The notes beneath the pieces were generated by a model that was not told the origin of the DNA, ran no database searches, and saw only the letters and a list, made by a program, of their open reading frames with translations. A stretch of DNA of 64,000 nt from Hyalangium minutum (GTDB lineage Bacteria; Myxococcota; Myxococcia; Myxococcales; Myxococcaceae). The stretch is taken from positions 92,604 through 156,603 of the forward strand of contig NZ_JMCB01000024.1 of NCBI RefSeq assembly GCF_000737315.1, read 5' to 3'. Of this stretch, positions 1-64,000 are shown piece after piece. The translations under genes were made by a program, and so were the position numbers. The number at the start of each line of letters is the position of its first letter. Within the stretch, counting starts at the first letter, position 1.

Positions 1-186
1 CCTCGCATGGGCGTGGGGCGAGGCAATCACTTGCCCGGTCAGCAGGCCCTGAGGCGCGGGCAGATCATCGACGTAGAGGGCCTCGCCGCTGGTGTGCTTC
101 AGCCCGCTCTCGTGGAGCGAGGGGGCATGCAGCGGAGTGCGGAGCTCGGACTCCTGGGAAGGACGCTCAGAAGGAATGGCACCCAT
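1..186 (-). CDS. xdhB: Xanthine dehydrogenase molybdopterin-binding subunit, N-terminal part (runs off the window edge)
   Basis: Manual translation from ATG at 186: MGAIPSE...LHESGLKHTSGEALYVDDLPAP...SPHAHAR, matching the XdhB N-terminal motif; starts 3 nt after the xdhA stop. Confidence 0.88.
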   Translation of the reverse strand, partial: MGAIPSERPSQESELRTPLHAPSLHESGLKHTSGEALYVDDLPAPQGLLTGQVIASPHAHAR

Positions 187-189
187 CAC

Positions 190-1641
190 TCACCTCACCT
201 GAACCGTGGCAGCGTGGCGCTCCTGGAGCCGGGGCGACGGATCCGTGAGCGTCTCCTCGAAGAACCCTCGGAGGAGATTCTTCGCAACCTGAGCCCGGTA
301 CCACGCCGAGCCGCGATGATCCTTCAGCGGAGTAAAGTCCTCCTCGAGCCGGGGCAGCGCCGCCTCCACGCTCGCCTCCGTCCAGGGCTTCCCGACGAGC
401 GCCTCCTCGGTCTTCCGCGCACGTGCCGGCCGGGCGGCCATGCCTCCGTAGGCCAGCCGCGCCTCCGTCACCTGCCCCGCCACGTCCACCACCACCCGGA
501 AGCCTGCGGACACGGAGCTGATGTCCAGCTCACGCCGCTTCGACACCTTGTACGCAATGCTCCTCGCCCCCGAGGGCTGCGCGGGCAGATCCACGAAGCC
601 GAGGATTTCTCCCCGCTGCAACGCGGTGCGGCGGTAGCTCACGAAGAACTCGTCCAGGGGCATGCGCCGCTCACCCGCGCGCGAGAGCAGCACCGCCTGC
701 GCCCCCAGGGCGATCAACACCGGCGCCAGGTCCCCAATGGGAGACGCCGTGCACAGGTTGCCCCCCACCGTCGCGCGGTTCTTGATCTGCCGCGCACCGA
801 AGTAGCGGATCATCCGCTCCAGCGGCGGGAGCTTGCCGCATGAGTAGTCCTCCAGCTCCGTGAGCCACACCCCCGAGCCGATGCGGTGCCCGCCCGAGCG
901 CGGCTCCAGCGTGCGCAGCTCGCGCAGTGCCTCCAGGGACACCAGCAGCGGCGGCTCCGCGAAGCGCTTGGTCACCTCGAGCGACAGGTCCGTGCCGCCC
1001 ACCACGAAGCGGGCATCCGGGTTCGCATCGAGCACGTCCCACAGTGCCGAAAGAGTGGCCGGGGTGAAGAAGCGCTGCGGCCCGGCCTCGTAGCTCAGCT
1101 CCATGGGCTCGGGCTTCGTCTCCGCCAGGGCCCGGGCGAAGCGATCCGAAGGCGCCCTACCCGCGACTTCCTGGGTGGCCTCACGAATGGGCCGGTAGCC
1201 CGTGCAGCGGCAGAGGTTACCGCACATCTGCGCGTCCAGCTTCCAGGCCTCGTCGAGGTCCTTGCGGTGGCAGGCCTCCAGGAGCGCCATGGTCACTCCG
1301 GGTGTGCAGTAGCCACACTGGGAGCCCAACGAGCGGGCCAGCGACTCCTGCACCAGGTGATAGCGCCCGCTCTCCTTGAGCGACTCCACGGTGTAGACGC
1401 GCTTGCCCTGGACCATGGGCAGCAGCAGCAGACACGAGTTGATGGCCCTGAGCACCTGGCCGCCCTTGCCATCGTGCTCCAGCACGGCCACCGTGCAGGC
1501 GCCGCAGTCGCCCTCGGCACAGCCTTCCTTGGTGCCAGTCAGGTGGGCGCGGTCTCGCAGGTACCGCAGCACCGTGGTGGTGGGAGAGAGCCCCGACTCC
1601 TCCACGAGCCGATCGTTGAGATAGAAGCGCAGCCGATCCAT
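190..1641 (-). CDS. xdhA: Xanthine dehydrogenase small subunit (2Fe-2S and FAD domains)
   Basis: GTKEGCAEGDCGACTV, SQCGYCTPG and GNLCRCTGY Fe-S motifs; QIKNRATVGGN FAD motif; KVSKRRELDIS. Confidence 0.95.
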   Translation of the reverse strand: MDRLRFYLNDRLVEESGLSPTTTVLRYLRDRAHLTGTKEGCAEGDCGACTVAVLEHDGKGGQVLRAINSCLLLLPMVQGKRVYTVESLKESGRYHLVQESLARSLGSQCGYCTPGVTMALLEACHRKDLDEAWKLDAQMCGNLCRCTGYRPIREATQEVAGRAPSDRFARALAETKPEPMELSYEAGPQRFFTPATLSALWDVLDANPDARFVVGGTDLSLEVTKRFAEPPLLVSLEALRELRTLEPRSGGHRIGSGVWLTELEDYSCGKLPPLERMIRYFGARQIKNRATVGGNLCTASPIGDLAPVLIALGAQAVLLSRAGERRMPLDEFFVSYRRTALQRGEILGFVDLPAQPSGARSIAYKVSKRRELDISSVSAGFRVVVDVAGQVTEARLAYGGMAARPARARKTEEALVGKPWTEASVEAALPRLEEDFTPLKDHRGSAWYRAQVAKNLLRGFFEETLTDPSPRLQERHAATVQVR

Positions 1642-1703
1642 GTGTCTCCTGGCCGTCCCGAGCGGGAGGCACGTCGCAGTCTACTCCGGCTGGCGCCGCG
1701 CAC

Positions 1704-2120
1704 TCATCCCCGGTTGAAGTAGACCGACGCCAGGCTGATAAGGAAGTAAGGAGCGAGACCCGCCGCGCCCGCGTAGTCCTTGGCCACGCGCTGGCCGAAG
1801 AGCAGCGACAGCAGAGTCACCCCCGACACTATTCCCCCGGCGCACGCCAGCTTTGGGCTGCCGGTGGCCACCAGGGCGATGACGCCCGCGGCGCTGAGAA
1901 ACCCCGCCGCCACCTCCAGCAGTGTCAGGGTGAACAGCAGGAACGCCGGCTGGCTCTTCATCACCGGCACCTTGGAGAAGACCGACGTCACGTAGCCGAG
2001 GTTGCCCTTCCAATCGAAGACCTTGTCCAGGCCGGATTGAACGAAGGTGATGGCCAGGAAGGCAGCGGGCAGGACCTGCAGCATCCACAGGGGGAACTGA
2101 GGCGAGTCGAGCGGCGGCAT
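1704..2120 (-). CDS. DoxX family membrane protein
   Basis: 138 aa, about 4 hydrophobic helices, FLAITFVQSGLDKVFDW motif. Confidence 0.75.
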   Translation of the reverse strand: MPPLDSPQFPLWMLQVLPAAFLAITFVQSGLDKVFDWKGNLGYVTSVFSKVPVMKSQPAFLLFTLTLLEVAAGFLSAAGVIALVATGSPKLACAGGIVSGVTLLSLLFGQRVAKDYAGAAGLAPYFLISLASVYFNRG

Positions 2121-2237
2121 GGCCCCACTCTACCCGGCTCGCGCCCGTTCCCAAGGCCCGTCTCACCGTGAGGCAGTCAGCGTTTCTCCGGTTTTTTTCT
2201 TTTCCCCTCGGGGCCACCGGCTCTTAAGTCGGGGACT

Positions 2238-3329
2238 ATGGCTTCGGACCTGGTTGCCCGGCGCGTCTTCGTCGGACTCATCGTCGCTTCGATCTTGCTG
2301 CTGGCGCTCGTCGTCCAGCCCTTCGCCAAGGGCTTCTTCCTGGCGGCGGTGCTCGCCGGAGCGCTCTATGGCGCCCACAAGAAGCTGACCCGGCTGCTGC
2401 GCAACCGGCCCCAGCTGTCCGCGGGGCTGCTGTGCTTCGCCGTCGTCGTGGCGCTGCTGCTGCCCCTCACGGGCTTCACGGCCTTCGTCGTCACGGAGGC
2501 GGCGGACGGCGTGAAGTACGTCCGGGAGACGCTGAAGGCCGAGGGGGTCGAGGGCCTCAAGGATCGCCTCCCAGGTCCCCTGCGCAGCCTCGCCGAAAAG
2601 GCCCTGGAGCGCTTCCAGGTCGAGGAGATGCAGTTGGACGAGAAGCTCCAGGAGCAGGTGAGCACCTCGGGAGGAACGGCCGCCAAGGCCGTCACGGGCG
2701 CGGTGGCTGCCACCGGCTCGTTCGCCTTCCAGACGGTGATGATGTTGATCGCCTTCTTCTTCTTCTTGGTCGACGGCAAGGCGCTGGTGGAGTGGCTCGA
2801 GAGCGTCTCGCCCCTCAAGCGCGGGCAGACGGCGGAGATCCTCCGTGAGTTCCGCCTCGTGGCCACCTCCGTGCTGGTGTCCTCGGTGGCCACCGCGGGC
2901 GTGCAGGCCGTGGCCGCGCTGGTGGGCTACCTCATCGCCCGGGTGCCCGTGCCCTTCTTCTTCGCCGCGGTGACGTTCTTCCTGGCGCTCATCCCCGCCA
3001 TCGGCGCGGCGGTGGTGTGCCTTGCGGCGGCCGGGCTGCTGCTCGTCACCGGGCACCAGTGGATGGCGCTCTTCCTGGCCATCTGGGGCGTGGTGGTGGT
3101 GGGCCTGGCAGACAACGTGGTGAAGCCCCTGCTGGTGAAGCGAGGCCTGGATATGCACGGCGCCATCGTCTTCTTCGCGCTGCTGGGAGGGCTCGCCACG
3201 TTCGGGACGGTGGGCCTGCTGCTGGGCCCGCTCATCGTCGCCTTCTTCCTGGCGTTGGTGCGCATCTACGAGCGCGACTACGGTCGGCCTTCTTCTCGGC
3301 CCACGGATCCGGCCACCCCGCCCACCTGA
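2238..3329 (+). CDS. AI-2E (PerM) family transporter
   Basis: Multi-TM protein with IAFFFFLVDG, ALIPAIG, DNVVKP and GLLLGP motifs. Confidence 0.9.
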   Translation: MASDLVARRVFVGLIVASILLLALVVQPFAKGFFLAAVLAGALYGAHKKLTRLLRNRPQLSAGLLCFAVVVALLLPLTGFTAFVVTEAADGVKYVRETLKAEGVEGLKDRLPGPLRSLAEKALERFQVEEMQLDEKLQEQVSTSGGTAAKAVTGAVAATGSFAFQTVMMLIAFFFFLVDGKALVEWLESVSPLKRGQTAEILREFRLVATSVLVSSVATAGVQAVAALVGYLIARVPVPFFFAAVTFFLALIPAIGAAVVCLAAAGLLLVTGHQWMALFLAIWGVVVVGLADNVVKPLLVKRGLDMHGAIVFFALLGGLATFGTVGLLLGPLIVAFFLALVRIYERDYGRPSSRPTDPATPPT

Positions 3330-3353
3330 GGCGGGCCGTGGGCCGTGGGCTGC

Positions 3354-3566
3354 CTACCAGGAGGCGAGCCCCTCTTCCCACATGCTGTCGTCGTAGTCGT
3401 CCACCACCACGGGCCGGGGCTGCGAGACGGGGCGCACGCCCTGGGGCCGCATGGGCGGCTCGCTCGGGGACGGAAGCTCGGGGAGCGGCGGCACCAACGC
3501 CAGCGGCGGAGCGGCCACGGGGCGCCTCGCCTCCACAGTGATATCCCGCTCAGTCATGGCCAACAT
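3354..3566 (-). CDS. Small Pro-rich hypothetical protein (70 aa) with acidic/aromatic C-terminus
   Basis: MLAMTERD...VVVDDYDDSMWEEGLASW; purine-rich upstream region; candidate sigma-54 promoter 45 nt upstream. Confidence 0.6.
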   Translation of the reverse strand: MLAMTERDITVEARRPVAAPPLALVPPLPELPSPSEPPMRPQGVRPVSQPRPVVVDDYDDSMWEEGLASW

Positions 3567-3611
3567 GGTCCCCCCTCTGTGGGTCCGAGTTGTGAATTCA
3601 AGGTCAGCATC

Positions 3612-3627
3612 AGCAATCGCCATGCCG
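3612..3627 (-). promoter_or_regulatory. Candidate sigma-54 (-24/-12) promoter
   Basis: Minus strand CGGCATGGCGATTGCT: GG-N10-GC with TTGCT. Confidence 0.5.
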
Positions 3628-3870
3628 CCTCTGCAACGCCCTGCGAGCCACACCGGGTGAGCCCGCCCCTGCCCTCGTCCGCGCCTTCTACGCACGAAGG
3701 CCCCAGGAAGTTTTCTTCCGTCGTATGAGGCGTGGACGTCTGACGGAAATCCGTGGCACGCGAGCCACGGGTGTCCGCGTCCCCGTCCTTCTCTGGAAAC
3801 ACCGCCGCCGGGAAAAAGTGTCACCCGAGGAGGAAAGCGCGTTGCTCCTGGGTACCCTTAACGCAGGGCG

Positions 3871-6045
3871 TCAGCGTCCCGTGCCCTTCGCCCCACGCTT
3901 CGAGCCGGGCTTCGTGGCGGCATCCTTGGCGGGCGTGTCACCGCGGGCGGGCGCGCCAATGGACTTGTAGACCTCCTTCAAGGCGTCCGGGGAGCTGGCA
4001 AGGCGCACCGCAGCCTTGGTGGCCTCTTCGGGCGACAGCTTGCCGAGCACGCTGCGCTCCAAGTGCTGCTCCAGGAAGCCCTGCGTGGTGTCCACCTTGA
4101 GGTCCGTCACCTGGCCCTTGTCGTCCACCACGGGGATGAGCCGGGGCGCGGCGATGAAGAGCACCGCGGGCACGTCCGCGGCCTTCACGCGCTGGACCAC
4201 CTCGTCTCGCAGCTTGGGATCGAACTTGATGCCCTTCTGCGTCACCAGGGTGCGGATGCCCTCGTAGTCACCGGTAGCCTTGATGACCATGAGCCGGGAG
4301 AGCAGCTCGCCCACGGCCTGGCGCATCTTCGCGTAGTCGGTCACCACCCAGTACGTGTGGCCCTTCTCCACTTCCTGCTTCACCGCGCCCTTCTCCACCA
4401 GGAAGTTCACGGTCATGTGGTGGCCGCGCTGGTGGTCCTCCTCGAAGGAGTCCCCCTTGTCCACGCGGGCCAGGTTGGTGAGCCCCTCCACGAGGAAGTC
4501 GCGGTACATCTGCTGGGCGATCTTCTCGGCGTCCGGGGACAGCTCGGTGAGCGCCGGATCAAAGGCGTGCCAGAGCGCCACGAGGTCCGCGCGGGCCTCC
4601 TCCAGCGTGTTGTCGTACTCCTTGAGGAGCGCCGAGGGCAGCTGCTTGCCCAGCTTCTTCTTGTCCACCTGTCCAGAGGCGTGCCCGAGCACCTCGTGGA
4701 AGGCCACCAGCCACTTGCGCGCGGTGACGGAGTACTTCTGGGCCTGGGCGCGATCCTCGGACGTGCGGGAGAACTCGACGGCCAGCGGCAGCCGCCGCAG
4801 CGCCGAGGCCGCATCCATCACATTGGCCACGAGGATGCTCTTGCTGCCGTACTTCTCGCGGAGGTTCTGCTCGTTGGGCAGGTTGATGCCGGCAGGGGGC
4901 TGTGGGTGGGTGGCCACGAAGTCCACGGCCTTGGCCACCGGGAGCGTCACCTTCTTGCGCTTGTAGGTATCCGGCCAGGGCATCCGGTCCTCGAAGTACT
5001 GGGCCTTCTTGCCGATGAGCTCCATGATCTGGTTCTCCTCGGCGTTGCGGTAGTTGATGAGGGCCTCCCACTGGCCCTTCTGCCCGCGCGGATCCACGTA
5101 CGTCTCGATGAAGCCGATGTTGCCGTCCACCACCGTGTCCGCCTTCAGCCAGGCGATGTTGTAGGCCTCCCAGTCCTTGGGGTTGCCCGTCTGGAAGTAA
5201 CGGATGAGCTTGGCCAGCACCGGCTTCTGCTTGGCGCTGGCGGACTTCATGGCCTCGGTGAGGCTGGCGTTCACGCGCGACAGCTCCGGCGCGTAGAGGC
5301 CGGGAGCAATCTTGTTGTCTCCGGCGCGGAAGATCTGCTCCACCAGCTTCCCGTTCTCCTTCACCACGCGCGAGTTGAGCGGGTTCTTCTCCTGGAACTT
5401 CTCCACCTCGGCCAGCGTCACGCCGGGCCCGTACGAGGTGCTCGCCGAGGCCGTGAGCATGTCCTGCCCGGCCGGGGGCGACTTGGAGATGAGGGTGGGC
5501 TCGAAGGAGGCATCGAAGAGGGTCGGCTGCACCTCCTTGAGCCAGGTACGCAGGGCGTACTCGTCCTTCATGCCCACGGGCGCACCGGCACGGAAGGCGC
5601 GCACGGCAGCAGCCTCCAGCTCGCCCGCGGTGAACTCCGGGACGAACTTGTGCCCGGTCACCTGGTCATGGTTGCCCGTCTCCGCATAGAAGCGCGTGAG
5701 GTAGTTCTTGAACTTCTTGTCGAAGAGGCCCGGGCCGCCCGCACCCTCCAGGCCATAGAGGTAGACGCACTCGAGCAGCCGCTTGATGCCCACGAGCTTC
5801 CAGCCGAGCTGGTCATAGCCAATGTCCTCGCCCGCATGGGCCGCCAGGGTCATGTACCAGGCGACGCGCTTGTCCTCGGGGGAGAGTCCAGCCACACCCG
5901 GCGCGAAGATCTGCGCATAGGCCTGGTTGCCAATGCGCTCCTTGAGGAACGTCTTCGCGGTGGCCGGGGCGCTCTTGTTCGCGGACTCGGCTGGCTGTGC
6001 CTGGGGGGCGGCGGCCAGCGCGGCGGACAGGAGGAGGGCGATCAT
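3871..6045 (-). CDS. Secreted peptidase family M49 (dipeptidyl peptidase III-like)
   Basis: Signal peptide; HEVLGH hexapeptide (HEXXGH); LEEARAD motif; GFIETYVDPRG. Confidence 0.85.
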   Translation of the reverse strand: MIALLLSAALAAAPQAQPAESANKSAPATAKTFLKERIGNQAYAQIFAPGVAGLSPEDKRVAWYMTLAAHAGEDIGYDQLGWKLVGIKRLLECVYLYGLEGAGGPGLFDKKFKNYLTRFYAETGNHDQVTGHKFVPEFTAGELEAAAVRAFRAGAPVGMKDEYALRTWLKEVQPTLFDASFEPTLISKSPPAGQDMLTASASTSYGPGVTLAEVEKFQEKNPLNSRVVKENGKLVEQIFRAGDNKIAPGLYAPELSRVNASLTEAMKSASAKQKPVLAKLIRYFQTGNPKDWEAYNIAWLKADTVVDGNIGFIETYVDPRGQKGQWEALINYRNAEENQIMELIGKKAQYFEDRMPWPDTYKRKKVTLPVAKAVDFVATHPQPPAGINLPNEQNLREKYGSKSILVANVMDAASALRRLPLAVEFSRTSEDRAQAQKYSVTARKWLVAFHEVLGHASGQVDKKKLGKQLPSALLKEYDNTLEEARADLVALWHAFDPALTELSPDAEKIAQQMYRDFLVEGLTNLARVDKGDSFEEDHQRGHHMTVNFLVEKGAVKQEVEKGHTYWVVTDYAKMRQAVGELLSRLMVIKATGDYEGIRTLVTQKGIKFDPKLRDEVVQRVKAADVPAVLFIAAPRLIPVVDDKGQVTDLKVDTTQGFLEQHLERSVLGKLSPEEATKAAVRLASSPDALKEVYKSIGAPARGDTPAKDAATKPGSKRGAKGTGR

Positions 6046-6126
6046 GCAGGCTCCCAGGGAGGAACGGGGGCCTTGCAGTTAGCACCCGTTCCCGCCGGGT
6101 TCCAGTTTGACGCCCGGGCCGCCGGT

Positions 6127-6654
6127 CTACCGGGAAATGGAAATGTAGGGATCCCAGGTGAAGTAACCCCAGGCCTTGCCCTCTGAGTCCGAGAGCATGA
6201 ACTGGATCTGATAGGTGACATTGCCTGGCTGCTGGGCGGTCGTCTGGAAGAAGAAGTCCTTGTAAGGCTGCGTGCCCACCGAGCCGATGCTCCCGCCGTT
6301 GAGCTGGGGCGTGGGGATCTTGATCGAGGTCTCGAAGGGCTGCGGAGAGGTGATCAGGCCGGCCCCCGCGGAGACCGTCATCCCGTAGGCCAGCGTGCTG
6401 TAGCCCGTGTTCATGGTCAACGAAGCGGTCCTCCAGCGAAGGATGTCGTTCGTCTTCACATCGACCTTCAGCTCGTAATACGCCTCCGCGCCACTGACCA
6501 CGGAGCGCTTCACGAGCATGTAGATGTACTCACCGGCGTTGTTCCCCAAGCCGGCGGGCCGGTCCTTCGAGCCCCGGTTGTTGCTGAAGTCCTCCACGAT
6601 GCTCTTCGCATCGATGACAGTGAGGATGTCGACGAATGGATCAGTGCTGGACAT
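6127..6654 (-). CDS. AidA/PixA inclusion-body family protein (paralogue 2)
   Basis: 175 aa; N-terminal VDILTVIDA, DILRWR, C-terminal YQIQF...GYFTWDPYISI pattern. Confidence 0.8.
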   Translation of the reverse strand: MSSTDPFVDILTVIDAKSIVEDFSNNRGSKDRPAGLGNNAGEYIYMLVKRSVVSGAEAYYELKVDVKTNDILRWRTASLTMNTGYSTLAYGMTVSAGAGLITSPQPFETSIKIPTPQLNGGSIGSVGTQPYKDFFFQTTAQQPGNVTYQIQFMLSDSEGKAWGYFTWDPYISISR

Positions 6655-6687
6655 GGTCGTGCCTTTCCTGAATTGAGGGCGAATGGC

Positions 6688-7215
6688 TCAAGAGATGATC
6701 AAGGAGGGATCCCACTTGAAGTACCCCAGGGGCGTGCCGCTGTTGTCCGTGATGACGAAAGAGAACGTGTAGCTAACCGATCCGGCGCCCTCCCCCACGG
6801 ACTGGAAGTAGAAGTCCTGGAAGTTCTGCGCCGTCGTCCCTGTCACCGTGTTTCCACTCAGCGTGGGGACCTGAACCGTCACCGAGGGCGTGATGGGGGT
6901 CGGCTGCGAGATCAGGTTCTGTCCCTGGGCGATGTCACAGGCGTAGAGCATGACGCTGTATTGGGTGTTCAGCGTCAGGGATGTCCCCCTCCAGCGGATG
7001 ACGTTGTTGGGGTGAACGGAGACGTTCAGGTTCGAGGAAGCATCTCCTTTGACCACCTCGTCGTACTTGACGAACATGTAGACCAGGTTGGAGTTCTTCC
7101 CGATGGATGTCGGCTTCTGCATCGTGGGCGGCGGCTGGACGGAGCCGAACTGCGCCATGACGCTCTCCGCATCGATGACGACGAGAATGTCGATGAGTTG
7201 CTCTGTATCGGCCAT
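6688..7215 (-). CDS. AidA/PixA inclusion-body family protein (paralogue 1)
   Basis: 175 aa; IDILVVIDA, NVIRWRG, YTFSF...GYFKWDPSLII; clearly homologous to its neighbour. Confidence 0.8.
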   Translation of the reverse strand: MADTEQLIDILVVIDAESVMAQFGSVQPPPTMQKPTSIGKNSNLVYMFVKYDEVVKGDASSNLNVSVHPNNVIRWRGTSLTLNTQYSVMLYACDIAQGQNLISQPTPITPSVTVQVPTLSGNTVTGTTAQNFQDFYFQSVGEGAGSVSYTFSFVITDNSGTPLGYFKWDPSLIIS

Positions 7216-7261
7216 GTGTCTTCTCCAGGGTGTACGAAGGGTTTAAAGGGAGCCGCCAGAC

Positions 7262-10200
7262 TCAAGGGGCCTGCTGGGTCTTCTCGCCCAGCACCAGGGT
7301 CCAGCTGTTCATGAAGTCGATCGGCTTGCTCTGCTGTACCGGGGTGTACTGCAGCCCACCCTGCGTATTCAGGCGGCTGGTCATGTAGAGCAGCCGGGAC
7401 ATCGCCGGCCCCGGGGTGGTGGGGTTGCCCTTGGAGTCCTTCAGGGCCTCCTTGAAGCGAGCGTTCAGATAGAAGGGCGGGATGGTCTGGTAGTTCAACC
7501 GGGCACGGACCGACTGCCAGCCGCTCACCTGGGACAGGGGAATCTGGTAGACGATCGAGTCGGCACCGGGCGCGGACGCCGCGCTGTAGTCGGGATCACT
7601 CGAGACGCTCGTGTCATTGCTGCCCAGGATGGTGCTCTTGGGCTCGGTGAGCAGGGCCAGCTGCTGGAGATTCAGCCCGAGCGCCTGCTCGTTCGCGGAG
7701 CGGCTCGCTGGCGGCACCCACCCCTTGGGCAGGATGCGGTTGTCCTTGACGTCCGTGAACTGCTGCAGCTCGGTGGACGTCAGCTGGTTGTAGTCGTCCA
7801 GCACCCGCACCTCGTAGATCTGCGCCTGGGTCTGGTCGGTGATCTTCTGGTAGTGGGGCTGGAGCTTCCGGTAGTCCGACGTGAATTCGCTCGGCAGGAC
7901 GTTCTTGCCATCGGGCTGGCAGACGCCCTGGCAGATGGCGCCCCAGGTGTTGGGCTGGCCGGAGGCCCAGAGGACGTTGCCGGCCGCGTCGAGCACCTCG
8001 AACTGGATGAAGGCCCGCCGGAAGCCCGCGCCGCTGGGGAACTTGTGACCCACATTGCTCCTGAGGGTCACGGTGGCGTTCAGGTTCGAGCCACTCACAG
8101 TGGGCGTGCCCACGAGCACCTGCACTGCGGGCGCCCGCGGGTTGAACTCGCCCTGCGAGGTGTTGGTGGCCAGGTCGAGAATGGACTGCTCGGCGTTCAG
8201 CAGGTTCTGGGCGAGGGTGTACTGCCGCCGCGCGTCCTCCAGCGGCGAGAAGGAGCCCACCGGCAGCTCCAGGGCGAGAAACAGGTCATCCACCAAGCTG
8301 CCATTCAGCAGCGTGAGCGTCAGCTTGCGAGTCCCCGGCGCGAGGGCCAGCGAGCCCTCCAGCGGGGCCCACTTCCCCGGGGTGGTGCTGGCAAGCCGGG
8401 CGGGGCTGCCTCCGGTGTCCTGCGAGAGGACGAGGGCCTGACACGCGCCGCTGGCGAGGCAGTACGAAGCGCCGCCCCAGGTCACCTTCACGGTGCCCGC
8501 CCCCTGGTCGATGGTGTCCGCGTACTGGGACACGTCGAAGCTCAAGGTCACGTCGCCCCCGCCCTGCCCTCCTCCAATGCTGAAGAAGTACTGCCCGTGG
8601 TTGGGCTGCACCACCGTGCTGCCGCTACCCGGCGCGCTCTTCACGGCCTGGATCTGGCTGCCGGCGGCCATCCAGCCATTGGCGTTGCCAGCCTCCGCGC
8701 CCGGGTTGGCGACGAGGTTGCCCGTCCGGTTCAGGATGGAGGGATCCTGGAGGTACGGAGGGATGGCCGAGTTGTTCTTCAGGTAGTACTCGATGCCCAG
8801 CACGTCCGGGAACTGCTGGAACATCTCGTGGACGAAGAGGTTGACGCCCAGCAGCGTGTGGCGGTTGTACTCGCGCGGTGTCAGGTCCGTGCTGGAGCCG
8901 TAGAACTTCGTCAGATCGCTGTTCACCTGCGCCACGTTCGAGTCGCCGGGCTCGTTGTTCACTGGGCTCGCCAGCTGCATGTGACACGTGAGGCACGAGG
9001 CCGTCTGCGTGGCGAAGCTGCTGTTGAGCCACTCGAAGTAGGTCGTCTGCTCATAGGCCAGCCCGACGCAGGGGTCCGTGAGGAAGTTCCCGGTGAAGTT
9101 CTTCTGGGTGGGAGGGCAGCTCGCGGGCTTGACGTAGCCGCCCCGGGCCGCCGCCTGCTGGATGGTGAGCTTGTTGCTGTACTGGTCGGGCACCTTGGGC
9201 AGCACCACCACGTGGCACGAGCCGCAGACGGTCGCATCCCGCAGGTAGTTGTGGTCCGGAGCATTGGCGGTGCTGGCCGTCTCCAGGCTCAGGCCCGCAG
9301 CGGCCATGGGCGCGCCATTGAGCCCGGAGTCGGGCCCCACGACGGTGCCCGGCCGGGTGTTCATCGAGGCCGAGAACGGGAACGGGGGCGGCTGGGTCTT
9401 CTCGCCCTGATCCCTCAGGCGGTCGGAGACGCCGCTGCCGTACACGCTCTGGGTGTCGCTGCCGTAAAAGACGGTGTAGTCCTTGCCATCCCAGGGCAGG
9501 CCGCCCTCGGGCGAGGTGGCGTGGCAGCTGGAGCACGAGACACCATCCCGGCCCAGCGCGCCGTACACCGAGTAGTCCGGCTGCGCGTACTTCTCCTTGG
9601 GGAACGGGTTGTTGTAGCCGGAGTCGGACGGCGTCGAGTACAGCATGTAGTGGCTGAAGAGGAGGTTGTTCTTCTCGGCCTGGCGCTGGCCCAGCGGTGA
9701 GTGGCAGCGCAGGCAGAGGTTGTCGACCTGCTCGGGCTGGTTGGGGGACAGGCCGCGGGTGTTCTCCACCTGCGCCAGGAAGACGGGATCGCGCGCGGCC
9801 AGAGCCTTGATGGACGCGCTCCAGTCCCCAAAGAGCGACCAGTTGGACACCAGGGAGTTGGGCGGCTGCGTCTGGAACGAGGTCGAGACCGAGGGCTGCT
9901 GCCAGAACGCCATGTTGCCCAGGTTCGTCCCCTGGGCCTTCCAATCACTGTCGTGGCAGGACTGGCACACCAGGGAGGAGTTGAAGTCGCCGGACGATAC
10001 ATTCAACCCGTTGTGCGCGATGTCCAGGTAGCGGTTGGGCAGCGGCGCCAGGGAGTCGCGCGTCAGGTTCGGGAAGGTGACATTGCCCACCTGGGAGTAG
10101 AAGTTCACGAACTGCTGCACCTGCGGGTCGCTGTCCGCCAGGGACAGCGTCAGCGTGTTGCCGTGGGGGAACACGGGATAGGGCGGCGACAGGTAGCCGT

Positions 10201-10351
10201 TGTCCGGGGTGACGGCGAGCGTCTGCGCGCCGGGCTTGACCATGCTCTGCTCCACCGAGGTGCAGGCGCCCACTCCCATTCCGATGCCCAGCGAGAGCAC
10301 GCCTGCGGCGGCGAGGACCCACCGCAGCTTGCCATGACGTTCTGTTTTCAT
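7262..10351 (-). CDS. Multiheme (5x CxxCH) cytochrome c lipoprotein with an internal beta-rich domain
   Basis: Lipobox GVGAC; CQSCH, CLRCH, CSSCH, CGSCH, CLTCH; C-terminal GHKFPSG motif. Confidence 0.85.
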   Translation of the reverse strand: MKTERHGKLRWVLAAAGVLSLGIGMGVGACTSVEQSMVKPGAQTLAVTPDNGYLSPPYPVFPHGNTLTLSLADSDPQVQQFVNFYSQVGNVTFPNLTRDSLAPLPNRYLDIAHNGLNVSSGDFNSSLVCQSCHDSDWKAQGTNLGNMAFWQQPSVSTSFQTQPPNSLVSNWSLFGDWSASIKALAARDPVFLAQVENTRGLSPNQPEQVDNLCLRCHSPLGQRQAEKNNLLFSHYMLYSTPSDSGYNNPFPKEKYAQPDYSVYGALGRDGVSCSSCHATSPEGGLPWDGKDYTVFYGSDTQSVYGSGVSDRLRDQGEKTQPPPFPFSASMNTRPGTVVGPDSGLNGAPMAAAGLSLETASTANAPDHNYLRDATVCGSCHVVVLPKVPDQYSNKLTIQQAAARGGYVKPASCPPTQKNFTGNFLTDPCVGLAYEQTTYFEWLNSSFATQTASCLTCHMQLASPVNNEPGDSNVAQVNSDLTKFYGSSTDLTPREYNRHTLLGVNLFVHEMFQQFPDVLGIEYYLKNNSAIPPYLQDPSILNRTGNLVANPGAEAGNANGWMAAGSQIQAVKSAPGSGSTVVQPNHGQYFFSIGGGQGGGDVTLSFDVSQYADTIDQGAGTVKVTWGGASYCLASGACQALVLSQDTGGSPARLASTTPGKWAPLEGSLALAPGTRKLTLTLLNGSLVDDLFLALELPVGSFSPLEDARRQYTLAQNLLNAEQSILDLATNTSQGEFNPRAPAVQVLVGTPTVSGSNLNATVTLRSNVGHKFPSGAGFRRAFIQFEVLDAAGNVLWASGQPNTWGAICQGVCQPDGKNVLPSEFTSDYRKLQPHYQKITDQTQAQIYEVRVLDDYNQLTSTELQQFTDVKDNRILPKGWVPPASRSANEQALGLNLQQLALLTEPKSTILGSNDTSVSSDPDYSAASAPGADSIVYQIPLSQVSGWQSVRARLNYQTIPPFYLNARFKEALKDSKGNPTTPGPAMSRLLYMTSRLNTQGGLQYTPVQQSKPIDFMNSWTLVLGEKTQQAP

Positions 10352-10381
10352 GTGTCGTTCCTGCTCAGTCGAGGAGAGGGT

Positions 10382-11515
10382 TCATCGCGCTGGAGTGAGG
10401 CTCTGTGCCAGCGCCTGCCCGCGGTGGGCCCAGAAGGGTGCCGCGGACCAGCGCTGCTCCAGCTGGTAGTAACGGTGGCGCGTCTGCAGGTGCGCCTGGA
10501 ACTGCCCCTGCAGGGTGTCTTCGTAGGTGCTCAGGGCTCCCGGCTCGCCCTGAAAGTGAAGGCGCAGCGCCTCCGCGGCCAGCAGGGCGGAGCGCAGGGC
10601 GTGAGAGATGCCCTGGGAGGACAGAGGATCCAGCGTGCACGCCGCGTCGCCGGCCGCGAGCCAGCCCTCGCCATGCATGCGCTCCAGCCGGGAGAGATTG
10701 GCCGGCAGGGCCAGCGCCTCGCCGGTGAAGTCGCAGGCCTCCAGCTTCCGCCGCGTCGCCGGAGCCCGCTCGAGCAAAGCCAGCCACGGCTCCGGGTTGC
10801 CCGGCTTCATCCCCCGGAGCGACTCGCCATCTCCCAGGAGGCCCGCCACCACGCGTCCCTGGGGCAAGAGCGCGGAGTACCACCAGCCCTCCTCACAGGC
10901 CTCCACGAGCGTGTGGGCGTCGAACGTCCGTCCGGGCTGGAGCTGGAAGAAGCCATACAGCGCGAAGGTCCGATCCACCGTCACGCGTCGCGCCCCTTGG
11001 GCCGTGGCGAAGACAGCAGATCGGCCCGTGGCATCCACGACGAACCGGGCTTGCAGCGCCAAGCGTCCGTCCGGCTCGGGCCGCTGCAGGAGGAGCCGGA
11101 AGCCGCCTGACTCCAGGCGCTCCCAGCCCGCGAGCTCCGTGGACAGATAGACGTCCACGCCATGCCGGGCTGCCTCCGTGGCCAGCATCTGGTCGAAGAG
11201 CCGCCGATCCAGGTGCCACCCCGGCCCCCAGGGGGAGTACAGGGAATCGTTGTACCCCAGCCCCGCGCTGCCCCAACTGGAGCACGTCCCGCTCGAGCGC
11301 AGGTGCCCCTGCTGCAGGAACGCCGCCCAGACGCCCAGCCTCGCCAGCAGCGTCCGGCTGTCTGGCGGGAGCGTCTCTCCGAGCCGAAGCTCCTGATAGG
11401 CCGAGCGCTCGATCAGCGCTACGGAGAGCCCTGTGTACCTGCGCAGCGCCAGGGCCATGGCCGAGCCCGCCGGGCCGCCTCCGAGGACGGCCACGTCATG
11501 ACACGTCGGGTCCAC
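10382..11515 (-). CDS. lodB: LodB/GoxB-like FAD-dependent oxidoreductase (CTQ biogenesis flavoprotein)
   Basis: DVAVLGGGPAG Rossmann motif, LGETLPP, VVDATGR, AAGDAACTLDPLSSQG; GTG start 2 nt after the lodA stop (ORF-track start at 11743 lies inside lodA). Confidence 0.85.
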   Translation of the reverse strand: MDPTCHDVAVLGGGPAGSAMALALRRYTGLSVALIERSAYQELRLGETLPPDSRTLLARLGVWAAFLQQGHLRSSGTCSSWGSAGLGYNDSLYSPWGPGWHLDRRLFDQMLATEAARHGVDVYLSTELAGWERLESGGFRLLLQRPEPDGRLALQARFVVDATGRSAVFATAQGARRVTVDRTFALYGFFQLQPGRTFDAHTLVEACEEGWWYSALLPQGRVVAGLLGDGESLRGMKPGNPEPWLALLERAPATRRKLEACDFTGEALALPANLSRLERMHGEGWLAAGDAACTLDPLSSQGISHALRSALLAAEALRLHFQGEPGALSTYEDTLQGQFQAHLQTRHRYYQLEQRWSAAPFWAHRGQALAQSLTPAR

Positions 11516-11517
11516 GA

Positions 11518-13440
11518 TCAGCTTCCCGAGTCCGTATGGGTCAGAGGCCGCCGCTGCACCTCCAGGAACCGAGGTGAACCGGTCCCGCTCTGCTGGATGA
11601 TGAAGCCCAGGTCCTTCCAGTTGTAGACCATCCCCTCGTCCTTGTTGAACTGGACGTCGGTGGGGCGGGTCCAGTACCCCTGCGCGACCTTGCCGTTCTC
11701 GTCGGTGTAAGAGACGTAATAGGGCCGCTGGGCGGGCCACCACCAGATCAGGCTGTGATCAATGGTCTGGTTGGAGCACTCGTTGAAGTCCGCCTGCCAG
11801 GGCAGCGCCATGTACTTGGTGAGGTCGCCCGGCTCGAGCCCGTTGCCCGCAGTGGGCTCGGTGTCCCACTGGAGGCCCGTCCCGGTGGGCGCGAGGGGCT
11901 TGATGCGGAACGGCTCGCTGTAGATCTTCAGGTTCCGGGACAGCCACGTCATCTCGATGCCCGGACAGAACGGCCCTCCGACACAGTTCTCCAGGGTGGC
12001 GCGATCCAGCTGCGCTCCCGGCCCCGAGGAGTCCGAGGGCGTGGACCTGTCGCACAAGCCCTGGTCGAACTGCCCCAGCAGGAAGTACTGGGTCGGGGTG
12101 AGGGTCATGTAGTTACTGGGCGGGGCGATGGAGTGACTGATGGGGTTATCGCCCGCGAGCTTGGGCATTAGCCCAGGCGACACGGTGTTCTCATCTCCAG
12201 GCGCCCGGAGGAACGTGAAGAACGAGGAGGCACTGCCATTGGGCAACACCAGCCCGTTGTGACCCGCGTTGCCCTGCGAGTTGACCGCGGCCACCCACTG
12301 ATAGACAGGTGGGCGGCTGAGGATGGGTTGGATCTCCGCCTGGAAGTTGGGCTTGTAATCCGGGTTCCATTTGTCCGAATAGGTGCCCGGATCGTAGATG
12401 TCCGTGTTGTAGCCCGCCCCCTGGACGAACGCGTTGTAGATCGTGTCGTACAGGGTGACCATGTTGAGGATCTGCGGGGCATACGCTGGCGGAGCTACCA
12501 GCACCCACGCGGGGGTCACCTCCACCTTCTCGCCCGTCTCCAGATACACCGTCGCCGAGATGGGACCGTCAGAGGTGTCATCCCACCAGAAGTTGTTGTT
12601 GGCGTAGGTGTCGATGCGCGGCTGAGGGTAGGCGTACTTCTGGATGGTAGCGTTGTACTGGTTGTAGTTGTCGGAGCCGAGGGCCTTCAAGAGGGCCGCC
12701 TCGAAGGCCTCCACGGTAGCGTAGGGCTGGTCCACCACTTGGGGCTGCAAGAGGTCGGCGATGGCCTGGGGTATCGCATTGTCGCTCACCATCGCCTTGA
12801 CCACGGCCGAAGTGACGTCATAGGCCGCCGAGCACCCGGAGTTGCCCAATCCTCCCCGCACATACAGGTAGCCGCTGTTGTCCGCGGAGATCTGCCCCAG
12901 GGTGGTGATGTCACTGCCCTCCGGGATCAAGCCCTTGGGAGGGAAGCTCTCGGGATATCCCATGGGGGCCTGCCCCTTGGCGAAGTCCGCTTGCTGAGGG
13001 GTCGAGTGGATGCCCCGGCAGGAGATGGTCCGAGGGCCGGAGTCAATGATGAAGGTGTTGCGATCCTTCCCCTCGCTCCTCGGGTTCCTCAGCGGCTGGT
13101 TCGAGTGGTTGCCGTCAGACCCGTAGGTCTGTGAAAACTCGTACCAAGAGGCCTTCTTGTTGGCCAGGTGCACCGTCCACTCGATGTCCTGGATGTTGCC
13201 CTGTCCCGGGCCCACGGGCCGCCCGTTCGGGCTCGTGGAGTCATAGGCATACACCTGGAAGCGAGCCGCCTGCCTCCGAAGCCCTCCCGCGTTGTCCCGG
13301 AACTGGGTGACAGGTGTCTTGCCATCCAGCTCGAGGGGCAGCCCTCCCGCGGTGACCGGCGCGATGTAGTACTCCTGGCTGTTCCCAACGCGTGCAATGC
13401 CAATCGCTGGATGGATCTTGTAGGTCGTGCTTGTGCTCAT
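11518..13440 (-). CDS. lodA: LodA/GoxA family CTQ-dependent amino acid oxidase
   Basis: YKIHPAIGIARVGNS start, W..HLANKKA, DDTSDGP, NCVGGPFCPGIEMTW, GDLTKYMALPWQADFNEC, WWPAQRP. Confidence 0.93.
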   Translation of the reverse strand: MSTSTTYKIHPAIGIARVGNSQEYYIAPVTAGGLPLELDGKTPVTQFRDNAGGLRRQAARFQVYAYDSTSPNGRPVGPGQGNIQDIEWTVHLANKKASWYEFSQTYGSDGNHSNQPLRNPRSEGKDRNTFIIDSGPRTISCRGIHSTPQQADFAKGQAPMGYPESFPPKGLIPEGSDITTLGQISADNSGYLYVRGGLGNSGCSAAYDVTSAVVKAMVSDNAIPQAIADLLQPQVVDQPYATVEAFEAALLKALGSDNYNQYNATIQKYAYPQPRIDTYANNNFWWDDTSDGPISATVYLETGEKVEVTPAWVLVAPPAYAPQILNMVTLYDTIYNAFVQGAGYNTDIYDPGTYSDKWNPDYKPNFQAEIQPILSRPPVYQWVAAVNSQGNAGHNGLVLPNGSASSFFTFLRAPGDENTVSPGLMPKLAGDNPISHSIAPPSNYMTLTPTQYFLLGQFDQGLCDRSTPSDSSGPGAQLDRATLENCVGGPFCPGIEMTWLSRNLKIYSEPFRIKPLAPTGTGLQWDTEPTAGNGLEPGDLTKYMALPWQADFNECSNQTIDHSLIWWWPAQRPYYVSYTDENGKVAQGYWTRPTDVQFNKDEGMVYNWKDLGFIIQQSGTGSPRFLEVQRRPLTHTDSGS

Positions 13441-13537
13441 ACGGTCCCCGTGGGGGCGTCACCGCGCCATGGGGACAAGGTAAATGAAAGGCTTTCAACA
13501 TGACAAGCACCGAAAGCCTCTCAGGGTCGATATTTTT

Positions 13538-13590
13538 CTGACATGTCAGTGATTATTGCTGACACGTCAATGGGACGGCTGACATGTCAG
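13538..13590. promoter_or_regulatory. Three phased palindromic sites upstream of lodA
   Basis: CTGACATGTCAG 13538-13549, CTGACACGTCAA 13559-13570, CTGACATGTCAG 13579-13590; spacing 21 and 20 bp. Confidence 0.7.
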
Positions 13591-13600
13591 CCCCGGCCAC

Positions 13601-14479
13601 TCAGAACGAGTGCGAGCCCTCGCCGGAGGAGTTGCCAAAACCCTCGATGATTCCCCGGTTCTGCGGCACCGTGCACGGGCAGACCTCATAGCGGCACGGG
13701 TTGGGCGCGTCCCAGAGTCGGAGCGTCCCGTCAAAGATGTTGCCCAAATGGCCATCCCCAAAGCGCTTCCCCGGGTAGCAGGAGAACGCATCTCCCTTGG
13801 GGTGGATGATGAAGTACTTGCTGCCCGCGTGGCATAAGCGCCCCTTGAGCTGGTAGCCGCGGTTTATCTGCGAGGGCGACACCATGTCCCCAAACGCCCG
13901 GTCGATGCGCCAGCGGTCCACCCAGCCGTACTTCGCGGGCTGTCCATTCACGCGCATCAGCTGCGGGTAGAACTTGATGCCCGCGCCCTCGAAGCGCTCG
14001 CGGCTCTCCGCCACTTCGGGGACATGGCCGGGGACCACCACGCTGTTCACCACGAAGGTGGCGCGAGGCCACTTGGCCAGCAACTCCTTCACCGCACGGG
14101 CCTTCTCGAAGAACTCGGCCTCCTCTACCTCCTCGCGGTGCAGCGAGCACGAGAAGGTCCGCAGCTGCTCTCCCGCCGCCTCGATAAAGGTGGAGATGAC
14201 CCGCAGCGGCGCGGACAGGTTGGTGAGCAGGGACACCTTGTGCCCCGCTGCCGCAAGCCGTTGCGCTACCTCGGGCAGCCGCTTGAGCATGAAGGGCTCG
14301 CCGCCAGAGATCTTGAACTCCCAGCTCCCGGGGAGCGCCGTGAGGGTGGCGAGCGCCGCCTCGAGCTGCTCGTCCGTGGGCCCGCCGATGCCGGGCATGT
14401 GCTTCTGGACGCAGTAGGTGCAGCGGTAGTTGCACCCACCGACGATGTTCCAGCTCACCGTGGGCCGAGGACCGCTCAT
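13601..14479 (-). CDS. Radical SAM protein with C-terminal SPASM/twitch-like Cys cluster
   Basis: CNYRCTYC; ISGGEPF; CHAG...SCYPG...GNI...CRYEVCPC; start MSGPRP overlaps the upstream stop by 4 nt. Confidence 0.88.
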   Translation of the reverse strand: MSGPRPTVSWNIVGGCNYRCTYCVQKHMPGIGGPTDEQLEAALATLTALPGSWEFKISGGEPFMLKRLPEVAQRLAAAGHKVSLLTNLSAPLRVISTFIEAAGEQLRTFSCSLHREEVEEAEFFEKARAVKELLAKWPRATFVVNSVVVPGHVPEVAESRERFEGAGIKFYPQLMRVNGQPAKYGWVDRWRIDRAFGDMVSPSQINRGYQLKGRLCHAGSKYFIIHPKGDAFSCYPGKRFGDGHLGNIFDGTLRLWDAPNPCRYEVCPCTVPQNRGIIEGFGNSSGEGSHSF

Positions 14480-15516
14480 GGCAGCTCCCCTGCCTCGAGC
14501 ATCTCGCGCAAGTCCCGGGCCGCCGCAAAGTTCATGTCGTGCTTCCCGCAGCGCGCGCAGCCTGGGTAGTACTCGCCCCGGTGGAGGCGCTGGCGCACGG
14601 CCTCGTACGCGGGAGCGCGCCACACCTCCTTGAAGGGACCGTCCTTCACGTGCCCGGCCTCGATGTGCTCGCAGCAGAAGAAGACGCGCCCATCCACGTA
14701 GACACGGCTGTAGAGGTAGCCCGCGAAGCACCCGGTCTCCTGCCCCGAGGGCCACTTCCCCGAGAGCTGCGCCTCATACGCGTCCAAGTTGTGCTTCACC
14801 TTTAGCGCCTTGGCGAGCTTGCGCGCCGCGGGGATGAGCTCTGCGAGGACCTGCTGCTTCTGCTCGGCGGTGAGCGCGTGGTGCTCGGTGCCCTTGGGCA
14901 CGTCGCCGACCTTGAAGGAGGAGCGTGCGCCCAGCTCGTGCGCCAGCCGCACCATCTCCGGGAGCTCCGTGTAGTTCACCCGGTTGATGACCTGCACGAG
15001 GTTCACCGCCGTGGTGTCCCCCACCTGCCGGACGCCCTCCTTGAGCCGGTGGAAGGTCTCCAGCGGCTGGTTGGGGTGATAGGCCACGTACGTCTCCGGC
15101 GACGCGGAGGCCATGTTCAGCAGGAGCTGGTCCACCGCCAGTGCCCGTACCCGCTCCCAGGCACAGAGCGTCCCGTTGGTAATGATGGTGAGCCGCAGGC
15201 CCCGGGCCTTCACCTTCTCGATGAAGCCGTAGATGTCCGGATGCGTGAAGGGCTCGCCGCCGCCGCTGATGACAATGCGCTCGGCGCCGGCCTCGGCGGA
15301 CTCATCCACCATGCGGTGGAAGGTGGCCGCGTCCATCCGCTGCCGCTTCCACGCCACGGGCTTGGGCACCGCCAGGTCCGGCGCGTAGTTCCAGCAGGTG
15401 ATGCAGTCCAGGTTGCACGCGTTGGTGACGTCCAGGTGGACCGTCTCTGGGCCCGTGCGGGGCTTGCGCTCCAGGTAGCCCTTGAGCCGCTCTCTCAGCG
15501 CGTCTTCGTTCTTCAT
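14476..15516 (-). CDS. Radical SAM/SPASM protein
   Basis: CNLDCITC; ISGGGEPF; CFAG...DGRVFFCC...CARC; start MKNEDAL overlaps the GT stop by 4 nt. Confidence 0.88.
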   Translation of the reverse strand: MKNEDALRERLKGYLERKPRTGPETVHLDVTNACNLDCITCWNYAPDLAVPKPVAWKRQRMDAATFHRMVDESAEAGAERIVISGGGEPFTHPDIYGFIEKVKARGLRLTIITNGTLCAWERVRALAVDQLLLNMASASPETYVAYHPNQPLETFHRLKEGVRQVGDTTAVNLVQVINRVNYTELPEMVRLAHELGARSSFKVGDVPKGTEHHALTAEQKQQVLAELIPAARKLAKALKVKHNLDAYEAQLSGKWPSGQETGCFAGYLYSRVYVDGRVFFCCEHIEAGHVKDGPFKEVWRAPAYEAVRQRLHRGEYYPGCARCGKHDMNFAAARDLREMLEAGELP

Positions 15517-16601
15517 GCGAGCAACTCCAGCAGCGCCCGGGCCGCGGGCTCCGCACCGTTGCACTCCACCCGCTTCCGGGCCGCCGCGCTCAACCGCTCG
15601 CGCGTGGCCGGGTTCATCAGCTCGCGAACCGCCCGGGTCAGCCCCTCGCGCGTCAGCGGAGCGCACACCAGCCCTGCGTCCGCAGCGGCCACCTCCCTGG
15701 CGCGCTTCTCCTGGTCATCCACCATCCGCTCGAAGGGCACGAAGACGGAGGGGACGCCCGCGTACAGCAGCTCGTGAACAGCGTTGTAGCCAGCCGCCGT
15801 CACCGCCGCATCGAAGGCTGGGAGGAAGTCGATGGCCGGGTAGCGGCCCTGCAACACCACCGCGCCCTCCAGCGCGGGAGGCTGTTCGCGCCACAAGGGC
15901 CCGGCGCCCACCACCAGCCGCACACCGGGCAGTTCTCGCGCCACCTGGGCCGTGAGCGTCAGCGCCCGCGCGCCCTCGGGATCTCCTCCGCCGCCAAATG
16001 AGGCGTAGAGCAGCGTGGCGTCCTGCGGCAGCCCGAGCGCCTGCCGGGCCTGCGCGCGCGAGGGCAGCTCCGAGCGCTCGCGGATGAGGATGGGTCCCAC
16101 CGCGCGGGCCTTGGCGAGCTCGGGCAGCGGCCCCACCACGGAGATGTCCTCGTGGGGGATGAGGATCCGATCGTAGAGGCGCAGCGAGGCCTGGAGCAGC
16201 TCCGAGCCCGCAGACTCCTCGCGCTGCTCTCGGAAGACAAAGACGTTCTTCTGGCGCCAGCGCAGGGCGGGGATGAGCTCCTCGAAGCTGCCCGTGGGAT
16301 AGGTATCCACCACGAGCACGTCCGGATCGAACGCGGCCAGCGTGTTCCACGTCACCGTCTGGACCAGCTTGAGGTAGCTGCCCTTGCGCAGACCGCAGCG
16401 CTCGCGAATTGTCTTCGAGGGCAGCTTCACCGCAGCGAAGCCCTCGCGGTAGATGACATGGTCCGCCTCGGACGAGGTGAGGAAGAGCACCTCGGCCTCG
16501 GGAGAGAGGCGCTTGAGCGCCCGAGCGATGGACAGCAGCCGGGTGACATGGCCCAGGCCCAGACCGTTGACGGCATAGAAGAGGAAGCGAGGCGCGCCCA
16601 T
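15513..16601 (-). CDS. GT-B glycosyltransferase (GT28/MurG/PseG-like)
   Basis: NGLGLGHVTR, SFGGGGD, AAGYNAVHE, VPFERMVDDQ..RA. Confidence 0.85.
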   Translation of the reverse strand: MGAPRFLFYAVNGLGLGHVTRLLSIARALKRLSPEAEVLFLTSSEADHVIYREGFAAVKLPSKTIRERCGLRKGSYLKLVQTVTWNTLAAFDPDVLVVDTYPTGSFEELIPALRWRQKNVFVFREQREESAGSELLQASLRLYDRILIPHEDISVVGPLPELAKARAVGPILIRERSELPSRAQARQALGLPQDATLLYASFGGGGDPEGARALTLTAQVARELPGVRLVVGAGPLWREQPPALEGAVVLQGRYPAIDFLPAFDAAVTAAGYNAVHELLYAGVPSVFVPFERMVDDQEKRAREVAAADAGLVCAPLTREGLTRAVRELMNPATRERLSAAARKRVECNGAEPAARALLELLA

Positions 16602-17992
16602 CAGGAGTGATCCCTCCAGTCGCGCTCCTCACGCTGCTCACTGGCCTTGCGCGCCGCGGCCTGAGTCGCAGCTTGCGCCGCGGCCTGGGCCGCCGCCGCT
16701 TCCTGTGCGCTGTCGAGGTCCAGCAGCTTGCTCACCCCGTACGCCGCCAGCCCACCGATGGCGGCTCCGCCCGCGGCGATCGCCGCCACCTCGGCCAGGG
16801 AGCGCTGCGGAGCGAAGTCCCAAGCCGGGACATTCCGAGTGCCCGGATACGCATTGTGGCGATGGGTATACGGATCGAACCCACCCAGCTCGCTCCAGTG
16901 GACCATCCGTCCATTGCCCTCGACGCGCACCTTGACTGGGGGCGGCTGGCCCGCGGCGGCCATGTTCGCGCACGGCGGGCACGCCAGCACGGAGGTAACG
17001 GTCTCGCCTCGCTTGAGCGGCACCTGCATCCGGAAGGAGGCATTCGCCAGGGGGCGAGCACAGAAGTAGCAGCCCACGCGCTCGCCCTCGGGGGCAAAGG
17101 CCCTGTCTCCAAAGAGCGTCCGGGCCCGCTCCTCCGCGGCCTTCGCGCCCTCTTCGGCCGCGCGGATGGGGACCTCCGCCGCCTCGGGGGTCACCTTTCC
17201 CACGCGGGCCTTCGCGAGCTCATCACGCGCTCGCTGCTCCGCCATCGTGGCCTGGTTGAGCAGCGCGCGCAGGTCGGCGTCCTCCTCCAGGCGCAGGGCA
17301 TGCTCCACCGAGGTCAACGCGCTCGCCACCTGTTCCATCCGCTGATCCAGGGGCGACACGTCCACACTGCGCATCGGTGTCTTGGCAGACGTCTTCCCGG
17401 GGGCACGGCGCTGTGGGGGAGCGTCCTCACCCCGAGCCTTCGCCCTCCGGATGAGGAAGCGAATCAAGAAGATGAGGCCACCGACGAACAGGAGCGGGCC
17501 GGCGAAGCAGATGACTCCGGCGATGACGGTGGCCGCCGTGTCGTTCGGCTCAGACTCAGGAGAGGCCGGGCTTGGCGCTGAGGTGCTCCCGTCCGTCGCT
17601 GCCGGAGAGGGATCGGACTGGGAGAACCCCATCTCGCGCAGTTTGTCGTCGATCTCCGCCTTCTTGTACTCCGGGTCCAGCGTCAGCGACTGGAGCAGGG
17701 CCTCGCGTGCCTCGGGGAAGCGGTTCAGCTTCCGCAGGGTGAGCCCACGGTTGTACTGCCACCGGGCCTTGCCGGGCTCCAGGGCAGCGGCCTGGTCGAA
17801 CTTCTCCAGGGCGCCCGCATAGTCCTTCGCGTCGTAGAGGCGCTTGCCCTGCTCGTACACCGCGAGCGCCTGCGTGCTGCGCTCCGAGTCCGTTGCGACC
17901 GAGCCCTCACCCCCCGCTGGCGCCTGGGCCAGCACCACGGGCCCCAGCAACACCCCCAACCCGAGCACCAGTACAGGAACATTCCATCGCAT
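16601..17992 (-). CDS. Membrane-anchored TPR protein with cytoplasmic CxxC...CxxC and Ala-rich tail
   Basis: Signal peptide; TPR motifs (ALEKFDQA, YNRGLTL.KL.RF.EA); TM segment IAGVICFAGPLLFVGGLIFLI; CYFC...CPPC; stop overlaps the GT start. Confidence 0.75.
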   Translation of the reverse strand: MRWNVPVLVLGLGVLLGPVVLAQAPAGGEGSVATDSERSTQALAVYEQGKRLYDAKDYAGALEKFDQAAALEPGKARWQYNRGLTLRKLNRFPEAREALLQSLTLDPEYKKAEIDDKLREMGFSQSDPSPAATDGSTSAPSPASPESEPNDTAATVIAGVICFAGPLLFVGGLIFLIRFLIRRAKARGEDAPPQRRAPGKTSAKTPMRSVDVSPLDQRMEQVASALTSVEHALRLEEDADLRALLNQATMAEQRARDELAKARVGKVTPEAAEVPIRAAEEGAKAAEERARTLFGDRAFAPEGERVGCYFCARPLANASFRMQVPLKRGETVTSVLACPPCANMAAAGQPPPVKVRVEGNGRMVHWSELGGFDPYTHRHNAYPGTRNVPAWDFAPQRSLAEVAAIAAGGAAIGGLAAYGVSKLLDLDSAQEAAAAQAAAQAATQAAARKASEQREERDWRDHS

Positions 17993-18066
17993 CACGTACC
18001 CACTCCTCCGTCGCACGCTCCCGAGTTAACGCCAGGAGCCGAGGGAGGAGCAATGCACGTCTCTGC

Positions 18067-18903
18067 TCAAGGAGAGGGAAGCGGAGGCGGGGGAGAGACC
18101 CGTTCCCCCGCCCCGAGCCCGGCGAGGAAGCGCTCCAGGTGCTCCACCACCACCTCGGGCACCTCCAGCGTGGGGAAGTGGCTGCGCGCGTCCAGCCTCA
18201 CCCCCTGGAACCAGGGGTGGTCCGCGGCAAAGGATTGCTGAGCCATCTCATACGCCGGATCCGCAGGCTGCGCGTACAGGTGCATCACCGGCACGGGAGG
18301 CACCAGGGCGGAGAGCGCACGGAGAGGATAGGTCTGCTGCGCATAGGCGTTGGCGATCTCCCAGCCGGAGCGATGCCACATCTCTGCGCCGAACGAGCCC
18401 ATGTCCTCGCGGACGAAGCGGATGACCTCCTCCGAGTCGACTCCCTCCAGCCACATGCGGAAGAACTCGTCGCGGCTTCCCTTCCACGCCGAGGACTGGA
18501 TTCCCTTCAGTGCCTCCAGGAAGGCGCGGGGAGGCTCGAGGACGAGCCAGTCCAGCAAGACCAGCCCCGGGACTCGCTCCCCGAGCCGCCGCCGGAGCTC
18601 CACGGCAAACCACCCCGCGTGGGACAGCGCGACGGGAACCACCTGCCGGGCGCCGCTGGCCTGCACCAGCACCAGGGCATCGTCCACGACGGTGTCGCTG
18701 GTGAAGTCTCCGTCCCCCTGCTCGGACTCGCCGTGCCCGCGCAGGTCCATGGAGAGCACCCGGTGGCGCGCCCTCATCCGGGAAGTGACGGGGCCGAACA
18801 CAGCGCGGCGGGAGCACCAGCCAGGCAGGAAGAGCAGCGCAGGCTCCCCCTGTCCCCCATCGTCGTAGCGAATGCGAGCCCCTCGCGAGCGAACCTCCGG
18901 CAT
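18067..18903 (-). CDS. Alpha/beta-hydrolase-fold protein, Hod/Qdo/AqdC-like cofactor-less dioxygenase
   Basis: LFLPGWC, PVALSHAGWFAVEL, LLDWL, WHRSGWEIANAY, HLYAQP, SHFPTLEVP. Confidence 0.75.
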   Translation of the reverse strand: MPEVRSRGARIRYDDGGQGEPALLFLPGWCSRRAVFGPVTSRMRARHRVLSMDLRGHGESEQGDGDFTSDTVVDDALVLVQASGARQVVPVALSHAGWFAVELRRRLGERVPGLVLLDWLVLEPPRAFLEALKGIQSSAWKGSRDEFFRMWLEGVDSEEVIRFVREDMGSFGAEMWHRSGWEIANAYAQQTYPLRALSALVPPVPVMHLYAQPADPAYEMAQQSFAADHPWFQGVRLDARSHFPTLEVPEVVVEHLERFLAGLGAGERVSPPPPLPSP

Positions 18904-19027
18904 GGCGACCCTTTCTGCCCACAGGTGGCGCTAACAAGCTGGATACGAGCTGTCCGCCATGCACCATCCGGGCGAAGCGCTCGCTTCCAGAACGCTCGCT
19001 GCTCGCCCCCGGGGGCTCACCCACCGC

Positions 19028-19540
19028 TCAGTCGCTGGTCACGAGCAGCGGAGCTGAGAGGGGACGCTCCTCGCAGTCGCGGGCGGTGCCGTCCTCCCAC
19101 GCCAGCATCAGAAAGTCCGCAGGCCCCTCGAGCGCGATGATGGGGTGATGCCAGACGCCCGCGTGGTAGTTGATCCCCTGCCCTGGGCCACACACGAACG
19201 CGCAGAGCTGCGAGAGCTCCGGCTCTCCCTGCGCGTCACTCGGGCACACGACGATGAGGAAGCGCTGGCACGCCACCGGCATGAACATCTGCGTCGAGCA
19301 CGGGTGGCGCTCGACGAGGCGCACCTCGAAGGGCAGCGCCTTGGCCACCGAGCGGAACACCGCCAGGTTCGGCTGTGCCTCCGGCCGGGTGCTGGCCAGT
19401 TGGGCTACCCGGTCATAGCGCCGGGCCGTGCCCTGGTTGGCGCTGGAGCCGCCCGCGCGCTCCACGCTGATGACATCGCCGAACGGCCCGAACGCCTCGC
19501 GCGTGAGGGGTTGCGCCCGGACTGGCTCCTGATTGTTCAT
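19028..19540 (-). CDS. allA: Ureidoglycolate lyase
   Basis: PLTREAFGPFGDVI, ERHPCSTQMF.P, GQGINYHAGVWHHP; start MNNQEP with GAGGA RBS. Confidence 0.88.
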   Translation of the reverse strand: MNNQEPVRAQPLTREAFGPFGDVISVERAGGSSANQGTARRYDRVAQLASTRPEAQPNLAVFRSVAKALPFEVRLVERHPCSTQMFMPVACQRFLIVVCPSDAQGEPELSQLCAFVCGPGQGINYHAGVWHHPIIALEGPADFLMLAWEDGTARDCEERPLSAPLLVTSD

Positions 19541-19658
19541 GATGGGGTGTCCTCGTTCTGCTGCCCGCGAATGCGTGGGAGAGCCTCCAGACACGCGAGT
19601 ATACGCCCCAGAAGGCCCCCTCAACTCGGGGGCTGGGGCGAAGCTCTCAGGTGGCAGT

Positions 19659-19682
19659 GGGTTCGATTCCCGCCGCCTCCAC
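19659..19682 (+). mobile_element. tmRNA (ssrA) 3'-end fragment, probable att core
   Basis: GGGTTCGATTCCCGCCGCCTCCAC (T-arm plus acceptor strand typical of tmRNA 3' ends); no 5' tmRNA body upstream; 15 nt from the integrase remnant. Confidence 0.7.
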
Positions 19683-19697
19683 TTTTTTAGTACGTCT

Positions 19698-20060
19698 TTA
19701 CGGATGGTTAGCGGCTTCCTCCATCCGTATTGCACGTATGTCGCATGCGGGCGCAAGCGGCAGGGGCCGGTCAAGAACACTGACCGCCTCTCGCCGCGTG
19801 TCGGGGCTCAGATGGGCGTAGCGCTCGGTCATCTCGATCGTGACGTGGCCCATCAGTTCCTGGTTCTCCCTGACGAAGCCCCGTCTTGAGCGCCACCAGA
19901 AGCAATGTCCGCCATTCCGGCTCGGCTGCATCGATCAACCGCTCGGCTTCCTCGAAGGTGAGGAAATCGAAGGTGGGTTTGGGCAGCTTCCCGAAGAGTC
20001 GCACGCGGGGAGCCTGCGGGATGACCCGCTGTTCCTCCGCAAGCGCCAGCAGCTTGCTCC
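19698..20060 (-). pseudogene. Tyrosine integrase remnant with internal deletion and frameshift
   Basis: ...APRVRLFGKLPKPTFDFLTFEEAERL...LKTGLRQGE joined out of frame to ELMGHVTIEMTERYAHL; HxxR region and N-terminus missing. Confidence 0.85.
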
Positions 20061-20061
20061 A

Positions 20062-20151
20062 GGCGGATGGCGCCAGCTCGGTCCCGGTGGCGCGCGGCGG
20101 ATGGCGCCAGCTCGGTTCGGGTGGCGCCCACGGCGGACAGCTCCAGCTCGG
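20062..20151 (+). repeat. Imperfect tandem repeat (34, 36 and partial units)
   Basis: GGCGGATGGCGCCAGCTCGG at 20062 and 20096; GGCGGACAGCTCCAGCTCGG at 20132. Confidence 0.8.
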
Positions 20152-20163
20152 CCCAGACCTCCT

Positions 20164-20922
20164 TCAGCCTGGAGTGACGCGCCCGCCGATCTCCGGGAAG
20201 CGCTCGTAGGTCCGCAAGAGCGCTTCTAGATGGGCGGGGTTGTCAAGATCGAGCGGTGCATCCGTGAGCTGCACCACCCACCCGCCCGACGCCGTGCGCC
20301 GCGCTCGCGTGAGCAGCTCGGCGTCGCGGGCCGGGTCCGGGAACCCGATCACTTGCGCGGCAGCGGCGGACCAGAAGTTCAGCCAACCAAGGGAATAGGG
20401 AATCTCTGGCGAGCGGATGTGGTCGAAGAGCTTCAGGGCGGGCAACCCCCGGCGTGGGGATGGCGGTCCTTCCAGCGTGGGTGCTGTCTGATACGCGATG
20501 TCCAGCGCAGCGGCATCCGGCGTGGCATGCCCCCAGAACGCGCGTGCGCCCTCCGCTACGCCCTCCAGCATCTCCGCCGCTGCCGCGATAACGGCCTCGT
20601 CTAGTGGCAACTTCGCATGAACGTGGAGTTGCGGCTGACCGCCCGGGCTGAGGATTGCTGGGCTCTGTCTCCCCGCAACCGTCACAGGGTAGCTCTCGTC
20701 GCCATTGCACAGGAGCGGGAGCTTTCCGCGTCTTGTCGCCTCAACGAGCCAAGCGTCGCGTTGCGGTAACTCGATGGGGCGCCCTCCTTCGCCCACTTCC
20801 CACTTCAGGCGCAAGCCGGGCAGCGCCCGTTCCATACCACTGACGACAGCAAGTGTGCGGCCGTCATTGGCCACGAGCGCTGGCGCGTAGACGGCCAGAA
20901 TGAGGCGATTTCGAGTGGTCAT
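20164..20922 (-). CDS. Immunity protein (DUF5953/Imm52-like) cognate to the upstream toxin
   Basis: MTTRNRL start overlaps the toxin stop (ATGA); LGWLNFWS..AAQVIGFPDP..D and GGWVVQLTDAPLDLDNPAHL motifs. Confidence 0.75.
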   Translation of the reverse strand: MTTRNRLILAVYAPALVANDGRTLAVVSGMERALPGLRLKWEVGEGGRPIELPQRDAWLVEATRRGKLPLLCNGDESYPVTVAGRQSPAILSPGGQPQLHVHAKLPLDEAVIAAAAEMLEGVAEGARAFWGHATPDAAALDIAYQTAPTLEGPPSPRRGLPALKLFDHIRSPEIPYSLGWLNFWSAAAAQVIGFPDPARDAELLTRARRTASGGWVVQLTDAPLDLDNPAHLEALLRTYERFPEIGGRVTPG

Positions 20923-21647
20923 CGTTTGCATCCCGTGACGACGATCTTGAGGGAGGGAAGGACCTTGAGCAGCGCGTCTTTGTGCTCTTGGGTGCTCACC
21001 CCAACAACGAAGTCGTATCCACAGGCCCGCGCAGCGGCAAGTTCCTCGGTCAGTTGCGCCACCTCCTTCTCAATCTCCTGCTCCTGGATAAAGTCAGGGT
21101 AGGTGTCAAATCGGTGGGTCTTGATCTCCCACAGCACACGCACGCCGACTTGCAGCGCATCGAAGCGCTCACCGCCCACGAATACGTCCATGCCGGGATA
21201 ACGGTTGGGCGGAAACTTATCGGCGCACTCGTTATGCGGGACATCCCCGCCCGCGTGCGGCACCAGGATGGGCTGGCACTCCGGGCGGCGCTCCAGCGTC
21301 ACTGGGGGAGGCGGGGCGCTCCTGTTCGCTCGGGGCCCCTCCGGTGCGGGGTTCGCCTCCGGATCCTGCGAGGCCCGAGGAGCGTCTCCGGCCCAAAGGC
21401 CCGGCTCCCGGGTGGGCGGCAAGACGCGCTTGTGCGGGCTCCGAGGTAGGGGCTGGGGGCGAACCTGCCCTGGCTGCCCGGGGGTGGGGAGGCCCGTGCC
21501 GGGCACAGCGGGTGGGCGTACGGGCGCCCAAGCGTAGGTCTCAGGCGCCTCTTGAGTCTCAGGCGCCTTTTGAGAAGTGGCGCACCCAGCGACGACTCCG
21601 GCAGCGGCAACGGCTTGGAGGAGTGCGCTGCACGTTCGGAAGTTCAT
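20919..21647 (-). CDS. Lipoprotein toxin with C-terminal REase-fold nuclease (DUF6310-like, SitA-type)
   Basis: Lipobox VVAGC; Pro-rich linker; FDAL...LWEIKT (PD-(D/E)xK) motif; CADKFPPNRYPG. Confidence 0.75.
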   Translation of the reverse strand: MNFRTCSALLQAVAAAGVVAGCATSQKAPETQEAPETYAWAPVRPPAVPGTGLPTPGQPGQVRPQPLPRSPHKRVLPPTREPGLWAGDAPRASQDPEANPAPEGPRANRSAPPPPVTLERRPECQPILVPHAGGDVPHNECADKFPPNRYPGMDVFVGGERFDALQVGVRVLWEIKTHRFDTYPDFIQEQEIEKEVAQLTEELAAARACGYDFVVGVSTQEHKDALLKVLPSLKIVVTGCKR

Positions 21648-21755
21648 TCCACGTCCTTTCACCGAAGAGAGGGCGGTGCGGGTCAAGGCTGGGCCACTTC
21701 CCCTCGGGAGTCTGCCAGCATGCGCTGACAGCTTGAGCCGGGGGCGCGCGCGTCT

Positions 21756-21771
21756 GACAGCTCCAGCTCGG
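21756..21771 (+). repeat. 16-bp direct repeat, second copy (first copy 20136-20151)
   Basis: GACAGCTCCAGCTCGG is identical at both positions, flanking the toxin-immunity pair. Confidence 0.8.
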
Positions 21772-21854
21772 GCCGGGGCACGGTGCAGGGCATGTGATCT
21801 GAAGGGGCGCAGGCGGTGTCCACCACGGTCGCTGGCAGCGTGGAGCGCGGTCAC

Positions 21855-21907
21855 TTGACGCGTCAGCCCTTCCGGTTGACACGTCAGCCCTTCGGTCGAC
21901 GTGTCAA
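21855..21907. promoter_or_regulatory. Three phased palindromic sites upstream of the toxin gene
   Basis: TTGACGCGTCAG 21855-21866, TTGACACGTCAG 21876-21887, TCGACGTGTCAA 21896-21907; spacing 21 and 20 bp. Confidence 0.65.
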
Positions 21908-21931
21908 AGCGCGTGCTTCGCATGGCCCGGT

Positions 21932-21960
21932 GCAGGCGGCGCTCACTCCACGCCGCCTGC
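21932..21960 (-). terminator. Hairpin downstream of the protease pair
   Basis: GCAGGCGGCG-N9-CGCCGCCTGC perfect 10-bp stem. Confidence 0.55.
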
Positions 21961-21986
21961 GTCCGTCAGACAGGGCCTACGGTGGC

Positions 21987-23207
21987 TTAATCACACAGCC
22001 ACGGACGGGTGTCGCAGATGGGCGGTTCACACTGCGTAGGGTCCATGTCGCAAGGATCCGGCGGGGTGTCGCCGTACTCTCCCCTCACGGTGATGAAGAC
22101 CTGCGGCGTGTAGTCGCCGAACCACTCGACGTTCTCCCGGAGCATTCGCCACTGGAAGGCGATGGTGCTCGTGTAGTCCAGGTTGGGCGCAACGGCCGTG
22201 AACTGGAACGTCTTGGTGCCGCCTGGCGCGATCAGATCGTAGAGGTCGAGCCCCACACGCCCGCCGGCACCCCAGCTGTTGTTGTCCTGAGGTGACTGCG
22301 AGCCGAGCCGATACTCCCGATCCGACGTCCACGCGGCAGCGCCGCTGTTGCGCAGGGTGATGGACACCGTGAACGGCTGCCCGGCCTGGACTTCCGTGGG
22401 AACCGACTGGCTCACGAAGGTCGCCGCATTGGTGGGCTGGATGTTCGAGTAGAACCAGTCGTGGAAGTAGCCCCCCGGGAGCTGGGTGCAGGACGGCGGC
22501 AGGGTCTGCCCCGCCACATAGGAGCATTCGATGGAGATGCCCGCGATGCAGCCCGGAAGGGACTGGAGCGGGCACTGCCAGTCAAAGACGCCACGCCAGA
22601 TGCTGGCGCCCCCCGAGTCGCCCTCCGCCAGTTGCTTCCCCGACGTGGGCCGCACCAGCAGGTAATGGGGGGCGTCCGCGTAGCCGTCGACCTTCAGCTC
22701 CGCATAGCGCAGCGTTCCGGCCCCCGTGCCATCCGGGGTGTTGTATCCATACCCGAACACCTGCAGGACATAGTCATCCAGCGACACCGCCGTGCCGCTG
22801 TAGACCGGCCGCAAGAACGAGTGGTCCGAGCTGAAGAGGGTGAAAGGCTCGGTCAACAGGATGATGGCCAGATCCTCGGTGGGGTGGAGGATGAACCTCC
22901 GAGGGCGGCGGGTCTCCGAGCCCATCTTGAGGCTGACCGTGTGCGGGTAGGTCAGGTCGTAGTTCGTGAGGCAGTGCTTCGCCGTGATGAGCCAATGGTT
23001 GGTGTGCAGCGTGGCCGTGCACTTTCCGTGGCTCGTCTGGAGCAGCGCGAAGCCTGAGTCCGCCGAATTCATATCGGTCCCATTGACGACGGCATCGCTC
23101 CGCTGCCCCAGGGCTGGCTGCGACTCCTGGGACTCCGAGGGGTTCTCTTCGCCGCAAGCCATGACGAGGCATGACAGCAGCAACAAGGACAGATGGACCC
23201 GGTGCAT
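21987..23207 (-). CDS. Trypsin-like S1 protease lipoprotein with C-terminal Ig-like (NBR1-Ig-like) domain
   Basis: Lipobox VMAC; TAKHC, EDLAII, GDSGG; C-terminal FVSQSVP...SITLRNSG...W...YRLGSQ. Confidence 0.85.
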   Translation of the reverse strand: MHRVHLSLLLLSCLVMACGEENPSESQESQPALGQRSDAVVNGTDMNSADSGFALLQTSHGKCTATLHTNHWLITAKHCLTNYDLTYPHTVSLKMGSETRRPRRFILHPTEDLAIILLTEPFTLFSSDHSFLRPVYSGTAVSLDDYVLQVFGYGYNTPDGTGAGTLRYAELKVDGYADAPHYLLVRPTSGKQLAEGDSGGASIWRGVFDWQCPLQSLPGCIAGISIECSYVAGQTLPPSCTQLPGGYFHDWFYSNIQPTNAATFVSQSVPTEVQAGQPFTVSITLRNSGAAAWTSDREYRLGSQSPQDNNSWGAGGRVGLDLYDLIAPGGTKTFQFTAVAPNLDYTSTIAFQWRMLRENVEWFGDYTPQVFITVRGEYGDTPPDPCDMDPTQCEPPICDTRPWLCD

Positions 23208-23236
23208 GTTCTTTCCTGTGCGGTTCGGGTGGCTCA

Positions 23237-24526
23237 TCACTGGGTCACGATCCACACGTCGTGGACGCTCAAGAGATCTTTGATATCGGGGTACACGATG
23301 CGGTAGCTGCAATCCGTCCGAGCCGAATCCGTGCAGGAGGCAGGGGCACCGCCCGGGTCTCCAGCGCTGATGGTCCCCTTCGCGACGACCATTCCCGCCG
23401 TGGAGGAGAGCGAGAAGACGGGGCCGCCGCTGTCGCCTGGACCGGCGGCGAACTCATGGGACTGCTCCTCGGCCTCGACCATGGGGCCATACCGGTAGGT
23501 GGTGATGTCGTTCCAGTAGATGCCGACGTTGGTCACCATGATGTTGCAGCGGGCGCCAGAGAAGGAGCCCGAGGTGCACACCCAGTTTCCCACGTAGTTC
23601 CTGCTGGCGCCGGCGACCCCCTTGGTGAACTCACCCACCCCGACGCCGCCATCGTAGATATCGCCAGACGCGGCGACAGCAATCCGGACGGTGTCATAGG
23701 GCTTGTTGTATGCCGTCGTGGACCCCATGACGTTGCCGACCCCCGTGTAGAAGGTGACGCCGTTGCCATGGGCGCAATGCCCCGCCGTGAGCATTCCCTG
23801 GCCGAAGAGGTTGCCCACCGCGAAGCCCGAGGAGCAGGAGACGGTGGAGTTCTTGATGCGAGCGCCTCCGAAATAGGGCGCCCAGTCGTCCAGGCGCGAG
23901 AAGTGGGCGAGAGGCCTGCCTTGCTCGAGCTTCAGATGGACCTTCTGATTGAAGATCGCCATCCGTGAGGCCTCCTCCACCGGCCCACTGATGCTCACGG
24001 ACAGGCCCGACCAGCCCGGAAGAGGAGCCACCTTGTACACCTGAACCCCCGGCGCGACGCCAGGCGCGAGAGCTTCATCGAAGATACGCTCCGCCTCGGC
24101 CCGCAGCTCGGCCTTCGAGTACGCGGCCTCGGCCTGCGCGATCTGGATGCCTTCCCGCGAGGTGAGCTGCTCCACGAGGTGGGCCACCTCGAGCGGAAGC
24201 TTCTGGCCAGCCTTCCAGTACAGCGTGACGAGCCGCTGGGGCACGTCGAGGGTGATTCCCGAGAACCCGCTCAGCCCACGAGCCTCGATGAGCTCGCTCA
24301 GCGCGTCCGCAGCCCGGGTCAGGGGTTCCTGCGCCGCCGCCAGCTCCGCCCACGAGGAGAAACCCCGCGGGGGAGAACTTTGCGGTTCCTGACTCGTCGC
24401 GCGAGGGACCCTGCTGTCCGCGGCTTCCGCCGCCGCACTCAGGATCATGGCTGCACAGGTCATGCTCGAGAGCAGCGCCGACACGAGCCGCGCTCGGGCG
24501 CCGCCGATGACACTCTGCTTCATCAT
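23237..24526 (-). CDS. Secreted S1 protease (streptogrisin/alpha-lytic-like) with propeptide
   Basis: Signal peptide, long pro-region, CSSGF, TAGHC, YD, VCTSG, GDSGGP. Confidence 0.88.
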   Translation of the reverse strand: MMKQSVIGGARARLVSALLSSMTCAAMILSAAAEAADSRVPRATSQEPQSSPPRGFSSWAELAAAQEPLTRAADALSELIEARGLSGFSGITLDVPQRLVTLYWKAGQKLPLEVAHLVEQLTSREGIQIAQAEAAYSKAELRAEAERIFDEALAPGVAPGVQVYKVAPLPGWSGLSVSISGPVEEASRMAIFNQKVHLKLEQGRPLAHFSRLDDWAPYFGGARIKNSTVSCSSGFAVGNLFGQGMLTAGHCAHGNGVTFYTGVGNVMGSTTAYNKPYDTVRIAVAASGDIYDGGVGVGEFTKGVAGASRNYVGNWVCTSGSFSGARCNIMVTNVGIYWNDITTYRYGPMVEAEEQSHEFAAGPGDSGGPVFSLSSTAGMVVAKGTISAGDPGGAPASCTDSARTDCSYRIVYPDIKDLLSVHDVWIVTQ

Positions 24527-24628
24527 TTTCTTCTTTCTCCTGCGGTGATCGTTCAAGGGTTGGATCTGCCTGGATGCACGCACCCAGCTGTGCAGCGAAG
24601 CTTGGTTGCTGCACGTGCCGGGGCGCAG

Positions 24629-24644
24629 AGCACCCGCCGTGCCA
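24629..24644 (-). promoter_or_regulatory. Sigma-54 promoter for the protease pair
   Basis: Minus strand TGGCACGGCGGGTGCT (TGGCACG-N4-nTGCT). Confidence 0.6.
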
Positions 24645-24834
24645 AGACCCGGAGCCTGGGGTGATGTCACCGAGATGCCTGGGGAGCGCTGGGAACGCAG
24701 CACAGGCCAGGAATCGTGCAGCAGGGTTGTGCGCGGAAGGGTTCCGCCGCAGATTCCGGCAACGGGGGCTGCGTGGAGAGACTACTCAGCTGCGTGTTCG
24801 CGACACGCTGGGCTGGAAGGCAGCCGCCCCAACC

Positions 24835-26160
24835 TCAGGAACGCCGCCCGAGGAACTGTGGATCGCTCCAGTCCCACAGCCGCTCGGGGTGGAAGTCCAG
24901 GTCCACCGGGGTGCTGTTCCACTGGTACACCTTGCGCGAGCTGGCACCGTGGATGTGGATGGCCAGGCTCACCAGCGCCAGCACCGCGAAGGTGGCCGTG
25001 AGCGGACGCCGCGCCCGCTCTCCGCTCCAACCCAGCTCGCGCACCACCGGCACCAGGAAGAAGAAGAGGTAGGGCACCATGTCCGTGAAGAAGCGCGGCC
25101 CATACGAGTGCCCTGCCCACCAGTGCGGAAAGGAGGAGATGGCCAGCCAGTGGAGGACGAAGGCCCCCAGCAGGAAGCCGTGCAGCCGCGTGAAGGTGCC
25201 CGCCCGGCGCTCCAGCACCAGCCCCCAGAAGCTCAGCAGCACCAGCGGCGTGAACACCAACAGCCCACGGGCCGGCGAGACGAGGTTGCCCGCGAGCGCC
25301 TCGGCGAAGAGCGCCAGGTTCGTCTCCAGCCGCTGCGAGTCGTAGTACGGCGCCAGCACCGAGCCGTAGTGGGCCAGGTTCAGCGCGCACCATGGCACCG
25401 CCACCACCAGGGCCCCCGTGCAGAACTTCACCGCCTGCCGCGGGTGCGTCCACAGCACGTACACGGACAGCAGCAGCACGGATACCCCGTTGGTGGGCCG
25501 CATGACGTACGACAGCGCGAGCGGCAGCCCCGCCCACCCCGCATAGCGCGGCTCCGCCCGCGCCTTCACCAGGCACAGCAGCACCCACGACAGGCACAGC
25601 ATGGAGGGCCCGTGCTGCCACAGGGCTCGGCTCGCCGTGGACAGCGCCGGTGTGCAGAAGACAAAGGCTGTGGAGAGCAGCAGCGCCCGGGGACGCGACA
25701 GCGTCTGTCTCCCCAGCGCGTACATCACCACCCCCGCCAGCGCTACCATCACCGAGGCGAACAAGCGCTGCGGATCATTCCAGTCCTCCAGCGGCAGCGC
25801 TCCCGTGGCGTCGTAGAGGGCCCGCCAGCGCGCCACCGGACGAGAGAAGGAAGGATGTACGTGGCCCAGGGGCTCGGCCAGGCGCGCGGCCCCGTCCGTG
25901 AGCGCTACCAGCGGTAGCGCCGCCAGCGAGGGCCCCAAGGGGAAGAAGTTGTAGAGGTGCCCCTCCCGCTCGTAGAGCCCGTGGCGGTACGTCTCGAAGG
26001 TGGGCGCGTACTCGTCCAGGTTGATGTTCCCCTCGCGCAGCAGGGAGACCGTGGTCGGCAGCGTCAGCTTCGAATCGAACGGCGTGTTGACGGGGAAGAG
26101 CGCCAGCAGCGTCAAGTAGACCGCGAACAGCAGCGCCCGCTCCCGGAGGATTGGCAGCAT
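24835..26160 (-). CDS. Multi-TM membrane protein, probable GT-C-fold glycosyltransferase
   Basis: Many TM helices; DS dipeptide in the first loop, ALWQHG, RPTN, SPARGLLVFTP, WWAGHSYGPRFFTD motifs. Confidence 0.6.
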   Translation of the reverse strand: MLPILRERALLFAVYLTLLALFPVNTPFDSKLTLPTTVSLLREGNINLDEYAPTFETYRHGLYEREGHLYNFFPLGPSLAALPLVALTDGAARLAEPLGHVHPSFSRPVARWRALYDATGALPLEDWNDPQRLFASVMVALAGVVMYALGRQTLSRPRALLLSTAFVFCTPALSTASRALWQHGPSMLCLSWVLLCLVKARAEPRYAGWAGLPLALSYVMRPTNGVSVLLLSVYVLWTHPRQAVKFCTGALVVAVPWCALNLAHYGSVLAPYYDSQRLETNLALFAEALAGNLVSPARGLLVFTPLVLLSFWGLVLERRAGTFTRLHGFLLGAFVLHWLAISSFPHWWAGHSYGPRFFTDMVPYLFFFLVPVVRELGWSGERARRPLTATFAVLALVSLAIHIHGASSRKVYQWNSTPVDLDFHPERLWDWSDPQFLGRRS

Positions 26161-26186
26161 GGCGGAGCCACATTATCCCGCCCGCC

Positions 26187-27224
26187 ATGTTCCAGAAGAA
26201 GTTCATCCCGAGTACCGTGGCGCGGATGGAATCACAGCGCCTCGCGCCGGAGCAGCAGGCCTGGTTGGCTGAAAACCTCACGCGAGGCGTCCCTCCGGCG
26301 CTCCTGACGGAGCGTCTGGTTCAGGAGGGCGTGGAGTCCGCCACGGCACGGGCGGCGGTAGAGGCCACCCGTCATCACCCAGCGGTGGTGGCGGCCACGC
26401 GTGTCACCCAGCGGCAGGGCGAGCTGCGCGCATTGTTCGAGACGTACGCCGCGCTGCACCGCCAGTCCGGGTGGAACCAGCGCCTGGAGCGCCGGGCGGA
26501 CCTCTCCGCGAGCGAGTTCTTCGAGCGCTACTACTACGCACACCGGCCCGTCATCCTCCAGGGACGGATGAAGGACTGGCCCGCCATGGACAGCTGGCGT
26601 CCCGAGCGCTTAGCCGAGCGTTTTGGGGACATTCCGGTGGAGGTGATGGCCGGCCGGGAGAGCGATCCGAGCCACGACATCGCCCCTGAGCGCTTTCGCT
26701 CGGTGATGCCCCTGCGAGACTTCATTCAGCGGCTGCTGAGCGGCGGTCCCACCAATGATCTCTACCTCACCGCGCGCAACTTCGCCCTGGAGCGGCCGGA
26801 GCTGCGCGTCATGTTCGAGGATCTGCGCCCGCTCGAAGGGCTCTTGCGCCCAGTCCGCGACCGGACCGTGAAGCTCTGGGTGGGCCCCGCGGGGACCCTC
26901 ACCTCTCTGCATCACGATCTGTCCAACGTCCTGTTCGCCCAGGTTCACGGGCGGAAGCACTTCAAGCTCATCCCGTCCTTCGAGCTCCACTGTCTCTACA
27001 ATCACCACGGCGTCTGGAGCGAGGTGGACGCCACACGCCCCGACTTCGAGCGGTTCCCCGCCTACCGCGATGTGGATCTGGTGGAGGCCGTGCTCGAACC
27101 GGGAGAGCTGCTCTTCATCCCGGTGGGCTGGTGGCACTGGGTCCACGCTCTCGACGTGAGCGTGTCGGTGTCGTTCCAGACGTTCGAGGTTCCGGGCGGT
27201 AACACGCCCTGGCGGCTGTTGTGA
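26187..27224 (+). CDS. JmjC/cupin_8 Fe(II)/2OG hydroxylase 1
   Basis: LWVGPAGTLTSLHHD, GELLFIPVGWWHWV; RPVIL..RMKDWPA; start uncertain (26187 or 26226). Confidence 0.88.
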   Translation: MFQKKFIPSTVARMESQRLAPEQQAWLAENLTRGVPPALLTERLVQEGVESATARAAVEATRHHPAVVAATRVTQRQGELRALFETYAALHRQSGWNQRLERRADLSASEFFERYYYAHRPVILQGRMKDWPAMDSWRPERLAERFGDIPVEVMAGRESDPSHDIAPERFRSVMPLRDFIQRLLSGGPTNDLYLTARNFALERPELRVMFEDLRPLEGLLRPVRDRTVKLWVGPAGTLTSLHHDLSNVLFAQVHGRKHFKLIPSFELHCLYNHHGVWSEVDATRPDFERFPAYRDVDLVEAVLEPGELLFIPVGWWHWVHALDVSVSVSFQTFEVPGGNTPWRLL

Positions 27225-27231
27225 GCGTCCC

Positions 27232-27399
27232 TCAGCGCGCGAGCGGCGGCTTGGAGGGCGGAGCGGTCGGCTTGCGCTGGGTGCGCTCGAACGTCTCCTC
27301 GCCGGGGTTCGGCGAAGGATTCGGGACGATGAACGGATTCGGGACGATCATCCAGTTGTTCCGGCCCTGCTTCGACGACGCATCACCGTTGCTCGACAT
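27232..27399 (-). CDS. 55-aa Pro/Asn-rich peptide with IVPNP repeats (candidate substrate or precursor)
   Basis: GAGGA RBS 5 nt before ATG; MSSNGDASSKQGRNNWMIVPNPFIVPNPSPNPGEETFER...; 14-nt DNA repeat at 27317 and 27335. Confidence 0.5.
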   Translation of the reverse strand: MSSNGDASSKQGRNNWMIVPNPFIVPNPSPNPGEETFERTQRKPTAPPSKPPLAR

Positions 27400-27446
27400 G
27401 AAGTCCTCGCTTCGAAAGCCGCTCCTCCTCATATCATATCCGCGCC

Positions 27447-28487
27447 ATGCCGGTGCGTGAGTGGATCGCCGAGAACCTCGCCCTGGGCGTCCCCCGGGAG
27501 GCGTTGCTCTCCTCGCTGGTCCAGGGGGGCTTGGCGCCTGAGGTAGCGCGCGCGGAGTTGGAAGCCGCCGCGGCCCACCCCGCGGTGCGCGGGGCCTCGC
27601 GTCACCTCGCGCGCCGGGCGCACCTGAGAGCCCTCCTGGACACCTACAGCGCGCTCTACCGGCAGTCCCAAGCGGGACAGGGTGTCGAGCGCCGAGCCCA
27701 GCTCGCCCCCGCCGAGTTCTTCGAGCGCTACTACTTCCAGAATCGGCCCGTGGTCATCGAAGGACTGCTCGAGGACTGGCCAGCGCTGCGGCGCTGGTCG
27801 CCCGGGTTCTTCGCGGACCGCTTCGGAGACGCGCAGGTCGAGGTGATGGCCGGGCGGGATGCGGAGGCCCAGCCGGATCTCCACGTCTCCCGCCTGAGGA
27901 CCTCCCTGTCGATGCGCGAGTACGCCGCGCGGATCGAAGCCACCCAAGAGTCGAACGACATCTACATGGTGGCGCGTAACAGCCTGCTGAAGCGCGAGGC
28001 GTTCCAGCCCTTGCTGGAGGACATCCGAGCGCCGAAGGGCTTCATCCGTCCCGACATCCACGTCCCCGACAGCGTCCACCTGTGGTTCGGCCCGGCGGGA
28101 ACCTGGGCCGCCCTGCATCACGACCACCTCAACGTGCTCTTCTGCCAGGTGCTCGGACGCAAGCGCTTCCGGCTCATCCCCTCCTTCGAGTTGCCTCGCG
28201 CCTACAACCACCAGGGGCTGTACAGCGCCGTGGATCCCCGGACGCCGGATCCCGCACGCTTCCCCGAGTTCCAGCACGCCACGGTGCTGGACTTCGTGGT
28301 GGGCCCGGGCGATGCGCTGTTGATTCCCGTGGGGTGGTGGCATGCCGTGCACGCCCTGGATGTGAGCATCTCCGTGACGTTCGTGAGCTTTGATTTGCCC
28401 GAGCGGAACACGTACTGGCGCAACTGCTGGATCGGCCCGGACCCGGACAGCGAGGGCGCGGCCATGAGAAAGGTGGAGACTCCATGA
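27447..28487 (+). CDS. JmjC/cupin_8 Fe(II)/2OG hydroxylase 2
   Basis: LWFGPAGTWAALHHD, GDALLIPVGWWHAV. Confidence 0.88.
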   Translation: MPVREWIAENLALGVPREALLSSLVQGGLAPEVARAELEAAAAHPAVRGASRHLARRAHLRALLDTYSALYRQSQAGQGVERRAQLAPAEFFERYYFQNRPVVIEGLLEDWPALRRWSPGFFADRFGDAQVEVMAGRDAEAQPDLHVSRLRTSLSMREYAARIEATQESNDIYMVARNSLLKREAFQPLLEDIRAPKGFIRPDIHVPDSVHLWFGPAGTWAALHHDHLNVLFCQVLGRKRFRLIPSFELPRAYNHQGLYSAVDPRTPDPARFPEFQHATVLDFVVGPGDALLIPVGWWHAVHALDVSISVTFVSFDLPERNTYWRNCWIGPDPDSEGAAMRKVETP

Positions 28488-29407
28488 CCCAGGACTCGGG
28501 CAAAGACCCTTCCGCGCTCTCCGCCGAGTGGAGGGAGTGGCTCGTCGAGAACCTGCTGCTCGGGGTGGAGGCGGAGGAGCTGGTGGAGGTGTTGGTGAAG
28601 GGCGGGGTGGACGCGGAGCTGGCTCGCTCGGCCCTGCTGGCCGAGACGCAGGATCCTCACTTCCAGGGCGTCGTGCGGGTGGCCCAGATGCAGCGGAAGA
28701 TGGAGACGCTCCTGGACGTCTACGCGGAGTTCTTCCGGCAGGCGGGCGCGCACCAGCAGGTGGACCGCCACGTGGCACTGCCCGCAGAGGCTTTCTTCGA
28801 GCGCTACTACTTTCGCAACCGGCCGGTGGTGATCCAGGGCGCGCTCACGGAGTGGACGGCACGGGGCGGGTGGACACTGGCCCGCATCACCGAGCAGCTC
28901 GGCCCGGTGGCTCGCCCGGGAGAGCCCCTCTCCGTGTCCTTGCTGGAGCGCGCGGAATGGAAGCCGCTGCTGGAGGAGCTCCACCCTCCTCGCGGATACG
29001 CCGCCGAGGACCTTCAGGCCAGCGCTCCGCGGCTCTGGCTCGAGCCCGCTGGGGCAGAGCTCCCCTTGGGCCCGCTGCGGAAGAACCTGCTGCGCTGTCA
29101 GCTCTCGGGAAGGAGTGTCCTGCAGCTCGTCCCCTCGTTCGAGCTCCATCGCATCACACGGGAAGAGGCGGGGGGCAGCACCGAGCAGGAGGGAGCCGCG
29201 CCTCCCACCCCCGCGCTGCGACTGACGGTGGAACTGGCGGCGGGCGAGTTGCTGCTACTCCCCGTGGGGTGGTGGTACCGCCTCCATGCGCCGGAGGACA
29301 GCCTCGCGGTGACCTTCGAGGGGTTCGCTCTCCGTGAACCCAACACCGTCTGGAAGGAGCCTGCCTCGGAGACAGCGCCCTCGGGCCCTCCACCGAGAGT
29401 GCGCTAA
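28484..29407 (+). CDS. Degenerate JmjC paralogue lacking iron ligands
   Basis: Same N-terminal EWL.ENL domain and FFERYY..NRPVVI motif, but HxD replaced by GPL and the distal His by Tyr (GWWYRL); 4-nt overlap with JmjC2. Confidence 0.75.
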   Translation: MTQDSGKDPSALSAEWREWLVENLLLGVEAEELVEVLVKGGVDAELARSALLAETQDPHFQGVVRVAQMQRKMETLLDVYAEFFRQAGAHQQVDRHVALPAEAFFERYYFRNRPVVIQGALTEWTARGGWTLARITEQLGPVARPGEPLSVSLLERAEWKPLLEELHPPRGYAAEDLQASAPRLWLEPAGAELPLGPLRKNLLRCQLSGRSVLQLVPSFELHRITREEAGGSTEQEGAAPPTPALRLTVELAAGELLLLPVGWWYRLHAPEDSLAVTFEGFALREPNTVWKEPASETAPSGPPPRVR

Positions 29408-29545
29408 GGCTTCTTCTCGGCCTCTAGAGACGGAGCCCGGCGGGGGTCAAGGCACCCAAGCAAGCGTCGCTCCGGGGTCCCCACGCGGACATGCGTATGC
29501 CGGGCGAGCCTCTGCTTTACTGGGCACACCGCCAGGGCGACGGCT

Positions 29546-32500
29546 ATGCCCGCCCAGAGGCCCGTCATGATCACCATCCCAGGCTACACCCTTCTTGGAG
29601 CCATCAAGTCGACTGGCGCCAACCTGCTGTTCCACGCCGTCCGCGACTCGGACGGCCTGCCTCTGATCTTGAAAACCCCGGTGGCACCCTCGCCCGGCCC
29701 CCGGGAGCGCGAGCGGTACCGCCGCGAGTTCGGCATCCTGCAGCGGCTCCGGGACGTGCGGGGGGTGACCCACGTCCACACCTGCGAGCAGATCCAGGAT
29801 CGTCCAGTGCTCTTGCTCGAGGAGGTCGAGGGTGCCCCCCTGTCCGAGCACACCGGCAAGCCGCTCGAGGTGCTGCGCGCCCTGGAGCTGAGCATTGCCC
29901 TGGCCTCGACGCTCGCAGAGCTCCACCGCCGCGGCATTGTCCACAAGGACCTGAAGCCCTCCAACGTCATCCTCACGCCCAAGGGCGAGACGCGCCTCAT
30001 CGACTTCGGCAGCGCCAGCCTTCAGCTCGTGGAGCACGTGGATGCGCTACAGGGCACCCTCGTCGAGGGCACCCTGCCGTACATGTCCCCGGAGCAAACC
30101 GGGCGCATGAACCGCTCGGTGGACTACCGGACGGACCTGTACTCGCTGGGCATCACCCTCTACGAGCTGCTCACCGGCAGCCGCCCCTTCCACGGGCGCG
30201 ACGTGCTGGAGTGGTTCCACGCGCACATGGCGCTGGCGCCACAGCCGCTCACCGAGCGGGTCCCCGGCCTGCCGCCCGTGCTGTCCGCCATCGTCCTGAA
30301 GCTGCTGGCCAAGGTGGCCGAGGAGCGCTACCAGAGCGCCGAAGGACTGAAGGCCGACCTGGAGCGGTGCCAGGACACCCTGAGCCGGGGCCAGCGGGAG
30401 GACTTCCTTCCCGGACTCCACGACTACCCGACGCGCTTCCAGCTGCCGCAGCGGCTCTATGGAAGGGACGCGCAGGCCGCCACGTTGCGCCAGCGCCTCG
30501 AGCGCATCGCCGTCGAGGGCCGGCCCGAGCTGGTCCTCGTGAGCGGATACTCGGGCATCGGGAAGTCCGCGGTGGTGCATGAGCTGCACAAGCCGGTGGT
30601 GCGCCAGCGCGGCTTCTTCCTCAGCGGCAAGTTCGACCAGTTCCAGCAGGACATCCCCTACTCCACCCTGGCCCAGGCCATCCGGGGTCTGACGCAGCAA
30701 CTGCTCACGGGCACGGACTCGGAGCTCCTCCGGTGGTCGGAGTATCTGCACGAGGCCTGGGAGGGACAGGGGCAGATGTTGGTGGACATCGTGCCCCAGC
30801 TCGAGCTCGTCGCCGGCCCGCAGCCCACGCTCCCGGAGATGCCGGCCTCCGAGGCGCAAAACCGCTTCAACCGCATGTTCCGCCGGTTCCTCGGCGTCTT
30901 CGCCACCCCCGAGCACCCGCTGGTCCTCTTCCTGGACGACTTGCAGTGGGCGGACATGGCCACCCTCCAGCTGCTCCAGCACCTGCTCACCCACACCGAG
31001 ACGCCGCCCATGCTGGTGATCGGTGCCTACCGCGACAATGAGGTGAGCCCCTCACACCCGCTGGCGCTCACGCTCGTGGAGCTGCGGAAAGCCGGGGCGC
31101 GGATGACGGACCTGCGGCTGGAGCCGCTGAGCTTCGAGGACGTTCAGCAGCTCGTGGCCGACACCCTGCCCGGCGCGGGCCTGGCGGTGGTCGAGCCATT
31201 GGCGGCGCTGGCCCGGGCGAAGACAGGCGGCAACCCTTTCTTCCTCCTCCAGTTCCTGCTCACGCTCAACCAGGACGGCCTGCTGGTGCGCACGCCCGAT
31301 GGCACCTGGCGCTGGAATGCCGAGGCCGTCCGCGCCAAGGGCTACTCCGACAACGTCGTAGACTTCATGGTGGGCAAGCTGCGCCAGCTGCCCACGGACA
31401 CGCAGCACCTGCTGCGGCTGGCAGCCTGTGTGGGCAACGCCTTCCCGCTGCGCATCCTCCTCCTCATCTCCGGCTTGGAGGACTCGGGGCAGGTGGAGCA
31501 TCGGCTCGAGCCCGCGCTCCAGGAGGGCCTGGTGGCGCTCACCGGCTCGGAGAACTACCGCTTCCTCCACGACCGCATCCAGCAAGCGGCCCACGCCCTC
31601 ATTCCCCTGGAGGAGCGCAAGGCCGTGCACCTGCGCATTGGCCGCCTGCTGCTGGCCAGCCTGTCTCCCGAGGAACTCCAGGAGCGGCTCTTCGACGTGG
31701 TGGGCCAGCTCAACGCCGGAGCGGAGCTGCTGACGGACCCGGCGGAGCGCCACCGCGTCGCAGGCCTGAACGCGGGCGCGGGCGCCAAAGCCCAGGCCTC
31801 CACCGCGTTCCGCTCGGCGGCGGCCTACTTCGCGGTGGCCTTCCAGCTCATCCCCAAGGACCCTTGGGAGGTAGACCCCACGCTGGCCTTCAAGGTCCGG
31901 CTGGATCAGGCGCGTTGCGAGTCCATGCTCGGCCATGCCACCGAGGCGCTCCGTCTGGTGGAGCAGCTGCGGCCTCACGCGCGCACGCGGCTCCAGCTCT
32001 CGGCGCTCTACCGCCTCAAGAGCGAGCTCCACATGGCCCGGGGCCAGGTCCATGCCGCCCGCGACAGCCTCCTGGAGTGCCTGTCGCTGCTGGGCATGCC
32101 CATGCCCGCGCACCCCTCCTGGGAAGAGGTGGTGGCGGCCAATGAGGAAGTCTGGGCACTGATGGGCAGCCGCTCCGTCGACAGCCTGATCCATCTGCCG
32201 CGGATGAACGACCCGGACATGGACGCGGTGATGAGCGTGTTCCCCGCCATGTACGCGCCGGCGCTCCTCACGGACAACAACCTGCTCATCCTTCACGTCT
32301 GCCGGCTCGTCTCGCTCAGCCTCCGGCATGGCAACTCGGCCGCCTCCATCTACGGCTACTCCACCTATGGACTGGTGGTGGGCCACGCCTTCGGGCGCTA
32401 CCACGAAGGGTACGCCTTCGCTCAGCTCTCCCTGGCCCTCGTCGAGCGCTACGCGGATCTGGCGCCCTGCCGGCTGCAGGCGACCTACAGCTTGGGGCCC

Positions 32501-34837
32501 ATCAGCTATTGGACCCAGCCGCTCGCCCTCTCGATCGATCTGTTCCGGCAGGCCTTCCAGCAGGCGCTTCAGGCCAGCGACGTCCAGCTCGCCTGCTACT
32601 GCTGTGATCAGCTCGTCACGGTCCGCCTCTCGCTCGGGCACGAGCTGGAGGAGGTCTACCAGGAGTCCGTGGCCCGCTTGGACTTCCTGCGCAAGGTCCG
32701 CTACCAGGAGGTGCAGGACATCGTCCAGTTCACCCAGGCCTACGTCCAGCAGCTCCGGGGGCTCACCCTCTCGTTCAACACCCTGACTTGCAATGAGTTC
32801 AACGAGGAGGCCTTCGAAGCCGCGCTGACGCCCCAGAGCATGACCTTGATGACGTGCTGGTACTGGATCATCAAGATGCAGTCGCGCTTCATGTGCGGCG
32901 ACTACGAGCGGGCGCTCCAAGCGGGAGACAAGGCCGCCAGCCTGCTGTGGAGCTCCATGGGCTTCATCGAGATGGTGGACCTCCACCTCTTCCGCGCCCT
33001 GAGCCTGGCGGCCCACTTCCCTGAAATGGGCGCCGAAGCACGGGCGGCGGCCCTCGAGCAGCTCCGCAAGCACCACCGGCAGATGGCGGAGTGGGCGAGC
33101 AACTCCCCCCCGAACTTCCGCGCGCCCGAGCGGCTGGCCTTCGCGGAGCTGTCGCGCGTCGCGGGCGATGAGGACGCGGCATTGCTCGCGTACGACGAGG
33201 CGCTCCAGGCCGCCCGCGAGTACGGCTACATCCAATACGCGGCCATGGCCAGCGAGCTCGCCGCCCGCTTCTGGTTCAAGCGGCGCGTGCCCACCATTGC
33301 CGAGACCTACGCGCGCAAGGCCCTCGAGGCGTACCTGCGCTGGGGCGCGGGCGGGAAGGCGCAGCAGCTGGCCGCGCAGTGGCCTCACGTCGCCGCGTCC
33401 CCCAACGAGGGGACGGTCACCGACACGGACTCCACGCAGATTGACGCGCTCACGGTGGTGAAGGCGCAGCAGGCCATCTCCGGAGAGATTGTCCTGGAGC
33501 GGCTGGCCACCACGCTGCTGCAGGTCGCCATCGAGAACGCCGGTGCGCAGCGGGGCGCCCTGCTGCTTCCACGCGGAGGGACGCTCTCCGTCATGGCCCT
33601 CTCGGGAACCACGCCCGAGGCCCCCTCGGACGAGCACGCCCTGCCCTGGACGCTCATCTCGTACGTGCGGCGGACGCGGGAGCAGGTGCTCATCGGCGAT
33701 GCCGCGCAGCCTCATCCTTTCTCGGCGGATGAGTGGCTGGAGCGCGGGAAGATCCGCTCCGTGCTCTGCCTGCCCCTGCTGCGCCAGGGGGAGTTCCGGG
33801 GAGTGCTCTATCTGGAGAACAGCCTGGCCACCAATGCCTTCACCCCGGCGCGCAGCACGCTGCTGGGGCACATCGCCTCCCAGGCGGCCATCTCGCTGGA
33901 GAACGCGCGCCTGTATGCGGACGTCCAGCGCGCCGAGGCGGCGCTGCGGCGCGCCAATGACGACCTGGAGAAGCGGGTGGAGGAGCGGACCCGGGAGCTG
34001 AAGCAGGCCCAGACGCAGTTGGTGGAGACAGCGCGCGCGGCGGGCATGGCCGAGGTGGCCACCAGCGTGCTCCACAACGTGGGCAACGTGCTCACCAGCG
34101 CCATCGTCAACGTGCACATGATGAACGAGACGCTGGGAGCCACCCGCATGGGACGGTTGAAGCAGGTCACCGCCCTGCTCCACGAGCAGCGCCAGTCTCT
34201 GGCGGACTTCTTCACGCGAGACTCTCGCGGCACGCAGCTGCCGGAGTACCTCGAAGCCCTCACGGAGGAGCTGCAGCGCGAGCAGATGTCGCTGCAGGAA
34301 GGGCTGTCCGCGATGGGCATGCACATGGAGCACATCCGGGCCATCGTCCAGCTGCAGCAGACCTTTGCCCGCAGCACGCTCATCACCGAGGAGTGCGACC
34401 TGGCCCAGTTGGTCGAGGATGCGCTGAGCATTCAGCTGGCCGCGCTCCAGCGCCACGGCATCACCATCTCGCGCGAGCTCGACTCGCTCGCCCGGGTCCA
34501 GGTGGACAAGCACAAGGTGCTGCAGATCCTCATCAACCTGATCAGCAACGCGAAGAACGCGATGGCCCCGCGGCCGAATGGAGAGCGGCGGCTACGGGTG
34601 AAGCTGGAGGCCGTGAACAACCATGCCCGCATCCAGGTGGTGGACAACGGCATGGGCTTCACGCCCGAGGTCCACGCGCGCCTGTTCTCCCAGGGCTTCA
34701 CCACGCGCAAGGGAGGCCACGGGCTGGGCCTGCACTCGAGCGCGCTGGCGGCGCGGATGATGGGCGGGCGCCTCAGCTTGGAGAGCGCGGGGCCGGGCCA
34801 GGGCGCCACGGCCACGCTGGAGCTGCCCCTGGCCTAG
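29546..34837 (+). CDS. Hybrid Ser/Thr kinase - AAA ATPase - GAF - histidine kinase
   Basis: HKDLKPSN, IDFG, GTLPYMSPEQ; GYSGIGKS P-loop; LDDLQWAD; GAF (YLENSL); HNVGN H-box, NLISNA, DNGMG, GHGLGL. Confidence 0.93.
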   Translation: MPAQRPVMITIPGYTLLGAIKSTGANLLFHAVRDSDGLPLILKTPVAPSPGPRERERYRREFGILQRLRDVRGVTHVHTCEQIQDRPVLLLEEVEGAPLSEHTGKPLEVLRALELSIALASTLAELHRRGIVHKDLKPSNVILTPKGETRLIDFGSASLQLVEHVDALQGTLVEGTLPYMSPEQTGRMNRSVDYRTDLYSLGITLYELLTGSRPFHGRDVLEWFHAHMALAPQPLTERVPGLPPVLSAIVLKLLAKVAEERYQSAEGLKADLERCQDTLSRGQREDFLPGLHDYPTRFQLPQRLYGRDAQAATLRQRLERIAVEGRPELVLVSGYSGIGKSAVVHELHKPVVRQRGFFLSGKFDQFQQDIPYSTLAQAIRGLTQQLLTGTDSELLRWSEYLHEAWEGQGQMLVDIVPQLELVAGPQPTLPEMPASEAQNRFNRMFRRFLGVFATPEHPLVLFLDDLQWADMATLQLLQHLLTHTETPPMLVIGAYRDNEVSPSHPLALTLVELRKAGARMTDLRLEPLSFEDVQQLVADTLPGAGLAVVEPLAALARAKTGGNPFFLLQFLLTLNQDGLLVRTPDGTWRWNAEAVRAKGYSDNVVDFMVGKLRQLPTDTQHLLRLAACVGNAFPLRILLLISGLEDSGQVEHRLEPALQEGLVALTGSENYRFLHDRIQQAAHALIPLEERKAVHLRIGRLLLASLSPEELQERLFDVVGQLNAGAELLTDPAERHRVAGLNAGAGAKAQASTAFRSAAAYFAVAFQLIPKDPWEVDPTLAFKVRLDQARCESMLGHATEALRLVEQLRPHARTRLQLSALYRLKSELHMARGQVHAARDSLLECLSLLGMPMPAHPSWEEVVAANEEVWALMGSRSVDSLIHLPRMNDPDMDAVMSVFPAMYAPALLTDNNLLILHVCRLVSLSLRHGNSAASIYGYSTYGLVVGHAFGRYHEGYAFAQLSLALVERYADLAPCRLQATYSLGPISYWTQPLALSIDLFRQAFQQALQASDVQLACYCCDQLVTVRLSLGHELEEVYQESVARLDFLRKVRYQEVQDIVQFTQAYVQQLRGLTLSFNTLTCNEFNEEAFEAALTPQSMTLMTCWYWIIKMQSRFMCGDYERALQAGDKAASLLWSSMGFIEMVDLHLFRALSLAAHFPEMGAEARAAALEQLRKHHRQMAEWASNSPPNFRAPERLAFAELSRVAGDEDAALLAYDEALQAAREYGYIQYAAMASELAARFWFKRRVPTIAETYARKALEAYLRWGAGGKAQQLAAQWPHVAASPNEGTVTDTDSTQIDALTVVKAQQAISGEIVLERLATTLLQVAIENAGAQRGALLLPRGGTLSVMALSGTTPEAPSDEHALPWTLISYVRRTREQVLIGDAAQPHPFSADEWLERGKIRSVLCLPLLRQGEFRGVLYLENSLATNAFTPARSTLLGHIASQAAISLENARLYADVQRAEAALRRANDDLEKRVEERTRELKQAQTQLVETARAAGMAEVATSVLHNVGNVLTSAIVNVHMMNETLGATRMGRLKQVTALLHEQRQSLADFFTRDSRGTQLPEYLEALTEELQREQMSLQEGLSAMGMHMEHIRAIVQLQQTFARSTLITEECDLAQLVEDALSIQLAALQRHGITISRELDSLARVQVDKHKVLQILINLISNAKNAMAPRPNGERRLRVKLEAVNNHARIQVVDNGMGFTPEVHARLFSQGFTTRKGGHGLGLHSSALAARMMGGRLSLESAGPGQGATATLELPLA

Positions 34838-34852
34838 CGCCCACCCACGAAA

Positions 34853-34883
34853 ACGCCCGGGCCGCTTCTCCGGTCCCGGGCGT
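34853..34883. terminator. Probable bidirectional terminator between convergent genes
   Basis: ACGCCCGGG...CCCGGGCGT inverted repeat. Confidence 0.55.
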
Positions 34884-34920
34884 CCTTGCCACTCAGGCTC
34901 CCGTCAGGAGCCGCTCTTCA

Positions 34921-36633
34921 CTAGAACGCGGAGCCGCTCGCGCGAACACCGGGCGAGGAGGTGCGGCTCGACACCAGCGTGGTGTGCAGCACGAACGTCG
35001 TGCTGGTGCTGCTGGCATCCGGGCTCCGGTTGGCCGACACGCCGTCCGTGCCCGTGAGCGACGAGCTGAACGAGACCGTGTCCACCGTCGTCCCCGACGC
35101 GTTCTTCACCGTCACCGTCTCGGTGCTGTTGCTCAGGTTGAGCGAGCCTGTGGACGCCGCCACCGCGTTGGTCAGACCTGCCGGAATAGCCGAGGCCCCA
35201 CCGAAGATGACGATCGCCTTCCCCGCCCCCAGGCTGGTGCCGCTGGCGAACGTGTGCCGCAGACCCGCCGCGTCCGACACCGTCCACCCGGCCAGGCTCA
35301 CCGCCGTGCTGCCAGGGTTCACCAACTCCACGAACTCGCCGTTCACGTCCGAGCCTGGCTCGTTGATGAGCACCTCGTTGATGAACACCGTCCCCGAACC
35401 CCCGCCACCGCCCGTGGTGACGGTGAAGGCCGCGTTGCTGGAGTCCGTCACGGCCGAGTTGGACGCATCGCTCACGCGCACCTTCGCCGCCGTGGTGGCG
35501 CTGCTCGGCACCGTCCACGTGTAGCTGCCCGTGGAGGCAGACGTGCTGGAGGTGATCACCGTCCAGGTGCTGCCATCCAGCGTGTACTCCAGCTTCACGT
35601 TCGTCACGCCCGAGGCCGACCAGGTGACGGACTGGCTGCTGCCGCCCGCCCAGCTCTCGCCGCCGTTGGGCGAGGTGACCGTGACGCCCGCGCTGGTGGT
35701 GTCACCCGGGATGAGGAAGTCCTTGATGATGCCCATGTGCTGCATGTTCGTGGCGCCGCTGTCGCTGGCCAGCGCCGGAGAGATCTCCGCGATGGGCGAG
35801 TACACGCGCGTGTCCGCCACCAGGCCTCCGGAGAAGGTGCTGCCGCCAATCACCGTGGCCACCTGGTACGCGCGCAGATCGCTGTCCACCAGCACGTGAT
35901 CGTACGGCTTGGCGCGGCCTGCGTTGGTGTTGGTGTTGCCGTTGCGGTCGGCCGGGTACGGGCTGGCCGTCGTGACCACGGAGGAGAAGGTGCTGAAGGC
36001 CGCCTCGCTGCGGCTGTCCGTGTTGAAGTCACCGCCGATGGCCAGGTAGTCCCCCGTGGGGATGTTGGCCTTGATGAAGTTCACCAGGTTGGTGGCCTCC
36101 GTGTTGCGCACGCTGCTGCTCGCGGTCAGCAGGTGCACGCTCACCACCCAAAGGTCCTTCGGCCCCGGCACGTCGATGCGCGCCCACGCGAAGTCGCGGT
36201 TGTCCACCTGGGTGTCGTCCCACTCGCCCGAGGCGATGATCGGGTAGCGGCTGATCACGCCGTTGGGGATCTGCGCGCCGGCCTCCCGGTAATAATAGAA
36301 GCTGGTGCCGAACGCGTTGTTGACGAAGGTCCGGATGGCCGTGGCCGAGTTGTCCCCGTAGTTGAACTCCTGGATCATCACCACGTCCGGCTTGGTGCCC
36401 TTGAAGATGCGGATGCCCTCGCCCGGGTCGTAGCTCTGCAGGTTCCCGCTGGTGATGTTGGCCGCCATGAGCCGCAGCGGCACGCTCGCCGCCAACTGCT
36501 CGGTGCCCAGGGTGTCATTGTCCACCCGCTCCTGCTCGGTACCACCGCATGAGGCGAGTACCAGAGAGAGGAGGGCCGCTAGCAGACGGCGGTCCAGGAG
36601 TGAAGGCCTCGAAGAAGCTTGGGGGATTCGCAC
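34921..36633 (-). CDS. Endonuclease/exonuclease/phosphatase lipoprotein with lamin-tail domain
   Basis: Lipobox LASC; MAANI, IQEF, GGDFN, YDH, QH motifs; C-terminal VFINEVL...EFVELVN. Confidence 0.85.
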   Translation of the reverse strand: MRIPQASSRPSLLDRRLLAALLSLVLASCGGTEQERVDNDTLGTEQLAASVPLRLMAANITSGNLQSYDPGEGIRIFKGTKPDVVMIQEFNYGDNSATAIRTFVNNAFGTSFYYYREAGAQIPNGVISRYPIIASGEWDDTQVDNRDFAWARIDVPGPKDLWVVSVHLLTASSSVRNTEATNLVNFIKANIPTGDYLAIGGDFNTDSRSEAAFSTFSSVVTTASPYPADRNGNTNTNAGRAKPYDHVLVDSDLRAYQVATVIGGSTFSGGLVADTRVYSPIAEISPALASDSGATNMQHMGIIKDFLIPGDTTSAGVTVTSPNGGESWAGGSSQSVTWSASGVTNVKLEYTLDGSTWTVITSSTSASTGSYTWTVPSSATTAAKVRVSDASNSAVTDSSNAAFTVTTGGGGGSGTVFINEVLINEPGSDVNGEFVELVNPGSTAVSLAGWTVSDAAGLRHTFASGTSLGAGKAIVIFGGASAIPAGLTNAVAASTGSLNLSNSTETVTVKNASGTTVDTVSFSSSLTGTDGVSANRSPDASSTSTTFVLHTTLVSSRTSSPGVRASGSAF

Positions 36634-36695
36634 GATGAGTTGGGTCCTGCTCCAAAGCCGGAGCGGTGAGGGGGTTCATGGAGACACCGTCTCCA

Positions 36696-36724
36696 GGTGA
36701 AACAGGCTCGGATCCTGTTTCACC
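36696..36724. terminator. Perfect 11-bp hairpin (terminator or operator)
   Basis: GGTGAAACAGG-N7-CCTGTTTCACC. Confidence 0.45.
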
Positions 36725-36785
36725 GTGCTCATTATCGCCTCGGATAACCGAGCCGTTGCGTCAAGCGTGTAAATTGACGGGCTGC

Positions 36786-37259
36786 TCACAGCGCGGTCAT
36801 CGCGGACACCGCCGCGAAGACATAACGAAGCCCCTTTCCTACGGTGGTGAACACCAGGAACGGAAGCACTCGCACTCCCACGAGCCCCGCGGCGAGGACG
36901 AACGCGTCCCCCACGATGGGCAGCCACGACATGAGGAGCACGGGAGCCCCCCACCGCCCCAGCCGCAACCGGGCCCGTTCCAGCCGGGGCGCATCCCGGT
37001 GCGTGCGGCGCGCCAGCCATCGCTCCAGGCGCCCGCCGCCGCCGCGCGCGCCCCACCGCCCCAGCAGGTAGAGCGACAGCGCTCCCAGCACGTTGCCCAC
37101 CGTGGCCACCGTGACGGCCGCCACCGGCGAGACGCCTCCGGCGAGCACTGCCACGAGCAGCGCCTCGGAGGGCATCGGCACGATGGAGCCTGCGAGGACT
37201 GCGGCGAGGAAGAGACCGGGCAAGCCCCAGCCAGCAAACCCGGACGGATCGGAAATCAC
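36786..37259 (-). CDS. YqaA/DedA (SNARE-associated) membrane protein
   Basis: LAGSIVPMPSE, GNVLG, SWLPIVGD, GKGLRY; GTG start inferred. Confidence 0.85.
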   Translation of the reverse strand: MISDPSGFAGWGLPGLFLAAVLAGSIVPMPSEALLVAVLAGGVSPVAAVTVATVGNVLGALSLYLLGRWGARGGGGRLERWLARRTHRDAPRLERARLRLGRWGAPVLLMSWLPIVGDAFVLAAGLVGVRVLPFLVFTTVGKGLRYVFAAVSAMTAL

Positions 37260-37398
37260 GGACGCAAGATTTGCACGGCAAGGGAGGCCTCGCGACCTCC
37301 ACGCAATCCTTGCGGGCCAGAGGCATCCCTCAGAGCCCACTGTCGCTGGCATCACCATTGCTCAGGCTTCAGGGCCTCCCTTCCTGAGAAAAACTCAC

Positions 37399-38541
37399 AT
37401 GACCCCCACCCCCGCTTCGGCTTCCCCTGATCTGCGCCTGGTTCCTGTCGAGATTGCTCCCGAGACTTTCTGGGTTGGGAAGCGAGATCCCGGCAGCATC
37501 TTCTACGCGAACCCCTACCTGCGCCGCTTCCGGGGTACGGACCCGAAGACGCAGCGCCAGAACGAGTTCAACCTCCTCATCGATCCGGGCTCGAGCAGCG
37601 ACTTCTCCAGCATCCACACCAAGGTGACGTCGCTCATCGGCGGGCTGGATCGGCTCTCGGCGGTCTTCATCAACCACCAGGATCCGGACGTGGGCTCGTC
37701 CGCGGCGATCATCTCCGCGCGCTACGCACCTCGCGCGGGCATCGTCTGCTCGGAGGACACCTGGCGGCTCATCGTCCACTTCAACCTGCCGCGCAACCGC
37801 TTCATCGCCACGGAGAAGTTCGCCCAGGGCCTCAACGTGCCCACCGGCCACAAGCTGCTGCCGGTGCCCTCACCCTTCTGCCACTTCCGGGGCGCGGTGA
37901 TGCTGTATGACCCGCAGACCCGGGTGCTCTTCTCGGGAGACCTGTTCGGCGGCCTCACCGACGCGGCCGCCCAGGGGCTGTGGGCCGAGGAGAGCGACTG
38001 GAAGGGCATCCGCGCCTTCCATCAGATCTACATGCCGGTGAACACGGCGCTGCAGCGCGCGGTGGACACCATCCGCAAGCTCACGCCCGCCGTGGAGATG
38101 ATCGCGCCCCAGCACGGGCGTGTCGTCCGCGGGCCGTTGGTGCAGCAGTTCCTGGAGCGCATGGAGCGGCTCCAGGTGGGCCTGGACATCATGGACGAGG
38201 CCCAGGACCGCACCCATCTGCAGGCATGGAACTCGGTGGTGGACCGCGTGGTGACGCTGGCGCACGGCTACCTGGGAGCCTCGGTGGAGGCCAAGCTGAC
38301 CACCAGCCAGGAGCTGGCGGACACGGCCACCTACGATGGACAGCGACTGACCGTGAAGCGCCTGGGCAAGTGGACCCTGGAGCACGTGGTGGGCCTGCTG
38401 TGCCAGGGCGAGCCGCCGGAGATCGCCGGCCCCATTATCGTCGAGGCCACCAGCGCCGCCGCCGAGTACAACCTGCCCACGCCGCACCTGGACATCGAGG
38501 GCAACGGCGCGCAGTCGCAGGTGTCCCTGCTCACCGCTTAG
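37399..38541 (+). CDS. MBL-fold di-iron protein (ODP-like) with C-terminal extension
   Basis: LLIDPG, NHQDPDVG, FCHFRG, LFSGDLFG, FHQIYMP, IAPQHG. Confidence 0.8.
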   Translation: MTPTPASASPDLRLVPVEIAPETFWVGKRDPGSIFYANPYLRRFRGTDPKTQRQNEFNLLIDPGSSSDFSSIHTKVTSLIGGLDRLSAVFINHQDPDVGSSAAIISARYAPRAGIVCSEDTWRLIVHFNLPRNRFIATEKFAQGLNVPTGHKLLPVPSPFCHFRGAVMLYDPQTRVLFSGDLFGGLTDAAAQGLWAEESDWKGIRAFHQIYMPVNTALQRAVDTIRKLTPAVEMIAPQHGRVVRGPLVQQFLERMERLQVGLDIMDEAQDRTHLQAWNSVVDRVVTLAHGYLGASVEAKLTTSQELADTATYDGQRLTVKRLGKWTLEHVVGLLCQGEPPEIAGPIIVEATSAAAEYNLPTPHLDIEGNGAQSQVSLLTA

Positions 38542-38559
38542 CCTCTGACGGAGCCCTCT

Positions 38560-39588
<1,029 letters not shown>

Positions 39589-39666
39589 GCGCTGAGTGAG
39601 GCACCTCCCCGCCTACTTCCTTGGTAGGGTGGGGGTGGAGACCTTGAACAGCGGAGGGAGCGGGGC

Positions 39667-40125
39667 ATGCCACAGATGGACAGCTATACGCAGTACACCC
39701 TGGAGTTGCTGGAGCCTCTGGGGGCCGTACAAACGCGCTTCATGTTCGGTGGGTGGGGCTTCTCTTACGGCGGGCGGATGTTCGGGCTCATCGTCGACGG
39801 CCGGTTCTATCTGAAGACCGACGAGCTCACGCGCCCCGCCTTCGAGGCGGCCGGCTGCACGCAGTGGGTCTACGACAACGGCAAGGGCAAGCCTCCGGTC
39901 GCCATGCCCTACTTCACGCCTCCCGCCGATGCGGCCGATGACGCCCGGGAGCTGCTGCCCTGGGCGCGCCGCGCCGTCGAGGCAGCCCAGCGCGCGGCCG
40001 CGAAGAAGAAGAAGCCCTCGGGCGCCAAGAAGGCTGCGGCGAAGAAGGCCCCGGCGGCGAAGAAGGCGCCCGCGAAGAAGAAGGCCCCGGCGGCGAAGAA
40101 GAAGACCGCGCTCAAGCGGTCTTGA
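39667..40125 (+). CDS. TfoX/Sxy family protein with Lys/Ala-rich tail
   Basis: [19 protein letters not shown]; C-terminal AKKAPA repeats. Confidence 0.85.
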
Positions 40126-41755
40126 TGGCTGCGGCGGCCTGAAGGCCCAGCTCGGCCACGGACAGCTCGCGCATCCGGAACTTCTGCACCTTCCCCGTCA
40201 CGGTCATGGGGAATTCCTCCACGAACTTCCAGTAGCGCGGGATCTTGAAGGTGGAGATCTTCCCCGTGCAGAAGGTCACCAGCTCGGCCTCCGCCAGCTT
40301 CACGCCCGGCTTCGCCTTCACCCAGGCCATCACCTCTTCGCCATACTTCTCGCTCGGCACGCCGATGACTTGGGCCTCGCTCACGCCCGGGTGGGTGTGG
40401 AGGAACTCCTCGATCTCTCGCGGGTACACGTTCTCTCCACCGCGGATGATCATGTCCTTGATGCGTCCGACGATCTTCACGTACCCGTCCGCGTCCATGG
40501 TGGCCAAATCCCCGGTGTGCATCCACCCGGCCATGTCGACGGAGCTCCGAGTGGCCTCCACGTTGTTCCAGTACCCGAGCATCACGCTGTAGCCCCGCGT
40601 GCACAGCTCGCCCGGCGTGCCGCGCGGCACCACCGCGCCCGTCTCGGCGTCCACGATCTTCACCTCGATGTGAGGGTGAACGCGGCCCACGGTGGACACG
40701 CGCCGGTCCAGCGGATCATCCAGCGAGCTCTGCGTGGACACTGGCGAGGTCTCCGTCATGCCGTAGCAGATGGTGACCTCGCGCATGTTCATCCGCGACT
40801 GCACCTTCTTCATCACCTCCACCGGGCAGGGCGAGCCCGCCATGATGCCAGTGCGCAGCGACGTCAGCTCGAACTCGCCGAAGCGCGGGTGATCCAGCTC
40901 CGCGATGAACATGGTGGGCACCCCGTACAGCGAGGTGCAGCGCTCGGCCTGCACCGTCTCGAGCACTGCCAGCGGGTCGAACGCCTCCGCGGGGATGACC
41001 ATGCATGAGCCATGAGAGGTGCACGCCAGGTTGCCCATCACCATCCCGAAGCAGTGGTAGAACGGCACGGGGATGCATACCCGATCCTCCGCGCTGTAGC
41101 CCACCATCTCCCCAACAAAGAACCCGTTGTTGAGCACGTTGTGGTGCGACAGCGTGGCACCCTTGGGGAAGCCCGTGGTGCCGGACGTGTACTGGATGTT
41201 GATCGGGTCATCGAACTGGAGCGAGTCCTCGCGGTCCGTCAGCGTGCGCTCGCTCACCTTCGCCCCATTGGAGAGCAGCAGCTCCCAGTCGTCGTCCAGC
41301 ACCAGCGCCACCCGCAGCTCCGGACACTTGGAGCGCACCTCCTCCAGCATCTTCCGGTAGTCGCTCTGCCGGAAGGCGCGGGCGAGCAGCAGCACGCTCG
41401 TGCCGGACTGGCGCAGCGCGTACTCCAGCTCCGCTGTCTTATATGCGGGGTTGAGGTTCACCAGGATGGCGCCGATGCGTGCCGCCGCGTACTGCGTCAC
41501 CACCCACTCGAAGCGGTTGGGAGACCAGATGCCCACGCGGTCCCCCTTCGCCACGCCGAACGCCAGCAGCCCCCGGGCCACCTGCGAGGTCAACTCCCAG
41601 AGCTGCCGGTACGTGGCGCGGAAGTTCTGGGAGCGAACGACGAGGGCCTCCCGGTCCCCATGCTGTTCCACGGTCCGTCGGAGGTTCTGGCCAATCGTCT
41701 CCCCCAAGAGCGGGGTGCTGCTGGTGCCGTGGGAGTAGGAAGGAGCGAAGGACAT
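40112..41755 (-). CDS. AMP-binding acyl-CoA synthetase
   Basis: [42 protein letters not shown]; start [10 protein letters not shown]. Confidence 0.92.
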
Positions 41756-41873
41756 GGCCGATCCTGTTCCCGAGCGCACGTGGGTCGCAAGACCTGAGGC
41801 ACCTTCCCCATCGGGCATCCTGCACTCCACTTCGTGCGGCGAGTCCCGGAGGAGTGCGTTAGGAAGGGCGCCC

Positions 41874-42884
41874 ATGACCATCAAAGCCTTCGCCGCCCTG
41901 GGAAAGGGCAAGCCCCTGGAGCCGTTCTCGTTCGATCCCAAGCCGCTCGCGGCGCACGAGGTGGAGGTGAAGATCTCCCACTGCGGCGTGTGCCACAGCG
42001 ATCTTCACCTGGTGAAGGATGACTGGGGCATGAGCAGTTTCCCGCTGGTGCCGGGCCACGAAGTCATTGGCACCGTTCATCAGGTGGGCTCGGGCGTGAC
42101 GCAGCTCAAGCCGGGCCAGCGCGTGGGCATTGGCTGGCAGTCGGACTCGTGTGGCGAGTGTGAGTGGTGCTCGCGCGGCGAGGAGAACCTCTGCGTCCGG
42201 GCCGCTCCCACGTGCGTGGGCCGCCACGGCGGCTTCGCCGAGTTCATCCGCGTCAACAGCCACTTCGCCATCCCCGTGCCGGACAACCTCTCCTCGGAGA
42301 GCGCCGCGCCGCTGCTGTGTGGTGGCATCACCGTGTTCTCGCCCATGCGCGCCCAGCAGCTCGGGCCGCAGCACCGGGTGGGCATCATCGGCATTGGCGG
42401 CCTGGGCCACATGGCGCTGCAGTTCGCCCGGGCCTTTGGTTCCGAGGTGACGGCCTTCTCCACCTCTGCGGACAAGGAGGCCGAGGCCAAGCGCATGGGC
42501 GCTCACCACTTCGTGGCCACCCAAAACCCCGAGGCGATCAAGAAGCTGGCCAGCTCGTTCGACTTCATCCTCTCCACCGTGAACGCGGACCTGCCCTGGC
42601 TGGACTACGTGTCCGCCCTGCGCCCCTATGGCAACCTGTGCTTCGTGGGCGCGCCTCCCTCCAACCTGAGCGTCCCCGTCTTCTCCCTCATCTCCGGCAA
42701 CAAGCGCATCTCCGCCAGCAACACCGGCAACACCGCCGGCCTGCGCGAGATGCTCCAGGTGGCCGCTCGCCACGGCGTGAAGGCGCAGACCGAGCGCTTC
42801 CCTCTGGACCAGGTCAACCAAGCCATCAGCCGCGTGGCTCGCAACGAGGTGCGCTACCGCGCCGTCCTCGAAATCGGCGCCTGA
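41874..42884 (+). CDS. Zn-dependent NAD(P)H alcohol dehydrogenase (Ahr/cinnamyl-ADH-like)
   Basis: CGVCHSD, GHE, CGECEWC..G.ENLC, GIGGLG, RYRAVL. Confidence 0.92.
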
Positions 42885-43004
42885 GGGCTCTCTTTGAGAG
42901 GGAGTAGGCGCCTGTAGTGGAAACAAGCGGGGCGGAGGCCCATCCGTTATACTGGAAAAACCTCCGCCAACCCCCGCCCTCCTGGGCTAAGGTGCCGCAC
43001 CTCC

Positions 43005-43850
43005 ATGGACGCCCCCCACGACAAGCTGCTCGCGGTGCTGCTGGAGAGCCGCCAGCGCCAGTGCTTCCCCCCGGACATCCGCACCGCCGCGCCGGAGTTC
43101 GTCCAGAAGGTGCTGGGGCTGCTGTTCCCCCACTTCGCCGACCAGTTGGAGTGCCACCCGTCCGCCGTGAAGCGAGACGTGATGGCGGTGGAGGCCCACC
43201 TCGTCCGGCTGCAGTCGCTGCTGGCGCCGCTCTACCCGGAAGTGGACCCCACCCTCCCGCGGCGCTTCATGGAGCAGTTGCCGGAGATCTACGCGTGGCT
43301 GCAGCAGGACGCGGAGTCCATCCACAAGGCCGACCCCGCCGCGCGCAGCGTGGATGAAGTCATCCTCACCTACCCGGGCTTCTACGCCATCGCCATCTTC
43401 CGCGTGGCGCATGCGCTGCACACGCTGGGCATGCCGCTGCTGCCCCGCCTGCTCACCGAGTTCGCCCACCAGCGCACCGGCGTGGACATCCACCCGGGCG
43501 CCACCATCGGCCGGCGCTTCGTCATCGACCACGGCACGGGTGTGGTGATTGGCGAGACGACGGTGATCGGAGATGGGGTGAAGATCTACCAGGGCGTGAC
43601 GCTGGGCGCGCTCGTGGTGGAGAAGAACCTGTCCAACAAGAAGCGGCACCCCACGCTGGAGAACGAGGTGGTGGTGTACGCCAACGCCACCATCCTGGGC
43701 GGAGACACCGTGGTGGGCTGGGGCACCGTCATCGCCGGCAACGCGTGGCTCACCCAGAGCGTGCCGCCCCAGTCCATCGTCACCCGCCGCACCGAGGTCC
43801 GCCACCGCGTCTCCGACGTGGACCTGGGCGAGATCGAATTCCACATCTGA
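43005..43850 (+). CDS. cysE: Serine O-acetyltransferase
   Basis: DPAA, YPG, GVDIHPGA, IDHGTGVVIGET, YQGVTLG, KRHPT. Confidence 0.93.
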   Translation: MDAPHDKLLAVLLESRQRQCFPPDIRTAAPEFVQKVLGLLFPHFADQLECHPSAVKRDVMAVEAHLVRLQSLLAPLYPEVDPTLPRRFMEQLPEIYAWLQQDAESIHKADPAARSVDEVILTYPGFYAIAIFRVAHALHTLGMPLLPRLLTEFAHQRTGVDIHPGATIGRRFVIDHGTGVVIGETTVIGDGVKIYQGVTLGALVVEKNLSNKKRHPTLENEVVVYANATILGGDTVVGWGTVIAGNAWLTQSVPPQSIVTRRTEVRHRVSDVDLGEIEFHI

Positions 43851-43889
43851 ACCACCGCGCAGTTCCCTAACCCGCGAGGCCCATCCGCA

Positions 43890-44801
43890 ATGAAGGCAGC
43901 CAACATCCTGCAGACCATTGGCAACACTCCTCACGTGAAGGTCAACCGGCTCTTCCCCTCGCGTGTCGAGGTCTACATCAAGCTGGAGCGCGCCAACCCG
44001 GGTGGCAGCATCAAGGACCGCATTGGCCTGGCCATGATTGAGGACGCCGAGCAACGCGGCATCCTCAAGAAGGACAGCGTCATCATCGAGCCGACCTCGG
44101 GCAACACGGGCATTGGCCTGGCGATGGTGGCGGCGGTGAAGGGCTACAAGCTCATCCTGGTCATGCCCGAGTCCATGAGCCTGGAGCGACGCCGGCTGAT
44201 GGCGGCGTACGGCGCGCAGCTGGAGCTGACGCCTCGGGCCGGCGGCATGAAGGGGGCCATTGCCCGCGCGCAGGAGCTGGTGGCGCAGACGCCCAACGCG
44301 TGGATGCCGCAGCAGTTCGAGAACGAGGCCAACATCGCGGTGCACAAGCGCACCACGGCGAAGGAGATCCTCCAGGACTTCCCCGAGGGGCTGGACTACC
44401 TCATCACGGGCGTGGGCACGGGCGGCCACATCACCGCGTGCGCCGAGGAGCTGAAGAAGGCCTGGCCCAAGCTGAAGGTGTTCGCGGTGGAGCCGGTCAA
44501 GTCGGCGGTGATCAGCGGTGGGCAGCCGGGGCCGCACCCCATCCAGGGCATCGGCGCGGGCTTCATCCCGAAGAACCTGCACGTGGAGGCCATTGATGGG
44601 GCAATCGCCATCCCCGAGGAGGAGGCGTTCGACTTCGCCCGCCGCTCGGCGAAGGAGGAGGGCATCTTCGTGGGCATCTCCTCGGGCGCGGCGCTGGCGG
44701 CGGTGAACCGGAAGCTGGCGGAGATCCCCGACGGCAGCCGAGTGCTCACCTTCTGCTACGACACGGGCGAGCGCTACCTCTCCATCGAGAACCTGTTCTA
44801 A
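43890..44801 (+). CDS. cysK: Cysteine synthase A
   Basis: [48 protein letters not shown]. Confidence 0.96.
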
Positions 44802-44816
44802 GCCTGGGCGGGCGCC

Positions 44817-46079
44817 TCACGCGCGCCCGCGCAGCATCAGCCCCCAGTAGAAGCGCGGCAGGCCGTACTTCTTCATCAGCCACATGTCGCGCCGCTCCTG
44901 AAGGGTGTTGATGAGCGGAAAGCTGGGCGTGGGCTTGCCGTCGTAGTCGAACTCGGCGAGCAGCAGCTTGCCGTAGCCGGTGGTGAGCGGGCACGAGGCG
45001 TAGCCGTCATAACGCGCCTCGGGCTTGTGGCCCGCCAGCACCGCCAGCAGGTTCTCCACCAGCACCGGCGCCTGCTTGCGGATGGCCGCCCCCGTGCGCG
45101 AGGTGGGCAGGTCCGACGCGTCACCCAGCGCGAACACCTCCGGGTAATCTGGATGCTGCAGCGTGTACTTGTCCGCCTTCACCCAGCCCTTGCTCGGGCC
45201 CTCCCGCCACGCGAGCGGGCTGCGCTGGATGAAGTCGGGTGCACTCTGCGGCGGCGTCACGTGCAGCAAGTCGTACGGGATGACCGTCTCTGCCCTCCCC
45301 CCATCTTCGCGTGACACCTCGAAGACGGCCTCGCGCTTGTCTCCGCGCACCTCCACGAGGTTGTGCTGGAAGCGGGTGTCGATGCCGTAGCGCGCCACCA
45401 CCCCATTGAGCACCTCGGCGAACGGCTTCACGCCGAAGATGGCCTTGCCCCCCGAGCCGAAGAGGATCTTCGTGCGCTCCAGCTTCCCCGTGCGCCGCCA
45501 GTGGTCCGCCGCCAGATACATGATCTTCTGCGGCGCCCCCGCGCACTTCACCGGCGTGGCCGGGTGAGTGAAGAGCGCCGTGCCCCCATCGAACTTCTGG
45601 ATGAGCTCCCACGTCTTCGGCGCCAACGCGAAGTCGTAGTTGCTGGAGACATGCGGCGTCTTCAACGCCTCACGCAGCCCGCGCACCTTGTCCCAGTCCA
45701 GCTGGATGCCCGGCGCCACCACCAGCACGTCGTAGCCCACACGCAGGCCAGACGCCGTGAGCACCTCGCGCGCCACTGGATCCACCTCTTCGGCGCGCTC
45801 GCGGATCCACCGCACGCCCTCGGGGATGAAGTCCGCCTCGTCCCGCACGCTGTCCTCCGCGCGCGCCGCCCCTGCTCCCACCAGCGTCCACAGCGGCTGG
45901 TAGTAGTGCTTCTGCGAGGGCTCGATGATGGCCATGTCCGTCACCCCCTGGCGCCGGAGCCTCGCCGCCACGGTGATGCCCGCCGTCCCTCCGCCAATGA
46001 GGACGACGCGGTAGCGCTCGCGCGTGGGCGCCCTCACCAGCAGCGCAGCGGGGGCCTGGGGGGTCGGTCGGTTCTCCAT
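44817..46079 (-). CDS. sqr: Sulfide:quinone oxidoreductase (type II-like)
   Basis: [38 protein letters not shown]. Confidence 0.9.
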
Positions 46080-46131
46080 GGGGCTCTCCTTCACCTGGGT
46101 TCTCCGAGGGTCCTTCTCTCCTGCTCCCCAA

Positions 46132-46147
46132 AGCATGCTGCGTGCCA
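46132..46147 (-). promoter_or_regulatory. Sigma-54 promoter of sqr
   Basis: Minus strand TGGCACGCAGCATGCT. Confidence 0.7.
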
Positions 46148-46209
46148 CCGCGTATCCCCTTGGGAGCAACTCCATGGGTGGGCCCATCGCCGAACAGCAG
46201 GGCTTCGTG

Positions 46210-46232
46210 TGAAACGTTGCTTGAAACGCTCA
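46210..46232. promoter_or_regulatory. Candidate activator sites upstream of sqr
   Basis: TGAAACGTTGC and TGAAACGCTCA, related to the sites at 47628-47651. Confidence 0.6.
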
Positions 46233-46271
46233 TGCAACATCTTCGCAACGCACGCACTCGTGCTCCGGGCT

Positions 46272-47630
46272 ATGACTGCTGTCATGAAGGCGACGACCCC
46301 GAAGCCCCCGCCCATCCCCGCGGAGGCCTTGCGACAGTCCCTGCGAGCACTCGAGGCGTTCGCAGGTCCCACCGTGCTGCTGGACTCTCAGGGCCGGGTG
46401 CTCGCCCTGGGAGCCGACGCACGGCTCCTCACCGAGGAGCGACTGTCCCCCGGTGGCAGCTTCCACGAGGCCTTCACGAGCAAGGAGGAGGAGATCCGGT
46501 CGGCGCTCCGCACCCAGCGCGACGCGATCCTCACCTTGGCGGACCCCGGTGGCTCCGCGAAGTCCCGGCCACTCCGGGTGCGCGCCACGGCGCTCACGGA
46601 GGGCAGCCGCCCCATGGGCTGGGCCGTCCACCTGGCACCCTGCCACGTCGACCCCAACAGCCGCGAGGAGCTCTTCCACGGCCTGTGGACGCAAGATCTG
46701 CGCATGCGGCGGCTCTTCCGCATCATCGAGAAGGCCGCGCGCACGGAAGCCAGCGTCCTCGTCCGAGGAGAGAGCGGCTCCGGCAAGGAGCTGGTGGCCA
46801 CCGCCTTGCACACGCTCTCGGCCCGGGCCCGGGGCCCCTTCCGCGCCATCAACTGCGCCGCGCTCTCCCCCACCCTCCTGGAGAGTGAGCTGTTTGGCCA
46901 CGTGCGCGGTGCCTTCACCGGAGCCGTCCGGGACAGCCCCGGCCACTTCCGGCTGGCCCAGGGAGGCACCCTCTTCCTGGACGAGGTAGCGGAGCTGCCC
47001 TTGGAGCTGCAGGCCAAGCTGCTGCGCGTGCTGGAGACGCGCACTGTCATTCCCGTGGGCGGCCGGGAGCCCGTCTCCGTGGACGTGCGCATCGTCGCGG
47101 CCACCCACCGGGCCCTGCGACGAGAGGTAGAACAGGGTCGCTTCCGCGCGGACCTCATGTACCGGCTGCGAGTCGTACCTATCTTCCTGCCTGCTCTCCG
47201 GGAGCGGCCGGGCGACATCCTCCCCTTGGCCGAGCGCTTCCTGGCCGAGCTCAACGCGCGCGGAGGCCGGCAGGTTTTGCGCCTCTCTGCCCGTGCCCGG
47301 CGCCAGCTCCAGGAGTACCCATGGCCCGGTAACGTGCGTGAGCTGCGCAACGTGATGGAGTACGCCCACGTCATGGGCGAGGGCCCCACGCTCACCGAGG
47401 CCGAGCTCCCCCCTGAGTTCAACGAGCAGGCCCGGCCCGTGCGCCTGCCCCTCTCTCCCGAGAGCGCTATCTCCGGGCCCGATCTGCCACAGGAGATTGG
47501 CCTCGAGGACATCCACCGGGCGCTGGCACAGACGCGGGGCAACCGGGCGCGCGCCGCCTCCCTGCTGGGCATCAGCCGCGTGACACTCTGGCGGCGGCTT
47601 CGTGAGTCCGGAGCGGCGCCTGCGCGCTGA
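46272..47630 (+). CDS. Sigma-54-dependent Fis-family activator (FisR-like)
   Basis: [28 protein letters not shown]-terminal HTH; start uncertain (46272 or 46284). Confidence 0.92.
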
Positions 47631-47651
47631 AACGTTTCACGCAACGTTTCA
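47628..47651. promoter_or_regulatory. Candidate activator sites upstream of pdo
   Basis: Perfect palindrome TGAAACGTTTCA 47628-47639; GCAACGTTTCA 47641-47651 is the reverse complement of the 46210 site. Confidence 0.65.
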
Positions 47652-47712
47652 GCAACGGTGGCCCGGGCTATCACCCTTCGAATCTCCTCCTGCGCCAAGG
47701 GTCAGCTGGCTC

Positions 47713-47728
47713 TGGCACGAGGCTGGCA
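47713..47728 (+). promoter_or_regulatory. Sigma-54 promoter of the pdo operon
   Basis: TGGCACGAGGCTGGCA (GG-N10-GC). Confidence 0.7.
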
Positions 47729-47756
47729 ATGGTGTCCACGCAGGAGGGATGCCTTC

Positions 47757-48455
47757 ATGATCTTCCGCCAGCTGTTCGATGCCGAGTCCTCGACGTACAC
47801 CTACTTGATTGCCGACCCCGCCTCCCGGCAGGCCCTCTTGATCGATCCCGTGCTCGAGCAGACCGAGCGCGACCTCACCCTGGTGCAGGAGCTGGGACTG
47901 AAGCTCACGCACGTGATGGAGACGCACGTGCACGCTGACCACGTCACGGCTTCGGGCCAGCTGCGCGAGCGGACCCGTTGCCAGGTGGTGGCCGGCGCGG
48001 GCGGTGCCTCCTGCGCGAACGTCCACGCGAAGCACGGTGACGAGGTCCACGTGGGCGCGCTCACCTTCCAGGTGCTCGCGACGCCGGGCCACACGGACGA
48101 CAGCGTGAGCTACCTGCTGGGTGACCGGGTCTTCACCGGAGACGCGCTCCTGGTGCGAGGCACCGGCCGCACCGACTTCCAGAACGGCAATGCGGGGCAG
48201 CTCTACGATTCCATCACCCAGGTGCTCTTCGCCCTGCCGGACGAGACGCTCGTGTACCCCGGCCACGACTACAAGGGCCGCACGGTGACGAGCATCGACG
48301 AGGAGAAGCGCTTCAACCCACGGCTGGCCGGTAAGGACCGCGCTGCCTTCATCCAGCTCATGGACGGGCTGAACCTCGCGCCTCCGAAGATGATCGACAT
48401 CGCCGTGCCCGCCAACCGCGCCTGCGGCCTCACTTCCTCGGCTCCTCAGGCCTGA
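47757..48455 (+). CDS. pdo: Persulfide dioxygenase (ETHE1-like)
   Basis: MIFRQLFD, ETHVHADHVT, TPGHT, GTGRTDFQ, PGHDY, ANRACG. Confidence 0.92.
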   Translation: MIFRQLFDAESSTYTYLIADPASRQALLIDPVLEQTERDLTLVQELGLKLTHVMETHVHADHVTASGQLRERTRCQVVAGAGGASCANVHAKHGDEVHVGALTFQVLATPGHTDDSVSYLLGDRVFTGDALLVRGTGRTDFQNGNAGQLYDSITQVLFALPDETLVYPGHDYKGRTVTSIDEEKRFNPRLAGKDRAAFIQLMDGLNLAPPKMIDIAVPANRACGLTSSAPQA

Positions 48456-48510
48456 GCCGCCGTACCACCCTCGCTGTCCCGCTCCTGCAAGAGGGGCTGA
48501 GGAGGCTGCC

Positions 48511-49113
48511 ATGTCTTCCACCTGGATCTACCCTATCCGTCCACAGGAACTGGGAACCCTACCGCCCTCGGCCCGCCGCATCGACGTGCGGGAGCCGGCG
48601 GAGTTCGACGGACTCCTCGGGCGCCTGCCAGGCTCCGAGCTGGTCCCGCTGGCCACCCTGCTGGATGCCACCGTTCCATGGCCTCGCGACGTGCCACTGC
48701 TGCTCATCTGCCGCTCGGGTGCGCGCTCCATGAAAGCGGCGCGGTTGCTGGCGGAGCAGGGCTTCACCTCGCTCTACAATCTGGAGGGAGGGATGCTCGC
48801 GGTAAACGAGGCGGGGCTCACCGTGGAAGGCCCCGGTGTGCCCCCCCGCGTCAGCGCGGGCCACGCCCGGGACGCCTTGTGCGTCGCGACGCGCGAGCTC
48901 TATGGGGCGCTCCCCTCTCCTCCGTGTGAGAGCCTGTTCGAGAAGCTGTCTGCCTTCTCCCATCCGGAACGTGCGTCGCTGTTCCAGGCCATCGAGCGAC
49001 TGGGTTCGAGGGCCCGCGCGGATGGGCTCCCCGAGGAGGCCATCGATCGCACGCTGCGCCGGATGCGGGATCTGATTTCGCTCCTCGAGCACCGTGAGGT
49101 ACCGCCCTCATGA
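48511..49113 (+). CDS. Rhodanese-domain protein with C-terminal helical extension
   Basis: IDVREPAEF, ICRSGARS, NLEGGM. Confidence 0.88.
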   Translation: MSSTWIYPIRPQELGTLPPSARRIDVREPAEFDGLLGRLPGSELVPLATLLDATVPWPRDVPLLLICRSGARSMKAARLLAEQGFTSLYNLEGGMLAVNEAGLTVEGPGVPPRVSAGHARDALCVATRELYGALPSPPCESLFEKLSAFSHPERASLFQAIERLGSRARADGLPEEAIDRTLRRMRDLISLLEHREVPPS

Positions 49114-50039
49114 GCCTGCTCGTGCTGGGCGCCGCGCTCTCGCTGGTGGCCGGCCTCTCCCTGGGACTGCTCGGAGGAGGAGGCTCTATCCTGACGGTGC
49201 CCATTCTCGTCTACGTGCTCGGTGTGGATCCGCGCGGAGCCATCGCCACCTCCCTGGTGGTGGTAGGGGTGACGAGCGCGGCCGGCATGCTCTCGCATGC
49301 CCGAGCGGGCCGCGTGGAATGGCGGACGGGGCTGCTCTTCGGCGCGGCAGGCATGCTGGGCGCGGCGGGGGGTGGACGGCTTGGAAAGTTCGTCCCTCCC
49401 TCGCTGCTGTTGGTGGCCTTCGCGGGCATGGTGCTCGCCACGGCCATCGCCATGCTGCGCCGGCGCCCGGTCCTCGCCCTCTCTTCCGAAGCCCCCGCTC
49501 GGCGGCGCCTGTCCGCCGTGCTGCGCAACGGCTTCGGCGTCGGCCTGCTGACAGGGCTGGTGGGCGCTGGAGGCGGCTTCATGGTGGTGCCCGCGCTGGC
49601 CCTCTTTGGAGGACTGGCCATGCCGCAGGCAGTGGCCACCTCGCTGCTCGTCATCGCGCTCAACTCCGCCTCGGGACTGCTCAGCGCGGCCCTGGCCGGT
49701 GCGCCTGTGGACTGGGCGCTTGCGGGCGGCATGTCCGTGGCCTCCATCCTCGGCTCGCTGCTCGGCGCACGGCTGGGCCGGGGACTCTCTCCCGAACTCC
49801 TACGCCGAGGCTTTGCCTTCTTCATCGTGGCGCTCGGCGTGTTCATCCTCGTGCGCGAGCTGTCCAGCCTGTTCCATCTCCCGTCCACGCGCGCCGCCGC
49901 GCTGGCCGGTGGACTCTCGGTGGCAGTGCTCGCCCTGGCGGGACTGCCATCCGTGCTCAAGCGCTGGCTGCGCGCCCAGCGCTCCGAGCCCCCTGTTCCT
50001 CCCGAGCGCGTCGTTGACAGCTCCACGACTTCGCCCTGA
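49110..50039 (+). CDS. tauE: Sulfite exporter TauE/SafE family
   Basis: [12 protein letters not shown] and [12 protein letters not shown] repeats, ATSL. Confidence 0.9.
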
Positions 50040-50048
50040 GGTTCTCCC

Positions 50049-50477
50049 ATGCACCCCTTCCTCGTTGCCCTCGTGGGCGGAGCGCTCATCGGACTGAGTG
50101 CCTCGCTCCTCCTGCTCTTCAACGGACGCATCGCCGGGATCAGCGGGATTGCCGGCGGCCTCCTCTCCCAGCGCACCCGCGCCGAGCTGGCATGGCGCAT
50201 CACCTTCCTCCTGGGGCTCGTGGGCGGAGGCTTCGTGCTGCGCCTGCTCTGGCCTCAGGTGCTCGGGGCGCCCGTCGTGACAGGGCCGGCCTGGGTGGCC
50301 GCCGCAGGGCTCCTGGTAGGCTTCGGCACCCGCCTCGGCAACGGCTGCACCAGCGGCCATGGCGTGTGTGGCATCTCCCGAGGTGCCCGGCGCTCGATCG
50401 CGGCGACGCTGACCTTCATGGCCACCGGCGCCGCCACCGTCTTCCTGGTGCGCCATGTCCTTGGAGGTGAGTCATGA
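50049..50477 (+). CDS. YeeE/YedE sulfur transporter subunit
   Basis: [20 protein letters not shown]. Confidence 0.9.
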
Positions 50478-50929
50478 GCGCGCTGTGGACCGCGGGTGTG
50501 GCCGGCCTGCTCTTCGCGTTCGGGCTCGGCCTGGGAGGGATGACAGACCCGGCCCGAGTACAGGGTTTCCTGGACGTCACCGGGAGCTGGAATCCCACCC
50601 TGGCCTTCGTGATGGGCGGAGCGCTGGCCGTGCACGCCCCGCTCTCCTGGCTCATCCGCCGCCGGAAGACTCCTGTGCTGGCTCCCGCCTTCCCGAATGT
50701 CTCCCACACTCAGCTCGACCGGCGACTGCTCGGCGGGGCCGCACTGTTCGGGGTGGGCTGGGGGCTCTCGGGCTACTGCCCGGGCCCCGTCCTGGTCTCG
50801 CTTGCCGGGGGGACGGGCACGGTGCTGCTCTTCGTCGCCTCCATGTTCGCCGGCATGTGGCTCTTCGGGTGGTGGGAGCGCTCGCGAGCCACTGCCCCCC
50901 AGCCTCAGGGCGATCTCAGCTCTTCTTGA
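50474..50929 (+). CDS. YeeE/YedE partner subunit
   Basis: [33 protein letters not shown]. Confidence 0.9.
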
Positions 50930-52055
50930 AGTCGCGCGCCATCCGGACGAGCCGCTCGAGTTCCTCCGGACGGTTGTAGAAGTGCGGAGACACACGCAGG
51001 CGGCCCCGGCGCAGCGAGAGCGACACGTTCCGCTCGGACAGCCAGACATACAGCGCCCGGGGATCCTCCGCGCCCGGCAGGAACGTGAGGATGCCCGCAC
51101 GGTGCTCGGGTGCGGGCCCCGTGTCCCAGCCCAGTGCCTTCAGCTCCCCGTCCAGCAACGTCAGCAGCTCGCGGATGCGGGCCGCGATGCGCTCGGCGCC
51201 CACCTCCAGCAGCAGCTCCAGCGCCGCCGAGAGCGCATAGACGCCCGTGTACGCCTGGCTGCCCTCCTCCAGCTTCAGCGCGTCCGAGCGCAGCTCGAAG
51301 TGCGCGCGGTGGAAGTTCCACGCGTCCGTGGTGCTGCGCCACCCCACCAGCACCGGCCGCAGTCGGGGCAGCACCTCGCGCGCCACGTACAGGAAGCCCG
51401 CGCCAGAGATGCCCAGCATCCACTTGTGGCTGTCCGCGCTGAGGAAGTGAATCTTGCAGCGCTTCACGTCCACCGGCACGCATCCCACGCTCTGGATGCC
51501 GTCCACGCACAGCAGCACCCCAGCGCGCTCGCACAGCGTCCCCACCGCCTCCAGGTCCGTCTGGTAGCCGCTCGCGTACTGCACCGAGCTGACCGCCACC
51601 AGCCGCGTGCGCGGCGTCAGGGCCGCGGCCACCGCCTCCGGCGTCACCCCGCCCTCGGTCGCGGCAATCTCCCGCACCTCCACGCCGCGATCCTTCAGGT
51701 GCAGCCACGGGTAGACGTTGGAGGGGTACTCGAGCGACGTGGCCACCGCCACCTCGTCCCCCGGCCGCCAGTCGAGCCCCTCGGCCACCAGCCCCAGCCC
51801 GTGGCTGGTGTTGCGCACGAAGGCAATCTCCTCCGGCGCCGCGTTGATCAGCCGCGCCGCCAGCTTCCGGGTGTGCTCGGTGTGAGCCTCCCACTGGCGC
51901 TCGTGCTTCACGCCGTACTGCACCACATCGTCCATCCACTCGCGCACGGCCGCTGCCGCACGCAGGCTCGTGGGAGATACCCCCGCGTGGTTGAAGTACA
52001 GCTGCTTCTCCAGGACGGGGAACTCGGCGCGGTAGGAATCGAGGGAGGGGCTCAC
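50916..52055 (-). CDS. Class V PLP aminotransferase / cysteine desulfurase-like
   Basis: YFNHAG, RNTSHG, VDGIQ, SHKW PLP lysine, RVSPHFYN. Confidence 0.88.
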   Translation of the reverse strand: MSPSLDSYRAEFPVLEKQLYFNHAGVSPTSLRAAAAVREWMDDVVQYGVKHERQWEAHTEHTRKLAARLINAAPEEIAFVRNTSHGLGLVAEGLDWRPGDEVAVATSLEYPSNVYPWLHLKDRGVEVREIAATEGGVTPEAVAAALTPRTRLVAVSSVQYASGYQTDLEAVGTLCERAGVLLCVDGIQSVGCVPVDVKRCKIHFLSADSHKWMLGISGAGFLYVAREVLPRLRPVLVGWRSTTDAWNFHRAHFELRSDALKLEEGSQAYTGVYALSAALELLLEVGAERIAARIRELLTLLDGELKALGWDTGPAPEHRAGILTFLPGAEDPRALYVWLSERNVSLSLRRGRLRVSPHFYNRPEELERLVRMARDFKKS

Positions 52056-54541
52056 CGAGCCAGTCTAGCGGTCCGCCGCCGAGCCCACAGGGGCAACAGC
52101 GCCAGCACCAGCCAGAAGACACTCGCGCTGGCCGAGCCGGACTGGCAGCCACATCCTCCCGGCTGCTCCAGCACGGTCACGGGGAAGGTGCAGCTCACCT
52201 CGTTGCCGCCGATGTCGCGCGCCGTGGCGGTCACCACCGTCTCTCCCACAGGGAAGGTGCTGCCCGGCTCCTGCGAGTAGGTCACCGTGGGTGGGGTGAA
52301 CTGGTCCTTCGCCGTCGCATCGGGGAAGAGCACCGCCGCGCCTTCGTCGCTCGTGGCCACCACCTGCTGCGGCCCTGGGCAGATGATGGAAGGAGCGACC
52401 GTGTCCTGGTTGTACACGGTGAAGGAGCAGCTTGACGTGTTGTTCGAGGCGTCCACCGCGGTGAGGGTGACGGTGGTCACCCCCACGTTGAACAAGCTCC
52501 CCGAGACGCGATCCGTGAGCACCTCCTTCACGCCCACCGTGTCCTCCACCACGGGTGGCGGATAGGAGATGGGAACAGGATCGGCGCTCATGGCCACGCG
52601 CACCACGGGCTGCGGACAGGAGATCCGGGGTGGCACGGTGTCCTTCACGAGGACCTTGAAGGTGCACATCCCGGTGTTGCCCCGTGCGTCCGTCGCCGTG
52701 GCGGTGATCTCCTCCTCCCGTCCCAGTTGGAAGACGGAGCCAGAGGGGCGGCTGAAGCCCACCGAGGGCGACGCGGTGACGGCATCCAGCGCCTTCACGG
52801 GGAAGAAGACACTCGTGCCATCCGGTCCCGCCGCCTCCTGCACCAACCGCTGCGGGCACACCAGCGCGGGCGGTGTCGTGTCCTCCACGGTCACGTTGAC
52901 CGGGCACTCCGCGGGGTTGCCGGCCGCATCCCTCACGGTGATCTCCACGGACGTCATGCCGATCGGGAAGGGTTCGGAGCTTTGAGCTGGATCGTACGTC
53001 ACCGTGAGCGGCGTGAACGAGTCATCCTCGCTGAGCAGCTTCGGAACCGGGAGGAAGAGGGAGGCTCCACTCGAGCTGAGCGCCTCGACGCGCAGGTTGC
53101 CGGGACACGCCACCTGCGGGGGCTGACAGTCCACCTGATTCAGCGGGAGCGCGAAGAGCTCCTGGCCCTCGGCGGGATACGTGGCCGCGAAGAAGACCAT
53201 GCCGCCCGCAAGCGTCATCTCCGTCGGATTCGAGCTGCCGCTCATCGGGACGATGTCCGTCAGCTGCTCCGCGCCAGCCCGGTTCACCTTCCACAGCTCC
53301 TGGCCCACGCGGTTGTCGTTGATGGCCACCAGCAGCACCCCAGGACCGACGGCCAGCTCCTCGCCCCCGGGCGGGTTGCTCGAGCCGTTGACAAAATCCT
53401 TCGCCAGCACCGTCCCCGCGCTCGTCCCATCCGTCTTCCAGAGCTCGCGGCCCGATTGGCCGTCGTTCGCCATGAAGAACAGCGTTCCGCCCACCGCCGT
53501 GAGCTTCTCGGGAGAGGCGTTCCCTCCCCCCGCCTGGAGCTCCCGGACAAGCTGCGTGCCCCCCACCGTCCCATCGCTCTTCCACAGCTCGTCACCGTGC
53601 TCGGTGTTGGACATGTGGAAGAAGAGCGTGTCGCCCACGGCGGTGAGCTCTTGCGGCGGCATGTGGCCGTTGCCCAACCACGCATCGCTCGCGAAGATCC
53701 GCAGGCCCGCCCCATCCAGGGTCCAGATCTCCTTCCCGCCTCCCGAGGTCGCGGTGAAGAAGAGCTTGCTGCCACCCATGACCGTCAGCGAGTCGGGATC
53801 GCTGGAGCCTGTCCCAGGCAGGATGTCCGCCACCAACTGAGTGCCCGAACCGTTCGGCACACCATCGCTCTTCCACAGCTCGATGCCATGAGCGCCGGGG
53901 GAAGAGCCGTCATCCGCCTTGAAGTACAGCGTGTTGCCCACCACCGTCAGCTGTGACGGATAGGAGTCCAGCGGTCCCGGGTGGATGTCCTTGACGAGCT
54001 GCGTGCCCGCCGCGGTTCCATTGCTCTTCCACAACTCGAAGCCCGCAGCGCTCGTGCTCGCCACGAAGAACAGCGTGCGGCCCATGACGGCGGCATCGTT
54101 CTCTTCGAAAGTAATGACGTTGTCGAAGGCCGCGATCTGCGTGGTGTTCGCACTCGTCCCATCGGAGGTCCACAGCGAGACGCGGACGCCCTCGTTCAAG
54201 AAGAAGTACAGCACGCCATCGGCGGCGATGAGCCGGTCAAGGATCAAGCTCCCCGGCCACGAGCGCAGCTGCGTGGGCACCACGGTGTTGTTCGTCTGCT
54301 CGGCCTTCCACAGCGCCGTACCGCCGACCGGATCGCGAGAGGCGAAGAAGAGGGTGGAGCCCACCACCGCCAGTTCCTCCACCTCGGAGCCCAGCTTCGC
54401 GAAGTTCGTCACCCGGATGGGCGCCGGCGAGCACGACGCCAGGCGGGGCTCGGCCACCGAGGCCGCTGCTCCCAGCACCGGCGACAGCAGCACCAGAAGG
54501 AGCAACGGCAGCAAGGACGCGGCGCGCGGGTGAACCCTCAT
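52052..54541 (-). CDS. ELWxxDGT-repeat surface protein with 4 HYR domains and MYXO-CTERM
   Basis: Repeated ELWKSDG/ELWKTDGT; four D..PP.I.CP HYR units; tail GGCGCQSG...LLPLWARRR. Confidence 0.9.
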   Translation of the reverse strand: MRVHPRAASLLPLLLLVLLSPVLGAAASVAEPRLASCSPAPIRVTNFAKLGSEVEELAVVGSTLFFASRDPVGGTALWKAEQTNNTVVPTQLRSWPGSLILDRLIAADGVLYFFLNEGVRVSLWTSDGTSANTTQIAAFDNVITFEENDAAVMGRTLFFVASTSAAGFELWKSNGTAAGTQLVKDIHPGPLDSYPSQLTVVGNTLYFKADDGSSPGAHGIELWKSDGVPNGSGTQLVADILPGTGSSDPDSLTVMGGSKLFFTATSGGGKEIWTLDGAGLRIFASDAWLGNGHMPPQELTAVGDTLFFHMSNTEHGDELWKSDGTVGGTQLVRELQAGGGNASPEKLTAVGGTLFFMANDGQSGRELWKTDGTSAGTVLAKDFVNGSSNPPGGEELAVGPGVLLVAINDNRVGQELWKVNRAGAEQLTDIVPMSGSSNPTEMTLAGGMVFFAATYPAEGQELFALPLNQVDCQPPQVACPGNLRVEALSSSGASLFLPVPKLLSEDDSFTPLTVTYDPAQSSEPFPIGMTSVEITVRDAAGNPAECPVNVTVEDTTPPALVCPQRLVQEAAGPDGTSVFFPVKALDAVTASPSVGFSRPSGSVFQLGREEEITATATDARGNTGMCTFKVLVKDTVPPRISCPQPVVRVAMSADPVPISYPPPVVEDTVGVKEVLTDRVSGSLFNVGVTTVTLTAVDASNNTSSCSFTVYNQDTVAPSIICPGPQQVVATSDEGAAVLFPDATAKDQFTPPTVTYSQEPGSTFPVGETVVTATARDIGGNEVSCTFPVTVLEQPGGCGCQSGSASASVFWLVLALLPLWARRRTARLAR

Positions 54542-54661
54542 GGTTGCGCTCTTCTCCTGGGTAGTGCCCCCACCCGCTTCCTGTGTATCGCACTCGCCCG
54601 CGCAGCGGGAGCCCTGACGGGTAAGACGCCCCCAGCGCCTTCAAGCGTCCTGGAAAAATAC

Positions 54662-54695
54662 GACGGCCGGCGCCCCCTGAGGGACACCGGCCGTC
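54662..54695 (-). terminator. Hairpin downstream of the giant protein
   Basis: GACGGCCGG...CCGGCCGTC inverted repeat. Confidence 0.55.
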
Positions 54696-54719
54696 TAGCA
54701 CTTCACACCTTGCGGCGGC

Positions 54720-57700
54720 TTAGCGGCGCGCGGTGATGTCCGTGCCGCTCTGGAGCGCCGACGGAGCCGGGTCGTTCGCGTTGACCGGCACGTAGACCTT
54801 GCACGTGCCGTTCACGAAGTTGCCCGACGCGTCGTAGTTCCTCCAGGTCGCCGTGTACACGCGCTGCGTGTTGTTCGTGTTGCGCTTGGCCTTCACGTAG
54901 AACGTGCCGCTGTCCGGGTCGAACTGGATGTCGCCCGCGTCGCCGTTGGCCGCCGGCTCGTTGCTGACCACGTTCATCTGGCGCACGTCCATGATGTCCA
55001 TGTAGCCCTCGCAGCGATCCCAGGCCAGGCCGCACTCGGTCAGGTCCACCCGGCGCATGCTCAGATCGGCCGGGAACACCTTGATGGGCGGGTTCATCTT
55101 CAGCTTCGGCGCCTGGTTGTCGATGACCTGCACCGTGCGGGTGATCGGCATCGCCCAGTTAAAGGCGCCGTCGCGCACCTGGTACTCGACCTGGTAGCGG
55201 CCGGGCGACTGCTTGTCGACGGTGCTGAACGTCTGCACCAGCGGCGTCACGTCGCCGTAGCACTGGTCATCACCCGTGGCACCCTGGTCGATGTACGGGT
55301 TCGGGTCCACGTCCACCTCTTCGTCGCTGTCCGTGGGATCGTCCGTCGGGAAGAAGCACTGCGTCTGGACCGTCTCCGCACCGTTCAGGATGAGGACCGG
55401 AGGCAGCGTGTCCTGCACGTAGACGGACAGGATGCGCTGCTGGATGTTGTAGCTCTGGTCCCACGCCATGTACTGCACGTAGTAGAGACCCTCGACCTCC
55501 GTCGTCGGGCCAGGCCCGAAGTCATCCGGATCCTCGGAGCCCGGGATGCCGTCGCCGTCGTCGTCACCCGAGTTGTACGAGTGAACCTGGAGCACGCCCT
55601 CGCACGTGTCCGTGGCGCTGGCGCCCGGGTTGCTCCACACGTTGCCGATCGCGTGGCCCGTGCACTCGTAGTACATCACCTCGGGGCCGTTGACGGAGAG
55701 CTCCGGGAGCGTGGTGTCCACCACCGAGAAGTGACGCAGGTCCGTGCCGACCGTGGTGTTACCCGCCGGATCCGTGGCCGTGTACGTCACGTTGTACTCG
55801 CCCGGCACGTGGGGCAGCTGGGCCGGAGAGGCCGTGACCGTGACGTTGCCGTAGCAGGCGTCCGTGGCGACGACACCCAGGTCCGGCTGGCTGCCGCACT
55901 CGATCTCCGAGACCGGCGCGCCCGTCACCGAGAGCACCGGGCCCCGGGTGTCCTGCACGCGCACGTCGCGCTCCAGGGTGACGTAGTGACCGAGGTGATC
56001 GTTCGCCTGGTAGCGGACCTTGTACGGGTCCGTGACGCCAGGGTTGTTGCCGTAGTTGGTCACCATGTTGTTCACGCCGTTGAACTCCAAGAAGACCGTG
56101 TCAGACACGTTGCCCTGGCAGAGGTCGCTCGCCGTGGCGCCCGGGTCGTTGAACGGCGTGGCGCACTCCATGATGAGCGGGTTGGGCCCGTTGAGCGCGA
56201 TGGTGGGCGGCAGGGTGTCGCCCACGTTCACGTTGCGGACCGTCTGGTTGGTGTTGCCGCTGGCATCCGTCGCCGTGTAGCGCACCAGGTAGAACCCAGT
56301 GTGCTCCGTGTCGACGGTACCCGACACCGAGACGGTGGCCTCACCGGAGCAGATGTCCAGACCGGTGGCGCCCAGCTCCGTGTACGTGTCCCTCTTGCAC
56401 TCCAGGGTGACCGCGTTCGAGCCGTTGAGCGTGATGGCCGGCGGCGTGGTGTCGCTGATGTTCACCGTGCGGCTGACCGACGGAGAGACGTTGCCCACCG
56501 TGTCACGCGCCGTGTACGTCAGCGTGTACGTGCCATTGCGGGTCATGTCCACCGAGCCCACGACAGTCACCGGCACCGGACCCACGCACGAGTCGTTCGC
56601 CGTGGCGCCCAGGTCGTTGTACGGGGTGGGCGCGCACTCCAGGCTCTGAACGGCCGGGCCATTCAGCGCGATGGTGGGCGGCAGGTTGTCGTTCATCGTC
56701 ACCGTGCGGGTGACCGGAGACACCGTGGTGTTGCCGGACGGATCCGTCACGCTGTACGTCACGATGAAGTTGGCCGGAGCGTTCGGGTCCGGCGTCTGCG
56801 TGGCCACGATGGCGGACGTCAGGTTGCCCGCGCAGGCGTCCGTGGCGGTGGCGCCCGGATCCGCGTAGGTGCTGCCGCACTCGTAGGTGGTGTTCGTCGG
56901 GCCCGTGACCGTGATGGACGGAGCCAGCGTGTCACGCACCTCGATGGTGCGGCTCACGGACGGGGCGCTGTTACCGGCGCCGTCCGTCACGTTGTAGAAC
57001 AGCGTGTAGTCGCGCGGAGCAACACCCGTGTTCACCGAGCCCGTGACGGTGATGGCGGACGTCAGGTCGCCGAAGCACGCGTCGTTGGCCGTCGCACCCT
57101 GATCCGCGAAGGACGAGCCGCACTCCAGCCGCTGCGTGCCCGGGCCCACCAGGGCCAGCGTCGGCGGCAGGTTGTCGTTCACGTGCACCGTGCGCGTCAC
57201 CGGCGAGGTGACCGTGTTGTTGGACGGGTCCGTCGCCGTGTAGCTGATGGTGAAGGTGCCCGGCTGGTTCGCGTTGCCGTTCTGCGTGGCAGTCACCGGC
57301 ACCGCACCCGCGCACACGTCGCTGGCCGTCGCACCCGGATCCACGTAGGCCGAGCCGCAGTCGAACTGCTGGTCCAGCGCGCCGTTGACCGTGATGACCG
57401 GGGCCTGCGTGTCACGCACCTGCACGTTGCGGGTGAGCGGGCCCGCGGTGTTGCCCGCGCCGTCCGTCACCGAGTAGCTGACCGTGTAGTTGCCCACCGC
57501 CTGGCTGTTGGCCGCGCCGGACACCTGGATCTGCCCGTCCAGGTTGCCCGCGCACGCGTCCGTCGCCGTGGCGCCCGGATCCTGGTAGCCCGGACCGCAC
57601 TCGACCAGCTGGTTGGCCTGGCCGACCAGGGTCAGCTGCGGCGCCAGCGTGTCGTTCACGTTCACCACGCGCTGCGTGTTCGCGGTGAGGCCGGACGGGT

Positions 57701-60700
57701 CGGTCACGGTGTAGTTCAGGGGGTACTGGCCGATGACGTTGCCGTCCACCGAGCCCGTGCGGTTGATGTTGGCCGTCAGGTCGCCGGCGCACGCGTCGTT
57801 GGCCGTGGCGCCAGGGTCGGCGAACGGAGAGCCGCACTCGTGCGCGGCCGGGGTGCCGCCCTGCAGCGTGATGGTGGGAGGCAGGTTGTCCACCACCGTC
57901 ACCGTGCGGACGTCACCGGACGTCGCCGTGTTGCCCGACGGGTCGGTCACCCGGTACGTGAGGGTGTAGGAGCCCGCCGCGCCCGTGTTCACGCCACCGA
58001 CGCGCTGGATGGAGCCCGTCAGGTTGCCCGCGCAGGCGTCCGTGGCCGTGGCGCCAGGATCGGCGTACGGCGAGTGGTCGCACTGCAGCTGCTGGTTGAG
58101 CGAGCCGAGCACCGTAATGGCCGGAGCCAGCGTGTCCTGCACGCTCACCGTACGGGTGACCGGCGTCGCGCTCTGGCCCGACGGATCCGTCACGGTATAG
58201 GTCAGCGGGTAGCTGCCCGGCGTGCCGCTGTTGACGCTGCCAGCCACTTGGATGCTGCCCGTCACGTCACCGAAGCACACGTCGTTGGCCGTGGCGCCCG
58301 GATCGTTGAACGGCGTGCCGCACTCGAGCGACGGCGTGGGGGAGCCCACCAGCACCAGGGTCGGCGGAGCGTCGTCGCCCACCGTCACCGTGCGCGTCAC
58401 CGGCGAGGCGACCACGTTGTTGGACGCGTCACGCGCCGAGTAGGTGATGATGAAGGTGCCCGGCTCATCCGGGTTGCCCGTCTGCGTCGCGGTCACCACC
58501 ACGTTCGTGTCGCACGCGTCCGTGGCCGTCGCGCCCGGGTCCACGTAGTTGACGCCGCAGGCGAACGTGTCGTTCGCAGGGCCATTGAGCGCCAGGGTGG
58601 GCGGCAGCGTGTCGTTCACCGTCACCGTGCGCGACACCGTCGCCTGGTTGGTGCCGTCGGTGGCCGTGTAGGTGATGGCCTGCGGACCGAGCTGCCGGTT
58701 GTTCACCGTGCCGCTGGCCGTCACTGCCAGGTTGCCCGCGCACTGGTCGCTGGCCGTCGCGCCCGGATCGTTCCAGGGCGAGGCGCACTCCAGCGTCATG
58801 TTCCCGCCGGTGAGAGCAATCTGCGGTGCGATGGAGTCAATCACGCGCACCGTGCGGCTGGTGTTGGAGGTGCCCACGTTGCCGGAGGGGTCCGTCGCCG
58901 TGTAGCTGATGGCGTAGGTGCCAGGAGCGCCCGGGTTGGCCGTGGTGCTCGGCACCGCCGGCAGGGTCCCGGCGCACGCGTCGCTGGCCGTGGCGCCCGG
59001 ATCCGTGAAGGTGCCGGAGCCGCACTCCACCGGGATGTCCAGCTCGCCGATGACCGTCACCTGCGGACGCTGCGTGTCCTGCACCGTCACCGTGCGGGTG
59101 ACCGCCGGAGCGCTCTGGCCCGACGGATCCGTCACGGTGTAGGTCAGCGGGTAGGTGCCCGGCGTGCCCGCGGTGACGCTGCCCGTCACCTGGATGCGGT
59201 TGGTCACGTCGCCGTAGCACGCGTCGTTGGCCGTGGCGCCCTCATCGTTGAAGGGTGTGGGGCACTCCAGCACCTGCGAGGCATTGCCCAGCAGCACCAG
59301 GGTGGGCGGAGCGTCATCGCTCACCGTCACCGTGCGCTGCACCGGCGACGTTACCTCATGACCCGCCGCATCCCGCGCCTTGTAGGTAATGGTGAAGGTG
59401 CCCGGCGTGGTCGTGTTGCCGCTCTGCGTCGCGATGACCTGCACGTTGGTGTCGCACGCGTCCGTCGCCGAGGCGCCCGGATCCGTGTAGGTGGCGCCGC
59501 AGGCGAACGAGTCGTTGGCCGGACCGTTGACGGTGATGGAGGGCGGCAGCGTGTCACGCACGTTCACCGCGCGGTTCGCCGTCACCGTGTGGCCGTGGCC
59601 GTCGCTCACCGTGTAGGTGATGGGGTAGTCATTGGGCACCAGGTGGTTCACGCCACCGGAGACCGTGGGCGTCAGCACACCGGCGCACTGGTCGCTGGCC
59701 GCGGAGCCCGGATCGGCCCAAGCCGTACCGCACTCCACCTGCTGGGGATTGGCGCCCGCCAGCTGCAGCGTGGGCGGCAGCGTGTCGCTCACCGTCACCG
59801 TGCGGCCGGTGGTGGACAGCGCGCTGTTGCCCGACGGGTCGGTCGCGCGGTAGCGCACCACGTAGTTGCCCGGCAGGTTCGGGTTGGCCGGCGGCTCCGG
59901 CACGGCCGGGAGCGCCCCGGCGCACGCGTCGTTCGCCGTGGCACCCGGATCCGCGTAGGTGGGGTCACCGCACTCCACCGGCAGGTTCAGCGGGCCGTTG
60001 AGGGTAATAGCCGGGGCCAGCGTGTCGCGCACCGTCACGGCGCGCGTCTTCGTGGCCGTGTGGCCGCTGCCATCATTCGCCGAGTAGGTCACCGTCTGGG
60101 TGGTCAGCTGGTGGTTGTCCACCGTGCCGCTGATCGTCACGTTCAGGTTACCCGCGCACTGGTCGTTCGCCGTGGCACCCTGCTCGGTGTAGGCCGTGGC
60201 GCACTCCAGGCCCATGGTGGCCGAACCGTTGAGCGTCAGCACCGGAGCCAGCGTGTCCTGCACCGTCACCGCGCGGCTGCTCGTGGACAGCGTGGTGTTG
60301 CCCGACGGGTCGGTCGCGCGATAGCGGACGTTGTAATTGCCCGGAGCACCCTGGTTGACCGGAGGCTCCGCCACCGTCGGCAGCGCCCCAGCGCACGCGT
60401 CGTTCGCCGTGGCGCCCGGATCCGTGTAGCCACCACCGCACTCCACCGGCGGCGGGGTCAGCGAACCAGTGATGGTGATGGTCGGCGCCTGCGTGTCGCG
60501 CACGTTCACCGTGCGCGTCGCCGAGGCGGTGTGCCCGCGCCCATCGTTGGCGCTGTAGGTCAGCGTCTGCGCGCCCAGCACGCGGTTGTTCACCGAGCCC
60601 GTGGTCGTCACGGCCACGTTGCCCGCGCACTGGTCATTCGCCGTGGCGCCCGGATCCGTGAACGGATTGGCGCACTCCAGGGGAATGCTCGCCGCGCCGT

Positions 60701-62801
60701 TCATCGTCAGCACCGGCGGCAGCGTGTCGCTCACCACAAACGTGCGGGAGCCGCCCGACACGCCGATGTTGCCCGAGGGATCCACCGCCTGGTAGCTGAC
60801 GGTGTAGGTGCCCGGCGTGCCCACGCTGACAGCCTGAATCGGCGTGGCCGGAACGATCCCGGCGCAGACGTCGGAGCCCGTCGCACCCGGATCCGCGAAC
60901 GCGGGATCGTTGCACTCCACCGGCACGTTCGCCGGGCCGTTGAGCGTCACGCTGGGCGCGCGCGAGTCGCGCACCGTCACAGTGCGCACCTTCGGATCGG
61001 AGACGTTGCCCGCCGGATCCCGCGCGGTGTAGGTCAGCGGGTAGGTGCCCACAGCGTTGACGTTCACCGCGCCAGCGGTCGTCACCGGCACCGTGCCAGC
61101 GCACTGGTCGCTCGCCGTCGGGGGCACATCGGTGTACGTGGACATCTTGCACTCCAGGGGAGTGACCGTGGTCGGCGTGGTGACGACAGGCTTCAGCGTG
61201 TCAGCCACGTTGACCGTGCGCGTGGCCGTGCCCACGTTTCCAGCCGCGTCCGTTGCGGTGTAGATCCGCTGGTACGCGCCAATCGCCGCCATGTTCACCG
61301 TGCCACTCTTGGAGACAGGCACCGTGCCCGAGCACATGTCGTTGGCCGTGGCGGCCGGGTTCGGCTCGAAGCCGCTGGTGTACACGCCATTGCGGTTGCA
61401 CTCGACCGGCTGGGGATTCAGGCCGGCGATCGTCACCACCGGCTTCACGCCGTCCTTGATCGTCACCACGCCCGTGCACGAGGCCTGCTGGCCACTGCTA
61501 TCCGAGCAGGTCAGGGTCACCGTCGTGTTGCCAATGTTGTACGGGCCCGCCGCGGTCTGCGTGCAGGTGACAGGCTCGCCTCCCGGATCGTAGGAGCCGT
61601 TGTTGATGTCGGCGTTCATGCCGCACTGATTGGTCACCGTCTCCGTCACGTTGCGGCACAGCGCCACCGGCGGCGGGTTGGTGTTCGGCACGTCGACCAC
61701 CTTGCAGAACGCGGAGCAGTTGCCGTTGATGATGTCGCCCTGCGGGGTGCGCTGGTTGCCGTTGCCGTTGTCGCACTCCTCGCCCGCGTTCAGGACGCCG
61801 TCACCGCACCAGTCCATGCGGCACGAGAACGAGCAGATATCGCCGCGCTGACCGTTGAAACCGTCGCCCAGGTCGCACTCCTCACCGTCCGGCACGTTCA
61901 TGGAGTCGCCGCCGCAGCCCGCGCCCACCGCGCTGACGTTGCGGACGAAGACATAGGGGGTACCCTCGTAGACCAGCCCCTCGTCGTAGTCCTGGTAGCT
62001 CCGCCCGCCCGGAATGGGGTTCGAGCCACTGATGTCCGTCGCGAGCACCGTGGCCGTCAGGTTGCGGACCGGGTACTCGGTGAACACCGTGCGCGTCGCG
62101 CAGCCGTCAGCGCCCGTCAGCGCCATATCGAAGAGCTGGTCCGAGAACAGCTGCGAGGGGAACGTCACGAACCGGTGACCGGAGTCCGCGCACGTCGACA
62201 GGCCCCGCACCTTGAAGGTGCCGAACGGCTCCAGAACCTCCACCGCCGTGTTGGGCGGGGCGTTCTGGTAGGCGCAGCCCAGCGAGATGTACATGCTGGT
62301 GTAGAGCTGCACACCGTTGTCGAGCGCCTGGTGGATGCCGGCCTGCTGCAGCGGCTGAGAGCCCCCAGCGTTGGTGCTCGCGCCGACGATGACCACCTCG
62401 CTGTCGACCACCGGACCCCACACATCGCGGTTCTCGATGGCCGCCTGGAACGGCGCCGTGCCCGTCACGCACCCGGGATCACCGATGATGATCAGGTGGT
62501 ACTGGCTGAATTCGTTGGCCGACATCAACGCCCACTGCTCAGGCGTCACTATGGTGATCTGCGCGTCGGGCCGGTAAGCCAGGACCGTCTGGGCCTCGGG
62601 GCTGTTGACGCCTCCGTTGACGGAGCTGCCCAGGATGAGCACCTTGTTGTAGTCGCTCCGGGCTTCCTGTCGTGTCGTGCGCACCGCCGCCGGGGTCGGC
62701 TCGGGTTTGGGCGCGCTTTCTTCCCGGCCGCAGGCGCTGGCCAGGACTGTGGCCAACACCAGCGACGCTCCCAATACGCCTTTGAGTTTCATACGGAACA
62801 T
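54720..62801 (-). CDS. Giant lipoprotein with about 26 Ig-like (DUF5011-type) repeats and myxobacterial Cys-rich repeats
   Basis: Lipobox LASAC; CGDGVLNAGEECDNG repeat; tandem units D..PP.ITL.G.....EC...Y.DPGATA.D.C.G; start uncertain (62801 or 62792). Confidence 0.88.
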   Translation of the reverse strand: MFRMKLKGVLGASLVLATVLASACGREESAPKPEPTPAAVRTTRQEARSDYNKVLILGSSVNGGVNSPEAQTVLAYRPDAQITIVTPEQWALMSANEFSQYHLIIIGDPGCVTGTAPFQAAIENRDVWGPVVDSEVVIVGASTNAGGSQPLQQAGIHQALDNGVQLYTSMYISLGCAYQNAPPNTAVEVLEPFGTFKVRGLSTCADSGHRFVTFPSQLFSDQLFDMALTGADGCATRTVFTEYPVRNLTATVLATDISGSNPIPGGRSYQDYDEGLVYEGTPYVFVRNVSAVGAGCGGDSMNVPDGEECDLGDGFNGQRGDICSFSCRMDWCGDGVLNAGEECDNGNGNQRTPQGDIINGNCSAFCKVVDVPNTNPPPVALCRNVTETVTNQCGMNADINNGSYDPGGEPVTCTQTAAGPYNIGNTTVTLTCSDSSGQQASCTGVVTIKDGVKPVVTIAGLNPQPVECNRNGVYTSGFEPNPAATANDMCSGTVPVSKSGTVNMAAIGAYQRIYTATDAAGNVGTATRTVNVADTLKPVVTTPTTVTPLECKMSTYTDVPPTASDQCAGTVPVTTAGAVNVNAVGTYPLTYTARDPAGNVSDPKVRTVTVRDSRAPSVTLNGPANVPVECNDPAFADPGATGSDVCAGIVPATPIQAVSVGTPGTYTVSYQAVDPSGNIGVSGGSRTFVVSDTLPPVLTMNGAASIPLECANPFTDPGATANDQCAGNVAVTTTGSVNNRVLGAQTLTYSANDGRGHTASATRTVNVRDTQAPTITITGSLTPPPVECGGGYTDPGATANDACAGALPTVAEPPVNQGAPGNYNVRYRATDPSGNTTLSTSSRAVTVQDTLAPVLTLNGSATMGLECATAYTEQGATANDQCAGNLNVTISGTVDNHQLTTQTVTYSANDGSGHTATKTRAVTVRDTLAPAITLNGPLNLPVECGDPTYADPGATANDACAGALPAVPEPPANPNLPGNYVVRYRATDPSGNSALSTTGRTVTVSDTLPPTLQLAGANPQQVECGTAWADPGSAASDQCAGVLTPTVSGGVNHLVPNDYPITYTVSDGHGHTVTANRAVNVRDTLPPSITVNGPANDSFACGATYTDPGASATDACDTNVQVIATQSGNTTTPGTFTITYKARDAAGHEVTSPVQRTVTVSDDAPPTLVLLGNASQVLECPTPFNDEGATANDACYGDVTNRIQVTGSVTAGTPGTYPLTYTVTDPSGQSAPAVTRTVTVQDTQRPQVTVIGELDIPVECGSGTFTDPGATASDACAGTLPAVPSTTANPGAPGTYAISYTATDPSGNVGTSNTSRTVRVIDSIAPQIALTGGNMTLECASPWNDPGATASDQCAGNLAVTASGTVNNRQLGPQAITYTATDGTNQATVSRTVTVNDTLPPTLALNGPANDTFACGVNYVDPGATATDACDTNVVVTATQTGNPDEPGTFIITYSARDASNNVVASPVTRTVTVGDDAPPTLVLVGSPTPSLECGTPFNDPGATANDVCFGDVTGSIQVAGSVNSGTPGSYPLTYTVTDPSGQSATPVTRTVSVQDTLAPAITVLGSLNQQLQCDHSPYADPGATATDACAGNLTGSIQRVGGVNTGAAGSYTLTYRVTDPSGNTATSGDVRTVTVVDNLPPTITLQGGTPAAHECGSPFADPGATANDACAGDLTANINRTGSVDGNVIGQYPLNYTVTDPSGLTANTQRVVNVNDTLAPQLTLVGQANQLVECGPGYQDPGATATDACAGNLDGQIQVSGAANSQAVGNYTVSYSVTDGAGNTAGPLTRNVQVRDTQAPVITVNGALDQQFDCGSAYVDPGATASDVCAGAVPVTATQNGNANQPGTFTISYTATDPSNNTVTSPVTRTVHVNDNLPPTLALVGPGTQRLECGSSFADQGATANDACFGDLTSAITVTGSVNTGVAPRDYTLFYNVTDGAGNSAPSVSRTIEVRDTLAPSITVTGPTNTTYECGSTYADPGATATDACAGNLTSAIVATQTPDPNAPANFIVTYSVTDPSGNTTVSPVTRTVTMNDNLPPTIALNGPAVQSLECAPTPYNDLGATANDSCVGPVPVTVVGSVDMTRNGTYTLTYTARDTVGNVSPSVSRTVNISDTTPPAITLNGSNAVTLECKRDTYTELGATGLDICSGEATVSVSGTVDTEHTGFYLVRYTATDASGNTNQTVRNVNVGDTLPPTIALNGPNPLIMECATPFNDPGATASDLCQGNVSDTVFLEFNGVNNMVTNYGNNPGVTDPYKVRYQANDHLGHYVTLERDVRVQDTRGPVLSVTGAPVSEIECGSQPDLGVVATDACYGNVTVTASPAQLPHVPGEYNVTYTATDPAGNTTVGTDLRHFSVVDTTLPELSVNGPEVMYYECTGHAIGNVWSNPGASATDTCEGVLQVHSYNSGDDDGDGIPGSEDPDDFGPGPTTEVEGLYYVQYMAWDQSYNIQQRILSVYVQDTLPPVLILNGAETVQTQCFFPTDDPTDSDEEVDVDPNPYIDQGATGDDQCYGDVTPLVQTFSTVDKQSPGRYQVEYQVRDGAFNWAMPITRTVQVIDNQAPKLKMNPPIKVFPADLSMRRVDLTECGLAWDRCEGYMDIMDVRQMNVVSNEPAANGDAGDIQFDPDSGTFYVKAKRNTNNTQRVYTATWRNYDASGNFVNGTCKVYVPVNANDPAPSALQSGTDITARR

Positions 62802-63292
62802 CCCCCACGGCTTGATAGTCGAAAGTACAAAGTGCTTGGCATCCCAGTACGTCTTCAAGGCAGCGAAGGATTCACTCGCAGTCGGCGATGTAAGCGCAAC
62901 CCAGGGCACTCCTGAGCTCACGCCCCTCTGTCCGAACCCCGAATAATACTTCACAGCCCATCCGCAATTTTCGCTTTTCAGCGGAGACAGGCAAGCAGTT
63001 TTTTCCCGTTTTAGGCGAAATCCCAGAAATGTGAGTGAAGTTCGGACATGGCCTCACCCTGTTGCAGAAGTGCGCTTCTGCCATTGCGGGTACGAGCAGC
63101 CATACGCAGAGTCTGGGGGCTGTGCGCGATCATAAAGAGACTTGCGCTGAGCAGGCGAGCGTGGATCGCGCACTGCGGCGAAAGGGCTCGAGATGCCCAA
63201 ATATGTCACCGGGTGCCCAGGTTCGTCGCTGACGGCCCCAGGGGCTTGAGCCAACCCCGCGCAATCCCGTGGGCGCGGCGCGAATTCGCATG

Positions 63293-63308
63293 TGGCCCGC
63301 CCATTGCT
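63293..63308 (+). promoter_or_regulatory. Sigma-54 promoter of the pilin gene
   Basis: TGGCCCGCCCATTGCT, 45 nt upstream of ATG. Confidence 0.7.
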
Positions 63309-63353
63309 TTATGCTTCCTTCGCAGTGCCTCCCCAACAAGAAGGAGCAGTTCC

Positions 63354-63998
63354 ATGACGCAGCGCCGTCAGCACGCCGGCTTTACCCTCATCGAGCTCAT
63401 GATCGTGGTGGCGATCATTGGCATCCTCGCGGCCATCGCGATCCCGAACTTCATCCGCTTCCAGGCCCGCGCCCGTCAGTCCGAGGTCCACGGCAACCTG
63501 AAGTCGCTCTTCACGGGTCTGCGCACCCAGCAGCGCAAGCCGCCGCTCACCATCCGCGCGACCGGCTTCGCCCCCGAGCGTGGCAACCGCTACAGCTACC
63601 ACCTGGAGAACAGCTGCTCCAGCACGGAGAGCCGCGCCAACCAGCAGCCCGCCGTGAACAACAACGACACCTGTATCGGCCCGGACATCTTCCGCTTCGG
63701 CGCCAGCTTCCCCGCCTTCTTCGTGGTGCAGGCGCTGCCCTCCGCCAACTGGGGCCCTGAGGCTCACGCCGACATGAGCGGCAAGACCGACGCCGGCATC
63801 TACGGCGACGACGCCACCTGGGGCTTCCTGGCCTACGGCGCGGGCGACGTGGACAACGCTCAGACCCCGGACAAGGCTGACACCTGGTCCATCGGCTCCT
63901 ACGACGCGGTGCTCGCCTCCGAGTGCCCGGCCGCTACCAACATCAACGTCGCCGCTGGCGAGCCGTTCAACGTCTACAACGACGTGAACTGCGACTGA
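63354..63998 (+). CDS. pilA: Type IVa major-pilin-like protein (PilA paralogue)
   Basis: G/FTLIELMIVVAIIGILAAIAIPNF prepilin motif; GFAPERGNRY and C-terminal NDVNCD as in myxobacterial PilA; AAGGAG RBS. Confidence 0.9.
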   Translation: MTQRRQHAGFTLIELMIVVAIIGILAAIAIPNFIRFQARARQSEVHGNLKSLFTGLRTQQRKPPLTIRATGFAPERGNRYSYHLENSCSSTESRANQQPAVNNNDTCIGPDIFRFGASFPAFFVVQALPSANWGPEAHADMSGKTDAGIYGDDATWGFLAYGAGDVDNAQTPDKADTWSIGSYDAVLASECPAATNINVAAGEPFNVYNDVNCD

Positions 63999-64000
63999 TT

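Follow-up and report, generated by a model that had tools for sequence, protein, structure and literature searches.

Described relatives and layout of the locus

The closest described relatives of the locus are the LodA/LodB and GoxA/GoxB operons (Marinomonas mediterranea, Pseudoalteromonas), which encode a two-domain (LodA_N/LodA_C) quinoprotein with the conserved Asp, Cys and Trp of the Cys-Trp quinone (CTQ) cofactor and, immediately downstream, a LodB-type flavoprotein. All characterised members of the LodA/GoxA family are oxidases that release H2O2. A second point of comparison is quinohaemoprotein amine dehydrogenase (QHNDH; qhp operon), an extracytoplasmic enzyme whose CTQ is made with a LodB-like flavoprotein, QhpG. 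Its quinone gives up electrons to the c-type haems of a second polypeptide, its dedicated partner. QHNDH differs in two respects: the CTQ belongs to the gamma subunit, which is small and cross-linked and depends on a radical SAM enzyme, and the partner is a di-haem alpha subunit; neither subunit is homologous to LodA or to the pentahaem protein described here. A dedicated cytochrome is also a feature of the membrane-bound flavoprotein-cytochrome c dehydrogenases with three subunits (of the FAD-gluconate, sorbitol and fructose type), where the canonical cytochrome has three haems and belongs to another family.

We analysed a window of 64,000 nucleotides from Hyalangium minutum, in which the genes of interest form a co-oriented run of five on the minus strand behind an operator-like array:

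13538..13590, minus strand: operator-like array upstream of lodA, three copies of a TGAC-N2-GTCA palindrome
13440..11518, minus strand: lodA-like gene, 640 aa, LodA/GoxA-family CTQ quinoprotein
11515..10382, minus strand: lodB-like gene, 377 aa, GTG start 2 nt past the lodA stop, LodB-type FAD flavoprotein
10351..7262, minus strand: cytochrome gene, 1029 aa, exported pentahaem c-type cytochrome
7215..6688, minus strand: pixA1, 175 aa, PixA/AidA-family protein 1 (PF12306)
6654..6127, minus strand: pixA2, 175 aa, PixA/AidA-family protein 2 (PF12306)

A first-pass annotation had described five co-oriented genes with gaps of 2, 30, 46 and 33 nt, and the ORF coordinates agree. Its identification of the parts (LodA, LodB, a five-haem cytochrome and AidA/PixA proteins) is borne out by Pfam and NCBIfam matches and by the CXXCH count. 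Direct sequence reading confirmed the 2-nt lodA-lodB gap, which is identical in L037 and L038, and the GTG start of lodB. No terminator-like sites were seen within the cluster, and pixA1 and pixA2 are each preceded by a Shine-Dalgarno-like sequence (GGAGA and AGGAAAGG). Targeted literature searches returned no published account of lodAB combined with a cytochrome and PixA; relative to the LodA and GoxA operons, the locus adds a conserved pentahaem cytochrome gene, and the 2015 survey of the LodA family nowhere mentions cytochromes.

The LodA-like protein matches both Pfam domains (LodA_N, E = 3.6e-58; LodA_C, E = 4.3e-40), and its residues D551, C555 and W568 align to the cofactor residues D512, C516 and W581 of M. 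mediterranea LodA (3WEU). Its NCBIfam scores were 348 bits for LodA (cut-off 600) and 167 bits for GoxA (cut-off 750), both below cut-off, and we therefore assigned it neither equivalog identity. Compared with LodA, it lacks a segment of ~50 residues between the CTQ Cys and Trp and has an insert of its own at about residues 204–276. As in the LodA group, no signal peptide was found, and a stop codon six codons upstream of the ATG makes a hidden one impossible. The LodB-like protein, the presumed CTQ maturase, scored best against the NCBIfam LodB maturase (273.8 bits, E = 2.1e-81), followed by GoxB (223.5 bits) and QhpG (186.3 bits), all below the equivalog cut-offs, and matches FAD_binding_3 and Trp_halogenase in Pfam. 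Radical SAM genes lie upstream in the window and are not conserved with the lodA, lodB and cytochrome genes.

The pentahaem cytochrome and its gene partners

The cytochrome contains exactly five CXXCH motifs (residues 129, 213, 273, 376 and 453), all of them invariant among the aligned homologues. A lipoprotein-type signal, with a positive region, a hydrophobic stretch and VGA before C30 (consistent with a lipobox), is followed by the haem domain (about residues 56–530), a CBM-like beta-sandwich insert (about residues 540–700; CBM61 and CBM16 match) and a C-terminal beta domain (residues 710–1029) with a GHKFPSGAGFRR motif. The AlphaFold2 model has a pLDDT of 88.6 and a pTM of 0.90. The best PDB match is the pentahaem c552 of Thermochromatium tepidum (5ZE8; profile E = 1e-5, Foldseek E = 3.5e-7), the structural match being partial (TM 0.28 on the target). 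With c552 and its fellow members of the PHC family (Geobacter ExtKL, Gsu2801), the window protein shares the five CXXCH motifs, of which the fifth is CxTCHM, and a beta domain after the haems with the motif H-x-x-P-[ST]-G-x-x-F-R. It is, however, 2.5 times larger, with long haem-domain inserts, the CBM-like module and a C-terminal domain of far greater size. No function has been assigned to c552, which is not known to be linked to a quinoprotein. Six His and Met residues outside the motifs are conserved (H498, H769, M147, M349, M458 and M510) and could, judging from the alignment, provide distal ligands for all five haems, which would fit a pure electron carrier.

The genes lodA, lodB and cytochrome, hereafter the triad, occur in the same order and on the same strand at 25 loci (16 in Cystobacterineae, eight in Rhodobacteraceae/Wenzhouxiangellaceae, and L056, from another lineage). 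LodA identity among these loci falls as low as 26–28%, and the CTQ Asp, Cys and Trp are kept in every triad LodA. The lodB and cytochrome genes overlap by 4 nt in L002, L003, L039 and L056. Every complete locus of the window cytochrome's clade contains lodAB, and a neighbour-joining tree groups the LodAB-linked cytochromes in a single clade, with the GMC-linked cytochromes as the next branches out. On these comparisons, the triad is the conserved core of the locus and appears to be an old and vertically coherent operon, and the adjacency of cytochrome and LodA genes probably predates the divergence of several bacterial phyla. Counting against this, the three triad clades of the LodA tree are not monophyletic and non-triad LodAs nest between them, which implies that the cytochrome was lost or transferred. 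Outside the triads, two of the closest lodA-like genes follow a gene for an exported CXXCH protein of another kind.

Cytochrome homologues without a LodA have as neighbours a GMC flavoprotein and its small subunit, which is either FAD-SLDH or a Gluconate_2-dh3 protein bearing a Tat signal. There they fill the position of the cytochrome subunit in the three-subunit dehydrogenases; L041, the sole such locus with a full gene list, has no other cytochrome gene. The window differs from these loci in having neither a GMC enzyme nor a small subunit. In more remote relatives, the core of five haems and beta domain is the same but has a cytochrome P460 domain at its N-terminal end. Both associations point to the cytochrome family as an electron-accepting module.

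Direction of electron flow and cellular compartment

We favour, at a probability of roughly 0.5, an explanation with two modules: a triad that acts as a dehydrogenase with its cytochrome, and a PixA pair that joined it later. LodB would make the CTQ cofactor on the LodA-like protein in the cytoplasm, and the mature quinoprotein would oxidise an amine or amino acid outside it. The electrons would then pass to the exported pentahaem cytochrome, probably lipid-anchored in the window organism, in place of or alongside O2. On this view the LodA-like enzyme would act as a quinoprotein dehydrogenase served by its own cytochrome outside the cytoplasm, in the manner of QHNDH and the three-subunit flavoprotein dehydrogenases. 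Electron transfer from the quinoprotein to the cytochrome was one option of the first-pass annotation, and it emerges as the best-supported reading, given the co-occurrence with lodAB and the relatives that replace the cytochrome subunit of GMC dehydrogenases. It suggests that some ‘amino-acid oxidases’ hand electrons to a cytochrome instead of producing peroxide. The oxidase activity of all characterised LodA and GoxA proteins counts against it.

That activity favours the main rival explanation, in which the LodA-like enzyme stays an oxidase and the cytochrome acts on the H2O2 as a peroxidase or in some other peroxide-handling role, reducing or consuming it to shield the producer or for peroxidative chemistry in which the PixA proteins could be a target. 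Some other LodA-like proteins include a catalase-like haem domain as a fusion, and some have ferritin-like proteins encoded beside them. H2O2 can cross membranes, which would remove the compartment problem discussed below. We nevertheless regard this role as rather unlikely: the cytochrome has no Pfam or NCBIfam match to the di-haem peroxidase/MauG families, its GMC partners come with a small subunit typical of cytochrome-linked dehydrogenases and not of oxidases, the P460 fusions indicate electron collection, and the conserved His and Met residues would suffice to six-coordinate all five haems.

The cytochrome might instead finish the CTQ of this LodA subfamily as a maturation factor, as the di-haem protein MauG completes TTQ synthesis of methylamine dehydrogenase. 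The tight coupling of lodB and cytochrome genes would suit such a role, as would P0023, a LodB-TM-cytochrome fusion; P0023 is known, however, from one metagenomic gene call alone, and an ATGA overlap misread by 1 nt would produce such a fusion artefactually. Since LodB is reported as the factor required to generate the LodA cofactor, the cytochrome has no homology to MauG, and its homologues serve GMC flavoproteins and P460 domains that need no such maturation, we consider this role very improbable.

The cytochrome must be extracytoplasmic, as every one of the cytochromes carries an N-terminal export signal, and the triad-specific Cys pairs of these cytochromes are compatible with an oxidising compartment. 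In contrast, Sec and Tat signals are missing from all triad LodAs examined, and no partner is encoded that could export LodA by hitch-hiking, which counts against the dehydrogenase reading. The compartment mismatch raised by the first-pass annotation is therefore real and general to every triad LodA, whereas lipoprotein status, which it had given the cytochrome, applies only to the window, L001, L002, L003 and L038. Melittangium, the Corallococcus/Myxococcus clade and the homologues from proteobacteria lack the lipobox Cys and have plain signal or anchor sequences instead. Colocalisation of LodA and cytochrome would be plausible, because characterised LodA is located outside the cell and proteins of the GoxA group mostly have Tat motifs.

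The PixA pair and the upstream operator-like array

Both PixA proteins match PF12306 (PixA1, E = 6.2e-34; PixA2, E = 4e-31). PixA1 has a pI of 4.4 and no signal peptide, and resembles PDB entry 4LZK in sequence (E = 2.8e-6) and fold (TM 0.63). PixA2, always the second gene of the pair, is its paralogue at 36% identity. The order of a PixA1-like then a PixA2-like gene is kept in 8/8 lineages, with PixA1 orthologues standing first in L001, L037, L038, L052, L044, L045 and L046. The inclusion-body proteins Xenorhabdus PixA and Burkholderia AidA/BCAS0292 have the same domain of ~175 residues and are likewise acidic and without a signal peptide, and the Burkholderia genes are also an adjacent paralogue pair. 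The myxobacterial pair differs in sharing operons with genes for amine oxidases and haem proteins, a setting for which we found no earlier description in the literature.

The pair follows the triad at five loci of close relatives, in at least three different flanking contexts, and is absent from the other 11 of the 16 myxobacterial triads and from all proteobacterial triads. The five genes are therefore not one ancient unit. Such a distribution would suit an autonomous two-gene module that came to lie behind the triad in a single lineage without any functional connection to it, as would the independent two-gene operon (BCAS0292-aidA) formed by the Burkholderia genes and the lack of signal peptides on the PixA proteins, unlike the cytochrome. 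We find this doubtful, as the five-gene order, with its short gaps and no terminator, is kept across all five loci and their contexts. Moreover, a haem protein adjoins the pair in 8/8 lineages with contigs long enough to show neighbours and oxidase genes do so in seven of the eight (the exception being L046-L051), an unrelated context being found in none. The nearest non-triad pairs flank An_peroxidase in three lineages, joined in L044 (Amino_oxidase and DAO) and L045 (DAO) by flavin oxidoreductase genes.

The pair is thus a younger, non-random addition to the triad. The nearest homologues of the pair elsewhere are always beside a haem peroxidase, which makes a functional tie to amine-oxidation and haem chemistry likely. 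In the two-module explanation, pixA1-pixA2 would have joined the triad in one Archangiaceae-like subclade, and the same pair would have joined a haem peroxidase in sister lineages, in some of them together with flavin amine oxidases; we infer that the PixA proteins participate in, or are targets of, this redox chemistry. The sister-lineage layout mirrors that of oxidase, haem protein and PixA pair in the window, as the peroxidase explanation would have it, and hints that what the two share may be peroxide chemistry and not the export of electrons.

The first-pass annotation had also proposed a weapon against prey or nematodes, with the PixA proteins scaffolding, packaging or co-delivering the oxidase. 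LodA-type oxidases are antimicrobial via H2O2, the hosts are predatory myxobacteria, and the oxidase and peroxidase genes that recur beside the pair call to mind a killing system built on those two enzymes. Nothing supportive of this role was found, however, and we judge it improbable: a fold search with the PixA1 model returned PixA structures and otherwise weak, uninformative matches, the cluster brings no secretion signal or delivery gene to such a role, PixA is missing from most triads, and a dedicated cytochrome would leave fewer electrons for making H2O2 and thereby blunt the weapon.

In myxobacteria, regulation of the triad appears to have its own conserved element. The window array, located by sequence reading and pattern search 108–149 nt ahead of the lodA ATG, consists of the copies CTGACATGTCAG, TTGACGTGTCAG and CTGACATGTCAG at a spacing of 20–21 nt. 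Two or three TGAC-N2-GTCA boxes, spaced by 20–22 nt, lie 85–193 nt upstream of lodA at all 16 myxobacterial triad loci and at none of the nine other triad loci. In an alignment of the upstream regions the boxes are the sole invariant columns, and the array would be the operator that controls the triad operon in myxobacteria.

Gene content of the cluster

The window has a G+C content of ∼68%, and codon-position G+C gives one clear gene set. The genes and operator-like sites of the cluster, with the genes that flank it, are listed below.

Features of the cluster and its flanks
14755–13601, minus strand: radical SAM/SPASM gene upstream of lodA, 384 aa
13538–13590, minus strand: three TGAC-N2-GTCA palindromes, 20–21 nt apart, upstream of lodA
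13440–11518, minus strand: lodA-like, 640 aa
11515–10382, minus strand: lodB-like, 377 aa
10351–7262, minus strand: protein with five CXXCH motifs (the cytochrome), 1029 aa
7215–6688, minus strand: pixA1, 175 aa
6654–6127, minus strand: pixA2, 175 aa
6045–3871, minus strand: M49 peptidase gene downstream of pixA2, 724 aa

The open reading frame coordinates confirm the gaps of 2, 30, 46 and 33 nt that the first-pass annotation had claimed for the five-gene block. The sequence itself shows the lodA TGA, then two bases, then GTG as the lodB start codon, so that lodB starts 2 nt past the lodA stop. No terminator-like site was found within the block, and Shine-Dalgarno-like sequences precede both pixA1 and pixA2. 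The M49 peptidase gene, co-oriented with pixA2, begins 81 nt 3′ of it, and the intervening sequence shows no clear terminator; co-transcription is possible but probably incidental, and the gene is not kept beside the cluster in other genomes. On the other side, the minus-strand interval 13601–18016 looks like a separate peptide-modification-type cluster, comprising two adjacent radical SAM/SPASM genes (13601–14755 and 14476–15666), a GT28/UDPGT-like glycosyltransferase and a TPR protein. Elsewhere in the window lie two very large ORFs with coding-type codon bias (54720–62954, 2744 aa; 29546–34837, 1763 aa).

The LodA-like protein matches LodA_N (PF17990, E 3.6e-58) and LodA_C (PF18417, E 4.3e-40), and when it is aligned with the crystal sequence of M. 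mediterranea LodA, its D551, C555 and W568 fall on LodA D512, C516 and W581, which form and serve the CTQ cofactor. The predicted CTQ-forming Cys and Trp and catalytic Asp are conserved among all triad LodAs, a triad being a lodA-lodB-cytochrome operon. Against the NCBIfam models, the protein scores 348.2 bits for LodA (lysine 6-oxidase, NF038172; equivalog cut-off 600) and 166.6 bits for GoxA (glycine oxidase, NF038173; cut-off 750), both under the cut-offs. On these profiles it is a member of the LodA/GoxA family but matches neither characterised enzyme. The LodB-like protein likewise falls under the cut-off of 400 for NCBIfam LodB (273.8 bits over model positions 1–360 of 361), matches GoxB (223.5 bits) and QhpG (186.3 bits) at full length, again under the equivalog cut-offs, and carries a GGGPAG motif, a candidate FAD Rossmann motif. 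Quinohaemoprotein amine dehydrogenase (QHNDH) has its small CTQ gamma subunit, the radical SAM protein QhpD, a di-haem alpha subunit and a beta-propeller subunit in one operon, an arrangement that the window does not have, as it shares with QHNDH only the QhpG-like flavoprotein. The upstream radical SAM/SPASM genes were considered as a QhpD analogue and rejected, since they are missing from all orthologous loci.

Distribution and regulation of the triad

Homologous loci were collected by a cytochrome survey in which one genome per species was scanned (36 loci), by tblastn with the window proteins, by locus look-ups, and from one metagenome locus. In this gene-neighbourhood survey, the cytochrome co-occurs with lodAB in 25 loci, with constant gene order and strand. 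Sixteen triads are from Cystobacterineae (the window, Vitiosangium twice, Melittangium, Archangium, Corallococcus, Myxococcus-like genomes and Hyalangium), eight from Rhodobacteraceae/Wenzhouxiangellaceae (Poseidonocella, Salipiger, Primorskyibacter, Tropicibacter and others), and one, L056, from a further lineage. Between the myxobacterial and proteobacterial triads, identity is 26–28% for LodA, 30–36% for LodB and 30–34% for the cytochrome. At four loci (L002, L003, L039 and L056), lodB overlaps the cytochrome gene by 4 nt.

The 32 best LodA matches (at least 48% identity) come largely from contigs equal in length to those of the 32 best cytochrome matches, and no such cytochrome was found beside the next-nearest LodA relatives inspected. 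In NJ trees, which are midpoint-rooted distance trees without support values and indicative only, the LodAB-linked cytochromes form one clade while the three LodA clades are not monophyletic, which suggests an old partnership with loss or transfer. On the best reading, the cluster is an ancient lodA-lodB-pentahaem cytochrome operon to which a younger, lineage-specific pixA1-pixA2 pair has been added. The five-gene unit of the first-pass annotation thus holds for its first three genes, whereas the PixA pair accompanies only 5 of the 16 myxobacterial triads. One genome, Vitiosangium sp. GDMCC 1.1324, carries two triads (L001 and L009) ∼200 kb apart on contig11; the cytochrome of the triad with a PixA pair is 75% identical to that of the window, and that of the triad without one 53%.

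The array of TGAC-N2-GTCA boxes recurs at the other myxobacterial triads. Two to three boxes, spaced 20–22 nt apart and 85–193 nt 5′ of the lodA ATG, are present in all 16 myxobacterial triads with or without PixA (besides the window, at L001–L013, L037, L038 and L052), and they are the sole invariant columns of the upstream-region alignment. None was found at the nine other, non-myxobacterial triad loci, or at the PixA-peroxidase loci described below. A dedicated regulator probably binds the array, whose conservation is evidence for one regulatory region dedicated to the operon. Scans found no sigma-70 promoter match and no Rfam family; two sigma-54-like candidates 5′ of lodA were rejected by eye for wrong spacing. 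Between the array and the lodA start is a 16-bp hairpin with a T-rich tail (13485–13523, minus strand), which orthologous loci do not retain; the hairpin probably terminates the radical SAM gene that lies upstream, or is incidental, and may alternatively be a 5′-UTR element.

We found nothing relevant to this combination in open-access papers and preprints, in keeping with the first-pass statement that no described system was known to combine these parts. Citreicella sp. SE45 is, we presume, a relative of Salipiger, in which a triad occurs. The 2015 LodA-family survey describes fusions of catalase-like and pfam14518 type, and, as neighbours, ferritin-like, tyrosinase and multicopper-oxidase genes; it nowhere mentions cytochromes, though Corallococcus coralloides and Citreicella sp. 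SE45 are among its genomes.

The pentahaem cytochrome as a putative electron acceptor

The five CXXCH motifs of the cytochrome, its predicted haem-attachment sites (residues 129, 213, 273, 376 and 453), are invariant across its homologues, which public records label "hypothetical". Curated libraries (Pfam and NCBIfam) give only sub-threshold multihaem matches. An exhaustive profile search recovered 549 representative clusters at E ≤ 1e-30, indicating that the cytochrome core is a large unnamed family, of which only ∼10 representatives score like the LodAB/GMC-linked branch. An AlphaFold2 model based on 71 homologues has high confidence (pLDDT 88.6, pTM 0.90) and predicts the following organisation.

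Predicted organisation of the cytochrome
Residues 1–48: disordered N-terminus
Residues ∼56–530: haem domain
Residues ∼540–700: beta-sandwich, matching carbohydrate-binding modules CBM61 and CBM16
C-terminal to the beta-sandwich: large beta domain

The top match, and the only candidate relative of solved structure, is the pentahaem c552 of Thermochromatium tepidum (PDB ID: 5ZE8; profile hmmsearch E 1e-5, Foldseek E 3.5e-7), whose superposition aligns just 217 columns with a TM-score of 0.28 on the target. Both proteins have CxTCHM as the fifth motif, and share the motif GHKFPSGAGFRR / PHAMPTGAPFRN (HxxP[ST]GxxFR). Together with Geobacter ExtKL and Gsu2801, the 5ZE8 protein has been placed in a "PHC" family. 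Six non-motif residues are conserved in the 25 LodAB-linked cytochromes (H498, H769, M147, M349, M458 and M510), enough to provide candidate sixth ligands for every haem. The Cys pairs 412/428 and 807/811 are wholly or nearly specific to the LodAB-linked clade: C807/C811 is kept in these cytochromes and missing from GMC-linked and P460-type relatives, whereas C412/C428 also occurs in half of the GMC-linked cytochromes. The pairs are candidate disulphides or a candidate partner-docking feature.

Cytochrome homologues without LodA adjoin genes for a GMC flavoprotein and a small subunit, the latter either Gluconate_2-dh3 with a Tat signal or an FAD-SLDH small subunit.

GMC-linked cytochrome loci
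L020 (Gallionellaceae): 864–5530
L026 (Acidobacteria): 9299–15033
L027 (Acidobacteria): 10001–15041
L041 (Thermoanaerobaculia): 8390–13360

At L026 these genes are translationally coupled, and L041, which is fully listed, contains no further cytochrome gene. A GMC flavoprotein, a small subunit and a cytochrome make up the three-subunit flavoprotein-cytochrome c dehydrogenases. The homologues take the cytochrome position of this layout, and the GMC-linked loci appear to be an undescribed variant of it. In more distant relatives, the same pentahaem and beta core has a cytochrome P460 domain at its N-terminus. The use of one cytochrome module by three unrelated substrate-oxidising partners is the main reason to favour an electron-acceptor role. 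We put the probability that the cytochrome accepts electrons from the CTQ quinoprotein, instead of or besides O2 (a dehydrogenase mode), at about 0.5.

LodA-like enzymes are treated as oxidases, and their product, H2O2, is both antimicrobial and a biofilm signal; that the cytochrome handles peroxide is a second reading, which we regard as unlikely. A third, that it matures the cofactor, seems very improbable. The Pfam, NCBIfam and PDB profile hits of the cytochrome contain no match to di-haem cytochrome c peroxidase or MauG. Tryptophylquinone enzymes usually fall into two groups, in which the dehydrogenases MADH, AADH and QHNDH give electrons to copper or haem proteins. If the electron-acceptor reading is true, this split between oxidases and dehydrogenases would be blurred by a LodA subfamily whose pentahaem cytochrome is dedicated to it and inherited with it, and which would offer a natural system for studying what makes a tryptophylquinone site prefer O2 or a protein acceptor. 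It would also have lodA-like genes in genomes read as respiration-linked amine catabolism rather than as a weapon, and would assign the first partner-based function to this large unnamed cytochrome family. The link between LodA-like proteins and c-type cytochromes may be wider than the triad, as two of the nearest non-triad lodA-like genes have, just 5′, a gene for an exported CXXCH protein of a different family with one or two CXXCH motifs (L053, 6708–7847; L055, 6543–7988 and 5014–6171).

The weakest point of the dehydrogenase model is the export of the LodA-like protein. The cytochrome signal ends VGA|C30, which is lipobox-like, and an export or anchor sequence is present at the N-terminus of every homologue; the exported lipoprotein of the first-pass annotation is supported for the window, with the lipobox Cys recurring among homologues only at L001, L002, L003 and L038. 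The lack of a LodA signal peptide, also noted there, extends to all 25 triad LodAs. In the window, the N-terminus (MSTSTTYKIHP) is without the twin-arginine motif typical of the GoxA group, and a stop codon 6 codons 5′ of the ATG excludes a longer form with a signal peptide. LodA has been recovered outside the cell, and the signal-less triad LodAs do not contradict this known behaviour of the family. According to the LodA-family survey, most group II (GoxA-type) proteins have a twin-arginine motif, and none is recorded for group I. One 11.8-kb JGI contig encodes both P0113, a LodA-like homologue that carries at its C-terminus three repeats of the fibronectin type III domain, which is characteristic of extracellular proteins, and P0023, a LodB-TM segment-cytochrome fusion of 1429 aa; the topology of the fusion is feasible, yet a 1-nt assembly error could also yield it.

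The PixA pair and its genomic contexts

Both PixA proteins contain PF12306 (E 6.2e-34 and 4e-31). A model of PixA1 (pLDDT 74.5) matches the PixA structures 4LZK, 4PIB and 4Q52 in Foldseek (TM 0.63–0.69), and beyond these has only weak chagasin-like and cupredoxin-like matches. A cupredoxin (amicyanin-like) role was rejected, as the pair has no conserved Cys or His and no signal peptide.

Only five triads have PixA genes next in order: those of the window, of Vitiosangium (L001), of Melittangium boletus (L037), of Archangium primigenium (L038) and of the metagenome locus L052. These are the triads with cytochromes at least 70% identical to that of the window. The 11 remaining myxobacterial triads have unrelated or convergent downstream genes. 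The five-gene order has persisted through rearrangement, as the flanking genes of the window, of L001 and of L037/L038 differ. A word-indexed protein search for PixA1 homologues returned six clusters only, and a metagenome scan with a PixA alignment one locus. The nearest PixA1 homologues away from the triads all lie in the following modules.

PixA-peroxidase loci
L044 (Cystobacter fuscus, CP022098), 6951–12682: Amino_oxidase, DAO, PixA, PixA, An_peroxidase
L045, 10001–14195: PixA, PixA, An_peroxidase, DAO
L046–L051 (L046: 3399–6028): PixA, PixA, An_peroxidase, with a sigma-54 activator adjoining

The layout of these modules is like that of the window cluster, but their enzymes are non-homologous to those of the window. 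No signal peptide was found in the module proteins of L044, L045 and L046. The order PixA1-like then PixA2-like holds everywhere. Across the eight lineages with visible neighbours, on which these statistics rest, the pair adjoins a haem protein in every one and also genes for amine or amino-acid oxidising enzymes in seven, the exception being L046–L051. Neighbours this consistent make the PixA link too regular to dismiss, and the pair is probably tied in function to the amine-oxidation and haem chemistry of its module. Peroxide-based chemistry may be the common theme. To our knowledge, there is no earlier genomic-context lead for the PixA/AidA family of this kind. In the literature the family is poorly understood; its genes are often adjacent pairs, and links to C. 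elegans virulence, or a proposed DNA mimicry, are described for Burkholderia.

Any single mechanism for the pair is at best a long shot. One such is that PixA1 and PixA2 are physiological protein targets or obligate partners of the amine-oxidising and haem module, which we consider doubtful. The soluble pair would then become an insoluble assembly, either through peroxidative cross-linking or because the LodA-like CTQ enzyme oxidises peptidyl-lysine. If true, this would provide the first biochemical context for the PixA/AidA family, and would show a bacterial tryptophylquinone enzyme used in the manner of a lysyl oxidase. The same logic would apply in Cystobacter fuscus and relatives, with a non-homologous flavin amine oxidase and haem peroxidase.
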